DNA of 64,000 nucleotides from an uncultured Faecalibacterium sp. (lineage in GTDB: Bacteria > Bacillota > Clostridia > Oscillospirales > Ruminococcaceae): contig CAKSZS010000002.1 in assembly GCA_934525845.1 (NCBI GenBank), positions 29,265-93,264 of the forward strand, given 5' to 3'. The notes under the pieces were generated by a model. The model did no database searches, was not told the origin of the DNA, and saw only the letters and a program-made list of their open reading frames with translations. The position numbers and the translations under genes were made by a program. Numbering within the stretch: position 1 is the stretch's first letter; each line of letters begins with the position of its first letter. Positions 1-64,000 of the stretch are shown one piece after another.

Positions 1-247
1 CGAGCGCAGGCACCAAAGTCGTTGCCGTCCAGGCCCAGAAGCTCGGAGGCACCCTCGCCCAGCAGCTCGTCCAGATAGCTCATCACCAGGCGGCACTGGC
101 CGCGCAGGGCGTCGGCATAGCCTTTCTTGGGGCGCCTGGTCTCTGCCTCGGAGGCCCGCTGCATATGCTTCTGCGCGGCTTTCATGCGCTCGAGGTCGTT
201 GGCGTTCAGGGCGGAAAACTCAAAGTCCTGGCCACAGATAATCATGT
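1..247 (-). CDS. phage protein, start codon at 247 (AGGAGGA RBS); the C-terminal part runs off the left edge; lies just downstream of the putative major tail gene (tail chaperone position)
   Basis: The reverse complement of 230-255 gives AGGAGGAcaagtacATGattatc. The ORF continues to base 1. The position matches siphovirus gene order. Confidence 0.45.
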
Positions 248-311
248 ACTTGTCCTCCTATAAAATGCGCCCCTGCCAGGGGTGACAGGGGCGGTATTGT
301 GCTTAGAAAAC

Positions 312-860
312 TTATGCCTTGACGGACTTTGCAGGCGCAGCAGACTGCGTTTCGGTCAGGTAGTCGAACTCGTCCGGGGTGCCGACGGCCTTGACATCCA
401 GCGCAAAGGTGGCTGCATTGCCTGCGGTGCCGCCCGCATCGCTGGTGACGATCAGGACGGCGTTGCCCGCTTCGCCCTTGCCGGTGCGGATGCTGAAGTA
501 AATGTACGGCACCTGGACGTCATTGCCGGAGCCATACTTGATCTTGTGGCTCAGGACAAAGTCCTGGAAGGCATCCCCCACGCAGCGGTTGCCGTTGACC
601 GCCAGGGTGCGCTGGGTGCTGCCCTTGGAGGTCACCGGGCCGGTGCGGATGAAGGTGTCATCCGTGGTGGTGGCATTCAGGGCGCCGCTGTGCTCCTTGA
701 CGTGGTCGGCGCAGACGATCCAGTCGGACTTCTTCGTCTGGGTGCTTTCGGTCTGGATGGCAAGGATGAAGTCGTCGGCTTCCTCAATGCCTTTATAGGT
801 GGCGCTGGGCTCGATGCCCTTGGCGGACTTGAGCTTGGCCAGGGTTTCTGCAACGGTCAT
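312..860 (-). CDS. putative phage major tail protein
   Basis: 182-aa ORF immediately downstream of the head-tail joining genes. Its size and composition fit siphovirus major tail proteins. The call rests on position only. Confidence 0.4.
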   Translation of the reverse strand: MTVAETLAKLKSAKGIEPSATYKGIEEADDFILAIQTESTQTKKSDWIVCADHVKEHSGALNATTTDDTFIRTGPVTSKGSTQRTLAVNGNRCVGDAFQDFVLSHKIKYGSGNDVQVPYIYFSIRTGKGEAGNAVLIVTSDAGGTAGNAATFALDVKAVGTPDEFDYLTETQSAAPAKSVKA

Positions 861-863
861 AGA

Positions 864-1310
864 TTATCTCCCTTCCTGGTAGTACTGGAGTTGAAGTTGG
901 ATCTGGAAGCGGCAGCTGCTGGCGTCCTGACTCATGATGTATCCGGGGGACAAGCAGACCACCTTTTCGGCGCGCTTGCCCTCAGACAGCTTCGGCAGCT
1001 GCCGGGCGTCGGACTGCAGCTCCACCCACTCTGCGAATTCATCCCAGAAGGAGCTGTTTGCCGCCTGCTGGACCTCGTCCGGGGAATAGATCATCCGGGA
1101 GGCCAACACATAGTTCTTCGCCCGGCGGCTGCCGAAGAAGAACTGTTCCAGCACCGTCGCCGTGGGTGTAGCTTCCAGCGAGAACTGCACTTGACTGGTC
1201 TCCGCGCCCAGGTACTCGATGGAGAACACTACATCCTCCCCCAGCGCCGTGGCCAACGGGCAGGCGGCCAGCCAGTCCAGCATGGCTTGGATGTCAGCGG
1301 TCTGGCTCAT
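864..1310 (-). CDS. phage head-tail joining / tail-completion protein (hypothetical)
   Basis: 148-aa ORF in the neck gene block between capsid and tail. It overlaps both neighbours by 4 nt. Confidence 0.35.
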   Translation of the reverse strand: MSQTADIQAMLDWLAACPLATALGEDVVFSIEYLGAETSQVQFSLEATPTATVLEQFFFGSRRAKNYVLASRMIYSPDEVQQAANSSFWDEFAEWVELQSDARQLPKLSEGKRAEKVVCLSPGYIMSQDASSCRFQIQLQLQYYQEGR

Positions 1311-1665
1311 TTGGTCACCCCCTTGGCGCGGGCCTTGACAAAAGCCGTGAAGTCCGCTTTGTGGTCATTGACGCAGCGCTCGCCCCAGTGGGGGCCGCGC
1401 CCATCCTCCCGCACACCCTGTCCGCAGGGCAGCCGATAGTACTGCGCCGCCGCGTAGGGCGTGGTATGGCGGATCAGGCCGCTGCCCAGCACGGTGCTGG
1501 TCTTGGCGCTGTCGGCCAGGGCGCCGGTGCGCTTGGTGACATAGGGCGTCACCAGCCGGAGGAACTCGCCGTCCGCTTCCTTCTGCAGGCGTTGGAAGCC
1601 TGCCTCGGTACGGGACTTGAAGTTTGGGTCCCACTGGATGCCGAGATTGATCGGGCCACTCATTA
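1307..1665 (-). CDS. phage head-tail joining protein (hypothetical)
   Basis: The start was refined to ATG at 1665 (GGAGGTGAcgtaATG), which overlaps the upstream stop as TAATGA. The product is 119 aa. Confidence 0.4.
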
Positions 1666-2088
1666 CGTCACCTCCACGCACCAATGCGGGCAGCGTCCGT
1701 CCCGGTTGTCCTGGATGCTGGTGATGGTACCGATGCGCCCGCTGGGCAGCGTCACCTTGTCCTCCGGGGCCATCGTCCAACGACAGGCCCTTGCGGGCTC
1801 GTCTGCGGCCTTGAACCCTGCCGGATCGAGAAAGGTGCTTGCCGCGTCCATCGCGGCCACAGCGCCGCTCTGCGGGGCTGCTGTGGAATGCCCTACAAAA
1901 ATGCAGATTTCAGAGCTGCTTTTCGGGGCGAAGCCGGAGCCCGCACCGGACTGTGCGCCGGTACCGGCTGCGGCTACCTCACGGCAGCTCACGCCAGACA
2001 GCACCGTGGTATAGCTGGTGCCGCCAGTGCCCTGCCGGATGCAATGCACCAGCGTGACACTCTTTGTTGCGAGAAGAGGCTTGCGCAT
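1663..2088 (-). CDS. phage head-tail adaptor-position protein (hypothetical)
   Basis: 141-aa ORF in the neck module, translationally coupled to the next gene. Confidence 0.35.
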   Translation of the reverse strand: MRKPLLATKSVTLVHCIRQGTGGTSYTTVLSGVSCREVAAAGTGAQSGAGSGFAPKSSSEICIFVGHSTAAPQSGAVAAMDAASTFLDPAGFKAADEPARACRWTMAPEDKVTLPSGRIGTITSIQDNRDGRCPHWCVEVT

Positions 2089-2101
2089 GGTAGGCCTCCT
2101 C

Positions 2102-2497
2102 TCAGCGTCTGCGGGGCGGGCGATACACGCCGCCCGGGTACAGCATCCAGCGGGTGACCGGTGCCGAGAGCACCTCGCTCACGATCTGGCTCTGCCGTTT
2201 GCCCAGGTACGCCTGCAGGTCCATCCCGGATGCATAGCTCTCGGTGTAGCCGTGGTTATTCACGCTGGTGACGCCGTCCCAGCTGGCGCTGACCTCTTCG
2301 GAGAGAGCCACCAGTCGGGCCTGGCACTGGGCCAGAAGTTCCCGTTGCTCGGGCTCTTCGGCGAGGCTGGCGCACCAGCGGGTGGCGCTCTCGATGAAGA
2401 GCGCTGCATCCACTGCCCGGGTCTGAAACTCGGTTTCGGGCAGCGCTGCGCCCGGATACTGTGCTTTATACGCGGAATAGGTCAGCCAGCTGTCCAT
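2102..2497 (-). CDS. phage head-tail connector / DNA-packaging (gp6-like position) protein
   Basis: 131-aa ORF directly downstream of the major capsid gene. Confidence 0.35.
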   Translation of the reverse strand: MDSWLTYSAYKAQYPGAALPETEFQTRAVDAALFIESATRWCASLAEEPEQRELLAQCQARLVALSEEVSASWDGVTSVNNHGYTESYASGMDLQAYLGKRQSQIVSEVLSAPVTRWMLYPGGVYRPPRRR

Positions 2498-2500
2498 AGC

Positions 2501-3496
2501 TTACTCCTCGGCAAAGTTTGCCTTGGGAATGGTGATCTTGCCCATACGGACGTTCTTGTGGTCGAACTTCAGCGCCCAGTTTGCCTTGTTAGTGAACTCA
2601 GCATCGGTGGGGGTGGGCTTGTTGATCTTGTCACCGTCGAAAGAAACACCGTTCGGGTGCAGGATGAAGCTGCGGTTGTTGTACAGGATGTCGGTGCCGC
2701 CTGCCTTAGCCGCGTCGTACTCGGTGTAGTCCGGGGTGATGACCTTGGGGTTTGCGGTCAGCACAGAGCCCTGACCCAGCAGGAAGCTGTTGTAGTTGGT
2801 GCCGTCGTCGGTGCCGCGGTCGTTCTCGATGACCACCAGGCCGTTGATGGTAGGCAGGCTGACCTCCTTCTGCAGCACGTTGGTGATGACGTACTTGTTG
2901 TAGTTCAGCAGGCCCATCTTCTTGTATTCGGCCAGGATCTTGGAGTGCACCACCAGCAGGCCGAACTTGCCGGAGAAGTCGCCCAGGGCGGACTGCTGCA
3001 CGTCGATCAGCTGGTTGGCGGTCACACCGCCGCTCTTGACGGTCAGGGTGTGGCTCGACAGGCCGGACAGACCCAGAACGGAATCGACCAGCTTGACCAG
3101 CAGGCTCTGCTTGTACATCCGCCAGTAGCGGCCGGTGTTGCGGGCCACGGCGGCCATGGGGTCGGCTGCGGTCAGCTCCTGAGTCAGCTCGGTGGCCTTC
3201 CAGGCTTTCATGCGGTCGATGCGGATCCAGGACTGCTTGCCGCCGGAGACCTCAGAGGGTACGTTGTCCTGGGTGCCGTCGCGCACCAGAGGGGCGTCCG
3301 TGTCGGGATCCAGGGGGTTGTAGAAGCGAATGGTGCCCATCGTGCCGCCGTTGTCCAGCGAAGTGGCCAGACTCTGGTCGCTTGCCAGAATGCCGGAAGC
3401 AAGGATGGAATCGGAGAAAGTGGCTTCCTGATCCACGAAGCCCTGGTAGACTTCGGGGTCAAACGGGAAACCACCAAAAGTAGCGGGAATCGGCAT
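2501..3496 (-). CDS. phage major capsid protein
   Basis: 331-aa ORF following the scaffold gene. Its size and sequence character are typical of a capsid protein. Confidence 0.65.
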   Translation of the reverse strand: MPIPATFGGFPFDPEVYQGFVDQEATFSDSILASGILASDQSLATSLDNGGTMGTIRFYNPLDPDTDAPLVRDGTQDNVPSEVSGGKQSWIRIDRMKAWKATELTQELTAADPMAAVARNTGRYWRMYKQSLLVKLVDSVLGLSGLSSHTLTVKSGGVTANQLIDVQQSALGDFSGKFGLLVVHSKILAEYKKMGLLNYNKYVITNVLQKEVSLPTINGLVVIENDRGTDDGTNYNSFLLGQGSVLTANPKVITPDYTEYDAAKAGGTDILYNNRSFILHPNGVSFDGDKINKPTPTDAEFTNKANWALKFDHKNVRMGKITIPKANFAEE

Positions 3497-3511
3497 AGTT
3501 CAGTTACCTCA

Positions 3512-4144
3512 TTAGTGTCGTGCGGCTCTCACCAAAGCAGAGAGCTGCTGGAAAAGTGCCGGGTTGCGGGTGCGCAGGGCCATGCGTTCTGCGCCGGTCA
3601 TTGCCAGAAACTCCTGCAGGGTGGGCTGTGCGTTGCCGCCCTGGCTGCGGGGCTTCGGGACGATGATCGGGTTAGTGGGCTCCTGCGGCTCAGCGCCCGG
3701 CTGCGGGCCTGCGCCGTCCTGCGGGGTGGGAGCGCCCTGCTGGAACAGGTACGGCTTGCGGGATTTGAGATCAGCGAATGCCTGCTTGACATCCTCGGCC
3801 TGATTCTTGCTCTCGCGCAGTGTAGCTCTGTTCGGCAGCAATGCGATAGCATCGTTCTCGTCCAGAGCACCGGCCTCGTGGGCCGCAGCGCGCAGCACAC
3901 CGGTGAAGGTGAACTCCGCAGCCTGCTGGCTCAGCTGGTTGGTCAGGTTGGTGATCTGGCTGCGCAGATCGTTGATGTCCACGCCGTCAAAGGCGGCCAG
4001 ACCCTGCTGGGCGGTGGTCAGCTGTGCCTGCAGGGCCTGTACCGTGGCCTGGTGCGTTGCTTCGTCCAGACCATGCAGCCGCATGACCGCGTTGATCTGC
4101 TCTTCGGTCAGGCCCTCGATGGCCTTCAAGTCCTCACGTTTCAT
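3512..4144 (-). CDS. phage scaffolding protein
   Basis: The start was refined to ATG at 4144 (GGGAGGTaacaccATG). The protein is helical and Q/A/E-rich (MKREDLKAIEGLTEEQ...) and sits upstream of the capsid gene. Confidence 0.55.
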   Translation of the reverse strand: MKREDLKAIEGLTEEQINAVMRLHGLDEATHQATVQALQAQLTTAQQGLAAFDGVDINDLRSQITNLTNQLSQQAAEFTFTGVLRAAAHEAGALDENDAIALLPNRATLRESKNQAEDVKQAFADLKSRKPYLFQQGAPTPQDGAGPQPGAEPQEPTNPIIVPKPRSQGGNAQPTLQEFLAMTGAERMALRTRNPALFQQLSALVRAARH

Positions 4145-4265
4145 GGTGTTACCTCCCGTTGGGCCTACGGCGTTGGTGTCGCGCCGCCGTGCGCGGGCCC
4201 TCTGCACCTCTCTGACACCGGGTGCGTGGTGTAATCTGGGATTATCGTATCACACCCCGGGGCAT

Positions 4266-4282
4266 AAAAACGTTACGAGTTG
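4266..4282 (-). promoter_or_regulatory. conserved late-operon motif AACTCGTAACGTTTTT (minus-strand sense), copy 1 of 4
   Basis: The same ~15-nt motif occurs at 14040, 15186 and 17032, each 50-125 bp upstream of a minus-strand gene start, and here is followed by a -10-like GATAAT. Confidence 0.45.
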
Positions 4283-4313
4283 GCTTGACTGTCTGTAACT
4301 GAGCATACAGAAA

Positions 4314-4532
4314 TCCCTATAAACCCTACGCGGGCGGGCATCAAGCGCGTTCTCGCGCGTATACATTCTTATTTTCTTCTGATAAGGGTCAGGATAAGAG
4401 TTTGAGTATGTTGTGTATGTTTCGCCCCGAAAACCCGCATGAACACTCACTTTTTCGTGCATACAAACTTTGTAACAAGCACGCCCTAGATTTTTGTTGG
4501 TTACAACTGGAATTTTGTTGTTTCTGTATGCA
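4314..4532. repeat. low-GC conserved non-coding element, copy R1 (~219 bp, contains GTATGTT iterons and TTGTAAC/GTTACAA inverted repeat)
   Basis: >90% identical to 31355-31573 and partly to 19158-19330. About 40% GC against ~62% in the flanks. Only short ORFs that do not look like genes. Confidence 0.8.
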
Positions 4533-4539
4533 CAAAAGA

Positions 4540-4580
4540 GCGCCCCGCGCCGGGAGGTTCGTCCTCTTCGGTGCGGGGCG
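4540..4580. terminator. bidirectional rho-independent terminator
   Basis: GC-rich hairpin GCGCCCCGCGCC...GGTGCGGGGCG flanked by a T-run on the plus strand and CTCTTTTG on the minus strand. Confidence 0.6.
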
Positions 4581-4596
4581 TTTTGCGGTGTAGCGG

Positions 4597-4824
4597 TCAG
4601 TTTTCGTCAGGTGCAATGATGAGCTGGGAGCCGTCCGGGAGAACGAATGCCAGCTTTGCGCCGCAGATTGCGGCGGCCTTGGCAAGATCTTTTGCTGACC
4701 AGCTGTCCCGACGTAGCTTGTTGTTCATGGCCTGCGGGGTGGTCATGCCAAATGCTGCGGCAAAGCTGCCCTGGTCGGTTTCGGTCAGCTCCAGCAGGGC
4801 TTTGACTCTGGATGATGTGGTCAT
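4597..4824 (-). CDS. XRE-family helix-turn-helix transcriptional regulator
   Basis: 75-aa ORF oriented divergently from the plus-strand small-gene array. It has an HTH-like region (FAAAFGMTTPQAMNNKLRR). Confidence 0.5.
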   Translation of the reverse strand: MTTSSRVKALLELTETDQGSFAAAFGMTTPQAMNNKLRRDSWSAKDLAKAAAICGAKLAFVLPDGSQLIIAPDEN

Positions 4825-4914
4825 TTGAAATCACTCCTTTCCGCGACAAGGATAGGACAGTTCCAAGCAAAAGTCAACAACAAAAAGAATTTTAAAAATA
4901 AATCAAAAACAACT

Positions 4915-4943
4915 TGACTTTGTGCTTGTGCAGAGTTAACATA
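4915..4943 (+). promoter_or_regulatory. sigma70-like promoter for plus-strand small-gene array (TTGACT-17-TAACAT)
   Basis: TTGACT at 4915, a 17-nt spacer and TAACAT at 4938 lie in the divergent intergenic region. Confidence 0.45.
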
Positions 4944-4991
4944 CAGCCACCGGAAGGGTTCCGGACAAAAAATAACGGAGGTAAACGAAAA

Positions 4992-5159
4992 ATGACAAAT
5001 CTGGAAATGATGAAAAACTACATTCGGGAGCATGACCTTGCTGGCCAGGTGCGTGAGTTGGTAGAGGCCCTTGGTATGAGCCCTGCTTCTGCTATCGAGG
5101 ACGTGTACGACAGCCACACCCTTACCCGTGCAGAGTATGCTGCTAAATATCTCGCGTGA
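4992..5159 (+). CDS. hypothetical small phage accessory protein (55 aa)
   Basis: GGAGGTaaacgaaaaATG start. It is the first gene of the plus-strand array. Confidence 0.45.
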   Translation: MTNLEMMKNYIREHDLAGQVRELVEALGMSPASAIEDVYDSHTLTRAEYAAKYLA

Positions 5160-5176
5160 TGAAGGAGGGCTGAACC

Positions 5177-5356
5177 ATGGAGCGTATGGGTATTGACGAA
5201 ATCAGGGCCGCCGCTGATCCGGTGGCCACCTGCAAGGAGCAGATCCGCCGCTGGAAGATTTCCTACTCCCGCTACTGCGGGAGCCGCCGTGGGGGCCTGT
5301 ACTACGAAGAAAACATCAGAGAGCTGTACGAGCTGCTGAAAGAGTTGGAGGACTGA
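5177..5356 (+). CDS. hypothetical small phage accessory protein (59 aa, not in the ORF track)
   Basis: GAAGGAGGGCTGAACCATG start. Translated by hand as MERMGIDEIRAAADPVATCKEQIRRWKISYSRYCGSRRGGLYYEENIRELYELLKELED. Confidence 0.45.
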   Translation: MERMGIDEIRAAADPVATCKEQIRRWKISYSRYCGSRRGGLYYEENIRELYELLKELED

Positions 5357-5359
5357 ACC

Positions 5360-5641
5360 ATGAAAAAGAATGAACTGTTTGAACTGGCCGAGCGCCTGCA
5401 CATGGAGCCCCTGATGGTGGCCACGGATGTCCGGGAGTGCTATGGCGAGACGGTGATCGTGAACGAATATCAGACCGGGTTCCAGCTGGATGCTGAAGAG
5501 CTGGTGCCGGAGATCGAGCGTCTGATGGGGCCTGCGGATGCTGATAAGGCTGTTACTCCGGTTCGTATGGTAGCAGGTACGAAGTTCTATCGGTATCAGC
5601 TGTTCGCACCGAGCAACTGGTTTGAACGTGAGGAGGACTGA
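5360..5641 (+). CDS. hypothetical small phage accessory protein (93 aa)
   Basis: Stereotyped junction GAGGACTGAACCATG. Confidence 0.5.
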   Translation: MKKNELFELAERLHMEPLMVATDVRECYGETVIVNEYQTGFQLDAEELVPEIERLMGPADADKAVTPVRMVAGTKFYRYQLFAPSNWFEREED

Positions 5642-5644
5642 ACT

Positions 5645-5878
5645 ATGAAGAGCCTGAAAGTTGTGTACGAGTCTGAGGCCACTGACTGTGGCATCCCCGT
5701 CCGGAGGGAGATCGTCGGCGTGGTGAGCGTCAAGTCCGGCTGGTGGGAACGGCTGTGCCGGAGCCGCGACACCGAATCCGCACGATGCGCAATCGACCTT
5801 CGGGTCGCTGCCCAGGAGAAGGCCGCAGGCCGGAAGTTCATTTTCGGCAGCGTTCGTTCGTATCAGCTTGTGAAGTGA
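5645..5878 (+). CDS. hypothetical small phage accessory protein (77 aa)
   Basis: Stereotyped junction GAGGAGGACTGAACTATG. Confidence 0.5.
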   Translation: MKSLKVVYESEATDCGIPVRREIVGVVSVKSGWWERLCRSRDTESARCAIDLRVAAQEKAAGRKFIFGSVRSYQLVK

Positions 5879-5892
5879 GGGGAGAGAGAACT

Positions 5893-6153
5893 ATGAACAA
5901 GGCATATGTTGATTCGCTGCAGCAGGGTGTCCGCGCGCTGGCATTCAATCTGGATACTTACTGGTGCCTGGCACACCATCCGGAGCTGTCGGAGGAGGAG
6001 CGCCAGCGGGATGAATCCGGGTACTTCGGATTTGTCACTGCGCTGGTGATGCTGGGCGGCAGCTACTGGCGGGACGAGAAAGGGCACCACAGGGTGTTCT
6101 TGGCGGGGCTGTCCAGCCGTGACACCGACGAGTACACCAACAAGGAGGGCTGA
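5893..6153 (+). CDS. hypothetical small phage accessory protein (86 aa)
   Basis: The start was refined to ATG at 5893 (GAGGGGAGAGAGAACTATG). Confidence 0.45.
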   Translation: MNKAYVDSLQQGVRALAFNLDTYWCLAHHPELSEEERQRDESGYFGFVTALVMLGGSYWRDEKGHHRVFLAGLSSRDTDEYTNKEG

Positions 6154-6156
6154 ATC

Positions 6157-6585
6157 ATGAAATTCTATTACAAGGGCCAGCTAGTGCGCACCAGCAAGAC
6201 GCACACCTACCACTGGGCGATCCTCGAGGAGCTGGAGGACGGCACTCTGAAGATCTACGGCTGCCGGGAAGACCGGGCGGCAGCCGATGCAGAACTGGCG
6301 CGGGTGCTCCGCAGGGGACACCCCTATGCAATGGTCGCGGCCCTGGACACCGACCCTCAGCCTGCCGCGCTGACCCTCGCCCAGTTCATGGCGCTGGCGC
6401 GGGAGCACTACACCACCGGGGGCGGCAGTTATGCGGAGTGCTGGGACGAGCGTACCTTCGCCTACTTCGTGAAGGAGTTCGGCCCCATCACCAAGGCCCG
6501 GGCGCTGCAGATGTTCGCTGCGGCGTTCGACGAGGAGAAGGAAGAACGGGCAATTGCCCAGGCGGCTAAGAAGGGAGAATGGTGA
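6157..6585 (+). CDS. hypothetical phage accessory protein (142 aa)
   Basis: Junction AAGGAGGGCTGAATCATG. Confidence 0.5.
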   Translation: MKFYYKGQLVRTSKTHTYHWAILEELEDGTLKIYGCREDRAAADAELARVLRRGHPYAMVAALDTDPQPAALTLAQFMALAREHYTTGGGSYAECWDERTFAYFVKEFGPITKARALQMFAAAFDEEKEERAIAQAAKKGEW

Positions 6586-6587
6586 TT

Positions 6588-6836
6588 ATGAAAACGCTGA
6601 ACATTACTTATGACACCGTGGAGATCGAGAACGGTGAGAAGATCGTCGGGGAGACCTGCTACCCCGTCAAGATGCAGGACGCGCTGGCAGAACAGCTGCT
6701 CCGCGACCCCAGCTCCTGCGGGGTCATTGACACGGCCCGCCTCGAGTTCCTGCTGCAAAGTGTGGAGATCCTGCAGGGCCGGAGATTCGTGGACGGCAGC
6801 ATCAAGCATTACGAACTGGTGAAGGGAACTGAATGA
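6588..6836 (+). CDS. hypothetical small phage accessory protein (82 aa)
   Basis: The start was refined to ATG at 6588 (AAGGGAGAAtggtgattATG). Confidence 0.45.
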   Translation: MKTLNITYDTVEIENGEKIVGETCYPVKMQDALAEQLLRDPSSCGVIDTARLEFLLQSVEILQGRRFVDGSIKHYELVKGTE

Positions 6837-7105
6837 TGAAGAAGGTCAACGTGTTGGTCTATAACGATGAACTGGAAACGCTGCAAGCGCAATTTTCTAA
6901 CGAGGATGACGGCATCCAGATTTTCAATCGCAATTCGCTTTGGTCGGATGCCCCGGTGAGCTTGGGTGTCCAGTGGGCGTCCTTCGGGACCAAGAGCCCG
7001 GCGGAAGCTGCCGAGTATGCAAACCGGATTCTGGATGCTGCCATGGCGGCAGAGAACTTCGTGTACAATGGCTATGTAGTGGACTACGGTGGGGGTGATC
7101 AGTGA
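6833..7105 (+). CDS. hypothetical small phage accessory protein (90 aa)
   Basis: Starts at an ATGA overlap with the previous gene. Confidence 0.45.
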   Translation: MMKKVNVLVYNDELETLQAQFSNEDDGIQIFNRNSLWSDAPVSLGVQWASFGTKSPAEAAEYANRILDAAMAAENFVYNGYVVDYGGGDQ

Positions 7106-7383
7106 TGCGTGGATTCCGGGCTGAAATGGGTGGCCAGTTCTGGCATGAAGGTCAGACTGAAAGGAACGGGCATCTGTTCCGGTGGGAGGCCAAGGTTTAC
7201 CCCGAGGCCGGCGAATCTGGTGTCAACGGGGGAAAGGTATCGAAGCTCTGGATCGCCGAGCTGCCTCCCGGCGAGGTCCGGTACTGGCAGGAGGCCGCCT
7301 ACTATGATCGAGGGTGGTGCACGCTGCCGTCCACGCAGGAGGCGATGGATTTCGTGGACGAGCTGCTGGAACATTTCAAATGA
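7102..7383 (+). CDS. hypothetical small phage accessory protein (93 aa)
   Basis: Last gene of the array. A terminator hairpin follows it. Confidence 0.45.
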   Translation: MMRGFRAEMGGQFWHEGQTERNGHLFRWEAKVYPEAGESGVNGGKVSKLWIAELPPGEVRYWQEAAYYDRGWCTLPSTQEAMDFVDELLEHFK

Positions 7384-7395
7384 ATTACTCAACAA

Positions 7396-7430
7396 GAAAA
7401 GCCCTGAAGGTACATTCCCTCAGGGCTTTT
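7396..7430. terminator. bidirectional terminator hairpin AAAAGCCCTGAAGG...CCCTCAGGGCTTTT
   Basis: Perfect inverted repeat flanked by A/T runs on both strands. It sits between the convergent plus-strand array and the lipoprotein gene. Confidence 0.6.
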
Positions 7431-7444
7431 GCTCTGCTTATTTC

Positions 7445-7969
7445 TCAGCGGATCTGCTCGATCTCGCCGGTCTCCATATCCACAAAATATTCCGCCAGAA
7501 CGGTGCCGCTGCCCAGCAGGTCAGCGTCGTGCTCCTCTTTGGAGACGTAGTCCTGCACGGTCACATCCAAACTGCCGCCCGACACCATGATCTTCGTGGT
7601 GGTGTTGTAGTTGAAGTTCACGATGAAGTGGATCTCACTGTCGTCGGTGAAATACTGCTTGTAGTAGTCCAGCGCATACTCGCTCATGTCAATGTTCTCT
7701 GCGATCAGCGAAATGCGCCAGTTGCCGGTTTTGTCGTTGCGGACCTTGCTCACCGTGAACTTGATGCCGTCCAGGGGCGAGGATTCTGCGGTTGCTTCGC
7801 TCTCCGGTGCGGCGCTGGTGCTATCTGCGACGCTCTCGCTCACGGAACTGGCCGGAGTACTGGATGCTGCGCTGCTGGCGGTGCCGGAAGAGCTGCCGCC
7901 GCAGGCGGTCAGGCCGAGTGCGAGGGCGAGCAGCACAATGCCCGCCCGGATTTTATTCTTGATCTTCAT
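7445..7969 (-). CDS. phage-encoded lipoprotein (moron; possible superinfection-exclusion candidate)
   Basis: N-terminus MKIKNKIRAGIVLLALALGLTACGG is a signal peptide with an L-T-A-C lipobox, followed by a Ser/Ala-rich linker. Confidence 0.65.
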   Translation of the reverse strand: MKIKNKIRAGIVLLALALGLTACGGSSSGTASSAASSTPASSVSESVADSTSAAPESEATAESSPLDGIKFTVSKVRNDKTGNWRISLIAENIDMSEYALDYYKQYFTDDSEIHFIVNFNYNTTTKIMVSGGSLDVTVQDYVSKEEHDADLLGSGTVLAEYFVDMETGEIEQIR

Positions 7970-8034
7970 AGTGTGAAACCTCCTTTATTCTGGCCTGAAT
8001 TATAGCACGGCCTTTTCAGAAAGTCCAGCACGGT

Positions 8035-9243
8035 TTATTTTCTCGCCTGTGCGGCTGCGCTGGCTGCTTCGCTGCGGCCAAAGCCGGGCACGCTCTCCCG
8101 CAGCTGGTACTGCTGCAGCCCGGTCTGGTGCAGGAAGTCTTTCAGCTTCGCACGAGAGGCTGCCAGCTTGGCCGCTGCGGCCTTTTCTGCGTCCTTCTGG
8201 CCGCTTTCCTTGGCGACCAGAAAAGCCCGCTTGTCGGCCCGGATCTGGCGCTCCTGGGCACGCTGCATCTGGGTGGCCTTATACCGCCCGATGCCCTTGC
8301 CGTTGTAGGTCACAGTGGCAGCATTGATCGCAGCCAGCCGTTCGGGAGTGTAGCTGCGCACACTTGCGCCCTCCCAGTACATCGACCAGTTGTGGGCACA
8401 GTTGGCACCCATGAAGCCCCGCACGTCACCGTAGCCGATGTCGTCCAGTGAGAGGTACCCGTGCCGTCCGCTGCGGCTGACGATTTGGCCCTGCCACCAG
8501 CTGTGGTTGGTCAGATCCTGCCCGCCGTCGCCGGTGCGGGCACCGATGTGGGCGTCCAGCTCCATGAGGTCACAGCCCAGTTGGTCGGCGTTGTATCGGG
8601 TGATCTCTCCGGCGGTCTGGTTGATGCCGGTGCGGGTGGCCCGCAGGACTACCACGTCCAGGGTGTCCACATGGCCGCTGGGGTAGGTGATAGCCCCGAC
8701 GCCCTTTGCCGCCAGCTCCTTCAGCGCCCGGCGGGCTGCATCGTCGGAGCTGAACGCGCCGCTGGCGGCATCCATGTGGGCCATGTCCAGATAATATGCC
8801 AGCTGCCACTGGGTAGTCTCCACCATGTTCTGGTTGCCCATCACCGCCCGGGTCTGGGTCAGGTTGTACAGGGTGTTCATGGTGCGCCGGTAGCCGCTTT
8901 CCAACAGCTGCTGCGCTTCCTCGCTGTCGCCCAGCGGGGTCAGGGTACGCCCGGCGGCTGCTGCATCCCGCACATCCTTGGTGTATGCCTGCTGCATTGC
9001 CTGGGCAAACACAGCGGCTTCCTGGGGCCCCAGCTCCTGCGCGATGTGCTGCATCTGCCGCAGCAGATACGCCCGGCTCGCGCCCAGCGCCTGCGCCCGG
9101 AAGCTCTGCCACTCGGCTGTGGAGGTGATCTTGCCCGCCTTGACGATCCGGCGCACCATGTCCCGCAGGATGCGCTCGTTCAGCTCGTCCCACGGGGCCG
9201 CCATAAGCCCGGCGTAGCCGTTGACTTCCTCCGGGGTCAGCAT
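8035..9243 (-). CDS. phage minor head protein (Mu F / SPP1 gp7-like head morphogenesis)
   Basis: 402-aa ORF directly downstream of the portal gene. Its sequence character matches the Phage_Mu_F family. Confidence 0.6.
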   Translation of the reverse strand: MLTPEEVNGYAGLMAAPWDELNERILRDMVRRIVKAGKITSTAEWQSFRAQALGASRAYLLRQMQHIAQELGPQEAAVFAQAMQQAYTKDVRDAAAAGRTLTPLGDSEEAQQLLESGYRRTMNTLYNLTQTRAVMGNQNMVETTQWQLAYYLDMAHMDAASGAFSSDDAARRALKELAAKGVGAITYPSGHVDTLDVVVLRATRTGINQTAGEITRYNADQLGCDLMELDAHIGARTGDGGQDLTNHSWWQGQIVSRSGRHGYLSLDDIGYGDVRGFMGANCAHNWSMYWEGASVRSYTPERLAAINAATVTYNGKGIGRYKATQMQRAQERQIRADKRAFLVAKESGQKDAEKAAAAKLAASRAKLKDFLHQTGLQQYQLRESVPGFGRSEAASAAAQARK

Positions 9244-9431
9244 GGCGTTACCCGGTGGTAGCGGCCACCCTCCACCGTGACCTCAAAGCCCAGCATCCGG
9301 ACGATGCGCAGGGCCTCGTAGTATTTCTCCCACAGCGCAGGGCTGCGCAGGATGCGTGCATTCGCCATCAGCCAGTCCAGCCGTTCTGCGGTCTGCTTCA
9401 TCCGGGCAAACTTCTCTTTAGCCGTCGCCAT
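9237..9431 (-). CDS. hypothetical small phage protein (64 aa)
   Basis: Short ORF wedged between the portal and minor head genes with overlapping ends. Confidence 0.35.
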   Translation of the reverse strand: MATAKEKFARMKQTAERLDWLMANARILRSPALWEKYYEALRIVRMLGFEVTVEGGRYHRVTPC

Positions 9432-10941
9432 TGTCGATCACTCCTTTCAGGATGTCATTGGCCCCAGCCTCCTGCTGGATGGCCTGCACTGCCCGTGTAG
9501 CGGTCTCTTCGTCCTCGCCGAAGAAATGCATCCGATACTCGGTCTTGCTGCGCAGGCCCATGCTGACCTCCTGCTGCCACTGGGCCATTTCGGACAGGCG
9601 GTCCAGGATGATGCTGTCGTCCCACTTGAAGGAGACGTTCAGTTTGCCCTTCCCGGGGGCGTCCGAGATGTGGTCGGCCCAGTAGTCCAGGGCATCGATC
9701 AGGCCGCGCAGGGCGTCCTCCAGGGCTGCCTGAAGGTCGGAAACGGTGGAGTACAGCTTCTGCTTGCTGCTGACGATCTCGGTGGCGGTCTTCTCCACGT
9801 CCGCCACCTGGGACAGCACGCCGAAGCTCAGGCCCGCGTGGCTCTCTACGTTGCGCAGATACTGGTTCAGGCCGGACAGGTAGCTGCCATCCCGCAGGGC
9901 GGGGGAGAACACCTGGTAGAAGGGCGCTCCGTCCGTGATGCCGGTGTTGACGTTAATGCCATGGAACAGCCGCTCCCGGTGGTGCGGGGCCGTGCTGTCG
10001 ATGGCTTCCGGGGGCACACCGTATTCCTTGAGCGCCTGTGCCTTGGACAGCTGCTGCCCGGCGGCGCTGGGCTTGAGAAATTTCTCGTCGGTGTCCACCG
10101 CCAGCTCGCCGCCCTCGTATTCCCAGTCCAGACGAGTGTACTGTTCGTCGGCGTCGATGATCTGTTTGCGTGCGGGCTCGAACATGGCCGCGCCCAGCTC
10201 ACTGTCCGGCTCCACGCTGTTGACGATGGGCGTCACGAAGTAGCCGACCGGGAGCTTTTCCAGCCCGGTGAGGTAGGCCACGGGCTGGATCTCGTCCCAT
10301 TCGGGGCGGATGCTCAGATCCTCCGGGCTGCCCAGGCTGTCCTGGGTGGCGCTGCGGAAGGCCAGATTGACCACCTTGATGCAGGGGAACTGTGCGGGTG
10401 CTGCAAGGTCGTAATCCTCCAGCTGCGCCAGCTCAGCGTCCCTCAGGTCCTGTCTGCGCTCCAAAACGTGCATCCACTCCATGCGGTGGTAGTAGTTGTC
10501 GTCGTCCTGGATGGTGTCGATGAACACGCCCTCGGTCAGGCTGCCCTCCACGTCGTGTGCCACAGGGAAATACCGGGACGCGTTGCAGAAGGTAATGCCC
10601 AGCTTCTTGCCGCTCTGGTAGGGCTTCCAGATGCCGCTGCCCAGCGCCAGCGCCACCGTGAAGATGCGTCGTCTGCGGGGCGTGAGCACCCGCTGCAGCT
10701 GGGTGTTGATCCAGTCGGCGCGGTCGCTGCCCTCCACGGTCGCTTCCAGCTCCAGCGTGGTCAGCCGGGCCAGCTCGGCGCAGATCAGCGCGGGAAGGTC
10801 CAGCGTGAGGGTCTCGGGGTTCTTGTCCAGCGGCAGGCCGTCAATGGCGGCGTCGTACCATTCCTCGATGGCCCGCTGCATCCGGTCGGTGACCAGGGTC
10901 TTGCAGCCGATGATGTTCTCAATGTCGGCGTGGTTTATCAT
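9418..10941 (-). CDS. phage portal protein
   Basis: 507-aa ORF immediately downstream of the terminase large subunit with a 4-nt overlap. Size and position match SPP1-type portal proteins. Confidence 0.75.
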   Translation of the reverse strand: MINHADIENIIGCKTLVTDRMQRAIEEWYDAAIDGLPLDKNPETLTLDLPALICAELARLTTLELEATVEGSDRADWINTQLQRVLTPRRRRIFTVALALGSGIWKPYQSGKKLGITFCNASRYFPVAHDVEGSLTEGVFIDTIQDDDNYYHRMEWMHVLERRQDLRDAELAQLEDYDLAAPAQFPCIKVVNLAFRSATQDSLGSPEDLSIRPEWDEIQPVAYLTGLEKLPVGYFVTPIVNSVEPDSELGAAMFEPARKQIIDADEQYTRLDWEYEGGELAVDTDEKFLKPSAAGQQLSKAQALKEYGVPPEAIDSTAPHHRERLFHGINVNTGITDGAPFYQVFSPALRDGSYLSGLNQYLRNVESHAGLSFGVLSQVADVEKTATEIVSSKQKLYSTVSDLQAALEDALRGLIDALDYWADHISDAPGKGKLNVSFKWDDSIILDRLSEMAQWQQEVSMGLRSKTEYRMHFFGEDEETATRAVQAIQQEAGANDILKGVIDNGDG

Positions 10942-12227
10942 GCGTTCTGTACACCTCTCTTCTGCCAGATGTCCTCCAGGGCATACCGGGTCATGTCGAT
11001 GCTGTGGTTGGCGGCATCGACAAAGCCCGGCAGCACCTCGCCGGTCTTCTTGTCAATGGCGTATTCGTATTCGGAAAATTCCCGGGCCGTCCAGGGGCAG
11101 CGCTGGGGGTCGATGACGATCTTTGCACGGCTCTGCAGCCACTTCATGCCGTCGGTCACGCTGGTGCCGCCGTGGGCCGCATACTTCCGGCAGCCCCGCA
11201 GGCGGTTAAAGCCCAGATCGCGCAGTGTAGCGATGGAACGGTTGGCCGCGCTGTCGCCGATGATCTCTTCGTGCAGGTGCTTTTTCAGTGCTTCCGCCAG
11301 CTGGGCATCGGTCTCTTTCTGGGCACGGTGCTCCTCGTAGATGTAGATGGTCTGCCGGGCGTGGTCGTAACTCATGCCGCCGAAGTGGTTCGGGTCAGGA
11401 TACCAGCCGAAGTCCAGGCCGTAATAGCGGCGGTCGAACCCTGCGATCTCCTCGCTGGTGATGGGCCGCAGTTCCAGATTCTCAAAGACGGCGGTGCCGC
11501 AGCCCACCACCTCGCCCAGATACTCGTGGGCATAAGCCACCGGGTCCCGCTGCCTGAGGGTCTCGGCGTCGTCGAAGAAGCGGGGACCCAGCCACTCGGG
11601 CGGGGTGGTCAGGTAGGTGGTGTGGTGCCGGAACTGCTTCGGCTTTGGCTCCCGCTTGTACCGGTTGACCCAATGCCGCGCCATAGCGGGGGAGTTAAAA
11701 GTCTTGAAGGAGAAGCTGAACGGGCCGCCGCGGAACACCGACTGCTCCACGTTTCGCACTTCCTCCGGGCCGTCGTACTGGTCGAACTCTTCAAAGTGCA
11801 TCACGCCGAAATAGCCAAACGGTACCGCAATGGATTTCAGCTTGCCGGGGTCGTCCAGACCGTAGAACTGGATGGTCTGCCCGGTGGGGATATAGGTCAG
11901 GGTATAGGGCTTCTTGGTCTGCTTCCACAGATGCCGGATGCCCATGCGGTCGATCACGCGGTTGTACTCCGGCCAGACGCTGGTGGCCAGGGTGTTGCCC
12001 ACCTTGCGTAGGACGACCGCGTGGATGTTCGGCACCCGCATCACCAGCAGCACTACCTCGGTGGCGGCAAAGGTGGACTTGAGAGAGCCGCGTCCGCCGT
12101 CGCCCAGATATTCGTTGTACTCGCCCGACCAGATGGCGGTGTGGGCAGCGTAGTATTCAGGGATGATCAGGCTGCTTAGTTTCAGCTGTTGTTTCAGCAG
12201 GTTTGGAGGCTGCCGTCTTTGGTATGT
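10938..12227 (-). CDS. phage terminase large subunit
   Basis: Walker A GDGGRGSLKST near the N-terminus and a C-terminal nuclease region. The start is probably ATG at 12227 (AAGGTGG RBS). Confidence 0.8.
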   Translation of the reverse strand, partial: TYQRRQPPNLLKQQLKLSSLIIPEYYAAHTAIWSGEYNEYLGDGGRGSLKSTFAATEVVLLVMRVPNIHAVVLRKVGNTLATSVWPEYNRVIDRMGIRHLWKQTKKPYTLTYIPTGQTIQFYGLDDPGKLKSIAVPFGYFGVMHFEEFDQYDGPEEVRNVEQSVFRGGPFSFSFKTFNSPAMARHWVNRYKREPKPKQFRHHTTYLTTPPEWLGPRFFDDAETLRQRDPVAYAHEYLGEVVGCGTAVFENLELRPITSEEIAGFDRRYYGLDFGWYPDPNHFGGMSYDHARQTIYIYEEHRAQKETDAQLAEALKKHLHEEIIGDSAANRSIATLRDLGFNRLRGCRKYAAHGGTSVTDGMKWLQSRAKIVIDPQRCPWTAREFSEYEYAIDKKTGEVLPGFVDAANHSIDMTRYALEDIWQKRGVQNA

Positions 12228-12567
12228 CATCCACAAACACCACCTTTCCATCGTAACCTCTCAGCTCCGGGTGCTCGCTCCAATGCTCCGGGTCGCGGTT
12301 TTTCAAAAAGAAGCACATCGCGCCCAGGTCGCCGCTCTGCGCCTTTTTGAACAGCGCGTTCTCCACGCTGGCCAGCGCTGCCTCCGCGCCTACGCTGATG
12401 GCCTGCTTGATGCGCGGGTCCTGCGTGCACCAGCGCCGGAAGGTGCGCACCGGCACGCCGATCTGTTCGCAGATCTCCGCCTGTGTCAGACCATGCATCG
12501 CCAGCCGCTGCAATCGCAGCAGACCGCTGGGGCTGTTCCATTTGCTGATTTGGGATTCTCGTGCCAA
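12157..12567 (-). CDS. phage terminase small subunit (HTH)
   Basis: 136-aa ORF with an HTH (LTQAEICEQIGVPVRTFRRW) directly upstream of TerL. Confidence 0.55.
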   Translation of the reverse strand: MARESQISKWNSPSGLLRLQRLAMHGLTQAEICEQIGVPVRTFRRWCTQDPRIKQAISVGAEAALASVENALFKKAQSGDLGAMCFFLKNRDPEHWSEHPELRGYDGKVVFVDDIPKTAASKPAETTAETKQPDHP

Positions 12568-12714
12568 GGTTTCACCTCCGTATACGGGAAAACGGCACGC
12601 ACCGGCTCTGCTTCCAGAGCCCTGCGGGCGGAGGTTGACCCGTGTGCGTGCCGTTTTGGCTAAGATAAAACCGGGGCGGGAAAGGAGTAAAAACCCACCC
12701 CGGCGGGGGAATGG

Positions 12715-13980
12715 TTATTTCAGTCGGACGGCCTTTTCACCGGTGAAGTCCTCCCAGCGCTGGACGATCACGTCCACGTAGCGCGGGTCGTACTCCATGG
12801 TGTAGCACTTCCGGCTCAGCTGCTCGCAGGCGATCAGCGTAGAGCCGCTGCCGCCGAACAGGTCCAGCACGGTCTGACCGGGCAGGGAGCTGTTCTTGAT
12901 CAGCCTGCCGCACAGCACCACCGGCTTCATGGTGGGATGCTCGGCGTTGCGGGGCGGCTTGTCGCAGCGGATCACGCTGCTGGGCTTTTCGGTCAGCAGG
13001 GCCTGCGCCTTGATCGCCCAGTCCAGCAGCTCGTCCTTCTTCATGTGCCGCAGGTCGTCCGGCTTTGCGTCGTCGATCACGGTGGTCTGGCTGCGGTCGT
13101 TGATGAAGTAGTGGTTCGCGCCGGGTTTCCAGCCGTACAGGCAGGGCTCGTGCTGCCACTGGTAGTCGCTGTGGCCGAGGACAAGGCTGTTCTTGACCCA
13201 GACCAGGCACCCGTGCAGGCCCCAGCCGGCTTCCCGGAACATGGCCCGGAACGCTTCACCCTCCGTGTCGGCGTGGAAGATATACGCGCTGGCACCAGTA
13301 CGGCAGGCGTCAAAGGCCCGGCTGTATGCCTGAAGCAGGAACTGCCGGAACTGGCTTTCGGCCATGTTGTCGTTCTCGATCTTCTTGCCGTTGCTGCCCT
13401 CGTAGTTGACGTTGTAGGGCGGGTCGGTGAGCAGCAGATCAGCCAGCTGGCCGTTCATGAGCTGCTCCACGTCCTGCGGGCTGGTGCTGTCACCACACAT
13501 GACCCGGTGGTCGCCCAGCAGCCAGATGTCGCCGCGCTGGGTGATGGGCTGCTCCGGCGGTTCTGCGTTGAAGTCGTCCTCTTTGACCTCCTCGTCAATC
13601 TTGATCTGGAGGTTCAGTCCAAAGTCGGTCATGTCGTATTCGATGCCGGTCAGCTCCTGCACCAGAAGCTGCAGGTCCCACTGGGCCACTTCGCCGGTGC
13701 TGTTGTCCGCGATGCGCAGGGCTTTGACCTTCTCGGGGTCCAGCTCTGCCGCTACGATCACCGGCACCTCCTGCAGCTTCAGCCGCCGGGCGGCCTTGTA
13801 CCGGGTGTGCCCGGCGATGATCACGCCGTCCCGGTCCACGATGATGGGGGACTGGAAGCCGAACTCTTTGATGCTGTTGGCCACGGCCTTTGCGGCCTCG
13901 TCGTTGCGCCGGGGATTGTTGTCGTAGGGGCGGATTTCGTCCAGCCGTTTGTACTCGATTTGGTGTTTCGTTCCGTCCAT
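12715..13980 (-). CDS. ParB-like nuclease domain fused to DNA methyltransferase (DPPY motif; N6A/N4C class)
   Basis: The N-terminus has ParB-like motifs (IIVDRDGVIIAGHTRYKAA). The C-terminus has DPPY and an FGGSGST AdoMet motif. Confidence 0.75.
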   Translation of the reverse strand: MDGTKHQIEYKRLDEIRPYDNNPRRNDEAAKAVANSIKEFGFQSPIIVDRDGVIIAGHTRYKAARRLKLQEVPVIVAAELDPEKVKALRIADNSTGEVAQWDLQLLVQELTGIEYDMTDFGLNLQIKIDEEVKEDDFNAEPPEQPITQRGDIWLLGDHRVMCGDSTSPQDVEQLMNGQLADLLLTDPPYNVNYEGSNGKKIENDNMAESQFRQFLLQAYSRAFDACRTGASAYIFHADTEGEAFRAMFREAGWGLHGCLVWVKNSLVLGHSDYQWQHEPCLYGWKPGANHYFINDRSQTTVIDDAKPDDLRHMKKDELLDWAIKAQALLTEKPSSVIRCDKPPRNAEHPTMKPVVLCGRLIKNSSLPGQTVLDLFGGSGSTLIACEQLSRKCYTMEYDPRYVDVIVQRWEDFTGEKAVRLK

Positions 13981-14039
13981 GCGTACCTCCCGGGCAATAA
14001 AATAGGCTCTCTGGCAATTGTACCAGAGAGCCGGGGATA

Positions 14040-14055
14040 AAAACGTTATGACTTA
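14040..14055 (-). promoter_or_regulatory. conserved late-operon motif, copy 2 (AAGTCATAACGTTTTT)
   Basis: Lies 60 bp upstream of the ParB-MTase start and is followed by TGGTACAAT inside a hairpin. Confidence 0.4.
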
Positions 14056-14316
14056 CTTTTTGGCCTTTGCCTTGGTGGTCTTGGGCTTGGCTTTGGATGC
14101 CTTGTCCAGCTTGGCATAGGGGTCCTTCCAGCCCTTGGGAAGGTCACGCTTGTCGATGTAGCCGATGTGGGCATCCCACTCCATGGCTGCCACGGAGCGG
14201 CAGTCCCGAAGCTCGCCGGGGGTCTTGGCTTTCTTGCGAAGCTCGGCTTCGCGGCGGTCGATCATCGCCAGAGCAGCATCCGAAGAACGGCGCTTCTGCA
14301 TATCTTTTTCACTCAT
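14053..14316 (-). CDS. small Lys-rich-tail protein (87 aa), paralogous tail to 15197-15448
   Basis: C-terminus KLDKASKAKPKTTKAKAKK. It follows Gly-rich paralog 2. Confidence 0.45.
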   Translation of the reverse strand: MSEKDMQKRRSSDAALAMIDRREAELRKKAKTPGELRDCRSVAAMEWDAHIGYIDKRDLPKGWKDPYAKLDKASKAKPKTTKAKAKK

Positions 14317-14328
14317 GTGTAAACTCCT

Positions 14329-15126
14329 TTACCAGTTGACTCCCCCATGCATAACCTGCTGCTTACCCTTGATCGTTTTGCAGATCGTCAGGGCTTTGCG
14401 GCTGTACGCGACCTTGTATTGCCCAGCGTCGTATACATTGTACCCGGAGCTGGTCAGCCAGATGGTTTTTAACTCACTAGCGCCCCATTGGGTGCCGGTG
14501 TGGTTGCTGATAAGGTATTTGTAGGTTTTCGGGTGTTTTGTCTGGAAGTTGGCCTGCGCCTGGAACAGCTCCGAAAAGGTTGCAATCTTTGCGTTCTTGT
14601 TCAGGAACATCTTGACCTGAGAACCATTGTGGCCCGCGTAATTTCGGGCGTTGCTTACCGCGTTGGTGTCAAGGTAGGTTCCGCTTCCGTGGGTGCCAAA
14701 AGAGGCAAACGCTGTGCGGCCCGTTTGCAGCTGGTTCAACGTTTTTACAGCGGTTGCGGCGTTGCCATCGTAGGGGATGTCGCTGTGGTACAGCTTATCC
14801 GCACTTGCCTTGCGGCGGGCCTTGCCGAAAGCCACATCGTCCAGCACTTCCGGCATCTCATTCGCCAGTCCGGTTGCGTTGAGCCAGCGCTGGCAGAAGG
14901 TATCGTTTTGGGTGTGATCGGTGGCGATGGGTTGCGCTGCAATCGCCTTGACCGTATCCAGCGCGTCCTGATCGCTCATCTGCATCAGCGCTGCGGGATT
15001 GCCCTTGATCTGGGCCAGCAGCTGCTGCTCACGGGTCTGGGGTGCGGCCTGTGCTGCTGCTTTCGCTGCACCGCCGCCTCCGCCCATGCCGTGGCTGCCG
15101 CCCATACTTCCGCCTCTGCCGCCCAT
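14329..15126 (-). CDS. Gly-rich-N-terminus protein, paralog 2 (265 aa), distant homolog of 15477-16306
   Basis: N-terminus MGGRGGSMGGSHGMGGGGGAAKAAAQAAP is near-identical in pattern to paralog 1. It also shares the LY(R/H)xD and TG.(E/R)TA(Y/F) segments. Confidence 0.5.
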   Translation of the reverse strand: MGGRGGSMGGSHGMGGGGGAAKAAAQAAPQTREQQLLAQIKGNPAALMQMSDQDALDTVKAIAAQPIATDHTQNDTFCQRWLNATGLANEMPEVLDDVAFGKARRKASADKLYHSDIPYDGNAATAVKTLNQLQTGRTAFASFGTHGSGTYLDTNAVSNARNYAGHNGSQVKMFLNKNAKIATFSELFQAQANFQTKHPKTYKYLISNHTGTQWGASELKTIWLTSSGYNVYDAGQYKVAYSRKALTICKTIKGKQQVMHGGVNW

Positions 15127-15185
15127 GTGAATCCTCCCTTGGCCGTGAATTTCTCGGTCAAGGGTAACACAGATCGGCAGGGCAA

Positions 15186-15200
15186 AACGTTACGAGTTAC
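15186..15200 (-). promoter_or_regulatory. conserved late-operon motif, copy 3 (AACTCGTAACGTTTTG)
   Basis: Lies 60 bp upstream of the 15126 start. TTGACC sits inside a downstream hairpin. Confidence 0.4.
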
Positions 15201-15448
15201 TTTTTCTTGGGTTTTGCCTTGGCGGCTTTCTTCTTGGCTGCGGGCTTCTTCGCATACTTGCGGTACTCCGGAGCCAGCCGGGAAATGGGGCCGATCCAGT
15301 TGCCTTTGCTGTCGGTCAGCACGGTGCCGTCAGCATCGGTCATGTTCGCGCCGAAGTGAATCGGACCCTCCGAAACAGGCGGGGTGTCGCGCTGAATCCA
15401 GCCGCCGATGATGGTGTCGTCTGCTGCGGAATTTTTCGACTTAGTCAT
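15197..15448 (-). CDS. small Lys-rich-tail protein (83 aa)
   Basis: The start was refined to ATG at 15448. C-terminus PEYRKYAKKPAAKKKAAKAKPKKK. Confidence 0.45.
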   Translation of the reverse strand: MTKSKNSAADDTIIGGWIQRDTPPVSEGPIHFGANMTDADGTVLTDSKGNWIGPISRLAPEYRKYAKKPAAKKKAAKAKPKKK

Positions 15449-15476
15449 AGTAAAAAATACCTCCAGATTGATTTTA

Positions 15477-16306
15477 CCACACTTCAATTTCCAGCTCAAG
15501 AACCTTCTTGCCGCTGAGATAGGTGCGGGATGGGCCGAGCCGGGTGCTGCGCACGCCGGTGATCTTGTGATGGGTGCCTACCGCCAGAACCGCTTCGGAC
15601 TGGCTGGGCTGGATGAACGCCGCGCGGGTGCTCTTGGCGGTGTGGTACCGGATCAGGATTTCACGGTTGCCGGAGCGGATGCCGCCCTGTCCATGTGTGC
15701 CGGTGCCCCTGCCGCCGGTCTGCGGCCAGAACGGATTGTTCCGGCTGTCATAGGCAGTGGATTCGAGGCCGGTGTTCTGCCACGTCTTACCAACCAGCAG
15801 CTTGCGTAGCTGGTTATCGCTCATGTTGTTGTAGTTTGCAGGCAGGTTGCAGTGGCGCTCCAGGAAGTCCGAATGGTCGGCACGGTAGAGGGTCGTCTCC
15901 TGCCCGATAGGCTTTGCCAGCTTGTCCACCGCGTTGAGCATCCGCTGCTGCTGCGCGTTCAGGGGCTGACCGGTAGCGGCTGCCCAGTTGGCGTTCTGGC
16001 TCAGAGCTTTGCCGTTGCTCTGCATCACGGGGTTGATGTAGTCGGTCACGCCTGCTGCCAGCTTGGGGTCTCGCGTCATCTGCTGCTGCGCGGCGTTCTC
16101 CATTGCGGAGACCTGCTGTGGTGTCAGATGCGGGAAGCCGTTTGCGCCGGTGGGAGGGCCTGCCTGCTGCACTGCCGGTGCCGCCTGAACTGCGGGCACT
16201 GCCGGTGCCGCCTGAACTGCGGGCATTGCCTGTGCGGCTGCTGCGGGCGTTCCTGCGCCGCCTCCCATGCCCTGGGAACCTTTCATGCTGCTGCCTCTGC
16301 CACCCA
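15477..16306 (-). CDS. Gly-rich-N-terminus protein, paralog 1 (277 aa); possible R-S-E type ADP-ribosyltransferase-like
   Basis: Start ATG at 16306 overlaps the upstream stop as GTGATG. N-terminus MGGRGSSMKGSQGMGGGAGT. The segments LYRAD...STAYDS...LELEIEV resemble the Arg / STS / ExE elements of ADP-ribosyltransferases. Confidence 0.45.
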
Positions 16307-16981
16307 TCACTGCGCCTCCTCTCCGGGCCTTACGCGGGCCGCCATGTTGTGCGGGAACGCCTGCCACGGGATGCTGTGCTCCCGCAGCAGCGCTGCCATT
16401 GCAGGCGGCGTCTTGCCGTAGACCAGAATCTCGGAGGGCTCGGTCTGCCGGATCATCTCTTTCAGTCCGTCCAGCAGCCCTTCGGATGCGTCCTTGTGGA
16501 CAAGACAGCCCACCGTGCTCACGGCCACTGCGCCGCCCTTGCTGATGCCGTCGAAGCACCAGCTGAAACTCTCTTCGCCCGACCAGCTCGCTGCCGGAAT
16601 GGCGCACACGCCGTTGTGCTGCAGCCATGCGGTGAGCAGCTGGTTGCGGTAGTGGTTCCAGTGCTGAATCGGGGCAGGGAAGTCGGTGTACAGCGAGAAG
16701 TCCGGGCCGATGACCAGCGGGCACTTTGCCAGCGCATCGAGGTACCGCTCCGGCTGCCGCCAGAAGCGCTCGAACTGGTAGTCGTCGAGGAAGAAGTGCA
16801 CGCCTGCGCTCTCCGGGTGCTTGCAGGTCAGCAGCTCATTGAAACCGATCAAATGATCGACCCCAAAGGGCAGCGGCAGGGCCTTGGTGACGGGGTTGCC
16901 CGCCGGGGTCAGCTCGAGGCCGTCCAGCAGAAACCAGTTGACCAGCTGGCCCGTCCTCATCCGCTCGTTAGAAAAACCCAT
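16307..16981 (-). CDS. phage protein, DUF4417-like
   Basis: 224-aa ORF recognised by overall resemblance only (FFLDDYQFERFWRQPERY). Confidence 0.4.
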   Translation of the reverse strand: MGFSNERMRTGQLVNWFLLDGLELTPAGNPVTKALPLPFGVDHLIGFNELLTCKHPESAGVHFFLDDYQFERFWRQPERYLDALAKCPLVIGPDFSLYTDFPAPIQHWNHYRNQLLTAWLQHNGVCAIPAASWSGEESFSWCFDGISKGGAVAVSTVGCLVHKDASEGLLDGLKEMIRQTEPSEILVYGKTPPAMAALLREHSIPWQAFPHNMAARVRPGEEAQ

Positions 16982-17031
16982 GCTTCGCCCTCCTGTGTGT
17001 TATCCAGAAGAGCATAGCATGGGTTCGAACG

Positions 17032-17046
17032 CAAAAACGTTACGAC
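17032..17046 (-). promoter_or_regulatory. conserved late-operon motif, copy 4 (AAGTCGTAACGTTTTT)
   Basis: Lies 50 bp upstream of the DUF4417 gene start and is followed by TGCTATGCT. Confidence 0.4.
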
Positions 17047-17149
17047 TTGCACGCACTGGCGGCTGCGGGGCTCTGTGACGGGTTTTGTGAGCTGGACGGG
17101 AAACTTTGCCGTCCACGCTGCTTCGTCCCTCACAGCGGCGCTCTGCGGC

Positions 17150-17359
17150 TCATGCGTGCTGCAGCTCCCGCCAGACCCAGACGCGCAGGGTCTCGGGGGA
17201 AATGCCGCCGCCGTAGAGCAGTGCTGCCCGGTTCCAGCTGACCTTGCCCGGGCCGAGAAATACGATCTCAAAGGCCCGGCGGGTCAGCGGGTCCTCGACG
17301 GTGTCGATAAAGCCGCGCCGCTCTGCGCGGGAAAGCCTGCGGAATGCTCGGATGCTCAC
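17150..17359 (-). CDS. small sigma-70 region-4-like / ArpU-RinA-like putative late transcription regulator (69 aa)
   Basis: GTG start overlaps the SNF2 stop as GTGA. The sequence RGFIDTVEDPLTRRAFEIVFLGPGKVSWNRAALLYGGGISPETLRVW resembles a sigma-r4 HTH. Confidence 0.35.
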   Translation of the reverse strand: MSIRAFRRLSRAERRGFIDTVEDPLTRRAFEIVFLGPGKVSWNRAALLYGGGISPETLRVWVWRELQHA

Positions 17360-18729
17360 TTGCTGTCTCCTCTCTGTGCTGCCCGAATGCGGGTCTTGAC
17401 GGCCTGCATCAGGGCGTTCTGGTCGGTGTCTTTGCGATTCAGGGCTTTCACCACCATCTCGTCGGCCCCGCCTTTGACGATCAACCGGTGGACGATGACG
17501 CTCTGGGTCTGGCCTTGGCGGTAGAGCCGGGCCTCGCCCTGGGCGTACAGCTCCAGACTCCATGGCAGGCTGTACCAGACCAGGTGGTGCCCGCCCTGCT
17601 GCAGATTCAGCCCGTAGGCGCAGCTGGCGGGCTGGGCCAGAAGGACGTCCAGTTTTCCTGCGTTCCAGTCTGCGGCATCCTGCCCGGAGCGCAGCACGGC
17701 GAACCGGAGGCCCTTGTGGCGGGTTTTCAGCGTCTCGGCGAGCTGCTCCTCGTCGAAGCGGAAACCGTAAAACACGAGGGCTTTCTGCCCGCCCAGCGCG
17801 TCGATCAGCTCATCAAAGGCGTCCAGCTTGCACCGGTGGATCTGGTGCACCGTGCCGTCGGCGTCGTAGATGCTGCCGTTGCACAGCTGCAAAAGCTTCC
17901 CGGTCAGGGCTGCTGCCTGCTGCGCCGTGATGGTTTCGCCGTCCACGTCCAGCAGGTAGTCCTTTTCGAGCTTCTTGTAGGCCGCTTTGGCGGGTTTGTC
18001 CAGCACCACCGGGATGTCGTCGAGGATCTTCTCCGGCAGGGTCAGGTGGTCGGCGGCTTTGAAGCTCAGGACGACGTCCTTGATATGGCTCTCCACGGCT
18101 TCCGCGGCACCGTCCTTCGGCTCGTAGCTGTACTCGGTGGGCCAGAAGTAGTCCTTGCGGTAGTGGGTGATGTACCGCCCCAGCCGCTCGCCCTGATCCA
18201 GCAGGTAGATCTGGGCCCAGAGGTCCAGCAGGCTGTTGGGCCTGGGTGTGCCGGTGAGCTCCACCACCTTGTGGATGCGGGGACGCACCGCCTTGAGCGC
18301 TTTGAACCGCTGGGCGGCGTGGTTCTTGAAGCTGCTGGCTTCATCCAGCACCACCATGTCAAAATCCCACTTCCGGCCCAGTGTGTGCACCAGCCAGGGG
18401 ACGTTCTCGCGGTTGATGATGTAAATATCCGCTGGGGCTGCCAGAGCGGCGCAGCGCTGCTTCTCGGCGCCCAGCACGGTGGAAATGCGCAGGTGCTGCA
18501 GGTGCTCCCACTTGGCGGCCTCGTCCTGCCAGGTGGCCTCGGCGACTTTCTTCGGGGCAACGATGAGCACCCGGCTGATCTCCAGCCGGTCGTAGATCAG
18601 CTGGTCGATGGCGGTCAGGGTGACCACCGTTTTGCCCAGGCCCATTTCCATCCAGAGCGCCACGCTGGGCTTTTCCAGAATGGCATCAATGCCCGCCTGC
18701 TGGTACGGGTGCGGCGTGAATTGCTGCAT
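17356..18729 (-). CDS. SNF2-family DEAD/DEAH helicase
   Basis: Motif I GLGKT and motif II DEASSFKN, followed by a helicase C-terminal region. 457 aa. Confidence 0.75.
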   Translation of the reverse strand: MQQFTPHPYQQAGIDAILEKPSVALWMEMGLGKTVVTLTAIDQLIYDRLEISRVLIVAPKKVAEATWQDEAAKWEHLQHLRISTVLGAEKQRCAALAAPADIYIINRENVPWLVHTLGRKWDFDMVVLDEASSFKNHAAQRFKALKAVRPRIHKVVELTGTPRPNSLLDLWAQIYLLDQGERLGRYITHYRKDYFWPTEYSYEPKDGAAEAVESHIKDVVLSFKAADHLTLPEKILDDIPVVLDKPAKAAYKKLEKDYLLDVDGETITAQQAAALTGKLLQLCNGSIYDADGTVHQIHRCKLDAFDELIDALGGQKALVFYGFRFDEEQLAETLKTRHKGLRFAVLRSGQDAADWNAGKLDVLLAQPASCAYGLNLQQGGHHLVWYSLPWSLELYAQGEARLYRQGQTQSVIVHRLIVKGGADEMVVKALNRKDTDQNALMQAVKTRIRAAQRGDSK

Positions 18730-18763
18730 TGGTTTTGACCTCCGTTTCTTTTAGGGCAGCGCG

Positions 18764-19102
18764 TCAGTCGGTGAGCTCTGCTTCGCGCACCAGTCTTTCG
18801 TCGCTGGCGTCCCGCATACTGTGCACCAGCTTCAGCGCCTTCTCGGCGGTGCTGATCTCGTAGCAGGGAAACCCGAACTCCCACAGCCGGTCGTGCCACC
18901 ACTCCTGCAGACCGCCCGCTTTGACCTTGGCGCCGGGGCGCTTGAGCTCCACAAAGGCGATGACACCGCCGGGGAAGAGGATCATCCGGTCCGGCACCCC
19001 TCTGTGTCCGGGGCAGACCCACTTCAGGCACACGCCTCCCTCGGCCTCCACGGCCTTGCGCAGGACGTTCTCGATGCTCTTTTCCAGAGGTTTGTTTGTC
19101 AT
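18764..19102 (-). CDS. VRR-NUC domain nuclease
   Basis: The start was refined to ATG at 19102 (GGAAGGAGA RBS). It sits beside the SNF2 helicase, as is typical. Confidence 0.6.
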   Translation of the reverse strand: MTNKPLEKSIENVLRKAVEAEGGVCLKWVCPGHRGVPDRMILFPGGVIAFVELKRPGAKVKAGGLQEWWHDRLWEFGFPCYEISTAEKALKLVHSMRDASDERLVREAELTD

Positions 19103-19157
19103 TTGTAGTTTCTCCTTCCGTTTTGGGCCGAACATACAAACATACAAAACATACCCA

Positions 19158-19330
19158 AATCCCTATAATCCCTCACGCGAAGCGTATAAGACTCTCACGC
19201 GTATACGCCCGCGCCTTATTTCCTTTTGTTTTTCCCCTTAAGAAGAAAAAGATTGTATGTTGCGTATGTTTTGCCCAGAAAACCCGCATGAACACTCACT
19301 TTTTCGTGCATACAAACTTTTCGGGCTTTG
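19158..19330. repeat. low-GC conserved non-coding element, partial/divergent copy R2, followed by extra GTATGTT iterons to ~19465
   Basis: Shares AAATCCCTATAA..., GTATGTTGCGTATGTTT and CCAGAAAACCCGCATGAACACTCACTTTTTCGTGCATACAAACTTT with R1 and R3. Confidence 0.7.
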
Positions 19331-19483
19331 TATGTTGTCTGTATGTTCTGTATGTTTTGACCGTTTTTGCGGTGCTTGATTTCTTCGGTTCTCTTAATGT
19401 TTGCAAAAATCTCTGTATGTTCGTTACGCCGACCTGCTCTGTATGTTCTGTATGTTCATCAAAGCGGTTTCGGCTCAATGGAG

Positions 19484-21886
19484 TTACTCGGCTTTTCTGC
19501 GCCAGATGCGCTGCACGCCGTAGCAGCCGCACCGCTGCGGGTACTTGCCCGGCGCCCAGTCCGGCAGGCCGTTCAGCACCGCTGCAATGCGCTTGGACTG
19601 CTGCCGGTCAGGGGCCTTTCCGGTGCTGTCCAGGCACTCGCGCCACAGCTCATTGACGCAGATCGTGGTGCGCTGCTGGCCGTCTGCGGGGGCCTCCCCG
19701 GGGCCGTTCTCCCACCAGGCCACCCGCTCGTCCACGGTGCGCTTGGCCCAGTCCAGGGGCACCGGCTTTGCCAGAAATTCGAGGATGTCACCCTCCCAGG
19801 GGTCACGCTCGGTGTGGGCCTGCTGCTCGGCCAGAGCGGCCTTTTGCAGCTCATCCCGGAGGATCAGCTCCTCTCCGGCGTTGAACCGGACCACGGCTTC
19901 GGCCCACACCTGGTCCACCTCGGCGGGGGTCAGATCGTCGTGGACCACCTTCGTCCGGCGCTCAAAGCTGCAGTCTATGGGCCAGTAACGGCGGTTTCCG
20001 GTGGTGTCGCGGAGAAAATCGGAACCGTTGGAGGTGCCGAAGAACACGCACCGGCGGGGGTACTGCACCGTCCGTCGGCCATAGGCGGCCCGGTAGCGGT
20101 CCTCGGTCTGGCTCAGGAACTGCTTGGCCGCTTCGCTCTCGCTGCGGCTGAAGGCCGTCATCTCGCCCAGCTCGACGATCCACACGCCGCGCAGGTTCTC
20201 GCGGGCGTCCTTGCCGTCGAAGCTGGTGATCGAGTCGTTGAACCAGTCCCGGCCCATGCGGGAGAGCAGCAGGCTCTTGCCAATGCCCTGTTTGCCGCTG
20301 AGGATGCAGATCTGGTCGAACTTGCACCCGGGCCGGAAGCACCGGGCCACCGCAGCGACGAACATCTTCCGGGTCACCGCCCGGGTGTAGCTGCTGTCCT
20401 CCGCACCCAAGTAGTCGATGAACAGCCGGTCCAGCCGCTCGGTGCCGTCCCAGACAAGGCCCTGCAGGTACTCCCGCACCGGGTCTTTGGCGTGGTGGCC
20501 GCCGGTCAGGGCCACGGCGTCGGCGGCCTTGTTGACCCCGCTGAAGTGGTAGGCCGTCTCCAGATACCACCGCACACCGGCGTCGTCCTCGTCGGCCCAG
20601 TCCCGCTCCTGCGCCTTGTCGCTCCATGGGAACGGGCCCTTGCACCGCAGCCGCTCGGCAAAGGTGTCATTCCAGATGCGGCCCTTGAGCGCCGGGTCGT
20701 GCTCGAGGATGACCCAGGCGTTCTGGATGGTACAGGCCAGGGCGCCCTTCTGGGTGCGGTCCAGCTTCTCCTGCCATTTGTCCGGGTCGGTGTCTTCGTC
20801 CGGCAGCGGCTCGAAGCCCTCCTTCGCATGGTCTACGGCCTCCTGCCGCAGCAGCGTTGCCGTGGGGCCGTCGCTCTCGGCCAGCGCCCGCATCTGCTGC
20901 CAGCTGGGCAGGGAAGCGGTGGGCGTGCCGGGGGCGGCGTCCGCGTCCAGTTCCCCGAACTTATGGATGCGCACCAGGTCCCAGGCGTTCAGCAGCTTGC
21001 CGCCTGCCGGGTCGGTGCTGTGGTGGCTGTATAAAAAGGTGTCGTTGTCGTAGAGCACCGCACCGGCGGTGGTGCTGCCTGCGGCGTAGGTCAGGCGGCC
21101 AGCGCCGGCATCGACGTACACCCCGGGCAGGAACTTCTCGATCGCTGCCGGAATGTCGTAAGTCCGGCAGAAAGCGCCCACGACGCCCTGTTTGGCGGTG
21201 GGGTCGGCCTGCTTGCCGCCGGGCAGCTTGACCGTCTCCGCAGGGCAGGCGGGCCACTGCCGCACGTCGTGCCAGTCCGCGTAGAGCCACAGCAGGTCGT
21301 CCACGCTGATGCGGCTGCCGTCCTCGGTGGCCCCGCAGACCCACGCGCTGTCGGCTGACCGGCTGGGCCAGTACATCAGGCGCTCGGTCTCGAAGGTGGT
21401 AGGGTCAAACACCTTCATAGTCGGGTCCAGCATCTGGGCGGCCATGCGGGCGCAGGGCTGGTATTCCTCCGGCTGCATCACCCGGTCGGTGGGGAAGATG
21501 GCCCGCAGCCGCGGGTGCTCCGGGTTGTGCTTGCGGGTGGAGTAGACCGCTGCGGTGCCCATGCCCTTGATGGCCTGCACCCATTTAGCGGTGCTGCCGG
21601 GGGCGCAGTTGTCCAGATCCAGCGTGATGAGGCTGCGCCCAGTGCAGCAGCCGCGCTTGCGGCTCCCGTTCCGCAGGCTGCCGCCTACGAAGCCGCCCAC
21701 GTCCTTCAGATCTGCCTGCTTGCTCTTGGGCAGGGCCATGTACTCCGCGTGGGTCTCGGTGCCGCAGTTTCGCTTCATCCGGTCTGCGAGGGTGGTGGTG
21801 AAACCCTCCCAGCCCAGCTCATGCAGTTCCCACTCAGTCGCTGTCCGGCTGTTGGCCACGCTGATTGCGATCGGTGTAGCGCTCAT
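19484..21886 (-). CDS. phage primase / VirE (virulence-associated E) family P-loop protein with N-terminal primase-polymerase-like domain
   Basis: Start ATG at 21886 (AAGGAGGG RBS). The P-loop region is ILSGKQGIGKSLLLSRMG. About 800 aa. Confidence 0.75.
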   Translation of the reverse strand: MSATPIAISVANSRTATEWELHELGWEGFTTTLADRMKRNCGTETHAEYMALPKSKQADLKDVGGFVGGSLRNGSRKRGCCTGRSLITLDLDNCAPGSTAKWVQAIKGMGTAAVYSTRKHNPEHPRLRAIFPTDRVMQPEEYQPCARMAAQMLDPTMKVFDPTTFETERLMYWPSRSADSAWVCGATEDGSRISVDDLLWLYADWHDVRQWPACPAETVKLPGGKQADPTAKQGVVGAFCRTYDIPAAIEKFLPGVYVDAGAGRLTYAAGSTTAGAVLYDNDTFLYSHHSTDPAGGKLLNAWDLVRIHKFGELDADAAPGTPTASLPSWQQMRALAESDGPTATLLRQEAVDHAKEGFEPLPDEDTDPDKWQEKLDRTQKGALACTIQNAWVILEHDPALKGRIWNDTFAERLRCKGPFPWSDKAQERDWADEDDAGVRWYLETAYHFSGVNKAADAVALTGGHHAKDPVREYLQGLVWDGTERLDRLFIDYLGAEDSSYTRAVTRKMFVAAVARCFRPGCKFDQICILSGKQGIGKSLLLSRMGRDWFNDSITSFDGKDARENLRGVWIVELGEMTAFSRSESEAAKQFLSQTEDRYRAAYGRRTVQYPRRCVFFGTSNGSDFLRDTTGNRRYWPIDCSFERRTKVVHDDLTPAEVDQVWAEAVVRFNAGEELILRDELQKAALAEQQAHTERDPWEGDILEFLAKPVPLDWAKRTVDERVAWWENGPGEAPADGQQRTTICVNELWRECLDSTGKAPDRQQSKRIAAVLNGLPDWAPGKYPQRCGCYGVQRIWRRKAE

Positions 21887-22152
21887 TCTTCTCCCTCCTT
21901 CAGCGGGCCGTACTTGTACCGCCGCGCGTTCCATCTGGCCTTTGCGTCGATCTGGGTGCTGCCGCGCTCACCAACCCTGCCGCACTTGGTGCAGACCACC
22001 GACCAGCCGCCGTCGCTGGCGTACTTGCTGCTCTTGCGGTAGCGGGTTAGCCCGACCCTACCGTGCGGGCGTTTCTCCGGGTCGCAGGGCATCGCCCCGC
22101 AGACGCAGGCGAACAGCTCCGAGGCGCTGGGGGCTTCTGCTGCTTTCTTCAT
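21883..22152 (-). CDS. Lar-family restriction-alleviation-like zinc-finger protein
   Basis: Cys pairs CVCGAMPC ... CTKCG in ~89 aa. Start ATG at 22152 (GGAGGGAAAG RBS). Confidence 0.45.
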   Translation of the reverse strand: MKKAAEAPSASELFACVCGAMPCDPEKRPHGRVGLTRYRKSSKYASDGGWSVVCTKCGRVGERGSTQIDAKARWNARRYKYGPLKEGEE

Positions 22153-22352
22153 CGTCTGCTTTCCCTCCATTCCTTCTGCGGGATCATGTGCACGTCCAGC
22201 CGCCGCAGGATCTGCATCGCCAGTGCCACGCCCTGCGCTTCCCTGAGCCGATGCGCGGCCAGCAGGGCGTCGTGCTCGGTCTGAAGCCGGGTCAGCGCGG
22301 TATCCTGTGAAACCGCATATACCGCTGCTTTTTCAAATGTCGTTGCGTTCAT
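22149..22352 (-). CDS. hypothetical small phage protein (67 aa)
   Basis: Short ORF between the DNA polymerase and Lar-like genes. Confidence 0.3.
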   Translation of the reverse strand: MNATTFEKAAVYAVSQDTALTRLQTEHDALLAAHRLREAQGVALAMQILRRLDVHMIPQKEWRESRR

Positions 22353-22357
22353 CGTCC

Positions 22358-24355
22358 TTAGTCCTTTGTAAAGAAATCGCCGTGCCAGCCTGCGGCGTTC
22401 AGGGGCAGGCCCTCGGCCCAGGGCGGCACCTGGCTCATAATGCGCACCACGTTGGCCAGGGCGTCGTCGGCGTCCCGTGCGACCGGCAGCTCGATGATGA
22501 CCTCATCGTGGACGTGGAACACCACCCGGTAGCCCGCCCGGCACAGGTTGCCCAGCGCGAAGGCCAGACAATCCCGGCCCACGGCTTGGGTGAGGTTCTC
22601 GGTCAGCTTGCCGCCGTAGGTCTCTGCTTCCCGCCAGCCGCCGTTGTCCCATTCCTTATAAGTAATGCGGTCATCCGGTGTAGTGCCGGGGTCGGCGTAG
22701 AAGAGCTTGCGCCCGCCGGGCAACTGCAGGGTCAGAAACGGGAAGGGGAAACCGTGGGCCAGCTCCTTGCGGAAGATCACGCCCGCTCTGGGCTGGGTGG
22801 TCTTGCCGGTGCGGATGGTGTGCACGGCAGCGTCCTGCATCCTGCGCCAGAGCTTGCAGATGCGGGGGTTCTGCCGCCGCCAGCGGTTCACGATGTCCTG
22901 CAGGCCCTCGTCGTCCAGACCCAGCTGATCGCCGCCCATGCGCTTCATGGCCCCCACGCCGCCCTGATAGCCCAGAGCCAGCGTTGCCACTTTGCCGCGC
23001 TGGCGGTACTTGTAGTTGGGGTTTCCCTTGACGATACTGTCAAAGGGCACCCCGAAGATGCGGGCGGCGGTGGCTTCGTAGATCTTGCCCGTGGTGCGGA
23101 ATACGTCCAGCACCCATTCTTCGCCCGCCAGCCAGGCAATCAGCCGGGCCTCGATGGCCGAGAAGTCGGCGTCCACGAAGGTGTACCCTTTGCCGGGCAC
23201 CAGTGCCGTGCGGATGAGCTGGCTCAGGGTGTCCGACACATTGTCGGTGAGCAGGGCCAGCGCTTCAGGGTCGTGTAGCTTTACAACGCTGCGCCATTCA
23301 GCTTGATGGTCGAGGTAAGTGCGGGGGAGGTTCTGCACTTGAAGCAGCCGCCCGGCCCAGCGCCCTGTCCGGCTGGCTCCGTAGAACTGCAGGGTGCCTC
23401 GTACCCGGTGGTCGGGGCCGGCGCTGGCCGCGATGGTCTCATACTTGGTGTTGCTGGTCTTGCCCAGCTGCTGCCGGAGCTCCAGCACTCTGCGCACGTC
23501 GCTGGGCAGGTCACCCGCCAGAGCCTTGCCTACGTCCTCTTTGGTCAGGCCGGGCATCTCTACGCCCCGGTTATGGAGCCAGCCGAGGAGCTGGGCGCGG
23601 CTGCCGGGGTTGGCCAGACCGGTCAGCGCTTTGCTCTCGGAGGTCTGTTCCTCCGTGATCAGCGCGGAGCAGGCAAGGGCACCCTCTACCAGCCCCATGT
23701 CCACGGCTACGCCCCGGGCGTTCATCTCTACGTCCTCCCGCCACTGCTGCATGATCTCCTCCGGCACCGGCCAGGGGGCCAGCTTCCGGTCGTTCGCCCG
23801 CTCGGCGATCACGTCCATGCCGTTATACTTGCAGAACAGATGCCATTTGGCGGGGTCGTGCTGAGGCAAGTTGCGGGTGCGCCCGCCGTTGCGCTTTGTG
23901 GGCTTGCAGGGTTTGCAGAAGTAGGTGATCAGCGCCTTGCCCTCTTTCATCTTGAGAGCATCCTCCGGCTGCTGCAGTACCTGACCCAGCGCACCCAGCT
24001 GGGCGGGCAGGCCGCAGTACAGTGCGTGCACCATGCTGCATTCCCACTGCTGGAGCCACTCGATGCGCTCGTCCCAGCTCAGCTCCATGGCTTCAGACAG
24101 GCACCACCACTCGAACGCAGCGTTGTGCGCCCGCTTGGTGTAATTGGCGTTGCGCAACCACGAGAGATTCCGCAGGGCACCCCGTGGGTCGGGGAAGATG
24201 GTCAGGTCGAGCACCGTTACCCTGTCGGCATCTCCGATGGCAAAGCCCAGCAGCAGAATCTGAAACTCCGGGTCCTGCGCGTACCGGTAGGCACCCACGG
24301 CTTTGATGTCCTGCGGCGAGTAGGTCTCGATATCCACCGTGATGATCGGTTTCAC
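22358..24355 (-). CDS. family-A DNA polymerase (T7/Pol I-like, with 3'-5' exonuclease domain)
   Basis: The exonuclease motif (TVDIETYS) is followed by the polymerase motifs RQRGKVATLALGYQGG and VHDEVIIE. Confidence 0.8.
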   Translation of the reverse strand: MKPIITVDIETYSPQDIKAVGAYRYAQDPEFQILLLGFAIGDADRVTVLDLTIFPDPRGALRNLSWLRNANYTKRAHNAAFEWWCLSEAMELSWDERIEWLQQWECSMVHALYCGLPAQLGALGQVLQQPEDALKMKEGKALITYFCKPCKPTKRNGGRTRNLPQHDPAKWHLFCKYNGMDVIAERANDRKLAPWPVPEEIMQQWREDVEMNARGVAVDMGLVEGALACSALITEEQTSESKALTGLANPGSRAQLLGWLHNRGVEMPGLTKEDVGKALAGDLPSDVRRVLELRQQLGKTSNTKYETIAASAGPDHRVRGTLQFYGASRTGRWAGRLLQVQNLPRTYLDHQAEWRSVVKLHDPEALALLTDNVSDTLSQLIRTALVPGKGYTFVDADFSAIEARLIAWLAGEEWVLDVFRTTGKIYEATAARIFGVPFDSIVKGNPNYKYRQRGKVATLALGYQGGVGAMKRMGGDQLGLDDEGLQDIVNRWRRQNPRICKLWRRMQDAAVHTIRTGKTTQPRAGVIFRKELAHGFPFPFLTLQLPGGRKLFYADPGTTPDDRITYKEWDNGGWREAETYGGKLTENLTQAVGRDCLAFALGNLCRAGYRVVFHVHDEVIIELPVARDADDALANVVRIMSQVPPWAEGLPLNAAGWHGDFFTKD

Positions 24356-24418
24356 GGGTTCCTCCTTTCAAAAAGACCGGAGGGCCTTTGCGGGGCGCCT
24401 CCGGTTCTGCTGCTGGGG

Positions 24419-24964
24419 TCAGCCCAGCAGGTCTTCGTCCTCGTCGGTCAGTTCCTCGAAGCCGTCCAGGTTGTTGCCGCCGCTCAGGCGTTCGCCGTCG
24501 CGGACCTTGCGGATGGTCTCGAGACCTGCGCCGATGCCCTTGTTGCCGCTGGCGCTGTAGGAGAAGAAGCCTACCTTGACCTGGGCGTAGCAGCCGCTGT
24601 ACACCTCGTCCTGGTCGAGGATCTCGGCGCACTGGCGGTCAACGATCAGCGGGCGGCGCTTTTCGCTGGAGTTGGCGTTCATGAACCAGCAGCCTGCGTA
24701 GTTCTCGTCGTCCTTCTCCTCGTCGCCATCGCGCAGGGGCTCCTTCAGCTTCGGGGGCAGCTTGCCGCCCCACTTGGCGAGGGACGCAGGGTCCTTCTTG
24801 ACCGCCTCGATGGCGGCCTTGATCTTGGCCAGGGTCTCGGTGTCCTTCTTGGAGATCAGCAGGCAGCAGGAATACTTGGGGTCGCCGGTGCCGTTCACCT
24901 GCTTGGGTTCCCAGATGTTGGCGTAAGACAGGCGGCAGGGGATAATGACTTCATTTGCGTTCAT
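24419..24964 (-). CDS. DUF2815-like phage ssDNA-binding protein
   Basis: 181-aa ORF adjacent to the DUF2800-type nuclease. Acidic C-terminal tail (EELTDEDEDLLG). Confidence 0.5.
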   Translation of the reverse strand: MNANEVIIPCRLSYANIWEPKQVNGTGDPKYSCCLLISKKDTETLAKIKAAIEAVKKDPASLAKWGGKLPPKLKEPLRDGDEEKDDENYAGCWFMNANSSEKRRPLIVDRQCAEILDQDEVYSGCYAQVKVGFFSYSASGNKGIGAGLETIRKVRDGERLSGGNNLDGFEELTDEDEDLLG

Positions 24965-24968
24965 AGTT

Positions 24969-26117
24969 TCAGTCCTCCATGGGCTCGAAGCCCTCTAAGC
25001 GGTTGTAGGCAGGGCGCGGGTCGCTGGCTGCTGCCAGTTTGGGTGCGCCGGGTGCCCGGGTGATAAAGGCCGACATGGTCTCGGCAAATTTCTTTTTGCC
25101 GATCATCTTCTCGGCAGCGGTCAGGGAAATGGGGGTGCGGGTGTACAGCATGGCCTCGTCGATGCCGTCGTGCTCCATCTGCTGGAACGCGGCGTCCTGA
25201 TCGATCCACTTGCGGGTGCTGCGGCCCTGCACCAGCTTCCAGCCGGGCAGGCTGCGGCCCTCCATCAGGGCCTGCTGGGCGTAGTCCTCCAGCTCTTTGG
25301 CGTAGGCGGCCAGTCCTTCCAGCTTTTGCAGCCACTCGCCCAGCTCCTCGTCGGAGAGTGTAGCGGGCTCCGGGTAGGGCTCAAACCCGGCCAGAGGGCC
25401 GTATTTGTCCTTCCATGCCCGGCAGGCAGGGTGCGCCTTGCAGAAGCGGCAGTGTTCGCCTGTGACAAACTCGCCCTCGCCCCGCCATGCCATGTGCGCG
25501 GCGGGCGCCAGTACCTCTCGTGCCCAGGCGAGCAGATCAGCCAGTGGAAGCTCCCAGGTCTGGGGCTCCTCCTGCATCCGGGGCTGTACAATGCTCATAC
25601 GCACCGTGTCGATGTCGTCGATGCCGTTAAACAGCTCGTAGGCGCCGAGGGCGTAGTACATGAGCTGCGGATTGCGCTCCGGGCTGACCGGCACACCCTG
25701 GCCGTACTTGAAGTCGATGATGTGCAGCAGCCCGCCGCCGATCATCAGGCAGTCGCAGGTGCCGAAGCCCTGCGGCACCCAACGGCTCACATCCACTTCC
25801 TGTTCGATGAACACGCCGGGGCGGCAGGGGAAGCCGACCCACAGGTCATGAAGGAAGCTGACGTACTGATTGGCAGCCTTAATCATCTCAGGGGTGGCTC
25901 CTGTCCGTTCCAGAAGAAGGTCTACGGGGCGGCCCTGCTCCCATTCGGCGAGGTTGTGCCGGAGAGCGGCCTCGCACACTTCATGCGCCCGGGTGCCCTC
26001 TGCTGCGTACTTGCTCTCTTCGTCCGGCAGGTTGGCAGTGGCCTGAGCGCTGGGCGTGCAGGCGATCCACCGGGCGGCGCTGGATGCACCCAGCAGGGCG
26101 TGCTTAACCGGCGGCAT
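24969..26117 (-). CDS. PD-(D/E)XK nuclease (DUF2800 / Cas4-like) with C-terminal Cys cluster
   Basis: IIDFKYG (D...K) motif and CRFCKAHPACRA cysteines. Confidence 0.65.
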   Translation of the reverse strand: MPPVKHALLGASSAARWIACTPSAQATANLPDEESKYAAEGTRAHEVCEAALRHNLAEWEQGRPVDLLLERTGATPEMIKAANQYVSFLHDLWVGFPCRPGVFIEQEVDVSRWVPQGFGTCDCLMIGGGLLHIIDFKYGQGVPVSPERNPQLMYYALGAYELFNGIDDIDTVRMSIVQPRMQEEPQTWELPLADLLAWAREVLAPAAHMAWRGEGEFVTGEHCRFCKAHPACRAWKDKYGPLAGFEPYPEPATLSDEELGEWLQKLEGLAAYAKELEDYAQQALMEGRSLPGWKLVQGRSTRKWIDQDAAFQQMEHDGIDEAMLYTRTPISLTAAEKMIGKKKFAETMSAFITRAPGAPKLAAASDPRPAYNRLEGFEPMED

Positions 26118-26655
26118 TGTTGTCCACCTCGCGGCTCAGGTTCACCAGCTGCTCCCACACAGCGGTGTAGCTCTCCGGCGGCAGCTTGGAGATGGAGGCA
26201 GCGCCGGTGCTCTTGATGATCTGCTGCACCTCGGCCCGCCTGCCGTTTACGATCAGGCTGCGGGCCAGATCGCGGATCTTGTCCAGCGTGGCGGGGTCAG
26301 GCTCCGGGGTAGAACCAGATGTACCGACAGTAGCGTGGGATTCGACTTCGGGGGTCGAAGGGTTTACTGCAGCGGGGTCAGAGGTGTCCCGTTCGGCACC
26401 CTCCTTGGACGTGGAAGCCGAGGTATCGACCACAGTAGGGTTTGCTGCCAGTTCCTCCGCGGGGGCCGCTGCGGGCTTCTGCGTGGCTTTTTTCTGCTTG
26501 GCGGGGGTCTGCGCCTTGGGCTTGTCCGGCGGCGCCGCAGGTTCGCTCTGGGGCTGCGGGGCGGGGGTGATGATGTTGGTCGTGCCGCCCAGATGGTTCA
26601 GCGCGTCCAGAAGCTCTTCCGGCGTTTCGCCGTGGATGTGAAGGTCAAAAGTCAT
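26104..26655 (-). CDS. hypothetical phage protein with long Pro/Ala/Lys-rich disordered linker
   Basis: 183-aa ORF with low-complexity middle region. Confidence 0.35.
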   Translation of the reverse strand: MTFDLHIHGETPEELLDALNHLGGTTNIITPAPQPQSEPAAPPDKPKAQTPAKQKKATQKPAAAPAEELAANPTVVDTSASTSKEGAERDTSDPAAVNPSTPEVESHATVGTSGSTPEPDPATLDKIRDLARSLIVNGRRAEVQQIIKSTGAASISKLPPESYTAVWEQLVNLSREVDNNAAG

Positions 26656-26658
26656 AAG

Positions 26659-27150
26659 TTAGCCCTCCTGTTCGGCGGTGTTCGCTGCTACCAGCTCGAT
26701 AGCGGCGAACACGGGTTTGAGTGCGGACAGCGTCTGATACTTCTGCTGGAAGACCAGCGCTTCTTTCAGTGCCTCTGCCAGCATCTGACTGCGCAGCGGG
26801 GGAGTCTCCAGAACGACGGGAAGAGGCAGGTACTGCCTGCCCGCTCCCTTCTGGGGTTCCTCTGCCGCCTGAACATTGACGAATGCCCGCACCGGCTGTT
26901 TGGTCTCCTCCTGCACGATGCAAACCGCCGCGATCATCTGGCGGGCCTGGTGTCGCCGGTACTTTTCGGCTGCTTCTGCGTCGTCCCACTCAAAGTCAGG
27001 ATGGAGGACGGAATCCTCTGGCCGTGCTTCGTCCACGACTGCAGCGGGGGTCAGTTTGCCGTCGCGCTGGCGGATGGCTTCAAACGTGCTGTGGGCCTGT
27101 TCCGCTGACACGTGGTAAAATGACGCGTTCTTGTTCCATTGGAAGGTCAT
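26659..27150 (-). CDS. hypothetical phage protein (163 aa)
   Basis: ORF in the early operon. No domain recognised. Confidence 0.35.
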   Translation of the reverse strand: MTFQWNKNASFYHVSAEQAHSTFEAIRQRDGKLTPAAVVDEARPEDSVLHPDFEWDDAEAAEKYRRHQARQMIAAVCIVQEETKQPVRAFVNVQAAEEPQKGAGRQYLPLPVVLETPPLRSQMLAEALKEALVFQQKYQTLSALKPVFAAIELVAANTAEQEG

Positions 27151-27629
27151 AGGTTATCGCTCCTTTTTATAAAAAGTTCCGTGCCTCACCATGCCTGCCA
27201 TGTCCTACCGTACCTTGCCGTGCCATACACCGCCTCGCCTAGCCACACCTGCCTAACCCCGCCTATCCGCACCAAGGCACACCTAAAATCCGCTCCTTAC
27301 CACAACCGGTCGCACCTGACCGCACCTGATCTCGCCTTGCCAGCCATACCAAACCGGGACTGGCCTTGCCTGACCTTGCCAGCCAAACCATACCGGGTCA
27401 TAACTAACCCCGGCTCGCCGTGCCTTGGCTCACCTCACCAGCCATTCCGAAACCCACCCCGCCGGAGCATATTTTGCCTCGCCATACGTCACCCCAGCTT
27501 GCCTCGCCTAACCAGCCATTCCGAAACGCACCGTTCCCAAACGCACCGAGCCCCACCAAACCTAACCAGCCCTACCATGCCTCGTCTCACCACAGCCGAC
27601 CTGACCTTACCGTGCCTGGCCTGCCGCGC
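27151..27629. other. ~480-bp non-coding, strongly strand-asymmetric (G-poor plus strand) region with two pairs of direct repeats; candidate replication origin
   Basis: AACCAGCCATTCCGAAAC(C/G)CACC occurs at 27435 and 27511. GCCTTGCCAGCCA(T/A)ACCA(A/T)ACCGGG occurs at 27335 and 27373. Stop codons are present in all minus-strand frames. Confidence 0.5.
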
Positions 27630-28325
27630 TTACTCAGTCAGCCCGACGTGGAAGGCGCCATGGCTGCCGCCTTTCTCGATGCGCCACTCTCCCAGGCCGC
27701 ACTGATCGCCACCCAAGGCAATCAAATTGACGACGGTGTCCAGGTCGCAAAGGTTTGCGTTGTAGGTGACCTGCAGGTCTGCATACCAGTTCTCAAACTC
27801 CGGGCGGTATCTCAAATCTGCCGTGCCGAGCCCGATCCGGACGTTATCTTCGCGCGGGTTGAACTTCGGTGTGCCCTCCGGCAGAAAGCTCTTGATCTCG
27901 ACCAGCTCGCTGCCGCCCTCACCGTAGATCTGGAACACCGAGCGGGCGCTGACTTTGTCCTTGGTCGCGCCGGAGCGATATGCTGCGCTGACCGCTGCTG
28001 CCTTGATGGCGCAGGAGGGGAAACCGAAGCGGGCGGTCGCTGCGTACTGGGCCAGATTCTCTTCATTCCAGTCCTCGTAGGCAATCGCCGGCTTGCCATC
28101 CATCCAGTAGAGGGCCTCGGCAACTTCGCCGTAGGGGTTCTTTGCGCGGCGGCCCTCCACCTTGACCTTCTTCACACCCTGCTGGGCCTGCAGCATCTCC
28201 TTGCGGGCCTTCTCGCTCCATGCGTGGACGATCAGACTGCTGTCGCCCACAATGCGGATTTTCGCGGTGCGCTTCTCCACGGGCTTGATGGAAATAATCA
28301 CGGTGTCGTTCTTTTTGCTAGTCAT
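27630..28325 (-). CDS. hypothetical phage protein (231 aa)
   Basis: The start was refined to ATG at 28325 (AAGGAG RBS). Confidence 0.4.
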   Translation of the reverse strand: MTSKKNDTVIISIKPVEKRTAKIRIVGDSSLIVHAWSEKARKEMLQAQQGVKKVKVEGRRAKNPYGEVAEALYWMDGKPAIAYEDWNEENLAQYAATARFGFPSCAIKAAAVSAAYRSGATKDKVSARSVFQIYGEGGSELVEIKSFLPEGTPKFNPREDNVRIGLGTADLRYRPEFENWYADLQVTYNANLCDLDTVVNLIALGGDQCGLGEWRIEKGGSHGAFHVGLTE

Positions 28326-28338
28326 AGTTCTTACTCCT

Positions 28339-28527
28339 TTACTCGATGTCCTCTGCTTTGACATCCTCGATCACAAAATCGTATTTCCGGTTCTTCCAGG
28401 TCCGGCTCCGGGAGACGGTGCAGTAAAAGCTGTTCATGGTCATTCCCAGAGCCGCCGCCACCTGCTTCCCGGTGCCGCAGGCGAGGACCTCCTCCGTCTT
28501 GTGGAGGTAGGCGGTGTACCACTTCAT
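28339..28527 (-). CDS. small HTH-like protein (62 aa), translationally coupled downstream of the MazF-like gene
   Basis: Its ATG overlaps the MazF-like stop as ATGA. HTH-like stretch GKQVAAALGMTMNSFYCTVSR. Confidence 0.4.
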   Translation of the reverse strand: MKWYTAYLHKTEEVLACGTGKQVAAALGMTMNSFYCTVSRSRTWKNRKYDFVIEDVKAEDIE

Positions 28528-28883
28528 AGCCCCAGCGCCCGGCGAAGGGCGGCGGCCACCCGTGCCATGTCGGCGTCGGTCAGGTGGTACAGGTATTCGG
28601 TCAGGTCCGCGGCGTCCACCGCGTGCAGCTGGCGGGTCAATGCAGCGCTGTCCTCGGCGGGATAGCCGGTCAGCAGAACATTGTCGTAGGTACCGTCGCC
28701 GCGGGCCAGCTGGGCCGGGCTTGCGCTGAACGGGATCACCAGCACCGTGCTGTTGGTCTGGTTGGCTTCGTCGCGGCTGACGACCAGCGCCGGACGGTCG
28801 CCCCGTGTCAGGCGGGTATCGGTGGGTTTGCGGTGGCTGTCGCTCAGCCACCAAACGTCGCCGCGCCGTTTGTCGGTAAACAT
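28524..28883 (-). CDS. MazF/PemK-family toxin-like protein
   Basis: RGDVWWL ... RPALVVS ... TVLVIPFS matches the PemK/MazF pattern RGDIWLV ... RPALVVS ... TVIVVPLTS. GAGGAGGAA RBS. Confidence 0.5.
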   Translation of the reverse strand: MFTDKRRGDVWWLSDSHRKPTDTRLTRGDRPALVVSRDEANQTNSTVLVIPFSASPAQLARGDGTYDNVLLTGYPAEDSAALTRQLHAVDAADLTEYLYHLTDADMARVAAALRRALGL

Positions 28884-28897
28884 GGCGGTTCCTCCTC

Positions 28898-29221
28898 TCA
28901 GGCGTCTCTGCGGCTGCTGTGCTCGGGCAGGGCCGGGTACTCCGGGCTACGGGCGTGGGTGCGGTGGACCTTCCGGGCGGCACGCTTGTACTGCTGGTTC
29001 TCCTCGTGCAGGCCCCACAGCGATGCGCCGATGCCCAGCAGGGTGCACAGCCCGGCGCAAAGGTACAGCGGGGCGCGTGCCGCCGCCGCGCCGTAGCCGT
29101 AACCGCCGAAGTGCATCAGCAGCAGGGTGATGCCGGCTTCGGCCAGCTGCAGGGCTTTGAAGGCCAGCAGGACGCCGCAGGCAGCGAATCCGGCCAGAGT
29201 GAGTGGGTGTAGCTTTTTCAT
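28898..29221 (-). CDS. small membrane protein (2 predicted TM helices)
   Basis: Start ATG at 29221 (GGAGGAGG RBS). The sequence is hydrophobic (LTLAGFAACGVLLAF ... LYLCAGLCTLLGIGASLWGL). Confidence 0.45.
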   Translation of the reverse strand: MKKLHPLTLAGFAACGVLLAFKALQLAEAGITLLLMHFGGYGYGAAAARAPLYLCAGLCTLLGIGASLWGLHEENQQYKRAARKVHRTHARSPEYPALPEHSSRRDA

Positions 29222-29237
29222 TTGTGGTTCCTCCTCC

Positions 29238-29447
29238 TCAGTAGCATTTGAATTCCTGATCCAGCAGGGTGTCCAGCCGGATCGTCTTGCCCCGGCCCCG
29301 GCCGCTCCACCCATCCGGGTACTGCTGGGTGACCCGCTTCGGGCTGGTGCCCATCTGGGCAGCGGCCTGCGCGACGGTCAGCCGGATGCAGCCGGTGGCG
29401 GAGTAGATGGCGCGGTATGCGTCGTGCCAGGCTTCCGGGCGTTTCAT
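29238..29447 (-). CDS. small HTH DNA-binding protein (AlpA/excisionase-like?)
   Basis: 69-aa ORF with the HTH-like stretch LTVAQAAAQMGTSPKRVTQ. Confidence 0.4.
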   Translation of the reverse strand: MKRPEAWHDAYRAIYSATGCIRLTVAQAAAQMGTSPKRVTQQYPDGWSGRGRGKTIRLDTLLDQEFKCY

Positions 29448-29453
29448 GGGTGG

Positions 29454-30224
29454 TTACTCCTTCTTCGGGCCGATCAGCATCAGGCGGAAGGCTTCGCGGC
29501 CCTTGGGCGTGACCATCGTCTGGGTGCCGGTGATGCGCCTGCCGTTCTTGTCGTACTCCCGGAGCTGGAACAGCCCGTCGTTCATTGCCGGGTCCGGCAC
29601 CAGCTTGCCGCAGGGGTCGCGGTACAGGTACTTGCGCTCGATCAGCCAGCGGGTGAAGGTCTGGCGCGGGATGCGCAGCTCGTCGGCGGTCTCCTGCAGG
29701 CCGGTCAGCTGGTTCGCGGCCACCTGCCGGTCGAAGTAGTCCGCTTTCGGCTGCATGGCCTGGTTGGCGGCGCTCAGCTTCGCGTTCTCTGCGGTGAGTT
29801 GGGCGTTCTTCTCGCGTTCGGCCTTGATCTGCTGGCACAGCTGGATCACCGTGTCCGGGTTCAGGATCGCTTCCCGCAGCGCTGCGGGGGTCATGTAGTG
29901 GCCGCTCTTGCGGATGCTGGGCAGGACTTCGGAGGTGACCCAGTCGGTGAACTTCTCGGCGGAGGGGAGCTTCGAGCTGAACACCAGCCGGTACAGGTCG
30001 GACTCCGGAATGAAGCTCATCTCGATGGTCTTGTCCGTGGCCTGTGGGTGAGGTACGTTCCGTTTCAGAACGTACCGGCAGTGGTCGGTGACGGCCTTAC
30101 GCGGAATCGCGTAGCCGAGTGCTTGGGCCACATCGGTGGCGGCGAACAACACCGCCCCGTTGTTATCCTCCAGCGTCCGGACGGTGCCGAACTCGGAGCT
30201 GCTGAAAATCTGAAGATCTGTCAT
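29454..30224 (-). CDS. phage antirepressor (N-terminal Bro-N, C-terminal KilAC/ANT-like)
   Basis: Start ATG at 30224 (GGAGGATG RBS). N-terminus FGTVRTLEDNNGAVLFAATDVAQALGY. Confidence 0.65.
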   Translation of the reverse strand: MTDLQIFSSSEFGTVRTLEDNNGAVLFAATDVAQALGYAIPRKAVTDHCRYVLKRNVPHPQATDKTIEMSFIPESDLYRLVFSSKLPSAEKFTDWVTSEVLPSIRKSGHYMTPAALREAILNPDTVIQLCQQIKAEREKNAQLTAENAKLSAANQAMQPKADYFDRQVAANQLTGLQETADELRIPRQTFTRWLIERKYLYRDPCGKLVPDPAMNDGLFQLREYDKNGRRITGTQTMVTPKGREAFRLMLIGPKKE

Positions 30225-30250
30225 TGGTAACATCCTCCAATGTTGTTAAA

Positions 30251-30472
30251 TCACAACTTTTTAGGCAAAAAGAAATAGTTTCCGATCTCTGCAGACGGAA
30301 TATCCAACAGGGTGCAGATGCGGTCGATCTCGTCCTGGCGGAATGCAAAATTCCCGGCCAGCTTCTGGCAAAACTGCCCCTCGCTGATTCCAGCTTTTTC
30401 CGCCAGCTCCTTCTGCGTCATGCCGCAGCTCCGAATGCGTCCGCGCAGCAGGGTATAATCCATTGCGGGCAT
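30251..30472 (-). CDS. Cro-like XRE-family HTH regulator
   Basis: Divergent from the CI-like repressor. HTH region GMTQKELAEKAGISEGQFCQKLAG. Start ATG at 30472 (AGGAGG RBS). Confidence 0.55.
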   Translation of the reverse strand: MPAMDYTLLRGRIRSCGMTQKELAEKAGISEGQFCQKLAGNFAFRQDEIDRICTLLDIPSAEIGNYFFLPKKL

Positions 30473-30648
30473 GGTTCTCACCTCCTGTCTGTATGTTGTG
30501 GTTTCGCAACCATGGCCACAGTATACTGCTGCTCTTGCGGAATGTCAACACAAAAATAGAGATTTCACAATTTTCTTTTCGGCGGGTATTGATTTTTCGC
30601 AACCGGTATATTATACTTACACCAGAACGTGAAGAAAGGAGCTATCCT

Positions 30649-31326
30649 ATGGCAAAAAAGACAGCAACCTTCGCACAGCGCCTGCGTGCCGGGCTGAACC
30701 TGCGTAACATGAAACAGATCGAGCTGGCCGAGCGCTCCGGCATTTCCAAGTACAGCATTTCGCATTACCTGAAGGGTGACTGGGAGGGAAAGCAGGACGC
30801 TGTCTACGAATTGGCGCAGGCGCTGGGGGTTTCGGAAGCCTGGCTGATGGGCTACGACGTTCCGCCTGAAAAAGAAGCAACCGGGGGGACCCACCGAAAA
30901 CTGAACCTGCAGCTGTTCGGCGCTACACCGTGCGACCCCGCGCAGGTGGCGCCGCTTCTGGGCACCGTCCGGGCGGGCCTGCCGATGTACGCAGAAGAGA
31001 ACATCGAGGCCTATTTTCCGATCCGGCAGACCGATGGGGCCAAGTACTTCTGGCTGACCATCCGGGGCGACAGCATGAACGCTGCCGGAATGGATGAGGG
31101 CGACCAGATCCTTGTGCGGGAGCAGCCCGAAGTGGAGAACGGCGAGATCGCAGTGGTTCTGGTGAACGGCGACGAAGCCACCGTGAAGACCTTCCGGCAG
31201 GAGGGGCCGCTGGTCATCCTGACGCCCCGCAGCACCAACCCGGTGCACCAGCCGCAGATCTACGACCTGAAGACCACGCCCGTCCGGGTGCTGGGGAAGG
31301 TCATCGAGTGCCGGAAGGTGTTCTGA
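30649..31326 (+). CDS. CI/LexA-like phage repressor (XRE HTH + S24 peptidase)
   Basis: N-terminal HTH region (MKQIELAERSGISKYSISHYL) and C-terminal S24 autopeptidase (GDSM ... Ser/Lys dyad region). Start at 30649 (AAGGAG RBS). Confidence 0.8.
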   Translation: MAKKTATFAQRLRAGLNLRNMKQIELAERSGISKYSISHYLKGDWEGKQDAVYELAQALGVSEAWLMGYDVPPEKEATGGTHRKLNLQLFGATPCDPAQVAPLLGTVRAGLPMYAEENIEAYFPIRQTDGAKYFWLTIRGDSMNAAGMDEGDQILVREQPEVENGEIAVVLVNGDEATVKTFRQEGPLVILTPRSTNPVHQPQIYDLKTTPVRVLGKVIECRKVF

Positions 31327-31354
31327 CTACCAGCATACGTTGACTACCGAAATT

Positions 31355-31573
31355 CCCATAAAACCCTACGCGGGCGGGCATCAAGCGCGTTCTCGCGCGT
31401 GTATACTCTTATTTTCTTCTGATAAGGGTCAGGATAAGAGTTTGAGTATGTTGAGTATGTTTCGCCCCGAAAACCCGCATGAACACTCACTTTTTCGTGA
31501 CTACAAACTCTGTAACAATTACGTCCTAGATTTTTGTTGGTTACAACTGGAATTTTGTTGTTTCTGTATGCAG
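31355..31573. repeat. low-GC conserved non-coding element, copy R3
   Basis: Near-identical direct repeat of 4314-4532, located between the repressor and integrase genes. Confidence 0.8.
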
Positions 31574-31761
31574 ACGTTGCGCAGGTTTGCATACGCTATC
31601 TGAACCTGAAAATGCAAAAACGCCCCCGGTGCTACCAACACCGAGAGCGTTTGGAATAGATCGGCTTGCTCACGGGGTGAGACAATACCAGACCAGACAC
31701 CTGTATTGTAGCACCTCCGGGCAGGCTTGTCAAAGTGTACCCTTATGGAGGTGTTATTTTT

Positions 31762-32925
31762 ATGGCTGAATCAAAAAAGAAACCGGCAAAGCGTCCGGAC
31801 GGCGGGGTCTGCATCCACCGGTCGGTGGGTCTGCCGAAGTCGCGGGTGTTCTACGGCAAGACCCGGGCGGAAGCGGAGCGCAAATACCAGGACGCGGTGC
31901 TGGCCTACAAGCTGGAGCGCATGGATCCGAAGGAGAAGCGCTACACCTTTCAGGCGGTGTCCGTGGCGTATGAAGAGTATATCACCGGGCCGCAGCACCC
32001 GGTGCGGCGTGGTACGGTGAACGCCTACAAGAAGCACTTCGCCCCTGCCAGAGCCTATTTCGGCGACACCGTGATGAACGACATCGACGCCCAGGCGGTG
32101 GGCGGATATCTGGAGCATCTGAAGCTGGAGGGCAAGAGCAAGCACTCCATCAAGAACGCGAAAAGCGTGCTGTCCTGCACCTTCACCTACTGGTGCGCCA
32201 ACTATCACGGCACTGGCAACCCCGTGCTGCTGGCAAAGCTGCCTGCGGGGCTGAAGGACGGCAGCAGGGAAGAACCCACCGAGCAGCAGCGGGACCTCAT
32301 CAATGCACACCCCGAGGGCTGCGGCTTCTGGGCCTGGCTGTTTGAGTACACCGGGATGCGTCTGGGCGAAGCCAACGGCCTGCAATGGAAGGACGTGGAT
32401 CTGGATGCCGGGACGATCACGCTGGTGCAGGCCATGCCCTGGGACCGCAACCAGCCCTACCGGGAGCTGCTGAAGACCGAGAAAGCATACCGTACCATTC
32501 CCATCCTGACGCCGCTGCGGCCCCTGCTGGAGGCCGGGAAAGCTGCCCATGCGCCGGAGGACTATGTCCTGTCGGGGGAGGGCAAGCCCCTGACCGAGAG
32601 CAAGTACGAGCACCGCTGGATGCTCTACTGCCGGGGGCTGGGATTGTGCGAGAGCTACACCCGGCAGGTGAAGCTCCCAGCGTTCCAGAACCGCCCCGAG
32701 CGAATCGTGGAACGGACCGTGTACCGCCCGCTGGTCACGGCCCACCAGTTCCGGCATCTGTTTGCCACGAACCTGTTTTACGCGGGTGTGCCGGATATGG
32801 TCGCGCAAAATCTGCTGGGCCATGCGGACATCATGACCACTCGCCGGGTCTACCAGCACCTGCGGGAGAAGGAGAGCGCCCGTTACACGGCGCAGCTGGA
32901 CGCCTATGTGAGCGGGAAGCGGTAA
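31762..32925 (+). CDS. int: tyrosine recombinase / phage integrase
   Basis: C-terminal motifs HQFRHLFAT ... LGHADIMTTRRVYQH (R-H-R-Y). Adjacent to the tRNA-Leu gene. Start ATG at 31762 (GGAGGTG RBS). Confidence 0.8.
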   Translation: MAESKKKPAKRPDGGVCIHRSVGLPKSRVFYGKTRAEAERKYQDAVLAYKLERMDPKEKRYTFQAVSVAYEEYITGPQHPVRRGTVNAYKKHFAPARAYFGDTVMNDIDAQAVGGYLEHLKLEGKSKHSIKNAKSVLSCTFTYWCANYHGTGNPVLLAKLPAGLKDGSREEPTEQQRDLINAHPEGCGFWAWLFEYTGMRLGEANGLQWKDVDLDAGTITLVQAMPWDRNQPYRELLKTEKAYRTIPILTPLRPLLEAGKAAHAPEDYVLSGEGKPLTESKYEHRWMLYCRGLGLCESYTRQVKLPAFQNRPERIVERTVYRPLVTAHQFRHLFATNLFYAGVPDMVAQNLLGHADIMTTRRVYQHLREKESARYTAQLDAYVSGKR

Positions 32926-33070
32926 AATTCATACAATGCGAGCCGGGAAGTGCGGTGAAAATCGGCTTCCTGGCCCGTGGTTTCTCACTACAATTTCACT
33001 ACAATGCCCCCGCAAAAGCAGGCAGTATTGGGCAGTATCCGGCAGTATCTGACCCCTGCGAAAAACGAAA

Positions 33071-33112
33071 AACCCGCGAAGCTACGAATTTTTAGCGTAA
33101 CTTCGCGGGTTT
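33071..33112. terminator. bidirectional terminator hairpin AACCCGCGAAG...CTTCGCGGGTT
   Basis: Perfect 11-bp stem with A/T runs on both sides, downstream of the tRNA (minus) and the integrase (plus). Confidence 0.6.
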
Positions 33113-33119
33113 TCTTTTA

Positions 33120-33200
33120 TGCGAGGGAGGGGACTCGAACCCCCAAGGATAAACCACACGCACCTCAAACGTGCGCGTCTGCCAGTTCCGCCACCCTCGC
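33120..33200 (-). tRNA. tRNA-Leu (anticodon GAG), class II with long variable arm
   Basis: Manual fold: 7-bp acceptor stem GCGAGGG/CCCTCGC, anticodon loop TTGAGGT, T-loop GTTCGAGT, discriminator A. CCA is not encoded. Confidence 0.65.
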
Positions 33201-33380
33201 ATATTCGGTTGTGTGCAACCCTCACGGCCCTTGAGGTGAGAAGGCCGCTGTCTTGCGGACTGCTTGAATATATTACCACATTTCCCCGGGAACGTCAAGC
33301 TTCTTTCATGGATTTTTTTCGCATGGCATATGGTATGGAAGCACCGGTGTGCTCAAATCCGCGTAAGGAGGATGATTTTT

Positions 33381-34223
33381 ATGGGATCTGCTGTTCTGCG
33401 TTTTTCCCGCCGGACGGTTCTGCGGGGACTGCTGGCGCTGGCGGGAGCCACCGCATTCGGGGTCGGGCTTTTCCTGCCGGTGCCGGCGGAGACCGTCTGC
33501 ACCCAGCAGGATCTGACCCGGGAGCCGGACGCTGCCGTCTTTTCGCCGGCGGTGCAAACGGTGGAAGCGCCCCCGCAGGAAACCGCTGTTCTGCCGGAAA
33601 AGTGGGTCTGCCTGACCTTCGATGACGGCCCCAGCAAGACTACGCCGGAGGTCCTGCGCGTCCTGAACGCTGCGGGGGTGCACGCGACCTTCTTCGTGGT
33701 GGCCACCGACTACAACGAAACGTATCTGCCCCTGCTCACCGAGGCCGCTGCCGCCGGGCACCAGATCGCGCTGCACTCGGCGTCCCACGAGTACCGCGAC
33801 ATCTACCGCAGCAGCGAAGCCTACTGGAAGGACATCGCCCTGCTCAAGGAGCGCATCGCGCCCTATGTGGACGCGGAGAGCATCCGGTATCTGCGGTTTC
33901 CGGGCGGCAGCACCAACACGGTCAGCCGCCGCTACGGCGGCAAGGGCCTGATGCAGCAGCTCAAGACCGAGGCAGAGGAAAACGGCTATCGCTGGGTGGA
34001 CTGGAACGTCTGCGCCGAGGATGCCGTAGGCGGCAAGCCCAGCGCCGACACCATTTACCGCAACGTGGTGCGGGAGACCGGGGAACAGACCCACTGCGTT
34101 GTGCTGATGCACGATTCCTCCACCACCCGCACCACCGCCGAGGCCCTGCCGGACATCGTGCAGTGGTATGCCGACAACGGCTACACCTTCCTCACGGTGG
34201 CCCAGGCGCTGCCGCTGGGGTAA
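33381..34223 (+). CDS. polysaccharide deacetylase (NodB-homology) family protein with N-terminal signal/TM
   Basis: LTFDDGP and HATFFV motifs. N-terminal hydrophobic segment LLALAGATAFGVGLF. Confidence 0.7.
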   Translation: MGSAVLRFSRRTVLRGLLALAGATAFGVGLFLPVPAETVCTQQDLTREPDAAVFSPAVQTVEAPPQETAVLPEKWVCLTFDDGPSKTTPEVLRVLNAAGVHATFFVVATDYNETYLPLLTEAAAAGHQIALHSASHEYRDIYRSSEAYWKDIALLKERIAPYVDAESIRYLRFPGGSTNTVSRRYGGKGLMQQLKTEAEENGYRWVDWNVCAEDAVGGKPSADTIYRNVVRETGEQTHCVVLMHDSSTTRTTAEALPDIVQWYADNGYTFLTVAQALPLG

Positions 34224-34452
34224 CGGCGGTTTACGCTCCGTTCACAATTCATTTGAAAAAAGTGCTTTTTCTTTGCGGGGTTTCATGCTATAATAGAACA
34301 CAGACCCGGCTTTGGGGCCGGAAGGCACCGCGCTCTGGCAAACTGCAGCGCAGTGCCGCATTGAACGGGGCAGGGCAGCGGTGTACTGCTCTGCCGGGGC
34401 AATGCCCGCAAGGTATGGCGGGCGGGAAAATCAAAAAGAGAGGCGAATCGAG

Positions 34453-36729
34453 ATGTTGGATATGATCAAGTGCAGCACCGGCGGCGCATATTATGCCCGC
34501 GGCGAGTGGGTGCCCGCAGACGGCAATGCGGCAGCGGCGCTGGCCGCCAAGGGCTTTGATGCCGCTGCCGTGGCAAACGCCAAGACCGGCACCATGGCCT
34601 ACAGCATTCTGCAGGCCCACAACACCAGCGGCGATGCCGAGAACCTGAAGATCAAGTTTGACGCCATGGCCAGCCATGACATCACCTTTGTGGGCATCAT
34701 CCAGACGGCCCGTGCGTCCGGCCTGGAAAAGTTTCCCATCCCGTATGTGCTCACCAACTGCCACAACAGCCTGTGCGCTGTGGGCGGCACCATCAACGAG
34801 GATGACCACCGTTTCGGCCTGTCGGCTGCCAAAAAGTACGGCGGCATCTTTGTGCCCCCGCATCTGGCTGTCATCCACCAGTACATGCGCGAGAAGTTCG
34901 CGGGCTGCGGCAAGATGATCCTTGGCTCGGACTCCCACACCCGCTACGGTGCACTGGGCACCATGGCCATCGGCGAGGGCGGCGGCGAGCTGGCCAAACA
35001 GCTGCTGGGCCGTACCTACGATGTGGCCCGCCCGGGTGTGGTGGCCATCTACCTCACCGGCAGTCTGCCGGCCGGCTGCGGCCCCCACGATGTGGCCATT
35101 GCTCTGGTGGGCAAGCTGTTCAAGAGCGGCTACGTCAAGAACAAGGTGATGGAGTTCGTCGGCCCCGGCATTGCCTCTCTGCGGCAGGACACCCGCAACG
35201 CCATCGATGCCATGACCACCGAGACCACCTGCCTGTCCTCCATCTGGGAGACCGACGAGACCACCCAGCGCTTCCTGGCCGTGCATGGCCGCGCGGCGGA
35301 CTACAAGAAGCTCGCTCCCGCCGACCTGGCCTATTATGACGGCGTGGTGGAAGTGGACCTGTCCGCCATCCGGCCCATGATCGCCCTGCCCATGCACCCC
35401 TCCAACGCCTTCACCATTGAAGAGCTGAACGCCAACCTGACCGACATCCTGCACGCCTGCGAGGAGGATGTGCAGAAGCTCATCGGCCGCAAGGACGTGC
35501 ACCTGGACCTGTGCAGCAAGATCGAGAACGGCAAGCTGCGGGTGGACCAGGGCGTCATTGCGGGCTGTGCAGGCGGTCTGTACGACAGCATTTATGAAGC
35601 CGCTTCCATCCTCAAGGGCCGCACCGGCGGCTGCGGCGACTACGCCCTCAGCGTCTACCCCGGCAGCCAGCCCATCATGATGGAACTGGTGCGCACCGGC
35701 GTGATCAGCGAACTGATGGCCAGCGGTGCCACCATCCGCACCGCCTTCTGCGGCCCCTGCTTCGGCGCAGGCGATGTGCCCGCCAACGGGGCACTGTCCA
35801 TCCGCCACACCACCCGCAACTTCCCCAGCCGCGAAGGCTCCAAGCCCGGCAATGGCCAGCTGGCGGGTGTGGCCCTGATGGATGCCCGCAGCATTGCGGC
35901 CACCACCGCCAACGGCGGCATCCTGACCCCGGCCACCGACATCGACTACGATCCCACTGTGCCCGAGTACCAGTACGATGCTTCCAGCTACGACACCCGC
36001 GTGTACCAGGGCTTCGGCAAGGGCGATTACGACGCCCTGCTCAAGCTGGGCCCCAACATCAAGGACTGGCCGGAGATCGCACCGCTGGGCAACAACCTGC
36101 TGCTGAAGGTGGCCTCCTACATCACCGACCCGGTCACCACCACCGACGAGCTGATCCCCTCCGGCGAGACTTCCTCCTACCGCTCCAACCCCCTGGGTCT
36201 GGCCGAGTTCACCCTCAGCCGCAAGGACCCCGCGTATGTGAGCCGTGCCAAGGCGGTGCAGGCCGAGGAGAACGCCCGCCGCGCCGGACAGGCCGATGAC
36301 GCGCTGCTGGCCAAGATCCACGCCGTGCCCGGCTGTGAAGACCTGACCTGGAAGGATGTGCAGATCGCCTCCACCATCTTTGCCGTGAAGCCCGGCGACG
36401 GTTCCGCCCGCGAGCAGGCCGCCAGCTGCCAGCGCGTGCTGGGTGCCGGGGCCAACATCGTCACCGAGTACGCCACCAAGCGCTACCGCTCCAACCTGAT
36501 CAACTGGGGAATGCTGCCCCTGCAGTTGGCCGGGGCAACGCCTTTCGGGCTGGGGGATTACATCCTCATCCCCGATGTGCGCGAAGCCCTCAAGGGCGAC
36601 CTGAAGGACATCAAGGCCTATGTGCTGGGCGACGAACCCAAGGCATTCGACCTCTACATGGCCCCCCTGACCGCCGATGAGCGCCAGATCCTGGCGGACG
36701 GCTGCCTGATCAATTTCTATAAGCACTAA
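34453..36729 (+). CDS. aconitate hydratase (aconitase family Fe-S hydro-lyase)
   Basis: 758 aa with GSDSHT, the CGPCFGAGD Cys cluster and a C-terminal swivel domain. Confidence 0.8.
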
Positions 36730-36741
36730 GGAAGTAGACCC

Positions 36742-37608
36742 ATGTCCTGTGATCTTCATATCCATTCCACCTGTTCGGACGGCGCAGTGCCCATTGCCCG
36801 GCTGGCCCTCATCGCGGCGCGCACCGGCCTGAAAGCCATCGCCCTGTCCGACCATGACACGACCCTGAGCGCGGAATATGCTTACGCCCACCCCAGCCAG
36901 AGCGGGGTGACGCTGGTGCCTGCCGTGGAGCTGACCGGCTACGACTACGACCGCCAGCACCGGGTGCACCTGTTGTGCTACTACCCCAATCTGGACTGCC
37001 CGGAGTTCCGCCGGCACTGCGAGATCATGAAAGAGCGCCGCAACGCCTGCGCCCTGCAGAGCATCCACGAGCTGGAAACGATGTACCCGCAGTTCACCGA
37101 GGAGCTGGTCTGGGAGACCGCAAGGGACAGTGGTGTGCTGTTCAAGAGCGGCATCATGCAGGCGCTGGAGCTGCTGGGCCTGACCGACGGCAGCATCTAC
37201 GGGGAGACGTACCACAAGCTGTTCGGCTGGAACCCCCGCGGCATCGTGCTGCACTCGCCGGAGTATCTCCCGGTGCGGGAAGTCCTGGCCACAGCCAAGG
37301 CCAGCGGCGGCGCGGTGGTGTTCGCCCACCCGACCGTGTACAAGAGTATGCCGCTGGTGCGGGAGCTTGCGGCGGAAGGGGCCATCGACGGCATCGAGAT
37401 CGATCACCCCAGCAACAGCCCGGAAGACCGCGCCGAATGCAAGGCACTGTGCGAACAGTACGGCCTGATCCAGACGGCGGGCACCGATTTCCATGGCCGC
37501 AACCACAAGCACCCGCACCCCATCGGCACCTGCACGGCCCCGGACGAGACCCTGGACCGCCTGCAGGCCGTTGCCCGGGCGCGGGGCGGCGGAAACGGTA
37601 CGCTGTGA
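36742..37608 (+). CDS. PHP-domain metal-dependent phosphoesterase
   Basis: The N-terminus begins MSCDLHIHSTCSDGA and continues LSDHDT, which is the PHP signature. Confidence 0.7.
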   Translation: MSCDLHIHSTCSDGAVPIARLALIAARTGLKAIALSDHDTTLSAEYAYAHPSQSGVTLVPAVELTGYDYDRQHRVHLLCYYPNLDCPEFRRHCEIMKERRNACALQSIHELETMYPQFTEELVWETARDSGVLFKSGIMQALELLGLTDGSIYGETYHKLFGWNPRGIVLHSPEYLPVREVLATAKASGGAVVFAHPTVYKSMPLVRELAAEGAIDGIEIDHPSNSPEDRAECKALCEQYGLIQTAGTDFHGRNHKHPHPIGTCTAPDETLDRLQAVARARGGGNGTL

Positions 37609-37700
37609 CCCGGTCACATTGACATTTGGGCAAATCGCTCTATAATAAGGAAAGACGCATTTCCGTCAGGATTTGAAAAGAGAGGACGTATCGAACCCCA

Positions 37701-37963
37701 TGAGCAAAGAATTCAGTTTTCCCAACAGCGGCACCTGCTCCAAGCAGACCAACTTCGTGCTGAACGACGACCACACCATTGAGTCCATGGAGGTCATCGG
37801 CGGCTGCAACGGCAACCTGAAAGGCATCTGCCGTCTGGTCAAGGGCATGAAGGCCGAGGAGGTCATCGACCGCATGGAGGGCACCCTCTGCGGCTTCCGC
37901 AATACCAGCTGCCCGGACCAGATCGCCAAGAACCTGAAAAAGGCCCTGGCCGAAATGGACTAA
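37701..37963 (+). CDS. TSCPD-domain protein
   Basis: Contains the eponymous TSCPDQ motif. 87 aa. Confidence 0.55.
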
Positions 37964-37975
37964 GGTCCGCTGAAA

Positions 37976-38025
37976 AAAACGCAAAAGCACCGCATTCTGT
38001 CTGCCGCAGAGTGCGGTGCTTTTTT
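37976..38025 (+). terminator. rho-independent terminator
   Basis: AAAAGCACCGCATTCTGTCTGCCGCAGAGTGCGGTGCTTTTTT. Confidence 0.6.
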
Positions 38026-38500
38026 GATGGTTCCCGTCAGAATGCAGTCGTGTGGACAAAGTGAAATGCCTTTTGCAAGGAGCATTTCCGCCGGAGATGT
38101 TCTCTTTTGGTGGCAAAAGAGAACCAGAAAGCGCGGCGGTGCCCGTAGGGCATGAAAGCCCCAGTGGGGCTTTTAAGCCGCAGAACGGTTTGCAAAGCAA
38201 ATGCCGCGTGTTCAGCGCGGCAAGGGCACAGCGATTTCGACGCGCTGGACCCACGAATCAAGGGCTGCTCGCCCTTGATAATCCCAAAGAAGAAAGGCTT
38301 CATACAAAAAAGCTAGCGCTGCGCTTCACGCTTTTTTGTGTTCCGCCGATTTGAAAACCCTCTCCGTTACGGCTTGCGCTATGTTTGAGATAGTTCCATT
38401 CTTCCGCATAGATTCCTGTCCCGACACGAACTGCTGATTTTTTCCGGGCAAACGGGGCTATACTTTGGATGCAAGACAATCAGCAGCAAGGAGCAGGCAG

Positions 38501-40801
38501 ATGAGTATTTGGGAAAAACTGGGTTTTGGCAGCTACAAGGGCTTTTCGCGGGAGGCTGAACAGCTTCTGCGGCAGGCGGTAGAACTGGCCGGGGGGCTTG
38601 GGTGCGAAAAGGCAGACACCGGCCATCTGCTGCTGGCCATGCTGCAGCAGAAAAACAGCGCAGCAGAGCGCTTTCTGACCGGGAAGCAGGTGTCAGAGCA
38701 GGCGGTGCGCCGTCAGCTGGCCGACAGCCGATGCGGCCCGGCGCTGCATCTGAACCGGCAGGCGCTGGCCCCGGACCTCAGGCGCACCATGGACTATGCG
38801 CTCATCGGGGCGCAGAACGCCCACCGAAGCCGGGCCGAGCCGGAGCACCTGCTCTGCGCCATGCTGGAGGATGACGGCTGCACGGCGGGGCTGCTGCTGG
38901 CTTCCATGGGGGTGCCGCTGACCGAAGCGGTGCGGGAGTGCCGCCAGATGTCCGGCCAGCTGGTGCTGCCGGTGCAGCCGCGGGTCTCAGCCGCCATGCC
39001 CCGGGGCAGCCGTGCCAGCGACAAATACTGCCGCGACCTGACCCGCCGCGCCCAGGACGGGGAGCTGGACCCAGTGTTCTGCCGGGATGCTGAGCTGGAC
39101 CGCATGGTGGAGATCTTATGCCGCCGTCAGAAGAACAACCCCTGTCTGGTGGGGGAGCCGGGCGTGGGCAAGACCGCCCTGGCCGAGGGCCTGGCCCAGC
39201 GCATCGCCTCCGGGCAGGTGCCCAGGGCGCTGAAAGGGCGGCGTCTGCTGGCGCTGGACATGGCCAGTCTGGTGGCAGGCACCAAGTACCGCGGCGATTT
39301 TGAGGAACGGTTCAAGAACCTGCTGGAAGAGCTGGTGCGGGACGGCACCGCCATCCTGTTTGTGGACGAATTCCACACCATCGTAGGGGCCGGTGCCGCC
39401 GAGGGGGCTATCGACGCGGCCAGCATCCTGAAGCCGGTGCTGGCCCGGGGCGAACTGCAGCTTATCGGAGCCACCACGAATCAGGAGTTCCGCACCCACA
39501 TCCAGAAGGATGCCGCCCTGGAGCGCCGCTTTGGCCGGGTGCAGGTGGAGGAGCCGACCCCCGCGCAGGCGGTGGACATCCTCAACGGGCTGGCGCCGCG
39601 CTACGAGCGCTATCACCACGTCACCCTGCCGCCCCACACCCTGCAGGCGGCAGTGGAGCTGGCGGTGCGGTATCTGCCCGGGCGCTGCCTGCCGGACAAG
39701 GCCATCGATCTGGTGGACGAAGCCTGTGCCGCCGCCCGCATCCGCGCCGAACAAAGCGGCAATGCCCAGCCCGTGCTGACCCCGGACGACATTGCCCGGG
39801 TAGTGGCACAGGCCAGCGGGGTTCCCGCGGAGCGGGTGGGCGAGCAGGAACGGGAGCGGCTGGAAAAACTGGAAGAGCGCCTGAACGCGGAGATCATCGG
39901 GCAGCAGCGGGCCGTCGCCGCCGTGGCAGGGGCCATCCGCCGCAGCCGCACCGGGCTGGGAGAACCGGGGCGGCCCATCGGTGCGCTGCTGTTTTTAGGC
40001 CCCACCGGCGTGGGCAAGACCGCCCTGGCCCGGGCACTGGCGGCGGGCTGGTTCGGCAGCGAGAAGGCCCTGCTCAAGTTCGATATGTCGGAGTATCAGG
40101 AGCAGCATACCGCCGCCCGGCTGCTGGGTGCGCCGCCGGGCTATCTGGGCCATGACGAGGGCGGGCAGCTCACCGAGGCCGTGCGCCGCCGCCCCTACAG
40201 CGTAGTGCTGTTTGATGAGATCGAAAAGGCCCACCCGGACATCCAGAACATTCTGCTTCAGATCCTGGAAGACGGCCAGCTCACGGACGCCATGGGCCGC
40301 AAGGCGGATTTCCGCAACACCATCGTGCTGCTCACCTCCAACCTGGGTGCGCGATGCCTGTCCGGACAGGCGGCACCCCTGGGCTTTGCCGCCGGGGCCG
40401 AAGCGCTGTTCGAGAAGCAGGCAGGGCAGGCCGTAGAAGAAGCCAAAAAGTGGTTCCGCCCGGAACTGGTGGGGCGGCTGGACGAGATGATCGTGTTCCG
40501 CCCGCTGAGCACCGACAGCCTGTGCACCATCGCCGAGACCATGCTGTGCCGTCTGGAAGACCGCGCTGCCCGCAATGGGTACCGGCTGCGGCATACGCCC
40601 CGGGTGGGCGCGGCGCTGGCCGCAAAGGCCCAGTCCGCCTACGGTGCACGGGAGCTGCGCCGCGCGGTGGACCGTGCCGTGGAGCAGGCGCTGGCGGATC
40701 AGATCGCGGCGGGCGCGGCCTGCACCGGGCAGTGCTGGACGGCGGACTGCGCCGCCGATGGCAGCATCGTCCTGCGGGAGGATGAAACGGCAACGCTGTA
40801 A
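38501..40801 (+). CDS. Clp/Hsp100-family AAA+ ATPase (ClpA/ClpC-like, two nucleotide-binding domains, N-terminal Clp_N repeats)
   Basis: Two Walker A motifs, GEPGVGKT and GPTGVGKT, plus Clp_N-like N-terminal repeats. 766 aa. Confidence 0.8.
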
Positions 40802-40880
40802 CTTCCCCAATTCCCCCTTGCAACCTGCGGCGTTTTCGTCTATCATAGAGGGAAGAAAACGTTTCAGCAGGGAGGACCCC

Positions 40881-41882
40881 ATGCACACTTTATTTCTCTT
40901 GAATCCGACGGCGGGCAAGGCCGACTGCACCCGGACGCTGCCGGAGCAGATCCATGCGGCGGCCGCCCGGGCGGGCCTGCCGCCGCAGGACTATGCCCTT
41001 GCCGTGACCACCCACGCCGGCCATGCCCGGGAGCTGGCCCATGCCGCGGCCGAACAGACCCGGCAGACGGGGGAGACCCTGCGCATCTTTACCGCAGGCG
41101 GTGACGGCACCTTCAACGAGGCCCTCACCGGGATCTACGGCTTTGAAAATGCCGCCGTGGGCTGTCTGCCCTACGGCAGCGGCAACGATTTTCTGCGCAC
41201 CTTCGGGACAAAAGAAGAGTTCCTGGACCTGGACGCCCAGCTGGCCGGCGGGGAAGTATCCATCGATCTGATGCAGACCAGTCTTGGCCTGTCCGCCACC
41301 ATCTGCGCCGCCGGTCTGGATGCGCAGGTGGCCTACGGCATCCCGAAGTTCCGGCGCATCCCGCTGTGCGGCGGAGAAGTTTCGTATGCGCTGTCCATCG
41401 TGGAGCAGCTGTGCGGGCACATCGGACGGCGGGTGGAGTACACCATCGACGGCGAGGTGCTGCCGGTGGACTGCCTGATGTGCGCCATCTGCAACGGCCG
41501 CACCTACGGCGGCGGATTTTGCGCCGGACCGGAAGCCCAGCCCGATGACGGCTGGCTGGATGTGTTCATCGTGCGCAAGGTGGGGCGGCTCACCATCGCC
41601 AAACTGCTGAGTATGTACAAGAACGGGCGGCACTTCCGGAACGGGCAGCTGGTGGAAGCTGCAAAGCCCTATTTCATCTACCGCCGGGCAAAGTCCGTCA
41701 GCCTGAAAGCCATTGACGGCCGCGGCCCCATCATCGCCACGGCGGACGGCGAGTGTGCCCCCTGTGAGCAGGTGCGTGTGCAGGTGCAGCCCCTGGCCGG
41801 GCGCATCCTGCTGCCGGAACCGGCCTATGAACGATTCCGGACACAGCGGGCTGCCGGGGTGCCGGGAGGACAGGCCCGTTGA
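40881..41882 (+). CDS. DAGK_cat-family lipid kinase (DgkB/YegS-like diacylglycerol kinase)
   Basis: FTAGGDGTFNEAL motif. Its stop overlaps the next gene's start. Confidence 0.7.
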   Translation: MHTLFLLNPTAGKADCTRTLPEQIHAAAARAGLPPQDYALAVTTHAGHARELAHAAAEQTRQTGETLRIFTAGGDGTFNEALTGIYGFENAAVGCLPYGSGNDFLRTFGTKEEFLDLDAQLAGGEVSIDLMQTSLGLSATICAAGLDAQVAYGIPKFRRIPLCGGEVSYALSIVEQLCGHIGRRVEYTIDGEVLPVDCLMCAICNGRTYGGGFCAGPEAQPDDGWLDVFIVRKVGRLTIAKLLSMYKNGRHFRNGQLVEAAKPYFIYRRAKSVSLKAIDGRGPIIATADGECAPCEQVRVQVQPLAGRILLPEPAYERFRTQRAAGVPGGQAR

Positions 41883-42580
41883 GCGGGAACGCCGGCTGCT
41901 GTCCGTGGCAGGACGCGTTGTACCGGGGCATCCTGCGGCAGGAACGCCGGATCTGGGTCGGCGGGGAACCGCCGGAACGGGTCAGCGGACAGCTGAAGCA
42001 GATCCTGGACGACAACCCGCAGATCTTCTGGTTTGATGGCCGGTGGCGCTGGATCCGGCAGGGAAACGGCAGCTGGGTGGAGCCGCTTTACCGTCTTTCG
42101 GGTGCGGAGATCCGCGCAGCGCAGGACGCGATCCGCGTGGTCACGCTGCAGCAGAGCCAATGGGCCGCCGGGTCGGAGCGGGAAAAGATCTGCGGGGTCT
42201 ACTTCTGGCTCCTGGAAAACGTATCGTACGGGCTGGGAGCGTCGGACGGGCAGACGATCTTTGATGCGCTGGTCCTGCGGCAGGCGGTGTGTAAGGGGCT
42301 GGCAAAAAGTATGCAGTTTCTGTTGGGACAGATGGAAGTGCCCGTCTGGCTTTGCAGCGGAACGCTGGACGGAACCACCCGGCACATCTGGAATGCGGTA
42401 AAACTGGATGGGACGGTCTACAATGTGGACGTAAGCCCGGCCTACCCCTGCTTCGACTCTTTTTTTACGGGAGCCGAGCGGCAGGATCGGAGCCGGGGAT
42501 TGCTGCTTTTGGAGGAACAGCGGAAACAGCTGCATCAGCATTTCCGCACGAGGAACGAAAATGAATCTGACAAAATGTGA
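41879..42580 (+). CDS. transglutaminase-like superfamily putative cysteine peptidase
   Basis: Cys-His-Asp arrangement CKGLAKSMQFLL ... TRHIWNAVKLDGTVYNVD. The TTG start overlaps the DAGK stop. The C-terminus overlaps the next gene by 20 nt. Confidence 0.55.
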   Translation: MSGNAGCCPWQDALYRGILRQERRIWVGGEPPERVSGQLKQILDDNPQIFWFDGRWRWIRQGNGSWVEPLYRLSGAEIRAAQDAIRVVTLQQSQWAAGSEREKICGVYFWLLENVSYGLGASDGQTIFDALVLRQAVCKGLAKSMQFLLGQMEVPVWLCSGTLDGTTRHIWNAVKLDGTVYNVDVSPAYPCFDSFFTGAERQDRSRGLLLLEEQRKQLHQHFRTRNENESDKM

Positions 42581-45029
42581 AAACGGACATTATTACGATC
42601 GGGATCGGTTCCCGGTCTGCCCGCACTGCGGCATGGCGCCGGAACAGCCGTTCCCGGATCCGGACGGGCCGGAAACGGAACCGCACGCAATGCAGATCCG
42701 GAAATGCCCGGCGGGGCATTTCTACAATGCCGGGCGCTATGCGTCCTGCCCGCTCTGCAAAACGGAACAGCCGCCGAAACCGAAGGAACTGCCGGAGCTT
42801 CTCCCGGAAAAATACCGGAAGCTTGGAACGATCCGGCTGGAAAACCGGGGCGCTTCCGGGCTGGTTTACGAGATCCGGGGAGATCGGACTTACGCTCTGA
42901 AGGCAATCGACTGCGGCAGGGATCCCCAAAAGCTCGATGCGGCCATGCGCGAAATTCAGGCGATGAAGCGCCTGAACGGTGCAGCCGGCGCGGTGCCGCT
43001 GCTGGAAGATTTTGTGCTGGAAGACGGAGACCGGACGATCGTCTGCCTGCTGGAGCCGTACCGCACCCCGCTGCCGGTTTTCCTGAGGAGACGCGCCCTC
43101 TCAACGGGCGGCATCCTCCGGCTCGGCGGTGCGCTGTGCCGGGCGTTGATCTCCTGCCGGGACGCCGGTGTCCTGCATCTGGACGTGCAGCCCAAAAACA
43201 TCTATCTGGACGAAGTGGATACGGTCTGTCTGGGCGACTTCGGCGTCGTCCGGTTCCGGGAAGAGCCGGAGAACCTGCCGCGCCGCTGTGGGACGGAAGC
43301 CTATATGGGACCGGAAGTGTACGCACAGGGGCAGTGCGGGGAACCATCGGTGCTCTATTCCGTGGGAATGATCCTGTACGCGCTGCTCAACGAACGGGTG
43401 CTGCCGTTTATGGAAACGCTGCCGGCCGAGGAGGCCGCCCGGCGGCGGATGCAGGGAAGCCCGCTGCCGCCGCCCCGAGGACTGACTGCGGAAGAACGGC
43501 CGGTGATGGAGCCGCTTCTGGAAGCACTCTGCGCCTTCCAGGCATCACGGCGCCCGCAGACACTGGATGCCGCTCTGCAGAAGATCACGGAGTGCCTTCA
43601 GGTGCTGGAAGAACAGGGCCTCGGGACAGCTCTGCACGAAGAAGCACCGGCGGCAGCGGGGTGGTTTGACGCAGACACCACAGCGCGGAGCATTCCGCTT
43701 TTCACAGACGATGCAGGAAACATAACCGGTACTGCTCCGGCAGAGACCGGATTGTTTGAAGCCGACCCCACAGCCATGAGCATTCCGATTTCTGCGGACG
43801 ATCGGACAGGCACACCGGGAACTGCCCCGGCAGGGCGGGAACTCTTTGCGGAAGACACCCTTGCGCCCTCTGACGCATTCGGGATCGTTCCGGCGGACTC
43901 GGCCTGCGATCCGACCGTGCCGGAAAAAACGGAACCGCAAAGTATGACGGACATCGTATCCATTACCTGGTTCTGTCCCTGCTGCGGTGCACGCAACGCG
44001 CCGGACGCGAAGTTCTGCGTATGCTGCGGTGCGCGCAGGAGCAGTGCGTCAAATGGACGAGCACCGACGTTCTCGCCGGCACCGGTGCCGGTACCGGCGG
44101 CCTCTGCAGAACCGCCTGCCCGGCAAAAGGGCGGGCTGCTGCAATCCATGCTGGGCTTTCTGCGCAAAGACCGGAAAAAACCGGAACCGGAACAGACGCC
44201 CCTCAACATGGACCGGGTGGAGTTTTCAGCCGTAGCGCCCAAGACCCTGTGCAAAGGGGACTACAGCATTCTGCACCTGATGATGTATGAGACCGCCTTC
44301 CGCCGGGAGGTGGACGCACTGCTGGAACAGGCCGATCGGCCCATGCGGGAAACAAAGGCGGGCGTCCTGCAGGTGCAGAGGAACAAAACGATCCGGGTCG
44401 TGCTGACCTCTCCGGATGTGGAGATCGCGGACGGGGAAGAGCAGCGTGTCTGGCAGGGCGGCTATCTGGACTTCAGCTTTGCCGTGCTGCTTCCGGCGCA
44501 GTACCGGAAGCGGCAGGTGCTGTTTCAGGCGCAGGTGTACATCGACGATGTGATCGCCACCCGGCTGACCTTTACGGCGGACTGCGTTTCGCCGCTGGAG
44601 CAGCGGCTGCAGGTCCTGCGGCAGGATGTCCTGTCGGCCTTCGTCTCGTATGCCAGCGAAGACCGCGCCTGGGTGCTGACCGCGGTGGAAGGCATGAAAA
44701 AGGTCCGCGCGGATCTGGACGTTTTTCTGGATGTGGAATCCCTGCGCAGCGGCGACAACTGGGAATCCCGGCTGTATGCGGAGATCGACCGCCGGGACGT
44801 GCTGTATCTGTTCTGGTCGCGCGCGGCCCGGCAATCGCCCTGGGTGGACCGGGAATGGCGCTACGCAATGGACCAGAAGGGTCTGGAGGCCATTGAACCG
44901 GTGCCCATGGAGCCGCCGGATATCTGTCCGCCGCCCAAGGAGCTGGAAAGCAAGCACTTCAACGACAGCACCCTGTACATCATCAACGCCGAAAAGCGGC
45001 GGCTGAAGACCGGCTCTTCGGGGAAATGA
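42561..45029 (+). CDS. multi-domain protein: 2 N-terminal zinc ribbons + Hanks-type Ser/Thr kinase + triple-repeat linker + third zinc ribbon + unassigned domain + C-terminal TIR domain
   Basis: Zinc ribbons CENGHYY..CPHC and CPAGHFY..CPLC. Kinase motifs GASGLVYE, ALKAID, HLDVQPKN, GDFG and GTEAYMGPE. Third zinc ribbon CPCCGARNAPDAKFCVCCGAR. TIR region VSYASEDRAWV ... LYLFWSRAARQSPWVDREW. Confidence 0.7.
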   Translation: MNLTKCENGHYYDRDRFPVCPHCGMAPEQPFPDPDGPETEPHAMQIRKCPAGHFYNAGRYASCPLCKTEQPPKPKELPELLPEKYRKLGTIRLENRGASGLVYEIRGDRTYALKAIDCGRDPQKLDAAMREIQAMKRLNGAAGAVPLLEDFVLEDGDRTIVCLLEPYRTPLPVFLRRRALSTGGILRLGGALCRALISCRDAGVLHLDVQPKNIYLDEVDTVCLGDFGVVRFREEPENLPRRCGTEAYMGPEVYAQGQCGEPSVLYSVGMILYALLNERVLPFMETLPAEEAARRRMQGSPLPPPRGLTAEERPVMEPLLEALCAFQASRRPQTLDAALQKITECLQVLEEQGLGTALHEEAPAAAGWFDADTTARSIPLFTDDAGNITGTAPAETGLFEADPTAMSIPISADDRTGTPGTAPAGRELFAEDTLAPSDAFGIVPADSACDPTVPEKTEPQSMTDIVSITWFCPCCGARNAPDAKFCVCCGARRSSASNGRAPTFSPAPVPVPAASAEPPARQKGGLLQSMLGFLRKDRKKPEPEQTPLNMDRVEFSAVAPKTLCKGDYSILHLMMYETAFRREVDALLEQADRPMRETKAGVLQVQRNKTIRVVLTSPDVEIADGEEQRVWQGGYLDFSFAVLLPAQYRKRQVLFQAQVYIDDVIATRLTFTADCVSPLEQRLQVLRQDVLSAFVSYASEDRAWVLTAVEGMKKVRADLDVFLDVESLRSGDNWESRLYAEIDRRDVLYLFWSRAARQSPWVDREWRYAMDQKGLEAIEPVPMEPPDICPPPKELESKHFNDSTLYIINAEKRRLKTGSSGK

Positions 45030-45097
45030 TCCGCCGGGCAATACGGTCCTCCATTTTGTGCGGCACAGCCCCGGACGCCGCAGAACGAATCTTTCCG

Positions 45098-45136
45098 AAG
45101 CAGGTGCTTTTTCAGGAAGCACCTGCTTTTTTGCTG
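45098..45136 (+). terminator. rho-independent terminator after the kinase-TIR gene
   Basis: AAGCAGGTGCTTtttcaggAAGCACCTGCTTTTTTT. Confidence 0.7.
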
Positions 45137-45401
45137 CCGCCGAGCGGGAAGCGATCCGTTGTGCCGCACGAAAGCGCCCGGCAGGACCGGGTCCCGAAAA
45201 AAGAACGTTTCTGCGTGAAAGAAATTTTCACATGAAAATTCAGACGATAAAACGATATTTTTGAGAAAACTAAACGGAGAGTATCTTAAAATCAGAGGTT
45301 GTTTTTGACAGTTGATTTTAAATCCCCATCCAGACAGGCCGCCCGGCGGTGCCCGCCGAACGCTTTTATACAAATTGTATTCTGCATCAGAAGCCGGCCT
45401 T

Positions 45402-45429
45402 TGCAGACGGCCCGGAGATGTGGTATACT
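45402..45429 (+). promoter_or_regulatory. putative ligA promoter (TTGCAG-16-TGgTATACT)
   Basis: Extended -10 TGGTATACT at 45421-45429. Confidence 0.35.
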
Positions 45430-45431
45430 AA

Positions 45432-47513
<2,082 letters not shown>

Positions 47514-47549
47514 CCGCACGGCATCCGGAGTCCCCTGCAGTCCGAAAGG

Positions 47550-47590
47550 CTGCTGCACAGCATTTTGTGCAGCGGCCTTTTTTGTTTCCG
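47550..47590 (+). terminator. rho-independent terminator after ligA
   Basis: GGCTGCTGCACAgcattttGTGCAGCGGCCTTTTTTGTTT. Confidence 0.65.
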
Positions 47591-47665
47591 GTGCGCCGGG
47601 TTCTATCCGCCGGCCCGGCCGCATAGAATGCTGACAGAATCCCAAAACGAAAGGAGCCGCTGAAG

Positions 47666-48562
47666 GTGGACGAGTATTACCGTGTGATCCAGGCCCTGCC
47701 GCCCTGGCTGGCGCAGCCGCTGGCCGAGCTGCCGCCGCAGGCTGCCGGCACCATCCATGAACTGCGCCTGCGGGTCGGCAGCGGGGTCGCCCTGAACCAG
47801 ATGGGGCGGCAGGGCCTGCTGGAGCAGCGGGCGGACTGCCCGCCGGCGCTGCGCGGCCTGCGGCTGACGGCAGCGCAGATGGAGGAGATCCTGTATGCGC
47901 TGTGTGACGGCTCGGTACACACCCATCAGACGGAACTGGCTGAGGGGTATCTGACCACCCGGACAGGCTGCCGGGTGGGGATCGGCGGACAGTTTGCGGA
48001 GCGGGAAGGTGGGGGCGTCCTTCTGCAGGCGGTCTCCTCCTTCAACTTCCGCATTGCGCGGGTGCGGGAATGCCGGCTCCCGGCAGAGCTGCTGCAGACC
48101 CTGCAGCAGCGGTTTACGGGAATGCTGCTGATCGGGGAACCGGACAGCGGCAAGACCACCCTTCTGCGGCAGATCGCCCGGACGCTGGCCGGGCAGGACC
48201 GGCTGGTGTCTGTCCTGGACGAGCGCGGGGAGCTGTTCCCGCCGGACAGGCCGGACGCTGCAGAAAGGCTGGACCGGATTGCGGGGCTGCCCAAGGCGCG
48301 TGCGGTGCAGATGGCCCTGCGCACGCTGGCACCGCAGGTCATCCTGCTGGACGAGCTGGGAAGCCTGCGGGAGACCGCCGCGCTGGAACAGGGGTTCTGG
48401 AGCGGGGTGGATTTCATTGCAAGCGTGCACGCTTCCGGCCCGGAAGACGCGCTCCGCCGCCCGCAGGTGCAGTACCTGCAGCGCCGCGGAATGCTGCAGG
48501 TGCTGGTGGTGCTGACCGGGCGGACAGCACCGGGCCGGATCCGGGAGGTGCGGCGGCTGTGA
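47666..48562 (+). CDS. spoIIIAA: stage III sporulation protein AA (ATPase)
   Basis: Walker A GEPDSGKTT. It is the first gene of an eight-gene spoIIIA-like operon. Confidence 0.8.
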   Translation: MDEYYRVIQALPPWLAQPLAELPPQAAGTIHELRLRVGSGVALNQMGRQGLLEQRADCPPALRGLRLTAAQMEEILYALCDGSVHTHQTELAEGYLTTRTGCRVGIGGQFAEREGGGVLLQAVSSFNFRIARVRECRLPAELLQTLQQRFTGMLLIGEPDSGKTTLLRQIARTLAGQDRLVSVLDERGELFPPDRPDAAERLDRIAGLPKARAVQMALRTLAPQVILLDELGSLRETAALEQGFWSGVDFIASVHASGPEDALRRPQVQYLQRRGMLQVLVVLTGRTAPGRIREVRRL

Positions 48563-49023
48563 TGCGGTTTCTGCATGAAGCGGGCCTGCTGCTGCTTCCG
48601 TTCTGCGGCTGGCTGGCAGGCGACCTTGTACAGAGCCGCCGGAACGAGCGTCTGGACGCATTGCAGCAGACCATCGCGCTGTTGCAGCGCATTCGGCAGG
48701 AGATCCTGTACCGCCGGGCCGATCTGCAGGCATTGTACCGCCAGCTCTGCCGGGAGGGGATCCTGCCGCAAACGGCAGCGACGCTGCAGCAGACGCCGGC
48801 GCTCTCTGCGGCCCTGACGCCGGAAGAACAGCGGTGCTTCCGGGAATGCATGGACGGCCTGGGGCGCACCGAAGCGGTGCAGGAAGGGGAACGCCTGCAG
48901 TATTACATCGCACGCTTTGAAGGATTCCGGCAGCAGGCCGGGCAGGAAGAAGCGGCCCGCGCCGGTCTGCCCCACAAACTGGGTCTGGCAGCTGGTGCAG
49001 CCCTTGCGCTGGCGCTCTGGTGA
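48562..49023 (+). CDS. spoIIIAB: stage III sporulation protein AB
   Basis: Start overlaps the AA stop as GTGATG. Size and operon position fit. Confidence 0.6.
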   Translation: MRFLHEAGLLLLPFCGWLAGDLVQSRRNERLDALQQTIALLQRIRQEILYRRADLQALYRQLCREGILPQTAATLQQTPALSAALTPEEQRCFRECMDGLGRTEAVQEGERLQYYIARFEGFRQQAGQEEAARAGLPHKLGLAAGAALALALW

Positions 49024-49075
49024 GCGGCAGCGCTTCTCGGAAAAACAGGTTCCAGGAGCGGAGGATGCGGAAACC

Positions 49076-49270
49076 ATGGAGATCGACCTTGTGTTCAAAA
49101 TCGCGGCCATCGGCATCATTGTGGCGGTGCTCAACCAGCTGCTGATCCGTTCCGGGCGGGAGGATCAGGCCATGATGACCACGCTGGCCGGGCTGATCGT
49201 GGTGCTGTCCATTCTGGTCAAGCAGATCAGCACCCTGTTTGTGACCATCAAGGCCCTGTTTGCCCTATGA
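49076..49270 (+). CDS. spoIIIAC: stage III sporulation protein AC (small membrane protein)
   Basis: 64 aa, two hydrophobic helices. Paralogous in character to AD. Confidence 0.65.
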   Translation: MEIDLVFKIAAIGIIVAVLNQLLIRSGREDQAMMTTLAGLIVVLSILVKQISTLFVTIKALFAL

Positions 49271-49647
49271 GCACGGTGTTCTGGGCGGCGGCGGTGATCC
49301 TGTTTGCGGCAGCGGCGCAGATGGTGCTGCAGAAATATGCCCCTCTGTTCGGGCTGCTGTTCTCCGTCGGGGCGGCGCTGGTGCTGCTGGTACGGCTCGG
49401 CACGGCGGTGCAGACCATTCTGCAGGGCGTCCGGCTCCTGGCACAGCGCACGGACGGACAGGCCTTTTCCTGCCTGCTTCGGTGCGCAGGCATCCTGCTG
49501 CTGACCGACTACCTGCGCACCCTGTGCGAAGAGGCCGGCGCAGATTCCCTGGGGTGGTGCACGGGGTTTGCGGGGCGCTGTCTGGTGCTGGCGGCAGCTT
49601 TCCCGCTGCTGGAAGAGGTCTGCCGGAAGATCGGAGGGCTGGCATGA
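49267..49647 (+). CDS. spoIIIAD: stage III sporulation protein AD
   Basis: 126-aa membrane protein that overlaps both neighbours. Confidence 0.65.
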   Translation: MSTVFWAAAVILFAAAAQMVLQKYAPLFGLLFSVGAALVLLVRLGTAVQTILQGVRLLAQRTDGQAFSCLLRCAGILLLTDYLRTLCEEAGADSLGWCTGFAGRCLVLAAAFPLLEEVCRKIGGLA

Positions 49648-50699
49648 GCGCACGGCAGGGCATCGGGCTGCTCCGGCTGACCGGCGTTCTGGGGCAGGCG
49701 TCTGCCCTGGAACCGCTTCCGGGACAGACCCTGTGGCAGGAATATCTGCAGCACTCCCCGGTCTCAGCGGAAGAATTCTCCCGCGATCCGCTCCACGCAC
49801 TGCTCTCGCTGCTGCCGCAGACACCGGTGCAGATGGCAGCGGATCTTCTCCGCGGCTACGCCGATCTGCTGCTGTTTTTGCTGCTGCTGGCCGTCCTGTC
49901 GTTCCTGCTGGGCGACGGTTCGGACCGGGCGCTGCTGGAGATCGCGGCGGCAGGCGGGTGCAGCCTGCTGATCTGGAACGACCTGCTGGCGCTGGCACAG
50001 ACGGTCTGCGAAAAAATGCAGAGCTGGAAGCTGTTCCTCACCAACTTTCTGCCCGTCTACGGCGGTGTTCTGGCGGCGGGCGGGGAAGCCAATGCCGGGG
50101 CCGCAGCCTGCGGCTTCTACCTGACGGGGCTGTGCGTTCTGGCGCAGGCCGCCGTACAGTGGACGGCCCCGCTGCTGCAGTGCTATCTGATGGGCAGCAT
50201 GGCCTGCTGCATCAGTTCCACCCGCAGTCTGGCCGAAGGGTGCGCGCTGCTGGGAAAGCTCCTGCGGCGGGGCCTTGCGCTGTGCGGAAAGGCGTTTGCC
50301 GTCCTGCTGGGGCTGCAGCGGATCGTGACCCTGCAGCTGGACCGGACGGCTTCCCGCCTGGGGCAGCTGGTGGCGGGAAGCGTCCCCGTGATCGGACAGG
50401 CCTTAAGCGGTGCGGCGGACACGCTTCTGGCAGGGCTGCAGCTGCTGAAAAGCAGCCTGGGGCTTGCCGCGCTGGCCATCCTGGGTGCGGAATTCCTGCC
50501 GCTTTATCTGGAACTGCTGCTGCATCTGCTGCTGCTTTCCGGCTGCAGCCTGCTGTGTGACCTGACCGGCAATGCCCGCTGCAAAAGGCTCATGGACTGC
50601 TTTGCGGAAGCGGTACGCTGCATGGCGGCGGTCACCGCGCTGTTTTTCGGGCTGATCGCTGCAGGAATGGTTTTGCTGATGACGCTGGGAGGTGGGTGA
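49644..50699 (+). CDS. spoIIIAE: stage III sporulation protein AE (polytopic membrane protein)
   Basis: 351-aa membrane protein with multiple hydrophobic segments. Confidence 0.65.
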   Translation: MSARQGIGLLRLTGVLGQASALEPLPGQTLWQEYLQHSPVSAEEFSRDPLHALLSLLPQTPVQMAADLLRGYADLLLFLLLLAVLSFLLGDGSDRALLEIAAAGGCSLLIWNDLLALAQTVCEKMQSWKLFLTNFLPVYGGVLAAGGEANAGAAACGFYLTGLCVLAQAAVQWTAPLLQCYLMGSMACCISSTRSLAEGCALLGKLLRRGLALCGKAFAVLLGLQRIVTLQLDRTASRLGQLVAGSVPVIGQALSGAADTLLAGLQLLKSSLGLAALAILGAEFLPLYLELLLHLLLLSGCSLLCDLTGNARCKRLMDCFAEAVRCMAAVTALFFGLIAAGMVLLMTLGGG

Positions 50700-51162
50700 A
50701 TTGCAGACCGTCCGTGCCCTTACGGCAGCGTTCTGCCTGGCCTGCATCGGTGCGGAGCTGACCGCACAGCTGGTGGATGCCGGGTGGGCGCGCCAATGCA
50801 TAAAAGCGCTGGCGGGGCTATATATTTTAGTGGTCCTGCTCCGGCAGCTGACCGGTGCGGCGGGAACGTTTTCCGTGCCGGCCGCGGCCTCGGCTGCACC
50901 GGCGGATCTGGGCAGCCCGGAGCAGCTGCTCCTGACGCAGGCCGAGACCCGGCTGGAAGACTCGCTGCAGCAGACCATCCGGCAGACCTGGGGCACCGAA
51001 GCGGGCCTGCAGATCCGGCTGACCTCGGACGGGACCGCCGCGCAGGCACAGCAGGTGTGGGTGGAGTTCCGTCCGGAGTGCTCGGCGGAAATGCAGGAAC
51101 AGATTCTGAACTTTCTGGAACAGGAGCTGGGCACCCGGCCGGAACGGCAGGAGGGAGTATGA
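50692..51162 (+). CDS. spoIIIAF: stage III sporulation protein AF
   Basis: 156 aa with N-terminal TM helices. Position in the operon fits. Confidence 0.55.
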   Translation: MGELQTVRALTAAFCLACIGAELTAQLVDAGWARQCIKALAGLYILVVLLRQLTGAAGTFSVPAAASAAPADLGSPEQLLLTQAETRLEDSLQQTIRQTWGTEAGLQIRLTSDGTAAQAQQVWVEFRPECSAEMQEQILNFLEQELGTRPERQEGV

Positions 51163-51668
51163 TGGAGCCGATGGAGTCCCTTCGCAGACGGCTGTCCGGC
51201 CGGCCGGCGAAAACGCGGCTGGCCATCGCGGTGGGTGCCGCTGCCATGCTGCTGATCCTGCTTTCCGAGCTGCTTCCCGCCGGAAAACAGCCTGCTGCGG
51301 AAACGGAACGCTCGGCCGCGCAGGCGGCAGCCGCGTATCAGACGGCCATGGAGCAGCAGCTGGAAGAACTGATCCGGCAGATGCAGGGCGCGGGGAAGAC
51401 CACGGTCATGCTCACGCTGGAGACCGGAGAGGAAACGATCTATGCACTGGATACCCAGTCCGGACAGGCACAGAGCCAGGAGACCCACGTTCTTCTGGAG
51501 GATGGCACCGCCCTGACCGAGACCGTCTATCAGCCGCAGATCCGCGGCGTGGCCGTGCTGTGTGAGGGCGGAAGCGATGTCCGGGTCGCCGCCCGCATCA
51601 CTGAGCTGCTCAGCGCCCTGCTGGATCTGCCGTCCAACCGGATCTGTGTGGAACAGCGCACAGCCTGA
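51159..51668 (+). CDS. spoIIIAG: stage III sporulation protein AG
   Basis: 169 aa with an N-terminal TM helix and a soluble domain. Start overlaps the AF stop. Confidence 0.6.
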   Translation: MMEPMESLRRRLSGRPAKTRLAIAVGAAAMLLILLSELLPAGKQPAAETERSAAQAAAAYQTAMEQQLEELIRQMQGAGKTTVMLTLETGEETIYALDTQSGQAQSQETHVLLEDGTALTETVYQPQIRGVAVLCEGGSDVRVAARITELLSALLDLPSNRICVEQRTA

Positions 51669-51724
51669 AAAGCTGTTTTCGAGATCACTGCACACCGCAT
51701 TGCGAAAACAAAGGAGGAGTTCCC

Positions 51725-52345
51725 ATGAGAGCACTTTCCAAGAACACGCGCCGCGCGACCGCTGTGACGCTGGCCGCTGCGCTGGTCATTGCCGTTTACC
51801 TGAACTGGCAGTATGCCCGCACCAACGTGGAGACCGAGCCGCTGGATGCACAGATGGTCTCGGCGGCGGCAGGACCCGCCGAGGAGACTGCCGCCGTTCT
51901 GGACGGTCTGCCCACCGAGGCAGAGGCGGCTTCCGATGTGAGCAGGAACTACGGGGAAGCACAGCTTGTGAGCGTGGCCAACGACAGCGGCACCAAGTTT
52001 TTTGAACAGGCGCGGCTCAAGCGGGAAAAGGCACACGACGAAACGGTGGACACGATCCAGAAGACCCTGAAGGGCAGCGCGCTGTCCGCCGAGGAAAAAA
52101 AGGCCTATACCGACCAGATGGCGGCAGCACTGGAAGATCTGAACGCGGAAAACGAGATCGAGACCCTCATCCGGGCAAAAGGCTTTGCGGACTGCCTGTG
52201 CTTCCTGCAGGCTGGCCGCGCGGACCTGACCGTGATGACCGCCGGAGAACCGCTGACGGCTGCGCAGGTCGCACAGATCCGGGATGTCGTGCTGAGCAAA
52301 AGCAGCGTGACGGCGCAGAATATCACGGTGGTGGAAGTGAAATAA
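51725..52345 (+). CDS. spoIIIAH: stage III sporulation protein AH
   Basis: 206 aa with an N-terminal TM helix and a YscJ/FliF-like region. Last gene of the operon. Confidence 0.65.
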   Translation: MRALSKNTRRATAVTLAAALVIAVYLNWQYARTNVETEPLDAQMVSAAAGPAEETAAVLDGLPTEAEAASDVSRNYGEAQLVSVANDSGTKFFEQARLKREKAHDETVDTIQKTLKGSALSAEEKKAYTDQMAAALEDLNAENEIETLIRAKGFADCLCFLQAGRADLTVMTAGEPLTAAQVAQIRDVVLSKSSVTAQNITVVEVK

Positions 52346-52473
52346 TACAGAAAACCGCTGTATTTATGCGCGCCGTCTGCCGCCGGGGGTGTATGCTCCC
52401 GGCGGCGTGTGCTTTAAAAAGGCGGTGCAAAAATCACGCAGGAGAGCATGATTCGCAGTTTTGCAAACAAGTA

Positions 52474-52503
52474 TTGAAATCGACCCCGCTTTGATGGTAT
52501 AAT
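52474..52503 (+). promoter_or_regulatory. sigma70-like promoter TTGAAA-17-TGGTATAAT
   Basis: Near-consensus extended -10, about 110 nt upstream of the Asp23-family gene. Confidence 0.55.
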
Positions 52504-52615
52504 AGCAGTATCCAAGACGATGATGGCGCCCTGCGCCCCGGGAGCTTCCCTGCGGTGCAGCTGCGTGAAACAACAAGCGGCAGAAGACTTCCTGCCGCTG
52601 GATGGAGGACAGCAC

Positions 52616-52985
52616 AATGGATTTGCAGAACATGGATCTTCAGGGCGGCAGCCTTCAGATTTCGACCGAAGTGATCGCAAAGATCGCGCGCTGTGCTGCG
52701 CTGGAAATTGACGGCGTGGCAGAAGTAGCCTGCGGCACCACGCAGAACAAGAAGCTCAAGGATCTGCTGGAAGCCGCCAGCATTCAGCCGCCGGTCGTGG
52801 TGGAAATGCGGGACGGTACGGCGGAACTCACCCTGCATCTGATGATGCGTCTGGGTGTACGCATTCCGGCTGTGGCGGAAAAGGTGCAGGAAAACGTCAA
52901 GAATTCCGTGCAGAATATGACCAACGTCACGGTCAGCCGCGTGAACCTGATCATTGCCGGCCTGGCCGACACCGAAGAAGCTTGA
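52616..52985 (+). CDS. Asp23/Gls24-family (alkaline shock protein) protein, yqhY-like
   Basis: GGAGGA RBS. Conserved position just upstream of nusB. Confidence 0.7.
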
Positions 52986-53066
52986 CCGGAAGTCCGGCCG
53001 ATAGAAAATCGATTTCTCCTCGCAGGAACTTCCTGCGGGGAGCATTCATGTTGTGAAAGGAATATT

Positions 53067-53513
53067 ATGGAAAACATTTTGCCCCGTAGAGAAGCCCGCG
53101 AGAATGCCTTTCTGCTGGCTTTCTCCCAGACCTTCGGCGATGTCCCGCTGGGAGAAGCGCTGACCAGCCACGAAGAGAACGATGCCGACCATCCGCTGGA
53201 CGCGTTCAGCCGGATGCTGCTGAATGCCTACTACGATCACTCTGCGGAGATCGATGACGAGATCCGCGCCCATCTGCACAACTGGAGAATGGAGCGCCTG
53301 CCCCGCGTCAGCCTGACGGTCCTGCGTCTGGCCATTGCAGAGATGCTGTTCGGCGTGGAAAAGAAGCCCGGCGTTGCCATCAATGAGGCCGTGGAGCTGA
53401 CCAAAAAGTACGGCGCAGAAGAGGACTATCAGTTCGTGAATGGTCTGCTGGGCGCCGTGGCACGGGAGCATGGCCTGAACGAGACCGCCGCCGGGGAGAC
53501 GGCTGCCCAGTGA
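53067..53513 (+). CDS. nusB: transcription antitermination factor NusB
   Basis: 148 aa containing RRARE-NAFLLAF-like N-terminal and LRLAIAEM core motifs. Confidence 0.85.
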   Translation: MENILPRREARENAFLLAFSQTFGDVPLGEALTSHEENDADHPLDAFSRMLLNAYYDHSAEIDDEIRAHLHNWRMERLPRVSLTVLRLAIAEMLFGVEKKPGVAINEAVELTKKYGAEEDYQFVNGLLGAVAREHGLNETAAGETAAQ

Positions 53514-54451
53514 GCCGTTACACGCTTGGGGTCGATACGAGCAACTACGCAACCTCTCTGGCAGTGTTTGATACAGCCGGAGAGGTTGTTTGCGCAAAAA
53601 AACGTTTTTTGCCGGTCAAGCCCGGACAGCTGGGCCTGCGGCAGAGCGATGCACTGTTCCACCACACGGCAGCGCTGCCGGAAATGCTGGAAGAACTGGC
53701 GCAGGAGTTCGATCTGACCCGCATCGATGCGGTAGGGGTCTCGCAGAAGCCGCGCCCGGTGGAAGGAAGCTATATGCCCTGTTTTCTGGCAGGGGTCAAT
53801 GCAGCCACAGCCTTTGCGGCTGCACGGGGCATCCCGCTGGTGCACACGACCCATCAGCAGGGCCACGCCGCCGCCGCGCTGTTTGCAGCGGAAGGCCCGG
53901 CGCTGTTCGGCCAGAAGGTGCTGCTGTTCCACATCTCGGGCGGCACCACGGATCTGCTGCTCTGCGATGCGGTGCGCCGCATCACAACGCTGGGCACCAG
54001 CTCCGATCTGTATGCCGGACAGGCGGTGGACCGCGTGGGCGTAAAGCTTGGCTTCGGGTTCCCGGCGGGCGCGGAGGTATCGCGCCTGGCGGCACAGTGC
54101 ACGGAGGACATCCGACCGAAGTCCAGCGTGAAGGGGATGCAGTGCAGTCTTTCGGGGCTGGAAAATCAGTGCAACGCCTTGCTGGACGCCGGAAAAACAC
54201 CGGAATACGTCTGCAGATACTGTCTGCTCTGCGTGGCCGATACGGTAGTCCGGATGACCCGGGCTGCACAGAAAGAATATCCCGGCCTGCCGGTGGTCTG
54301 CGCGGGCGGCGTCATGAGCAGCGATGTCATCCGGCAGTGGGTGCAGCAGCGCCTTCCGAAGGTCTACTTCGTGCCGGGGCAGTATTCCAGCGACAACGCC
54401 ATCGGGGTGTCCATCCTTGCCGCACGGGAGGCCGGATTATGGCTGACGTGA
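53510..54451 (+). CDS. Kae1/TsaD (glycoprotease) family protein
   Basis: Begins with LGVDTS and contains VHTTHQQGH (HxxxH metal motif), FHISGGTTDL, SLSGL and VCAGGVMSSD, all resembling TsaD. Confidence 0.5.
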   Translation: MSRYTLGVDTSNYATSLAVFDTAGEVVCAKKRFLPVKPGQLGLRQSDALFHHTAALPEMLEELAQEFDLTRIDAVGVSQKPRPVEGSYMPCFLAGVNAATAFAAARGIPLVHTTHQQGHAAAALFAAEGPALFGQKVLLFHISGGTTDLLLCDAVRRITTLGTSSDLYAGQAVDRVGVKLGFGFPAGAEVSRLAAQCTEDIRPKSSVKGMQCSLSGLENQCNALLDAGKTPEYVCRYCLLCVADTVVRMTRAAQKEYPGLPVVCAGGVMSSDVIRQWVQQRLPKVYFVPGQYSSDNAIGVSILAAREAGLWLT

Positions 54452-55662
54452 TCTCGGTCTCCCAGCTCAACCGCTATGTCAAGCAGCGGCTGGACATGGA
54501 CGATGCCCTGTTTGATCTGGCCTTGCGCGGCGAGATCGCCAACTTTGTCCAGAATGCCCGCAGCGGGCACTGTTACTTTACCCTGCGGGACGAAGCCAGC
54601 AGTGTGAAGGCGGTCATGTTCCGGGCGGATGCCCGGCGGCTCGCATTCCGCCCGGAAGAGGGGATGCGGGTCGTGGTGCGCTGCCGCGTCACCCTCTATG
54701 AGCGGGACGGTGCGTTTCAGGTATACGTCAACGCCATGTTCCCGGACGGGCTGGGGGAAGCGCAGCTGGCTCTGGAGCAGCTGAAGGCCCGGCTGGAACA
54801 GGAAGGACTTTTTGCTCCGGAGCACAAAAAGCCGCTGCCGCGCTATCCCCGGTGCATCGGTATCGTGACGAGCAAGACCGGTGCGGCGCTGCAGGATATC
54901 CGCAATGTCATCGGCCGCCGCTGGCCCAGCGTGCGCCTGCTGCTCTGCCCGGTCACGGTGCAGGGCTTTGAGGCCGCCGGACAGGTCGCGCAGGCCATCC
55001 GGACGCTGGACCGGAGCGGAAAGGTGGACGAGATCATCGTGGCGCGGGGCGGCGGAAGCCGGGAAGACCTCTGGGTCTTCAACGCGGAAGTGATCGCACG
55101 GGCAGCTTTCCGCTGCAAGACCCCGCTCATCAGCGCCATCGGCCATGAGATCGATTATACCATTCTGGACTTTGTGGCTGACCAGCGCGCGCCGACTCCT
55201 TCCGCTGCGGCAGAGCTTGCCGTGCCGGATCGGGAAGAGCAGCTGGGACGTCTGCAAATTTTACAACAAAATATTTCTAAAAATATGCAAAAACGGTTGG
55301 ATTTGTGCTATAATGGAGTAAAACAATACAACCTTGCGTTGGAGCAAGGCTGGCAGCGCCGGACGCTGCAGAACGATTTTGAACGGCTTTCCGTGATGAA
55401 TCGGGCGATTCCCGCACAAATGCAGGCCCGTCTTTCTGCAAAAACACTTGCACTGCAGCACCAGGCGGCACTGGCGGCGTCACTGGATCCGTATCAGGTC
55501 CTGGCGCGCGGCTATGCGCTGCTGACCGGCACAGACGGTACGATCTGCACGCCGGGGCAGCTGCATCCGGGGCAGACCATTTATGTCTGCGGCACCCAGC
55601 GTCAGGCGCTGTGCCGCGTGGAAACCGTGGAGGAACGGAATGAAAGCACCCAAAAGCTTTGA
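54439..55662 (+). CDS. xseA: exodeoxyribonuclease VII large subunit
   Basis: N-terminal OB-fold region VSQLNRYVKQRLD. 407 aa. Followed by xseB. Confidence 0.85.
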   Translation: MADVISVSQLNRYVKQRLDMDDALFDLALRGEIANFVQNARSGHCYFTLRDEASSVKAVMFRADARRLAFRPEEGMRVVVRCRVTLYERDGAFQVYVNAMFPDGLGEAQLALEQLKARLEQEGLFAPEHKKPLPRYPRCIGIVTSKTGAALQDIRNVIGRRWPSVRLLLCPVTVQGFEAAGQVAQAIRTLDRSGKVDEIIVARGGGSREDLWVFNAEVIARAAFRCKTPLISAIGHEIDYTILDFVADQRAPTPSAAAELAVPDREEQLGRLQILQQNISKNMQKRLDLCYNGVKQYNLALEQGWQRRTLQNDFERLSVMNRAIPAQMQARLSAKTLALQHQAALAASLDPYQVLARGYALLTGTDGTICTPGQLHPGQTIYVCGTQRQALCRVETVEERNESTQKL

Positions 55663-55867
55663 AGAAGGCATGGAACGGCTGGATGCGATCTTTGCCCGGA
55701 TGCAGAGCGAGGAGACCTCGCTGGCAGAGTCCGTCAAGCTGTACGCAGAAGCGGCGTCTCTGATGGAATACTGCCGCAGCACCCTGGAAAAGACCTCCCT
55801 GCAGATCGAGGAGATCGATGCAAAGCTTGCGCAGACCATGCAGGCGGCACAGCCGCAGGAGGAATGA
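55640..55867 (+). CDS. xseB: exodeoxyribonuclease VII small subunit
   Basis: 75 aa beginning FEEGMERLDAIFARMQSEETSLAESVKLYAEA. Confidence 0.85.
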   Translation: MKAPKSFEEGMERLDAIFARMQSEETSLAESVKLYAEAASLMEYCRSTLEKTSLQIEEIDAKLAQTMQAAQPQEE

Positions 55868-55870
55868 CCG

Positions 55871-56752
55871 ATGGAGTATCAAGAACAGTATCAGGCATAT
55901 CTTGCGCAGGCAATGACTGCGCTGGATGCGGCCTGCGCGCGGTTTCTGCCGGAGACTTCGGAGGTCTGCCGCGCAGCCCGCTACAGTTTGCTGGGCGGCG
56001 GAAAGCGCATCCGCGCGGTGCTGGTGCTCAGCGTCTGTGAAATGCTGGGCGGAGACCTGCAGGCGGCGCAGGCGTTTGCGGCAGCTGTGGAAATGCTGCA
56101 TTGCTACTCGCTGATCCACGACGATCTGCCCTGTATGGACAACGATGACCTGCGCCGGGGCCGCCCCTCCTGCCACAAGGCATTTGGTGAAGCGACGGCC
56201 ATGCTGGCCGGGGATGTACTGCTGACCGAGGCCTTTGAGGTGATCGCAAATGCACCGGCCGCACCGCAGGCCTGTGTGCGTGCCGCACGCGCATTGGGCG
56301 CCGGTGCCGGCAGCTGCGGCATGGTCTACGGGCAGGAGCTGGATCTGAAGTACGAGGCGCTGGCCGCTTCTGAAGAACAGCTCCGGCAGATCCATCGCAA
56401 TAAGACCGGTGCGCTGATCAACGCAGCGGTGCAGATGGGCGCGGCTGCCGCAGACGCCGACCCCCGGCAGTGCGAGGCGCTGGAGGCCTACGCCTATGGG
56501 CTGGGACTTGTGTTCCAGATCGTGGACGATGTGCTGGATGTGACCAGCACACCGGAGCAGCTGGGCAAGCCCATTGGCAGCGATGCCGAAAACGGCAAAA
56601 CGACCTTTGTGACCCTGTACGGCGTGCAGGGAGCCATGGAGCTGGCACGGAAGATCAACGAAGAGACCTGCCGCGCCCTGCAGATGCATTTCGGCGAAAA
56701 AGCGGCGTTTCTGCAGGCCATGGCACAGCAACTTCTGACCCGTAAAAATTAA
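55871..56752 (+). CDS. ispA: polyprenyl (farnesyl/geranylgeranyl) diphosphate synthase
   Basis: First aspartate-rich motif IHDDLPCMDNDDLRRG and second aspartate-rich motif FQIVDDVLD. Confidence 0.85.
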   Translation: MEYQEQYQAYLAQAMTALDAACARFLPETSEVCRAARYSLLGGGKRIRAVLVLSVCEMLGGDLQAAQAFAAAVEMLHCYSLIHDDLPCMDNDDLRRGRPSCHKAFGEATAMLAGDVLLTEAFEVIANAPAAPQACVRAARALGAGAGSCGMVYGQELDLKYEALAASEEQLRQIHRNKTGALINAAVQMGAAAADADPRQCEALEAYAYGLGLVFQIVDDVLDVTSTPEQLGKPIGSDAENGKTTFVTLYGVQGAMELARKINEETCRALQMHFGEKAAFLQAMAQQLLTRKN

Positions 56753-56776
56753 AACGAATGAAAAAGGGGACCAACG

Positions 56777-57244
56777 ATGCAGTTGATTCATGCGATTTTT
56801 TCCTTCAATCAGATCCTGACCATTTCGCTTCTGAGCTGGTTTGTGGCACAGGTACTGAAAACCATCATCAATTTCATTCTTCTGGGCAAATTCCAGCTGG
56901 AACGGATGTGGGGCGACGGCGGAATGCCCAGTGCACACAGTGCAACCGTGTGCGCCATGGCCATTGCCACCGGCCGGTGTGAAGGCGTTCACTCGGCCAT
57001 TTTTGCGGTGGCGTGTGTGGTCGCCATCATCACCATGCACGATGCCATGGGCGTCCGGCACGAGACCGGCGAGCAGGCCAAGGTGCTGAACCAGATGATC
57101 GCACAGTGGATCGATGTCAGCGAGAAAAATGCTCCGTTCCTGCAGAATATGCATCTGAAAGAGATGGTCGGCCATACGCCGCTGCAGGTCGTGGCCGGCG
57201 TACTGGTCGGTGCTGCTGTGGGCTTTCTGTTCCCCATCGGATGA
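56777..57244 (+). CDS. divergent PAP2 / DUF212 (YuiD-like) membrane protein
   Basis: GGMPSAHSA motif in a 155-aa membrane protein. Confidence 0.65.
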   Translation: MQLIHAIFSFNQILTISLLSWFVAQVLKTIINFILLGKFQLERMWGDGGMPSAHSATVCAMAIATGRCEGVHSAIFAVACVVAIITMHDAMGVRHETGEQAKVLNQMIAQWIDVSEKNAPFLQNMHLKEMVGHTPLQVVAGVLVGAAVGFLFPIG

Positions 57245-57306
57245 CCGGACACAGGTCAAATCAAGCAACGCGGCTGCCCACAGGCCGCAAAAGGACGTGT
57301 GACGTT

Positions 57307-59205
57307 ATGAACTCGTGGCTGTTGGACAACATCGATCAACCCAGCGATCTGAAAAAACTCACTTCCGCGCAGGTGGTGCAGCTCTGCGCGGAGATCCGGC
57401 AGTTTCTTCTGCGGAATATTTCAAGGACGGGCGGACATCTTGCCTCCAACCTCGGCACGGTCGAGCTGACCGTTGCGCTGCACCGGGTGCTGGAGACCCC
57501 GCGGGACAAGATCGTTTTTGATGTGGGGCATCAGTGCTATACCCACAAGATCCTGACCGGACGCCGCAAGGGCTTCGAGAAGCTCCGGCAGCTGGATGGT
57601 CTGTCCGGCTTTCCGAACCCGACCGAAAGTGTGCACGATGCCTTCATTGCAGGGCACGGCAATACCGCGCTCTCGCTGGCCATCGGAATGGCCTGGGCGA
57701 AAAAGCTGAACCACGAATCCGGGCTGGTGGCCGCAGTGATCGGCGACGGCGCTTTTACGGGCGGCATGGTCTACGAGGGCATGAACAACATTGACGAGCT
57801 GGACAACCTGCTGGTGATCCTGAATGACAACAAGATGTCCATCTCGAAAAATGTAGGGGCACTCGCCCGGTATCTGACCCATCTGCGCACCACGACTGCC
57901 TACTTTGATGCCAAGGACAATGTGCGGAGCTTTTTGGATCATGTGCCGGTCGTAGGAAAGCCAATGAAAGACTTTCTTACGGAAGGCAAGACCCTGATCC
58001 GGCGTGCCATGTACCATTCGACCATGTTTGAGGATATGGGATTTCAGTACATCGGCCCTGTGGACGGCCACAATGTGGAAGAGCTGGAACGCACCCTGCG
58101 GACGATCACCCAGCGGCCCGGGCCGCACTTCCTTCATGTGGTGACCAAAAAGGGGAAAGGGTATCAGCCGGCTGAGATGAATCCCGGCAGTTACCATGGG
58201 GTCTCGGCGTTTGACCCGGACGGGATGCCCGATCCGGAGGTGGCGCCGAAGGAGTCCTTCTCGACGGTCTTCGGGCAGGCGCTGGATGCCGAAGGGGCAC
58301 AGGATCCCAGGATCTGCGCCATTACAGCCGCGATGAAATACGGCACCGGACTGCAGTTCTTTTCCCACAGCCACCCGGAGCGCTTCTTCGATGTCGGCAT
58401 GGCCGAACAGCACGCGGTGACCTTTGCCGCCGGACTGGCCAGCCAGGGAATGCTGCCGGTGGTGTGCATTTACTCTACCTTTCTGCAGCGCTCCTATGAT
58501 CAGATCGTCCATGATGTGAACCTGCTGAAAGAGAACGTGGTCTTTGCCATTGACCGTGCAGGCTTTGTGCCGGCGGACGGGGAGACCCACCAGGGCATCT
58601 ATGACCCCGCCTTCCTCAGCCAGCTGCAGATCCCGCTGTACGCACCGTCCAATTATGCCGAATTGAACTACTGGCTGCATCACCTGCTGGACCCGAAAAT
58701 GCAGGGGCCGCGTGCCATCCGGTATCCCCGCGGCGGGCAGAGCGCTGTGCTGGCACAGTATGGCTGTACCGGCGCGGAATACGACATTTTGAAGAAAACG
58801 CCGGGCGCAGAGGTCGTTCTGGTCAGCTATGCAGACGAAGTGGAAGAGATTTTGCAGGCGGCAGAAAAACTGACGATGCAGCGCATCAAATGCGATGTAG
58901 TGAAGCTTGTAAAGCTGTTTCCCTTTACATCGAATTTTATCGATGCACTGTCAAATTATAAAATCGTGCTGTTTGCCGAAGAATGTGTTGCCATCGGCGG
59001 CATCGGCGAACATCTGGGCTGTGCGCTGCAGCAGGCCGGCTGGACCGGAGACTTTTTGCACCGGGCGGTGCACACCGCCTGCCTGCCCCACGCAACGGTA
59101 CCGCAGATCCGGCAGGCCGTCGGTCTGGATGCCGAACACCTTGCGCAGGACGTCCGGCGCGCAGTTCTGCGCGGGGCGGTCCGGAAAGGAGAAAGAAACG
59201 CATGA
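57307..59205 (+). CDS. dxs: 1-deoxy-D-xylulose-5-phosphate synthase
   Basis: TGGHLASNLG near the N-terminus and the GDG thiamine-diphosphate motif (VIGDGAFTGG). 632 aa. Confidence 0.9.
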   Translation: MNSWLLDNIDQPSDLKKLTSAQVVQLCAEIRQFLLRNISRTGGHLASNLGTVELTVALHRVLETPRDKIVFDVGHQCYTHKILTGRRKGFEKLRQLDGLSGFPNPTESVHDAFIAGHGNTALSLAIGMAWAKKLNHESGLVAAVIGDGAFTGGMVYEGMNNIDELDNLLVILNDNKMSISKNVGALARYLTHLRTTTAYFDAKDNVRSFLDHVPVVGKPMKDFLTEGKTLIRRAMYHSTMFEDMGFQYIGPVDGHNVEELERTLRTITQRPGPHFLHVVTKKGKGYQPAEMNPGSYHGVSAFDPDGMPDPEVAPKESFSTVFGQALDAEGAQDPRICAITAAMKYGTGLQFFSHSHPERFFDVGMAEQHAVTFAAGLASQGMLPVVCIYSTFLQRSYDQIVHDVNLLKENVVFAIDRAGFVPADGETHQGIYDPAFLSQLQIPLYAPSNYAELNYWLHHLLDPKMQGPRAIRYPRGGQSAVLAQYGCTGAEYDILKKTPGAEVVLVSYADEVEEILQAAEKLTMQRIKCDVVKLVKLFPFTSNFIDALSNYKIVLFAEECVAIGGIGEHLGCALQQAGWTGDFLHRAVHTACLPHATVPQIRQAVGLDAEHLAQDVRRAVLRGAVRKGERNA

Positions 59206-60023
59206 AAACAGAAAAAGTAAAAAAGATCCGCTTGGATCAGTACCTGGTGCAGCACGGCCTGCTGCAGAGCCGGGAGCGCGCAAAGTCCATGATCATGGCC
59301 GGCGTGGTGTTTGTCAATGAACAGAAGGTGGACAAGGCCGGCGAGATGATCCCGGAGGACGCAAAGGTCGAAGTGCGGGGCCATGACATCGGGTATGTCA
59401 GCCGCGGCGGACTGAAGCTGGAAAAGGCCATGCAGTGCTTCCCGCTGACACCGCGCGGAAAGGTCTGCATGGACATCGGTGCGTCGACGGGCGGCTTCAC
59501 CGACTGTATGCTGCAGAACGGTGCGGTGAAGGTCTACGCGGTGGACGTCGGCTATGGACAGCTGGCCTGGAGCCTGCGCACGGATGCACGCGTGGTCAAC
59601 ATGGAGCGCACCAACATCCGGGACGTGACGCTGGAGGATCTGGCCGAACCCATTGAATTTTTCAGTGTGGACGTTTCCTTTATTTCGCTCCATCATATTT
59701 TCCCGGTGGCGCAGGCCATCACGACCCCGGATGCCATGGGTGTCTGCCTGGTCAAGCCGCAGTTCGAGGCCGGACGCGAAAAGGTCGGCAAGAACGGTGT
59801 GGTGCGGGATCCCGCCACCCACCGGGAAGTGCTGCACAATGCCATGGGCTATGCAGCAGCAAACGGTTTTGCGGTGCGCGGACTGGATTTCAGCCCCGTC
59901 AAAGGCCCGGAAGGCAACATTGAATATCTGATGTTCGTGCAGAAGAGCGATGCGCCGGCTGTGCTGGAGGATGCAGTTGCCGCACAGGTGGTGGAAGCAA
60001 GCCATACCTCGCTGGACCGCTGA
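59202..60023 (+). CDS. tlyA: TlyA-family rRNA 2'-O-methyltransferase (S4 domain + FtsJ-like MTase)
   Basis: N-terminal S4 region RLDQYLV. MTase motif CMDIGASTGGFTDCML. Confidence 0.8.
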   Translation: MKTEKVKKIRLDQYLVQHGLLQSRERAKSMIMAGVVFVNEQKVDKAGEMIPEDAKVEVRGHDIGYVSRGGLKLEKAMQCFPLTPRGKVCMDIGASTGGFTDCMLQNGAVKVYAVDVGYGQLAWSLRTDARVVNMERTNIRDVTLEDLAEPIEFFSVDVSFISLHHIFPVAQAITTPDAMGVCLVKPQFEAGREKVGKNGVVRDPATHREVLHNAMGYAAANGFAVRGLDFSPVKGPEGNIEYLMFVQKSDAPAVLEDAVAAQVVEASHTSLDR

Positions 60024-60071
60024 GTTCCGGCACATCCGCTGCACAAAACCAAAAAGAAAGGGACGGACGGC

Positions 60072-60923
60072 ATGACCATCTATATCTCCCCGAATCCCGG
60101 AAAGATCTCCGGCAGCGAGATCGCGCTTCGCGCCGCACAGATCCTGCTGACCCAGGGGGCACAGGTCCTCATGTGCGATGCACTGCGCGGAAGCTGCAGC
60201 ACCATGGGGGTGGACTACCTGCCCCTGGAAGAGTGCCTGAAGCGCGCCGACGTGATCCTGACCATCGGCGGGGACGGCACGATCCTGCATGAGGCAAATC
60301 TGTCGCTCCGGTATTCCAAGCCGATCCTGGGCATCAACCTGGGGCGGTGCGGTTTTCTGGCCACCTGCGAGGTGGGGGAAATGGAGACCAAGCTGTCGGC
60401 TGTGGCGCGCGGAGAGTTCCAGTTGGACAACCGGATGCTTCTTTATGCGCACATCCTCGGCAATGATGGCTGGGAGGGTCATGCCCTCAACGATGTGGTC
60501 GTGACCAAGGGACGGCTGCAGCAGGCCATTGATTTCAGCATTTACTGCGATGATATTCTGGTGGAGCACTACCGCGGAGACGGCGTGATCGTTGCGACCC
60601 CCACCGGTTCCACGGCATATTCCCTTGCAGCAGGCGGCCCGATCCTGGACTCGCAGACAAAGGGTGTCGTGGTCACGCCCATCTGTCCGCACAGTCTGGC
60701 CAGCCCGGCCATGGTTTTTGCACAGGAGCGGAAACTGAACGTCTGCGTAGGGCAGGTGGCGGATGACGAAGTATTCATCAGCTGTGACGGTGCGGCGGGC
60801 TATCCGCTCCGGGCGGGCGCGACCGCAGAGATCCGCCTTTCGGATCAGGTCGTAAAGCTGATCACGTTTGGAAAGGCCGACCAGTTTCAGGCCATCGATC
60901 AGAAACTGCGCAGCAGACGATAA
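60072..60923 (+). CDS. nadK: NAD kinase
   Basis: GGDGT motif (LTIGGDGTILH) and NDVVV motif. Confidence 0.85.
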   Translation: MTIYISPNPGKISGSEIALRAAQILLTQGAQVLMCDALRGSCSTMGVDYLPLEECLKRADVILTIGGDGTILHEANLSLRYSKPILGINLGRCGFLATCEVGEMETKLSAVARGEFQLDNRMLLYAHILGNDGWEGHALNDVVVTKGRLQQAIDFSIYCDDILVEHYRGDGVIVATPTGSTAYSLAAGGPILDSQTKGVVVTPICPHSLASPAMVFAQERKLNVCVGQVADDEVFISCDGAAGYPLRAGATAEIRLSDQVVKLITFGKADQFQAIDQKLRSRR

Positions 60924-60940
60924 GAGGGAAGGTATTTTTT

Positions 60941-61429
60941 ATGGCACGCAACCGGAAAGAAGACAGCAAAAGCAAAAGCGACCGCCAGCAGGCCATTCTG
61001 CGGCTGGTGCAGGAAAACCCCATCAGCCGCCAGGAAGTTCTGCTGGAACATCTGCGGCAGGAGGGCTTCGAGGTCACGCAGGCGACCATCTCCCGGGACA
61101 TCCGGGAACTGTGTCTGGTCAAGGCGGCCACCGCAGAGGGCTACCGCTATGTTTCCAGCCGGAATGAAAGCTTCAACCCCAAGACCCAGAGCCGTTTTGA
61201 GACGATCTTCCACGAGTCCGTTCTGGGGGTGGATTATGCCGGCCATGTGGTCCTGGTCAAATGCTATTCGGGCATGGCCAATGCGGCCTGCGAGGTTTTT
61301 GACGCTTTGCAGTGGAAAAATGTGGTTGGGACCCTTTCCGGCGATGATACGTTCCTGATCGTTGCACGCTCCGAGCGGGACGCCAAGACCATCTGTTCCG
61401 AGCTGACCCGGCACATCGGACAAAAATAA
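60941..61429 (+). CDS. argR: arginine repressor
   Basis: N-terminal winged helix (RQQAILRLVQENPISRQEVLLEHL, QATISRDIREL) and a C-terminal oligomerisation domain. Confidence 0.85.
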   Translation: MARNRKEDSKSKSDRQQAILRLVQENPISRQEVLLEHLRQEGFEVTQATISRDIRELCLVKAATAEGYRYVSSRNESFNPKTQSRFETIFHESVLGVDYAGHVVLVKCYSGMANAACEVFDALQWKNVVGTLSGDDTFLIVARSERDAKTICSELTRHIGQK

Positions 61430-61447
61430 CGCGGGAGAGAAAAAACC

Positions 61448-63127
61448 ATGTTAAGCAGCCTGCAAATTGAAAATGTTGCTGTCATCCAGAAGGCGGAAGT
61501 GCACTTCCAGCCGGGGCTGAACGTTCTGACCGGCGAGACGGGTGCAGGCAAATCCATTCTGATCGACTCCATCAACGCCATTCTGGGAAGCCGGACGTCC
61601 CGCGACCTTGTGCGGACAGGCGCCCCGAAAGCGGTGATCCGGGCGGCGTTTGATCAGGTGCCCGCTTTTGTACAGGACCGCTTGGAAAAAGCCGGCTATG
61701 AGCGCTCGGACGCGCTGCTGCTCAGCCGGGAGATCACCGCCGAGGGAAAAAGCAGCTGCCGCATCAATGGGATGCCGGCCACGGCATCTGTCCTGCGGGA
61801 TCTGTGCGCCGGACTGATCAACATCAACGGCCAGCACGATTCCGTCGGCCTGCTGAACCCGGCGCACCACCTTGCCATTCTGGACGACTACGCGCAGAAC
61901 CGTGCAGTCTATCAGGAGTATTATACGCTGTATCGTGAACTGGTTGCCGTAAAAAAAGAGCTGGATGCCATGATCACGGACGAAGCGGAAAAGCAGCGGC
62001 GGATCGACCTGCTGAGCTATCAGGTGCAGGAGATCGAGAACGCCGCCCTGACAGCCGGAGAAGAGCAAACGCTGGAAAGCCGCCGCAAGGTGCTGGCCAA
62101 TGCGTCCACCATCCGGGATCGGATCGCCAAAGCTTACGCGCTGCTGTCCGGTGATGATGAAACGCCCGGCGCCATTGACCTGCTGGGCGAGGCTTCCAAT
62201 GCGGCGGATACTGCGGCGCAGCTGGACGATACCCTTTCCGGCGTATCCGGGCAGCTGATGGATCTGTATTACGCGGCCAAGGATGCTTCGGCTGAGTTGA
62301 TCGACCGGCTGGACTCCTATGATACCAATGACGCAGAGCTGGATGAGATCGAGCAGCGGCTGGATCTGCTGTACAAACTCAAACGGAAATACGGCGATAC
62401 GGTGGAGGACATCATTGTGTTCGGGCAGAAAGCACGGGAAGAACTGGAACGAATCCAGTCTTCGGACGAGCGTCAGAGCCATCTGCAGGCGGAAAAACTG
62501 CGTCTGTACAGGCTTGCCCGCGAAAAAGCGGAGGCACTGACCCAGACCCGGCTGAAAGCCTTTGAAGAGCTGAACCGGCGCATCTCCGGCACGCTGGATT
62601 TTCTGAATATGCCGGGGGTCCGCATGACCCTGCAGCATACCCGCGGGCCTCTGGCCAGCCACGGGCAGGACGGCATTGAGTTCTATATTTCCACCAACCC
62701 CGGGGAAGCACCCAAACCTCTGGCCAAGATCGCTTCCGGTGGTGAACTGAGCCGCATTACGCTGGCCATCAAGAATGCCATGGCGGACAAGGATTCCGTA
62801 CCGACCGTGATCTACGATGAGATCGACAGCGGTGTGTCCGGCAAGGCGGCCGGGCGCATCGGAGAAGTCCTGCGCCAGAGTGCACAGGGGCATCAGATCC
62901 TCTGCATCACGCACACAGCGCAGATCGCGGCGCTGGCAGACTGTCATCTGCTGATCCAGAAAAACATCTCGAACGAACGTACCTATACGGAGATCCATCC
63001 GCTGGATGAACCCGGCCGGGTGGAGGCGCTGGCGCGGCTGATCTCGGGCGACCATGTGACGGAACTTTCCCGTGCCAACGCCCGGGAAATGCTGGAAGGC
63101 TGCCGCAATGCGCCCTGCGCTTTTTAA
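61448..63127 (+). CDS. recN: DNA repair protein RecN
   Basis: Begins MLSSLQIENVAVI. Walker A GETGAGKS. Long coiled-coil middle region. C-terminal SGGE signature. Confidence 0.9.
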   Translation: MLSSLQIENVAVIQKAEVHFQPGLNVLTGETGAGKSILIDSINAILGSRTSRDLVRTGAPKAVIRAAFDQVPAFVQDRLEKAGYERSDALLLSREITAEGKSSCRINGMPATASVLRDLCAGLININGQHDSVGLLNPAHHLAILDDYAQNRAVYQEYYTLYRELVAVKKELDAMITDEAEKQRRIDLLSYQVQEIENAALTAGEEQTLESRRKVLANASTIRDRIAKAYALLSGDDETPGAIDLLGEASNAADTAAQLDDTLSGVSGQLMDLYYAAKDASAELIDRLDSYDTNDAELDEIEQRLDLLYKLKRKYGDTVEDIIVFGQKAREELERIQSSDERQSHLQAEKLRLYRLAREKAEALTQTRLKAFEELNRRISGTLDFLNMPGVRMTLQHTRGPLASHGQDGIEFYISTNPGEAPKPLAKIASGGELSRITLAIKNAMADKDSVPTVIYDEIDSGVSGKAAGRIGEVLRQSAQGHQILCITHTAQIAALADCHLLIQKNISNERTYTEIHPLDEPGRVEALARLISGDHVTELSRANAREMLEGCRNAPCAF

Positions 63128-63151
63128 GGCACTTTCCACTGCGGAATGGGC

Positions 63152-63480
63152 TTGACAAGACCGTTTCCTTGTGATAAAGTAACTGTTGTGAATGGCGATG
63201 AAGGGAACAAGTATCCTGTCCGCATTCTGCTCAGAGAAACCCCGGTTGGTGAAAGGGGCTGCAGAACAGCAGGAGAAATACCTCCCGGAGCTGCAGGCTG
63301 AACGTTCTGACCAGTAGGCCGTGCCGCGTGCGAGCGTTACAAACGCAGGAGTGTCACTCTACTCTGGGGTGTGCACTCGTGAGGCCGTTTCCGTGAGGGG
63401 GCGGCAAACAGAGGTGGTACCGCGATTTTCTCGCCCTCTGCCAAATTCAGGTTTGGCAGAGGGTGTTTTTGTTTCCTCTG
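63152..63480 (+). ncRNA. tyrS promoter (TTGACA-17-TAAAGT) plus T-box riboswitch leader with terminator/antiterminator
   Basis: T-box sequence GAGGTGGTACCGCG at 63411-63424. Terminator CGCCCTCTGCCAAAttcaggTTTGGCAGAGGGTGTTTTTGTTT at 63433-63476. Confidence 0.65.
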
Positions 63481-63504
63481 CCCACAAAACAGGAGGATAT
63501 TTCC

Positions 63505-64000
63505 ATGACTTTGTACGAAGAACTCCAGGCACGCGGTCTGGTCGCCCAGATCACCGATGAGGAGATCATTGATCTGATCAACAACGGCAAGGCGACCTTC
63601 TACATCGGCTTTGACTGCACCGCCGACAGCCTGACCGCCGGCCACTTTATGGCTCTGACCCTGATGAAGCGTCTGCAGATGGCCGGCAACAAGCCCATTG
63701 CCCTGATCGGCGGCGGCACCACCATGATCGGTGACCCTTCCGGCCGTACCGATATGCGCAAGATGCTGACCAAGGAAGACATTGCCCACAATGCCGCCTG
63801 CTTCAAGAAGCAGATGGAAAAGTTCATCGACTTCTCGGAAGGCAAGGCGCTGATGCTGAACAACGCCGACTGGCTGCTGAATCTGAATTATGTGGAACTG
63901 CTGCGCGATGTGGGCGCCTGCTTCTCGGTCAACAATATGCTGCGCGCCAAGTGCTACGAGCAGCGGATGGAGAAGGGCCTGTCCTTCCTGGAATTCAACT
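63505..64000 (+). CDS. tyrS: tyrosyl-tRNA synthetase, 5' part (continues beyond window)
   Basis: [13 protein letters not shown] ... HIGH-class motif region ([13 protein letters not shown]). AGGAGG RBS. The ORF runs to the window edge. Confidence 0.85.

What the first reader, a model, noticed from the sequence alone, without database searches (positions are those of the whole stretch)
4314..4532. Triplicated ~220-bp low-GC non-coding element (R1 4314-4532, R2 19158-19330, R3 31355-31573) at module boundaries of the prophage
R1 and R3 are near-identical direct repeats 27 kb apart. R2 is a diverged copy. All three are ~40% GC in a 62% GC genome. All contain tandem GTATGTT iterons (GAGTATGTTGTGTATGTTTCG), the core CCCGAAAACCCGCATGAACACTCACTTTTTCGTGCATACAAAC, and the inverted repeat TTGTAACAA..(24)..TTGGTTACAA. 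They separate functional modules: R1 lies between the accessory island and the scaffold/capsid late operon, R2 between primase and VRR-NUC, and R3 between repressor and integrase. Conservation at the nucleotide level with no credible ORF argues for a DNA or RNA function. Candidates are operator/iteron arrays for a phage regulator, an sRNA, or recombination hotspots for module exchange or programmed deletion. Direct repeats this similar could also mediate RecA-dependent excision of the intervening 27 kb.
Basis: seen in the sequence. Interest (0 to 1): 0.65.

Follow-up and report, generated by a model that had tools for sequence, protein, structure and literature searches.

The report
Phage replication origin in three copies
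The three low-GC repeats are this prophage's replication origin (next to its primase-helicase gene) plus two extra copies of the origin's central module elsewhere in the genome. This is a three-copy version of arrangements already known from SaPI islands and from phages SPP1 and P4.

Summary
The repeats are real. R1 and R3 match at 210 of 222 positions. R2 shares a 66-nt centre (95%) and about 160 nt overall. GTATGTT occurs 17 times against 1.7 expected.

They are non-coding and are not a structured RNA. R2 fills the gap directly after the stop codon of an 800-aa primase-helicase. That protein is homologous to the SaPI1 Rep initiator (7PDS, E 2e-82; model TM 0.77-0.85). R2 carries 12 GTATG boxes in both orientations, an easily melted A/T tract and a conserved 30-nt core. 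This is the layout of a SaPI-type origin.

About 35 related gut phage contigs fall into four iteron types: GTATGTT, GTATGCA, GTAGACA and GTTGACA. Each type goes with its own variant of the last ~35 residues of Rep. CI, Cro, XRE and a 69-aa HTH protein do not follow the iteron types. In GTTGACA phages all three syntenic elements carry GTTGACA.

R2 is always present. R1 is cleanly absent in GTAGACA phages, and R3 is absent in one phage.

Best reading: R2 is the origin, and R1 and R3 are accessory Rep-binding copies of it, comparable to SPP1 oriR or P4 crr. R1 lies in the same gene gap as SPP1 oriR. Their exact role is inferred, not shown.

The parts
19112..19483 (.). R2: the complete origin-like intergenic region between the stop of the primase-helicase gene and the start of the next gene
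   Evidence: It begins directly after the Rep stop codon in the window and in all 33 full-length related loci examined. It holds 12 GTATG/CATAC boxes.
19279..19308 (.). R2 copy of the conserved 30-nt core AAAACCCGCATGAACACTCACTTTTTCGTG
   Evidence: Identical in all three window copies. In relatives it has 0-7 mismatches, and the kernel ATGCGGNTTTT survives in all iteron groups.
19131..19154 (-). R2: three iterons in the opposite orientation, just upstream of the ribosome-binding site of the next gene
   Evidence: The same triple is present in GTAGACA and GTTGACA phages, written in their own iteron sequence.
19255..19270 (+). R2: iteron pair next to the core
19309..19356 (.). R2: one inverted iteron (CATAC, 19309) directly after the core, followed by three direct iterons (19330, 19341, 19350)
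19415..19456 (+). R2: three outer iterons next to the end of the Rep gene
19215..19258 (.). R2: A/T-rich tract, the easiest stretch of the region to melt (candidate unwinding element)
   Evidence: The least stable 30-bp window starts at 19229.
19484..21886 (-). Primase-helicase (VapE / SaPI Rep family), the proposed origin-binding initiator. The variable C-terminal domain (residues 701-800) is encoded at 19487-19786.
   Evidence: Pfam VapE. PHROG families annotated DNA primase and DNA helicase. 7PDS Rep1 at E 2e-82. Predicted structure matches 7PDS at TM 0.77-0.85. The C-terminal domain co-varies with iteron type.
4280..4538 (.). R1: accessory copy of the central origin module, lying between the XRE terminator and the leader of the scaffold gene
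   Evidence: The boundaries come from comparison with the R1-less phage L235.
4430..4459 (.). R1 core 30-mer
4406..4421 (+). R1: iteron pair GTATGTT-GT-GTATGTT
4460..4464 (-). R1: inverted iteron (CATAC) abutting the core
4303..4313 (-). R1: terminal iteron box GCATACAGAAA. It forms an 11-bp inverted repeat with 4522-4532.
4522..4532 (+). R1: terminal iteron box TTTCTGTATGC
4360..4400 (.). R1: A/T-rich tract, the least stable duplex in the region
4467..4520 (.). R1: variable arm with inverted TGTAACA and GGTTACA boxes, shared only with R3 of the same genome
   Evidence: Other phages carry TTGCAAC boxes here.
31327..31600 (.). R3: accessory copy of the central origin module, between the repressor stop codon and a terminator/sRNA locus upstream of the integrase gene
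31470..31499 (.). R3 core 30-mer
31446..31461 (+). R3: iteron pair
31401..31440 (.). R3: A/T-rich tract, the least stable duplex in the region
4540..4585 (.). Hairpin terminator of the XRE gene. It forms the upstream boundary of R1 when read in the direction of the late genes.

Best explanation
R2 (19112-19483) is the prophage's origin of replication. It is an array of 7-nt iterons in both orientations around an A/T-rich tract and a conserved 30-nt core. It lies directly downstream of the gene for an 800-aa primase-helicase of the SaPI Rep / VapE family. The C-terminal winged-helix domain of this protein is proposed to read the iterons, after which the protein would load itself and melt the DNA, as shown for SaPI Rep proteins. 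R1 and R3 are paralogous copies of the central origin module: one inverted iteron, the core, an iteron pair, the A/T tract and a GC-rich block ending in TATAGG. They are kept at two fixed positions, upstream of the scaffold gene and between repressor and integrase. They are bound by the same Rep and act as accessory cis sites. The most likely roles are secondary loading sites (extra origins) or Rep-bound fork barriers that help the switch to concatemer synthesis, as proposed for SPP1 oriR. A P4 crr-like partner of the origin is another possibility. Gene conversion among the three copies keeps their centres alike. Shown by computation: the homology, the anatomy and the co-variation. Inferred: Rep binding, origin firing and the specific role of R1 and R3.
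For: 1. Initiator. Rep residues 369-721 match SaPI1 Rep1 (7PDS) at E 2e-82. An AlphaFold model of residues 441-800 (pLDDT 89.7) matches 7PDS at E 7e-34 and TM 0.77-0.85 over 343-377 columns. Its C-terminal strand-helix-helix-strand-strand unit is included in that match. The N-terminus hits PHROG families annotated as DNA primase and DNA helicase.
2. Published SaPI rule: 6-12 short iterons immediately downstream of the rep ORF, an A/T-rich centre, opposed iterons on each side, and recognition by the winged-helix C-terminal domain (PMC9371898). R2 meets this with 12 boxes, 8 one way and 4 the other, directly after the stop codon. The least stable DNA lies next to the iteron pair.
3. Specificity co-variation across about 35 contigs. 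GTATGTT goes with KYPQRCG..QRIWRRK, GTATGCA with KYPQRHG plus LNSSPNWQPA, GTAGACA/GTAGTC with KYPLRCG..QRSWRRN, and GTTGACA with KNSRRCG..QRVWVRE. Rep residues 701-800 fall to 59% and 52% identity in the last two groups, while the rest of Rep stays at 78-96%.
4. The distant copies follow the same change. All six GTTGACA-group contigs that reach the R1 position carry 6-7 GTTGAC boxes there, in the same layout as the window's R1. Five of six that reach the R3 position carry 6-7 there. GTAGACA phages have GTAGACA in R3. GTATGCA phages have 2-3 GTATGCA boxes in R1.
5. R2 is present in every relative. R1 and R3 are each absent in some natural variants, so they are accessory.
6. Precedent. SPP1 has oriL and oriR, both bound by gp38. 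oriR lies with moron genes between the minor-head-protein gene and the scaffold gene, the same gap as R1 and its island here (PMC6316719).
Against: No binding, melting or initiation data exist, and everything rests on sequence. R1 and R3 iterons are not always of the cognate type. Several GTATGTT-group phages have GTAGACA or GTAGTC boxes in R1 or R3, and L048 (GTATGCA group) has a GTAGACA pair in R3. Natural loss of R1 (GTAGACA group) and of R3 (L045) shows that neither is essential. They could therefore be tolerated relics. The near-invariant 30-nt core has no assigned partner. A promoter-like TTGATG-17-TATAGG block is conserved in all copies, which leaves room for a transcriptional role. Co-variation of distant copies could come from gene conversion from R2 without any selection for function.
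Confidence: 0.7

Rival explanations
1. R1 and R3 are non-functional or only passively useful relics of origin duplication. Their shared core would serve mainly as a patch of homology where related phages recombine and exchange gene modules. R2 alone would be functional.
For: R1 is precisely absent in GTAGACA-group phages and R3 is absent in L045. Some R1 and R3 copies mix iteron types, for example GTAGACA next to GTATGCT, or a GTAGACA pair in a GTATGCA-group phage. This is what crossovers inside the core would produce. The elements sit at module junctions.
Against: The full architecture (inverted iteron, core, iteron pair, A/T tract, TATAGG block, terminal iterons) is kept at both sites across four specificity groups. 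In the GTTGACA group all boxes have been replaced coherently. Relics in 43% GC non-coding DNA would be expected to decay rather than follow the Rep specificity.
Confidence: 0.12
2. The elements are operator arrays for a phage transcription regulator (CI, Cro, XRE or another HTH protein). They would control the adjacent operons, or form repressor-mediated loops.
For: The iterons are short repeated boxes at the starts of operons. Single GTATGTT boxes lie in the cro leader (30491) and over the -10 hexamer of the island promoter (4938). A conserved TTGATG-17-TATAGG block looks like a weak promoter.
Against: The cI-cro region carries a different repeated box, TTTCGCAACC, twice, flanking the promoters. 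cI, cro and the 69-aa HTH protein do not vary with iteron type. XRE is 82-92% identical in phages with different iterons and in phages without R1, and it is missing from GTTGACA phages, which do have R1. Two isolated boxes in 64 kb match the chance expectation of 1.7. R1-less phages keep the same scaffold leader, so the capsid promoter is not inside R1.
Confidence: 0.07
3. The elements are Rep-dependent or late promoters that couple transcription of downstream genes to replication. For R3 the product would be an antisense transcript into cI.
For: On the strand of the late genes, R1 and R3 each follow a strong terminator, and R1 and R2 each precede an operon. The TTGATG/TTATAC - 16-17 nt - TATAGG block is conserved in all copies and groups.
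Against: The -10-like hexamer lacks the conserved final T, and the promoter scan found nothing inside the elements. GTAGACA-group phages lack R1 yet keep the terminator, the leader and the scaffold operon. A conserved extended -10-like TGATACGAT lies outside R1, in the leader.
Confidence: 0.05
4. The elements encode a small regulatory RNA or a cis-acting RNA structure.
For: Nucleotide-level conservation without an ORF. R1 is followed by a terminator on the plus strand.
Against: RNAalifold on 26 diverse copies gives -1.1 and 0.0 kcal/mol on the two strands, no better than column shuffles. Rfam gives nothing at gathering thresholds. In the permissive scans the only hit is a chance snoRNA match at E 0.26. 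Conservation follows short DNA boxes that are swapped as whole units, not base pairs.
Confidence: 0.04
5. The element is a miniature transposable element (MITE-like) that has inserted three times.
For: There is an 11-bp terminal inverted repeat, GCATACAGAAA...TTTCTGTATGC. R1 shows a clean presence/absence polymorphism.
Against: The terminal repeats are themselves iterons. There is no target-site duplication at the empty site. The copies occupy only three syntenic sites. The 30-mer occurs in 3 of about 185,000 species genomes, once per fetched stretch.
Confidence: 0.02

Closest known systems
SaPI replication origins and their Rep / PriRep self-loading helicases (Staphylococcus aureus pathogenicity islands; PMC9371898, structures 7PDS and 7OLA)
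   Same: The initiator is homologous (E 2e-82; TM 0.77-0.85 including the C-terminal winged-helix part). Primase and helicase are fused, as in SaPI5 PriRep5. The origin lies immediately after the rep stop codon. It has about a dozen very short iterons in both orientations around an A/T-rich tract. Iteron sequence and C-terminal domain change together between relatives.
   Different: The host element is a roughly 40-kb temperate tailed phage of gut Oscillospiraceae-type Firmicutes with its own family-A DNA polymerase, not a satellite. There is a near-invariant 30-nt core between opposed iterons. Two extra copies of the central origin module lie 12 and 15 kb away, whereas SaPIs are described with a single origin.
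Bacillus phage SPP1 oriL / oriR (origin-binding protein gp38)
   Same: One phage genome holds more than one copy of the origin repeats plus an A/T-rich tract, recognised by one initiator. The second copy sits in the late region, with moron genes, between the minor-head-protein gene (gene 7 family, PF06152) and the scaffold gene. That is the same gap as R1 and its island. Spacing is about 13 kb in SPP1 and 14.8 kb here. A Holliday-junction-resolvase-like nuclease is encoded in the replication region.
   Different: SPP1 uses a DnaD-like gp38 with a separate loader (gp39) and a DnaB-type helicase (gp40). oriL lies inside gene 38 rather than after it. oriR abuts gene 7 (SPP1 4878-4948) whereas R1 abuts the scaffold gene. 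SPP1 has two copies, not three, and being virulent it has no repressor-integrase junction.
Satellite phage P4 ori and crr (alpha protein).
   Same: A single multifunctional primase-helicase with a C-terminal origin-binding domain. Its iterons occur both in the origin and in a second, distant cis-acting region.
   Different: P4 crr is a pair of 120-bp repeats 4.5 kb from ori and is essential in cis. Here the extra copies are full paralogues of the origin centre, lie 12-15 kb away, and are each dispensable in natural variants. Homology between this Rep and P4 alpha was not tested.
Auxiliary iteron clusters of iteron plasmids, such as P1 incA and F incC. From my own knowledge.
   Same: Extra iteron clusters outside the origin, bound by the same initiator, that could titrate it or pair with the origin.
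   Different: Those clusters contain iterons only and control copy number of a stably maintained plasmid. Here the whole origin centre is copied, including the A/T tract and the core, and the replicon is a lytic-cycle phage.

Membership tests
SaPI-type Rep/iteron origin | The initiator is a Rep/VapE-family self-loading helicase | tested here: met
   Pfam VapE at E 9e-83. 7PDS Rep1 at E 2e-82 over residues 369-721. Foldseek match to 7PDS at E 7e-34 and TM 0.77-0.85.
SaPI-type Rep/iteron origin | A C-terminal winged-helix domain reads the iterons | tested here: inconclusive
   The model shows a confident strand-helix-helix-strand-strand unit at residues 741-797, included in the alignment to Rep1. 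Its last ~35 residues co-vary with iteron type. Actual DNA contact cannot be tested here.
SaPI-type Rep/iteron origin | 6-12 short iterons immediately downstream of the rep ORF | tested here: met
   12 GTATG/CATAC boxes (11 of them the full 7-mer GTATGTT) lie in the 372-nt gap that starts at the Rep stop codon. The same placement is seen in 33 relatives.
SaPI-type Rep/iteron origin | A/T-rich centre with iterons on both sides pointing in opposite directions | tested here: met
   Three minus-oriented boxes (19133-19154) and two plus-oriented boxes (19255-19270) flank the least stable tract (19229-19258). A further opposed pair flanks the core.
SaPI-type Rep/iteron origin | Rep binds and melts its cognate origin specifically | not testable with these tools
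   Only co-variation of the C-terminal domain with the iterons is available.
SaPI-type Rep/iteron origin | One origin per element | tested here: not met
   Three copies of the origin centre per genome, in the window and in most relatives.
SPP1-type duplicated origin (oriL/oriR) | Two or more copies of the origin repeats plus an A/T tract in one phage genome | tested here: met
   The SPP1 pair itself was re-found: gene 38 nt 373-441 against SPP1 4878-4948, 83% identity.
SPP1-type duplicated origin (oriL/oriR) | The extra copy lies in the late region, between the minor-head-protein and scaffold genes, together with moron genes | tested here: met
   Here the order is PF06152 gene 8035-9243, island 4597-7969, R1, scaffold 3512-4144. 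SPP1 gene order and the text of PMC6316719 show the same gap.
SPP1-type duplicated origin (oriL/oriR) | The initiator is a gp38-type (DnaD-like) origin-binding protein with a separate loader and a DnaB helicase | tested here: not met
   The replication module here is DUF2800, an Enc34-type SSB, a family-A polymerase, VapE Rep and an SNF2 helicase. No gp38, gp39 or gp40 homologue was detected.
SPP1-type duplicated origin (oriL/oriR) | The initiator bound at the extra copy stalls forks and triggers the theta-to-sigma switch | not testable with these tools
   This is only a proposal even for SPP1 (PMC6316719; PMC3485210 abstract).
P4 ori/crr | A distant iteron-bearing region that is required in cis for replication | not testable with these tools
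   The iterons are present. Natural variants lacking R1 or R3 argue against an absolute requirement.
Rfam RNA family / structured sRNA | Match to a covariance model, or a conserved secondary structure with covariation | tested here: not met
MITE-like mobile element | Terminal inverted repeats, target-site duplication, and many dispersed copies | tested here: not met
   An 11-bp inverted repeat exists, but it is made of iterons. There is no duplication at the empty site. The copies occupy three syntenic sites, and the 30-mer occurs in 3 of about 185,000 species genomes.
CI/Cro operator set | The same boxes occur at the cI-cro promoters, and they co-vary with the repressor | tested here: not met
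   The cI-cro region uses TTTCGCAACC twice. cI and cro identity does not follow iteron type.

The most novel reading that the evidence does not exclude
The three origin modules work together as a system. Rep loaded at R2 starts replication. Rep bound at R1 and R3, spaced at roughly one-third intervals on the circular genome, either fires as extra origins or arrests forks to trigger concatemer formation. The near-invariant 30-nt core, unchanged across at least five iteron specificities, would be a previously unrecognised universal loading or priming site for PriRep-type primase-helicases. It would also double as the homology patch through which these gut phages exchange modules.
Probability: 0.2. 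Interest if true: 0.65.

Novelty: new variant of a known kind. Interest (0 to 1): 0.45.

Why it matters
It assigns a replication origin and its initiator to a large, uncultured family of human-gut prophages, at least 35 IMG/VR contigs with no cultured relative above 46% Rep identity. It gives a natural series of four or five matched pairs of iteron and Rep C-terminal domain, which could be used to work out how SaPI-type winged-helix domains read DNA. It shows that the poorly understood SPP1 'second origin' arrangement recurs with an unrelated initiator, in three copies. Natural knock-outs exist (phages without R1 or without R3), so the question of what extra origin copies do in a phage becomes directly testable. 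For genome annotation, it explains a conspicuous repeat that could otherwise be taken for a mobile element, an sRNA or an assembly artefact.

Tried and rejected
1. Coding potential. A minus-strand ORF (MHEKVSVHAGF...) runs through the core and some core substitutions looked synonymous. Across 50+ copies the frame stops after 10 to more than 50 codons and has no ribosome-binding site, so it was rejected.

2. Structured RNA. RNAalifold on both strands and three permissive Rfam scans gave nothing.

3. Sigma-70 promoters inside the elements. None was found by the scan. The TTGATG-17-TATAGG block remains unexplained.

4. The idea that the TTGCAAC / TGTAACA boxes in the R1 and R3 arms are CI operators. 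They are not shared with the cI-cro region.

5. Search for a cultured relative. BLASTN of R1 against INPHARED found nothing. The best Rep match by tblastn is 46% identical.

The R1 copy of GTTGACA phages was reached instead through the gene-7-like protein.

7. An automatic table of iteron types missed many elements. It was redone with positional anchors, which still miss R1 in the GTTGACA group. That gap is covered.

8. Literature search for P4 crr found no open-access primary paper, so the P4 comparison rests on my own knowledge.
Full report
**Observation**

The three copies exist as described. R1 (4311-4532) and R3 (31351-31572) are 222-nt direct repeats 27,040 nt apart, matching at 210 of 222 positions. 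R2 shares a 66-nt centre (19255-19320) at 95% identity, and about 131 of 161 positions when aligned with gaps from 19155. Each copy is 43% GC in a 62% GC window.

GTATGTT occurs 17 times against 1.68 expected, and none of 100 shuffles reached that number. Fifteen of the 17 lie in the three elements. Three details need correcting:
- The quoted strings are exact only in R1.
- The TTGTAACAA...TTGGTTACAA inverted repeat is absent from R2.
- The R2 iteron field fills the whole 19112-19483 gap, with 12 GTATG/CATAC boxes.

**Context**

The prophage reads leftwards from the integrase. All genes below are on the minus strand except the integrase and the repressor.

| Feature | Coordinates |
|---|---|
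| Integrase (+) | 31762-32925 |
| R3 | 31327-31600 |
| S24/HTH repressor (+) | 30649-31326 |
| Cro-like gene | 30251-30472 |
| Bro/ANT antirepressor | 29454-30224 |
| MazF-like gene | 28524-28883 |
| DUF2800 nuclease | 24969-25886 |
| Enc34-type SSB | 24419-24964 |
| Family-A DNA polymerase | 22358-24355 |
| 800-aa VapE primase-helicase (Rep) | 19484-21886 |
| R2 | 19112-19483 |
| Endonuclease / Holliday-junction-resolvase-like gene | 18764-19102 |
| SNF2 helicase | 17356-18729 |
| ParB-methyltransferase | 12715-13980 |
| Large terminase | 10938-12251 |
| SPP1-type portal | 9418-10941 |
| Minor capsid protein 2 | 8035-9243 |
| Accessory island, ending in a small XRE gene and a terminator | 4597-7969 |
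| R1 | 4280-4538 |
| Scaffold | 3512-4144 |
| Major capsid | 2501-3496 |

**Not coding, not RNA, not a host repeat**

A minus-strand ORF through the core is open in R1 and R3. Across more than 50 copies it stops after anywhere from 10 to more than 50 codons, and it has no ribosome-binding site.

RNAalifold on 26 diverse copies gives -1.1 and 0.0 kcal/mol on the two strands, no better than column-shuffled alignments. Rfam finds nothing at gathering thresholds. In the permissive scans the only hit is a chance snoRNA match at E 0.26.

The invariant 30-mer AAAACCCGCATGAACACTCACTTTTTCGTG occurs in 17 stretches of DNA from IMG/VR viral contigs, but in only 3 of about 185,000 species-representative genomes, each time in a prophage setting. 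No cultured phage is close. BLASTN of R1 finds nothing, and the best Rep match is 46% identical.

**What the relatives show**

I collected loci through Rep (37 loci), the scaffold protein (39) and the gene-7-like protein (53). R2 always sits directly after the Rep stop codon. R3 sits between repressor and integrase, and R1 sits upstream of the scaffold gene.

All copies share one architecture. Read in the direction of the late genes, this is:
- one inverted iteron;
- the core, whose kernel GAAAAAG...ATGCGGNTTTT survives in every group;
- an iteron pair;
- an A/T tract (GAAGAAAANAAG);
- a GC-rich stretch ending in TTGATG or TTATAC, then 16-17 nt, then TATAGG;
- one to three iterons in the opposite orientation.

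R2 adds six more iterons towards the Rep gene. In each window copy the least stable 30-bp duplex is the A/T tract beside the iteron pair, starting at 4360, 19229 and 31401.

**The key result: iterons change together with the end of Rep**

The core is nearly constant, but the 7-nt iterons are swapped as whole units between phages, and the swap follows the C-terminus of Rep.

| Iteron type | Boxes in R2 | Rep C-terminal motif |
|---|---|---|
| GTATGTT | 9-13 | KYPQRCG.YG.QRIWRRK |
| GTATGCA | 6-7 | KYPQRHGPYGVQRIWRRK, preceded by LNSSPNWQPA |
| GTAGACA / GTAGTC | 13-14 | KYPLRCGPYGMQRSWRRN |
| GTTGACA | 10-12 | KNSRRCGPYGTQRVWVRE |

Rep residues 701-800 fall to 59% and 52% identity in the last two groups. 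The rest of the protein stays at 78-96%. No other protein in the region behaves this way:
- cI and cro vary independently of iteron type.
- A 69-aa HTH protein is 88-93% identical across three iteron types.
- XRE is 82-92% identical across three types, including phages without R1. It is missing from GTTGACA phages, which do have R1.

The cI-cro region carries its own repeated box, TTTCGCAACC, twice.

**Rep is a SaPI-type initiator**

Residues 369-721 align to SaPI1 Rep1 (PDB 7PDS) at E 2e-82. An AlphaFold model of residues 441-800 (82-sequence alignment, pLDDT 89.7) ends in a strand-helix-helix-strand-strand unit. It matches 7PDS at E 7e-34 and TM 0.77-0.85 over 343-377 columns, which covers the C-terminal domain. 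The N-terminal 440 residues hit PHROG families annotated as DNA primase and DNA helicase.

For SaPIs the published rule is as follows (PMC9371898). Rep's C-terminal winged helix recognises penta- or hexanucleotide iterons. Six to twelve of these lie immediately downstream of the rep ORF. They surround an A/T-rich region, with at least two iterons on each side pointing in opposite directions. Rep loads itself without a separate loader. R2 fits this description point by point. I conclude that R2 is the phage origin, with high confidence for a purely computational call.

**R1 and R3**

These are copies of the origin centre, not just of its iterons, and their iterons follow the Rep type.
- In GTTGACA phages, R3 has 6-7 GTTGAC boxes (5 of 6 contigs) and R1 has 6-7 (6 of 6 contigs), in the same layout as the window's elements.
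- GTAGACA phages have GTAGACA boxes in R3.
- GTATGCA phages have 2-3 GTATGCA boxes in R1, and GTATGTT phages usually have two or more GTATGTT.

The match is not perfect. Several R1 and R3 copies mix types, for example GTAGACA next to GTATGCT, and L048 has a GTAGACA pair in a GTATGCA-group phage. This fits recombination between phages inside the shared core.

Within the window, R1 and R3 share an arm with TGTAACA and GGTTACA boxes. Other phages have TTGCAAC boxes at that place. The 66-nt centre is 94-95% identical in all three window copies, although in other phages the R2 core differs from the 30-mer at 2-6 positions. Both facts point to gene conversion among the copies within one genome.

**Natural knock-outs**

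In GTAGACA-group phages the XRE terminator joins directly to the scaffold leader (...CTTTTC-AAA-TCGTAACG...), with no R1 and no target-site duplication. This has three consequences. R1 is dispensable. Its limits are about 4280-4538. The capsid-operon promoter is not inside it; a conserved extended -10-like TGATACGAT lies in the leader at 4241-4252. One GTTGACA phage (L045) lacks R3 but keeps R1 and R2. R2 is never missing. R1 and R3 are therefore accessory.

**Mechanism proposed**

Shown by computation: the homology, the origin anatomy, the co-variation of iterons with the Rep C-terminus, and the accessory status of R1 and R3.

Inferred: the Rep C-terminal domain binds the iterons, and hexamers assemble on opposed iterons around the core and A/T tract of R2 to open the DNA.

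Also inferred: Rep binds R1 and R3 as well. What it does there is open. I consider three roles.
- **Secondary origins.** They keep the A/T tract, the core and opposed iterons.
- **Fork barriers that promote the switch to concatemer synthesis.** This is what has been proposed for SPP1 oriR, and a resolvase-like nuclease gene follows R2.
- **Partner or titration sites for the origin,** like P4 crr or plasmid incA.

I cannot choose between these with sequence alone.

**Comparison with known systems**

SaPI origins are the closest by homology. They differ in having a single origin and no conserved core.

SPP1 is the closest by arrangement. It has two origin copies bound by one initiator. The second lies, with moron genes, between gene 7 and the scaffold gene (PMC6316719). 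I re-found the SPP1 pair at gene 38 nt 373-441 and SPP1 4878-4948. The SPP1 initiator set (DnaD-like gp38, loader, DnaB helicase) is unrelated to this Rep.

P4 ori/crr is a functional analogue, cited from my own knowledge.

**Verdict**

The finding is real. Its non-coding, DNA-level, iteron-bearing nature was read correctly, but the binding partner and the function were not. It is a replication origin with two accessory paralogues: a new three-copy variant of known kinds of origin organisation, in an uncultured gut phage family. Interest is moderate. Nothing here is categorically new. The matched iteron and C-terminal-domain series, the invariant core and the natural R1-less and R3-less phages make it a good system for asking what extra origin copies do.

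Noticed in passing
window 31606-31733, minus strand: A candidate small RNA gene lies between R3 and the integrase. It has a near-consensus promoter (TTGACA-17-TGnTACAAT, 31733-31705) and, about 50 nt downstream, a 16-bp terminator (31652-31618). The ~93-nt product folds at -38 kcal/mol (z = -4.2). Promoter and terminator are conserved even in GTTGACA-group phages (L043 1560-1680, L045 1475-1590). It diverges from the integrase start codon and would be antisense to any integrase leader that starts upstream. There is no Rfam match.
   Followed up: partly
window 4467-4520 and 31507-31560: The arms of R1 and R3 carry inverted TGTAACA and GGTTACA boxes. These match the iterons (GGTTACA/TGTAACC) that flank the same 30-nt core in locus L001. 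Other phages have TTGCAAC boxes at this position. The arm variant is shared by R1 and R3 of one genome, which suggests gene conversion. The protein that binds these boxes, if any, is unknown.
   Followed up: partly
L001 3290-3560 (Oscillospiraceae MAG RKCM01000200.1): The identical 30-nt core is flanked by a fifth iteron type: GGTTACA three times, with inverted TGTAAC twice. It sits at the edge of a prophage-like region, next to a cluster of host tRNA genes. It is not after a Rep gene.
   Followed up: partly
window 30473-30648: The cI-cro switch region has divergent promoters (minus strand 30548-30520, 11 of 12 matches; plus strand 30589-30617). A box TTTCGCAACC is repeated at 30502 and 30595 and is probably the repressor operator. 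It is unrelated to the origin iterons.
   Followed up: partly
window 4241-4252, minus strand (also L235 9570-9600): An extended -10-like TGATACGAT lies in the leader of the scaffold gene. It is conserved in phages with and without R1, and is the likely promoter region of the capsid operon.
   Followed up: partly
window 28524-28883 and 28898-29221, minus strand: A MazF/PemK-like toxin gene (Pfam E 9e-17) sits inside the early operon, preceded by an unannotated 107-aa ORF that could be its antitoxin.
   Followed up: no
window 4597-7969: An accessory island lies between the head-assembly genes. It has eight small plus-strand ORFs driven by their own promoter (4914-4942), a 174-aa minus-strand ORF, and a conserved 75-aa XRE-like gene with a strong terminator. 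A single AACATAC box overlaps the -10 hexamer of the island promoter (4938-4944), but one such box is within chance expectation.
   Followed up: partly
window 15474-16307 and 12715-13980, minus strand: There is a weak ADP-ribosyltransferase-like match (E 1e-4, below the Pfam cut-off), and a fusion of a ParB N-terminal domain with a DNA methyltransferase upstream of the terminase gene.
   Followed up: no
window 63189-63441, plus strand: A T-box leader (Rfam RF00230, 116.6 bits) lies in the host part of the window. This fits a Firmicutes host.
   Followed up: no
L003 (CAVKKE010000008.1, labelled Barnesiella intestinihominis): A Bacteroidota bin contains an R3-type element with the repressor flank of this Firmicutes phage family. 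This is probably a binning error.
   Followed up: no
L045 1475-2030 and L235 9480-9620: Natural variants lack one accessory copy. L045 (GTTGACA group) has an unrelated small gene where R3 should be. GTAGACA-group phages have the terminator joined directly to the scaffold leader where R1 should be.
   Followed up: yes

Follow-up and report, generated by a model that had tools for sequence, protein, structure and literature searches.

A conserved pair of transglutaminase-like and kinase–TIR genes in Faecalibacterium, a candidate TIR-based conflict or anti-phage system of a new type

Described relatives and layout of the locus

In SpbK of Bacillus subtilis ICEBs1 and other single-chain TIR NADase defence proteins, the sensor head and the TIR effector belong to the same polypeptide; Thoeris pairs the TIR protein ThsB with ThsA. 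Hanks-type kinase domains occur in the anti-phage proteins PD-T4-6, MADS Mad6, Stk2 and BREX PglW; in animals, MyD88–IRAK signalling couples a kinase to a TIR, and ZU5–UPA/FIIND modules (NLRP1, CARD8, PIDD, UNC5, ankyrin) have a protease partner. For bacterial origins of ZU5 autopeptidases, PMC8195603 cites Zhang et al. 2012 as the source. Here we describe a locus from an uncultured Faecalibacterium sp., found in a window of 64,000 nucleotides (the whole stretch of DNA analysed), whose core is a transglutaminase (Tgase)-like gene (gene A) followed by a gene for an 822-aa kinase–TIR protein (gene B).

The 822-aa protein shares with SpbK the single-chain layout and the conserved TIR glutamate, but differs in its kinase head, in a β-sandwich just before the TIR and in its Tgase-like partner, and the cassette lies outside mobile elements in this genome. 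With Thoeris it has in common a bacterial TIR_2-type domain and weak ThsB/ThcB4 profile matches, all far below cut-offs; the cassette differs in lacking a ThsA-type partner, in having a Tgase-like one and in the fusion of its TIR to a kinase. The best PADLOC matches, to mad6 (101 bits) and PD-T4-6 (74 bits), do not extend beyond the kinase domain, and with 64.6 bits the match to the NCBIfam MAD6 model stays below its cut-off of 460; PD-T4-6, Mad6, Stk2 and PglW, unlike the cassette, have no TIR, β-sandwich or Tgase-like partner, and the cassette kinase has a variant catalytic loop. PADLOC and NCBIfam contain no system model that fits the cassette and give domain-level matches only. We would treat the resemblance to ZU5–UPA/FIIND and MyD88–IRAK as an analogy and a lead, not as membership: one β-sandwich is present here versus a ZU5+UPA tandem, no sequence-level match of this domain to ZU5, UPA or FIIND was found, the module has no conserved His for autoproteolysis, and in Foldseek searches generic β-sandwiches score as high as ZU5-type ones.

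Three overlapping ORFs encode proteins of 333, 233 and 822 aa, each start preceded by a GGAGG-like ribosome-binding site. The features, in window coordinates, are as follows.

40818..40846, + strand: sigma-70-like promoter candidate, TTGCAA-17-TATCAT (9/12 consensus matches, a sequence match alone), in the 79-nt clpC–DAGK gap
40881..41882, + strand: YegS/BmrU-type lipid (diacylglycerol) kinase (DAGK), 333 aa (DAGK_cat and YegS_C; TIGR00147, 121.4 bits against a cut-off of 118.65)
41879..42580, + strand: gene A, transglutaminase-fold (papain-like) Cys-His-Asp enzyme, cytoplasmic, 233 aa, TTG start; homologue of S. pyogenes TglA
42290-92, 42383-85 and 42428-30, + strand: gene A catalytic residues C138, H169 and D184, a triad invariant in 14 homologues
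42561..45029, + strand: gene B, 822-aa multidomain protein with two Zn-ribbons, Ser/Thr kinase, repeat linker, Zn-ribbon, β-sandwich and TIR (ORF and domain matches)
42576..42758, + strand: pair of zinc-ribbon-like motifs (C-x3-H-x9-C-x2-C) at the N-terminus, residues 6-23 and 49-66 (read from sequence)
42813..43610, + strand: Hanks-type protein kinase domain, residues ~85-350 (Pkinase, 82.7 bits, residues 96-294, E = 4e-23)
43665..43904, + strand: disordered linker with three imperfect repeats of ~30 aa, residues 369-398, 399-428 and 429-448 (protein-level)
43974..44030, + strand: Cx2C-x10-Cx2C linker zinc ribbon, residues 472-490 (weak Pfam matches: Zn_Ribbon_1, E = 0.002; DZR, E = 0.006)
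44622..44996, + strand: TIR domain, residues ~688-812 (TIR_2, residues 694-800, E = 4.5e-17)
45097..45135, + strand: intrinsic terminator at the end of the operon (15-bp stem, 3-nt loop, T6 tail; -22.9 kcal/mol, z = -3.2)

The TTG start of gene A (41879) overlaps the DAGK stop (TGA, 41880-82), and the ATG of gene B (42561) lies within gene A, giving a 20-nt overlap with its stop (TGA, 42578-80). A ClpC-like ATPase gene flanks the locus on one side and ligA on the other. These overlaps, a strong terminator and the clp and ligA flanks had been described in a first-pass annotation, as had the DAGK_cat, Tgase-like, kinase and TIR domains, with which profile searches agree; its observations were confirmed, its interpretation only in part.

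Against Transglut_core, the gene A product falls slightly under the gathering score (E = 3e-4), while its family profile matches the solved structure of TglA (PDB 9crn) at E = 1.7e-24, and 9crn is also the top Foldseek match (E = 3.4e-12, TM-score 0.69 normalised to the query) of an AlphaFold2 model with a pLDDT of 89.6. TglA and Tgase-like cysteine peptidases (LapG/BTLCP, CPR-C4, 3isr) are the closest known proteins; homology to TglA covers almost the full length of gene A, N-terminal subdomain included, and the Cys-His-Asp triad is present, but identity is only ~20% and TglA, at 379 aa, has an additional C-terminal region. No paper describing the function of S. pyogenes TglA was found in the literature, and a more TglA-like gut family of ~350 aa has unrelated neighbours (e.g. 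CobW, DUF3878, AsnB). Rather than proteolysis, the activity of the Tgase-like enzyme could be cross-linking, deamidation or plain binding.

The pair across lineages and its genomic setting

Genes A and B are linked in all contexts examined, and the pair occurs in at least ten divergent lineages. Both full-length kinase–TIR relatives at <98% identity (P0002 and P0003) have a Tgase-like gene directly upstream, and the next relative (P0004) is a Tgase–kinase fusion without a TIR. A kinase follows, or is fused to, the Tgase in 4/4 looked-up Tgase homologues and 7/7 close metagenomic relatives; the β-sandwich–TIR was also seen in eight of these 11 contexts, with two of the remaining three reaching the contig end (L108, L110) and one stopping after the kinase, like P0004 (L113). 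One locus (L111) encodes a single 1068-aa FHA–Tgase–kinase–β-sandwich–TIR protein, and three further Tgase–kinase–β-sandwich–TIR fusions were present among representative proteins. Neighbours vary by lineage and include conflict-type genes, namely Abi_2 (L097/98), TIR–HD, TIR–kinase and RyR (L095) and TIR–methyltransferase (L096). Most loci were fetched via the Tgase-like gene, and the share of kinase–TIR genes with a Tgase partner reflects few independent cases. Because the pair is kept in many unrelated neighbourhoods and as gene fusions, the Tgase-like and kinase–TIR proteins probably form a functional unit of sensor/effector type, in line with an earlier proposal of such a unit outside described systems, and the conserved cassette comprises these two genes.

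The lipid kinase had been counted as a third member, yet of the contexts examined, those of this species and its sister species alone have DAGK adjoining the pair. No DAGK gene was called next to the pair in L008 and L095-L100, a four-domain scan showed none in L109 and L112, and no DAGK fusion occurs among 76 module proteins. DAGK is a co-transcribed neighbour outside the conserved cassette, presumably a housekeeping gene; in this lineage the cassette would have become part of its transcription unit. That it is instead an integral partner, providing for example a lipid signal or membrane anchoring, is highly improbable: the stop/start codon overlaps, the single promoter and terminator for all three genes and the recurrence of the DAGK–Tgase overlap in the sister species would fit, but the pair stands without DAGK elsewhere, and DAGK evolves at a housekeeping rate (79% identity to the sister species versus 49-62% for the pair).

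The exact DAGK protein was found on 11 contigs, with an identical neighbourhood in 11/11, and the identical 822-aa protein on 21; the cassette is fixed in the species. The order TSCPD–ClpC–DAGK–Tgase–kinase–TIR is kept in the sister species, GC3 of the cassette is slightly below that of neighbouring genes and nearly native, and housekeeping genes surround it, with no mobile-element or defence neighbours in this genome. Among 80 Faecalibacterium/Gemmiger/Subdoligranulum genomes, none has clpC–DAGK upstream of ligA; in the interval covered, the 10 kb preceding ligA, neither the pair nor ClpC or DAGK is present. Fixation, near-native composition and differing ligA upstream neighbours thus leave unsupported the earlier idea of an insertion into a conserved backbone.

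Compared with the sister species, the N-terminal Zn-ribbons are 29% identical and are the fastest-evolving ordered part of the 822-aa protein; the kinase is 53%, the linker 19% and the Tgase-like protein 62% identical. Values are higher for the β-sandwich (75%) and the TIR (77%), with ClpC at 84% and DAGK at 79%. Such rates resemble a split between sensor and effector.

The kinase–TIR protein and its C-terminal module

Pfam Zn-finger matches to the N-terminal Zn-ribbons are weak. The kinase is predicted to be active (K114, E131, D208, N213, D226), its K/E/D/N/DFG residues being conserved in 46 family members, and its catalytic loop, HLDVQPKN (family signature HLD[VI]QP[KR]N), has Q at D+2 and K at D+4. 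K114 in YALKAID and D226 in GDFG had been named correctly beforehand. The three repeats noted at the same time are real in the protein, with 16/30 positions identical between repeats 1 and 2 (Tandem Repeats Finder did not detect them in the DNA), and the third Zn-ribbon finds weak Pfam support (E = 0.002), such ribbons recurring at the same linker position in family members. The repeats open with F[DEA][AE]D..T/S (FDADTTARSIP, FEADPTAMSIP, FAEDTLAPSDA). The motif [FYW]DAD…T, of which the 822-aa protein has three copies, is found in 26/46 kinase members, compared with 6/184 members lacking the kinase and 1.2% of shuffled controls; by its distribution in these sequences it is tied to the kinase, and the repeats are candidate phospho-acceptor, docking or cleavage sites.

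The β-rich region and the TIR form a single ~265-aa C-terminal module, so that the ~120-aa stretch previously set apart as unassigned is the N-terminal half of a conserved unit. The module family is very large and without annotation (1,048 representative clusters at E<1e-30); in the best 150 of these clusters the match spans nearly the whole module and is almost always C-terminal. N-terminal heads among 76 module proteins comprise Pkinase (26/76), Zn-ribbon (18), FHA (6), Tgase (3) and VWA (3), and also TPR and LRR, identifying the module as the constant part on variable heads. A kinase head is present in 46 of 248 sampled module-bearing proteins, and the single-chain kinase–TIR architecture that had at first seemed unfamiliar is therefore not rare. 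Module genes often lie within multi-TIR arrays. Hardly any copies of the module occur in phages, IMG/VR or plasmids, and there is thus no hint of mobility.

Within the TIR, a putative NAD+-cleaving or assembly domain, Glu765 (44853-55) of the W-V-x-x-E motif is invariant in 150 members. Sequence similarity to solved TIRs is negligible (best, Cat1, E = 0.019), while by structure the fold is closest to filament-forming TIRs, including the B. subtilis abortive-infection NADase SpbK. The top structural matches are MyD88 and TIRAP, which are scaffolding TIRs without NADase activity.

Readings of the cassette

We give an even chance to the reading that the pair is a kinase- and protease-regulated TIR effector system engaged in TIR-based biological conflict, most likely anti-phage abortive infection. 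Gene B would then consist of a sensor/regulator head (Zn-ribbon pair and Ser/Thr kinase), a disordered linker and a constant β-sandwich–TIR effector module. In the order of events that we infer for such a defence function, a trigger would be detected or transduced by the fast-evolving head and the Tgase-like partner, the kinase would act in cis or in trans to phosphorylate the linker motifs, and the Tgase-like enzyme would act as a peptidase on the linker or a bound partner. The β-sandwich–TIR module would thereby be licensed for oligomerisation, and the assembled TIRs would cleave NAD+, causing depletion or yielding a nucleotide signal. Linkage in all contexts, conflict-type neighbours, the constant module, intact active sites, the rates, the linker motif and the TIR fold argue for a conflict system. 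Against defence, the housekeeping setting, species fixation, sister-species synteny and lack of clearly foreign composition or of mobile-element and defence neighbours are unusual for defence genes, the module gives no hint of mobility, and module identity of 50-60% over >1,000 clusters is higher than usual for defence effectors; against NADase activity stand the MyD88 and TIRAP matches, and a conserved Glu alone is no proof of catalysis.

The same setting could instead reflect a chromosomal Ser/Thr-kinase module in housekeeping phospho-signalling, such as envelope, lipid or proteostasis control with DAGK and ClpC, in which the TIR and β-sandwich serve as a non-enzymatic homotypic scaffold. 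Fixation, the gene order kept in the sister species, translational coupling with DAGK, native-like GC3, the scaffolding TIR matches and the FHA and VWA heads of the family, typical of phospho-signalling, are all consistent with this, but we consider it unlikely: in the other lineages examined the pair occurs without DAGK or ClpC and adjoins Abi_2 or other TIR-effector fusions, the head and Tgase-like protein have diverged far more quickly than the housekeeping genes on either side, the 10 kb upstream of ligA hold none of these genes in the 80 related genomes, and the invariant Glu points to catalysis. Distinctly less probable is Thoeris-like signalling, with the activated TIR making a nucleotide second messenger and the killing effector encoded elsewhere; in other genomes this could be a neighbouring TIR, HD or Card1-like gene, and module genes do share arrays with genes for HD-domain proteins and Card1-like nucleases. 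The ThsB/ThcB4-type similarity that suggests it scores far under family cut-offs (24.7 bits versus 220, 14.5 versus 21.2), and no ThsA-like (SIR2, Macro, SLOG) or other effector gene lies in the operon or beside most pairs.

A secreted or contact-dependent interbacterial toxin, whose TIR NADase is freed by a Tgase-like or ZU5-like 'releasing peptidase', is scarcely plausible. The C-terminal TIR does follow a possible ZU5/UPA-like domain and has a peptidase partner, and releasing peptidases of Tgase-like and ZU5-like folds are reportedly known from polymorphic toxins, but a kinase head is atypical of these, and neither the proteins nor the called neighbours show a signal peptide, LXG/WXG, Rhs, T7SS or any other sign of secretion. 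Nor is there an adjacent small immunity gene: the sole candidate, a 69-aa ORF predicted by gene callers at 45026-45235, runs across the terminator and is confined to this species, and is therefore probably spurious.

The operon and its conserved gene pair

The window carries three overlapping genes closed by a terminator:

40881-41882, + strand: YegS/BmrU-type lipid kinase gene (DAGK, 333 aa), nested in a longer ORF (40575-41882)
41879-42580, + strand: transglutaminase-like (Tgase-like) gene with a TTG start (233 aa)
42561-45029, + strand: kinase-TIR gene (822 aa)
45097-45135: strong terminator, a 15-bp hairpin and T-run (-22.9 kcal/mol, z = -3.2)

An ORF listing confirmed the three reading frames of the first-pass annotation, and the overlaps and terminator that it described were borne out by the sequence, with 4 nt (TTG/TGA) shared between the DAGK and Tgase-like genes and 20 nt between the Tgase-like and kinase-TIR genes. 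GGAGG-type ribosome-binding sites lie 5-8 nt 5' of all three starts, and a promoter-like site lies within the 79-nt gap between clpC and DAGK; Rfam identified no RNA elements in or beside the operon. Profile searches supported the proposed domains, namely DAGK_cat and YegS_C in the first protein, classed as a YegS/BmrU lipid kinase by TIGR00147 (121.4 bits against a cut-off of 118.65), a weak Transglut_core in the second, and Pkinase (residues 96-294) and TIR_2 (residues 694-800) in the third. Gene callers add a 69-aa ORF (45026-45235) that shares 4 nt with the kinase-TIR gene at its stop codon. Because the terminator hairpin lies within this ORF and tblastn detected it in this species' contigs alone, the call is probably spurious; contigs of the sister species, which has the same gene order, end ≤~250 nt past the kinase-TIR stop and so provide no test of it.

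The Tgase-like protein fell just under the Pfam Transglut_core cut-off (21.4 vs 23). Its family profile matched Streptococcus pyogenes TglA (9crn), the closest solved relative, over nearly the full length (E = 1.7e-24), a confident model (pLDDT 90) recovered the same structure in Foldseek (E = 3.4e-12), and a Cys138-His169-Asp184 triad is invariant in the family. By fold homology and triad, the protein is a member of the transglutaminase-like (papain-fold) superfamily. Full-text literature searches turned up no description of the function of TglA.

The DAGK gene had been regarded as part of a three-gene unit, a view not supported by comparison with other genomes. Few relatives emerged when the whole 822-aa protein was used in a word-indexed search; a Tgase-like gene lay directly upstream of every full-length relative whose context was looked up, and one further relative was a Tgase-kinase fusion. 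Searching from the Tgase side yielded 13 more homologues, and in all four contexts examined a kinase-TIR gene followed immediately, in unrelated surroundings. The pair accompanies ClpC-DAGK in the sister species, follows TIR-HD, RyR and TIR-kinase genes in contig L095 and a TIR-methyltransferase gene in contig L096, and in L097/L098 lies ~2 kb downstream of an Abi_2 gene with three small ORFs between. A metagenome scan with the Tgase profile identified seven close relatives, each with a kinase downstream or fused (7/7); four also carried the β-sandwich-TIR region, two reached the contig end and one (L113) stopped after the kinase. Metagenomic contig L111 (398-3604) encodes a single 1068-aa FHA-Tgase-kinase-linker-β-sandwich-TIR protein with NADSVGETTVL-type motifs in its repeat linker, a 'Rosetta stone' fusion of both cassette genes with a phospho-Thr reader domain.

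DAGK, in contrast, was absent from all examined contexts outside this species and its sister, and evolves at a housekeeping rate (whole-protein identity to the sister species: DAGK 79%, ClpC 84%, Tgase-like 62%, kinase-TIR 49%). Because the pair and its fusions recur in unrelated surroundings without it, the conserved core is two genes, and the three-gene unit is a lineage-specific operon arrangement. A three-gene system with DAGK as a working partner is therefore very improbable, its overlap with the Tgase-like gene notwithstanding.

Kinase, linker and C-terminal module

When residues 540-822 were searched exhaustively with HMMER, 6,128 representative clusters matched at E<1e-3, of which 1,048 reached E<1e-30; source databases name such proteins only 'TIR domain-containing protein' (e.g. 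in Blautia and other Clostridia). The β-rich region previously set apart from the TIR as unassigned forms one conserved module with it, since hits span both together: the best 150 matched the near-whole ~265-aa module at 47-74% identity, nearly always at the C-terminus of proteins of 293-1,429 aa. TIR_2 scored 63.1 bits in the 822-aa protein (cut-off 28) and matched all 76 family members scanned. Heads in a sample of 76 comprised Pkinase (26), Zn-ribbon (18), FHA (6), Transglut_core (3) and VWA (3), and also TPR, LRR_5 and Sel1. An AlphaFold2 model from a 61-sequence alignment (mean pLDDT 84) contained a confident β-sandwich (residues ~550-676, pLDDT >90) followed by a flavodoxin-like TIR fold. 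Glu765, in a W-V-x-x-E motif (here W-V-D-R-E), is invariant in 150 sequences; motif reasoning and a weak alignment suggest that it is equivalent to SARM1 E642 and the Cat1 Glu, so that the domain would carry the conserved Glu of enzymatic TIRs, with putative NADase activity.

Foldseek with the β-sandwich recovered UNC5b and ankyrin-B, but amid many generic β-sandwiches, and no Pfam family, including ZU5, UPA and FIIND, matched it even at E ≤ 10. For these reasons 'ZU5/UPA-like' is kept only as a lead. Assignment to ZU5/UPA/FIIND at the sequence level was rejected: besides the empty Pfam search, the model has a single β-sandwich with no tandem ZU5+UPA, and an invariant His for autocleavage is missing. 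In NLRP1 and CARD8, an F/S autocleavage site lies at the ZU5-UPA junction. A nearly invariant F555-S556 in the first β-strand (window 44208-44225, V-x-F-S-A-x-A-P-K, residues 550-555 region) superficially resembles this site, but the family alignment holds no invariant His in the β-sandwich to accompany it.

The module was not found among 50,697 phage records, and gave one match in IMG/VR and one distant match on plasmids. The latter, from a cyanobacterium (L189, NC_019761.1, Allocoleopsis franciscana plasmid, 6323-7855), is 30% identical across 98% of the module and has two very large caspase-family genes nearby, extending the module beyond Clostridia into multicellular cyanobacterial conflict-system contexts. 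In gut Clostridia contigs L102-L106, L095 and L109, 3-5 different TIR-domain genes stand in arrays (TIR-HD, TIR-kinase, TIR-VWA-LRR, TIR-Sel1, TIR-kinase-FHA, DUF4062-TPR), with an adjoining Card1-like nuclease gene. Module genes occur in such arrays, of three TIR genes in L102-104, and of TIR-Sel1, TIR-VWA-LRR, bare module, TIR-kinase-FHA, DUF4062-TPR and Card1-like genes in L105/106, which suggests a larger multi-TIR network of which we found no description.

The kinase domain scored 82.7 bits against Pkinase (cut-off 31.7), and is predicted to be active because the catalytic Lys, Glu, Asp, Asn and DFG-Asp (here K114, E131, D208, N213 and D226) are conserved in 39-45 of 46 proteins that combine a kinase head with the module. 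The usual Ser/Thr kinase loop is HRDLKPEN, with Lys at D+2. Here the canonical HRDxKxxN pattern is replaced by HLDVQPKN (residues 206-213, window 43170-43200), in keeping with a family signature HLD[VI]QP[KR]N that has Q at D+2 in 28/46 and K/R at D+4 in 29/46. Such an arrangement recalls tyrosine kinases, and substrate specificity may be unusual.

Between kinase and module, the 46 proteins have a long linker, of median length 163 aa, with a high content of Ala, Pro and Ser and often a Cx2C…Cx2C ribbon. Its motif [FYW]DAD-x-Φ-x-x-T occurs in 26/46 kinase members, compared with 6/184 of those lacking a kinase and 1.2% of shuffled controls. The three linker repeats (residues 369-398, 399-428 and 429-448; repeats 1 and 2 share 16 of 30 residues) and three Cys-rich ribbons noted in the first-pass annotation are legible in the translation, and all three repeats open with a [FYW]DAD…T-type motif; Tandem Repeats Finder did not detect them at the DNA level, and they are visible only in protein. 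Several family members have Leu at +3 from the motif Thr, which we take to fit an FHA pT-x-x-L site; the context in the window is instead T-A-x-S-I-P.

Identity to the sister species is 29% in the Zn-ribbon head, 53% in the kinase and 19% in the linker, against 75% in the β-sandwich and 77% in the TIR. A sensor/effector conflict protein would be expected to show this pattern, in which head and partner change fast and the output module to which they are joined is constrained.

Genomic setting

The operon had also been pictured as an insertion into a conserved backbone upstream of ligA. Comparison of the window with ligA-anchored loci of 80 Faecalibacterium, Gemmiger and Subdoligranulum genomes (tblastn, blastn, tblastx) found synteny only from the ligA start (~45,500) downstream, through spoIIIA, nusB and xseA. 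The 45 kb of the window upstream of ligA had no homology to the 10 kb upstream of ligA in these genomes, and none of the clpC, DAGK, Tgase-like and kinase-TIR genes occurred within those 10 kb. As nothing upstream of ligA is homologous in the related genomes, insertion between DAGK and ligA could not be confirmed; the boundary, abrupt at 45136-45510, more likely reflects rearrangement or lineage-specific gene order. The ligA protein is 90-93% identical to those of Faecalibacterium species, with DNA only ~75% identical and the window richer in GC, which we take to indicate a gut Oscillospirales species related to Faecalibacterium.

All 11 contigs with the exact DAGK protein share the neighbourhood, the sister species keeps the order TSCPD-ClpC-DAGK-Tgase-kinase-TIR, and GC3 of the Tgase-like (0.77), kinase (0.74) and β-sandwich-TIR (0.82) regions is only slightly lower than that of neighbouring genes (0.81-0.87). 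The lineage thus carries the cassette as a fixed, ameliorated component, and a recent insertion is not demonstrable. A recently inserted defence island is not supported, as presence did not vary among these close relatives, composition is not clearly foreign, and no mobile or defence genes adjoin the cassette in this genome.

The nearest integrase-like gene, of the phage-integrase family (31681-32922; Pfam annotation via the identical contig L001), is ~8 kb away on the upstream side of the cassette, with polysaccharide deacetylase, aconitase, PHP, TSCPD and ClpC genes between; no link between the two was found. Downstream of ligA is a spoIIIAA-AH operon (47666-51200). Faecalibacterium is generally held to be non-sporulating. 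SpoIIIAA is 52-65% identical to Faecalibacterium orthologues, against 90-93% for ligA, and the sporulation genes are evolving quickly. Near the window end, a T-box leader (Rfam RF00230, 116.6 bits; 63189-63441, + strand) ends ~45 nt inside an ORF (63397-63999) predicted solely by a crude GC3 scan.

Candidate function and alternative readings

TIR domains are central to bacterial, plant and animal immunity, and the restraint and activation of bacterial TIR effectors are known for few systems. In the cassette a TIR is coupled to both a protein kinase and an enzyme of papain fold, a pairing that we found in no described TIR defence system; nor did full-text literature searches turn up its architecture. 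Papers from the Aravind group mention other conflict systems with TIR, kinase, FHA, Tgase-like and ZU5 components, and the present cassette is absent there. The first-pass view that no known system applies was upheld, PADLOC and NCBIfam matches to kinase and TIR models being at domain level only. The NCBIfam equivalogs MAD6, ThcB4, retron-TIR and PglW all fell far under their cut-offs (MAD6 64.6 bits vs 460, missing equivalog level for MADS Mad6), the PADLOC mad6 and PD-T4-6 matches were confined to the kinase domain, and PADLOC returned nothing for the Tgase-like and DAGK proteins. An automated PADLOC run might label the gene mad6/PD-T4-6 on its kinase domain. With a sensor head and TIR in a single chain, the 822-aa protein may be likened to SpbK-type abortive-infection proteins, and the cassette belongs to no described system testable here.

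That the cassette is a real, conserved and uncharacterised system is well supported. Its architecture, linkage, fusions, intact active sites, kinase-linked motif and rate asymmetry were directly observed, and its function is wholly inferred, namely a defence role, NADase activity, phosphorylation, cleavage and an order of events. We give an even chance to the general class of TIR-effector conflict system, and less to each step. Oligomerisation of the β-sandwich-TIR module, and its cleavage of NAD+, would be timed by the head, kinase and Tgase-like enzyme. The kinase would most likely mark the linker motifs and the Tgase-like enzyme would act on the linker as a peptidase, which would amount to protease-licensed release analogous to that by bacterial gasdermin proteases or in NLRP1/CARD8.

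Three points chiefly stand against this reading: in this genome the cassette is fixed and has a housekeeping setting, the module is conserved to an unusually high degree, and the TIR has its best structural matches among scaffolding TIRs. The chief rival, a non-immune phospho-signalling scaffold, is unlikely; the invariant Glu of the TIR and the fast-evolving head count against it. Thoeris-like signal generation is improbable: the sole PADLOC match of the module was ThsB1 (16.5 bits), ThsB models fell below threshold (Pfam ThsB_TIR 14.5 vs 21.2 bits; NCBIfam ThcB4 24.7 vs 220), and a ThsA-type effector (SIR2, Macro, SLOG) is absent from the operon neighbours (ClpC, DAGK, Tgase-like gene, ligA) and was not seen beside the pair in the four other loci examined. 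Least probable of all is a secreted toxin, a peptidase-like partner being compatible with one; no signal or membrane segment was visible in the Tgase-like sequence when read by eye.

In a wider and speculative reading, improbable as a whole, a large signalling and immunity network of gut Clostridia, so far undescribed, would use the module as its shared unit of assembly and resemble a prokaryotic Myddosome/FIIND hybrid. Many paralogues with kinase, FHA, VWA, LRR, Zn-ribbon and Tgase heads would co-polymerise through the shared TIR module, kinase-written phospho-Thr on the [FYW]DAD…T motif would recruit FHA-headed paralogues, and Tgase-like peptidases would cut the linker, freeing β-sandwich-TIR for filaments, by analogy with the UPA-CARD fragment that NLRP1 and CARD8 release.

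The analysis also exposes a very large unannotated β-sandwich-TIR family in abundant human-gut Clostridia, whose members often stand in multi-TIR arrays with FHA, VWA and kinase heads. If functional, the cassette would extend the modes of TIR-effector regulation to phosphorylation and perhaps to proteolytic licensing, provide a bacterial counterpart to MyD88-IRAK TIR-kinase signalling and protease-licensed death-fold assembly (NLRP1/CARD8), and open a way to study how keystone gut commensals conflict with phages or with other cells. Direct targets for mutagenesis are available in the catalytic residues, linker motif and fusion proteins.

A remote ~350-aa Tgase family (L114-L186) was rejected as a functional clue, its neighbours (CobW, DUF3878, AsnB) being unrelated, save in locus L168 (1101-3800). 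There, the TglA-like family member is directly preceded by a standalone Ser/Thr kinase gene, and the kinase-Tgase link may thus reach beyond the TIR-associated subfamily.
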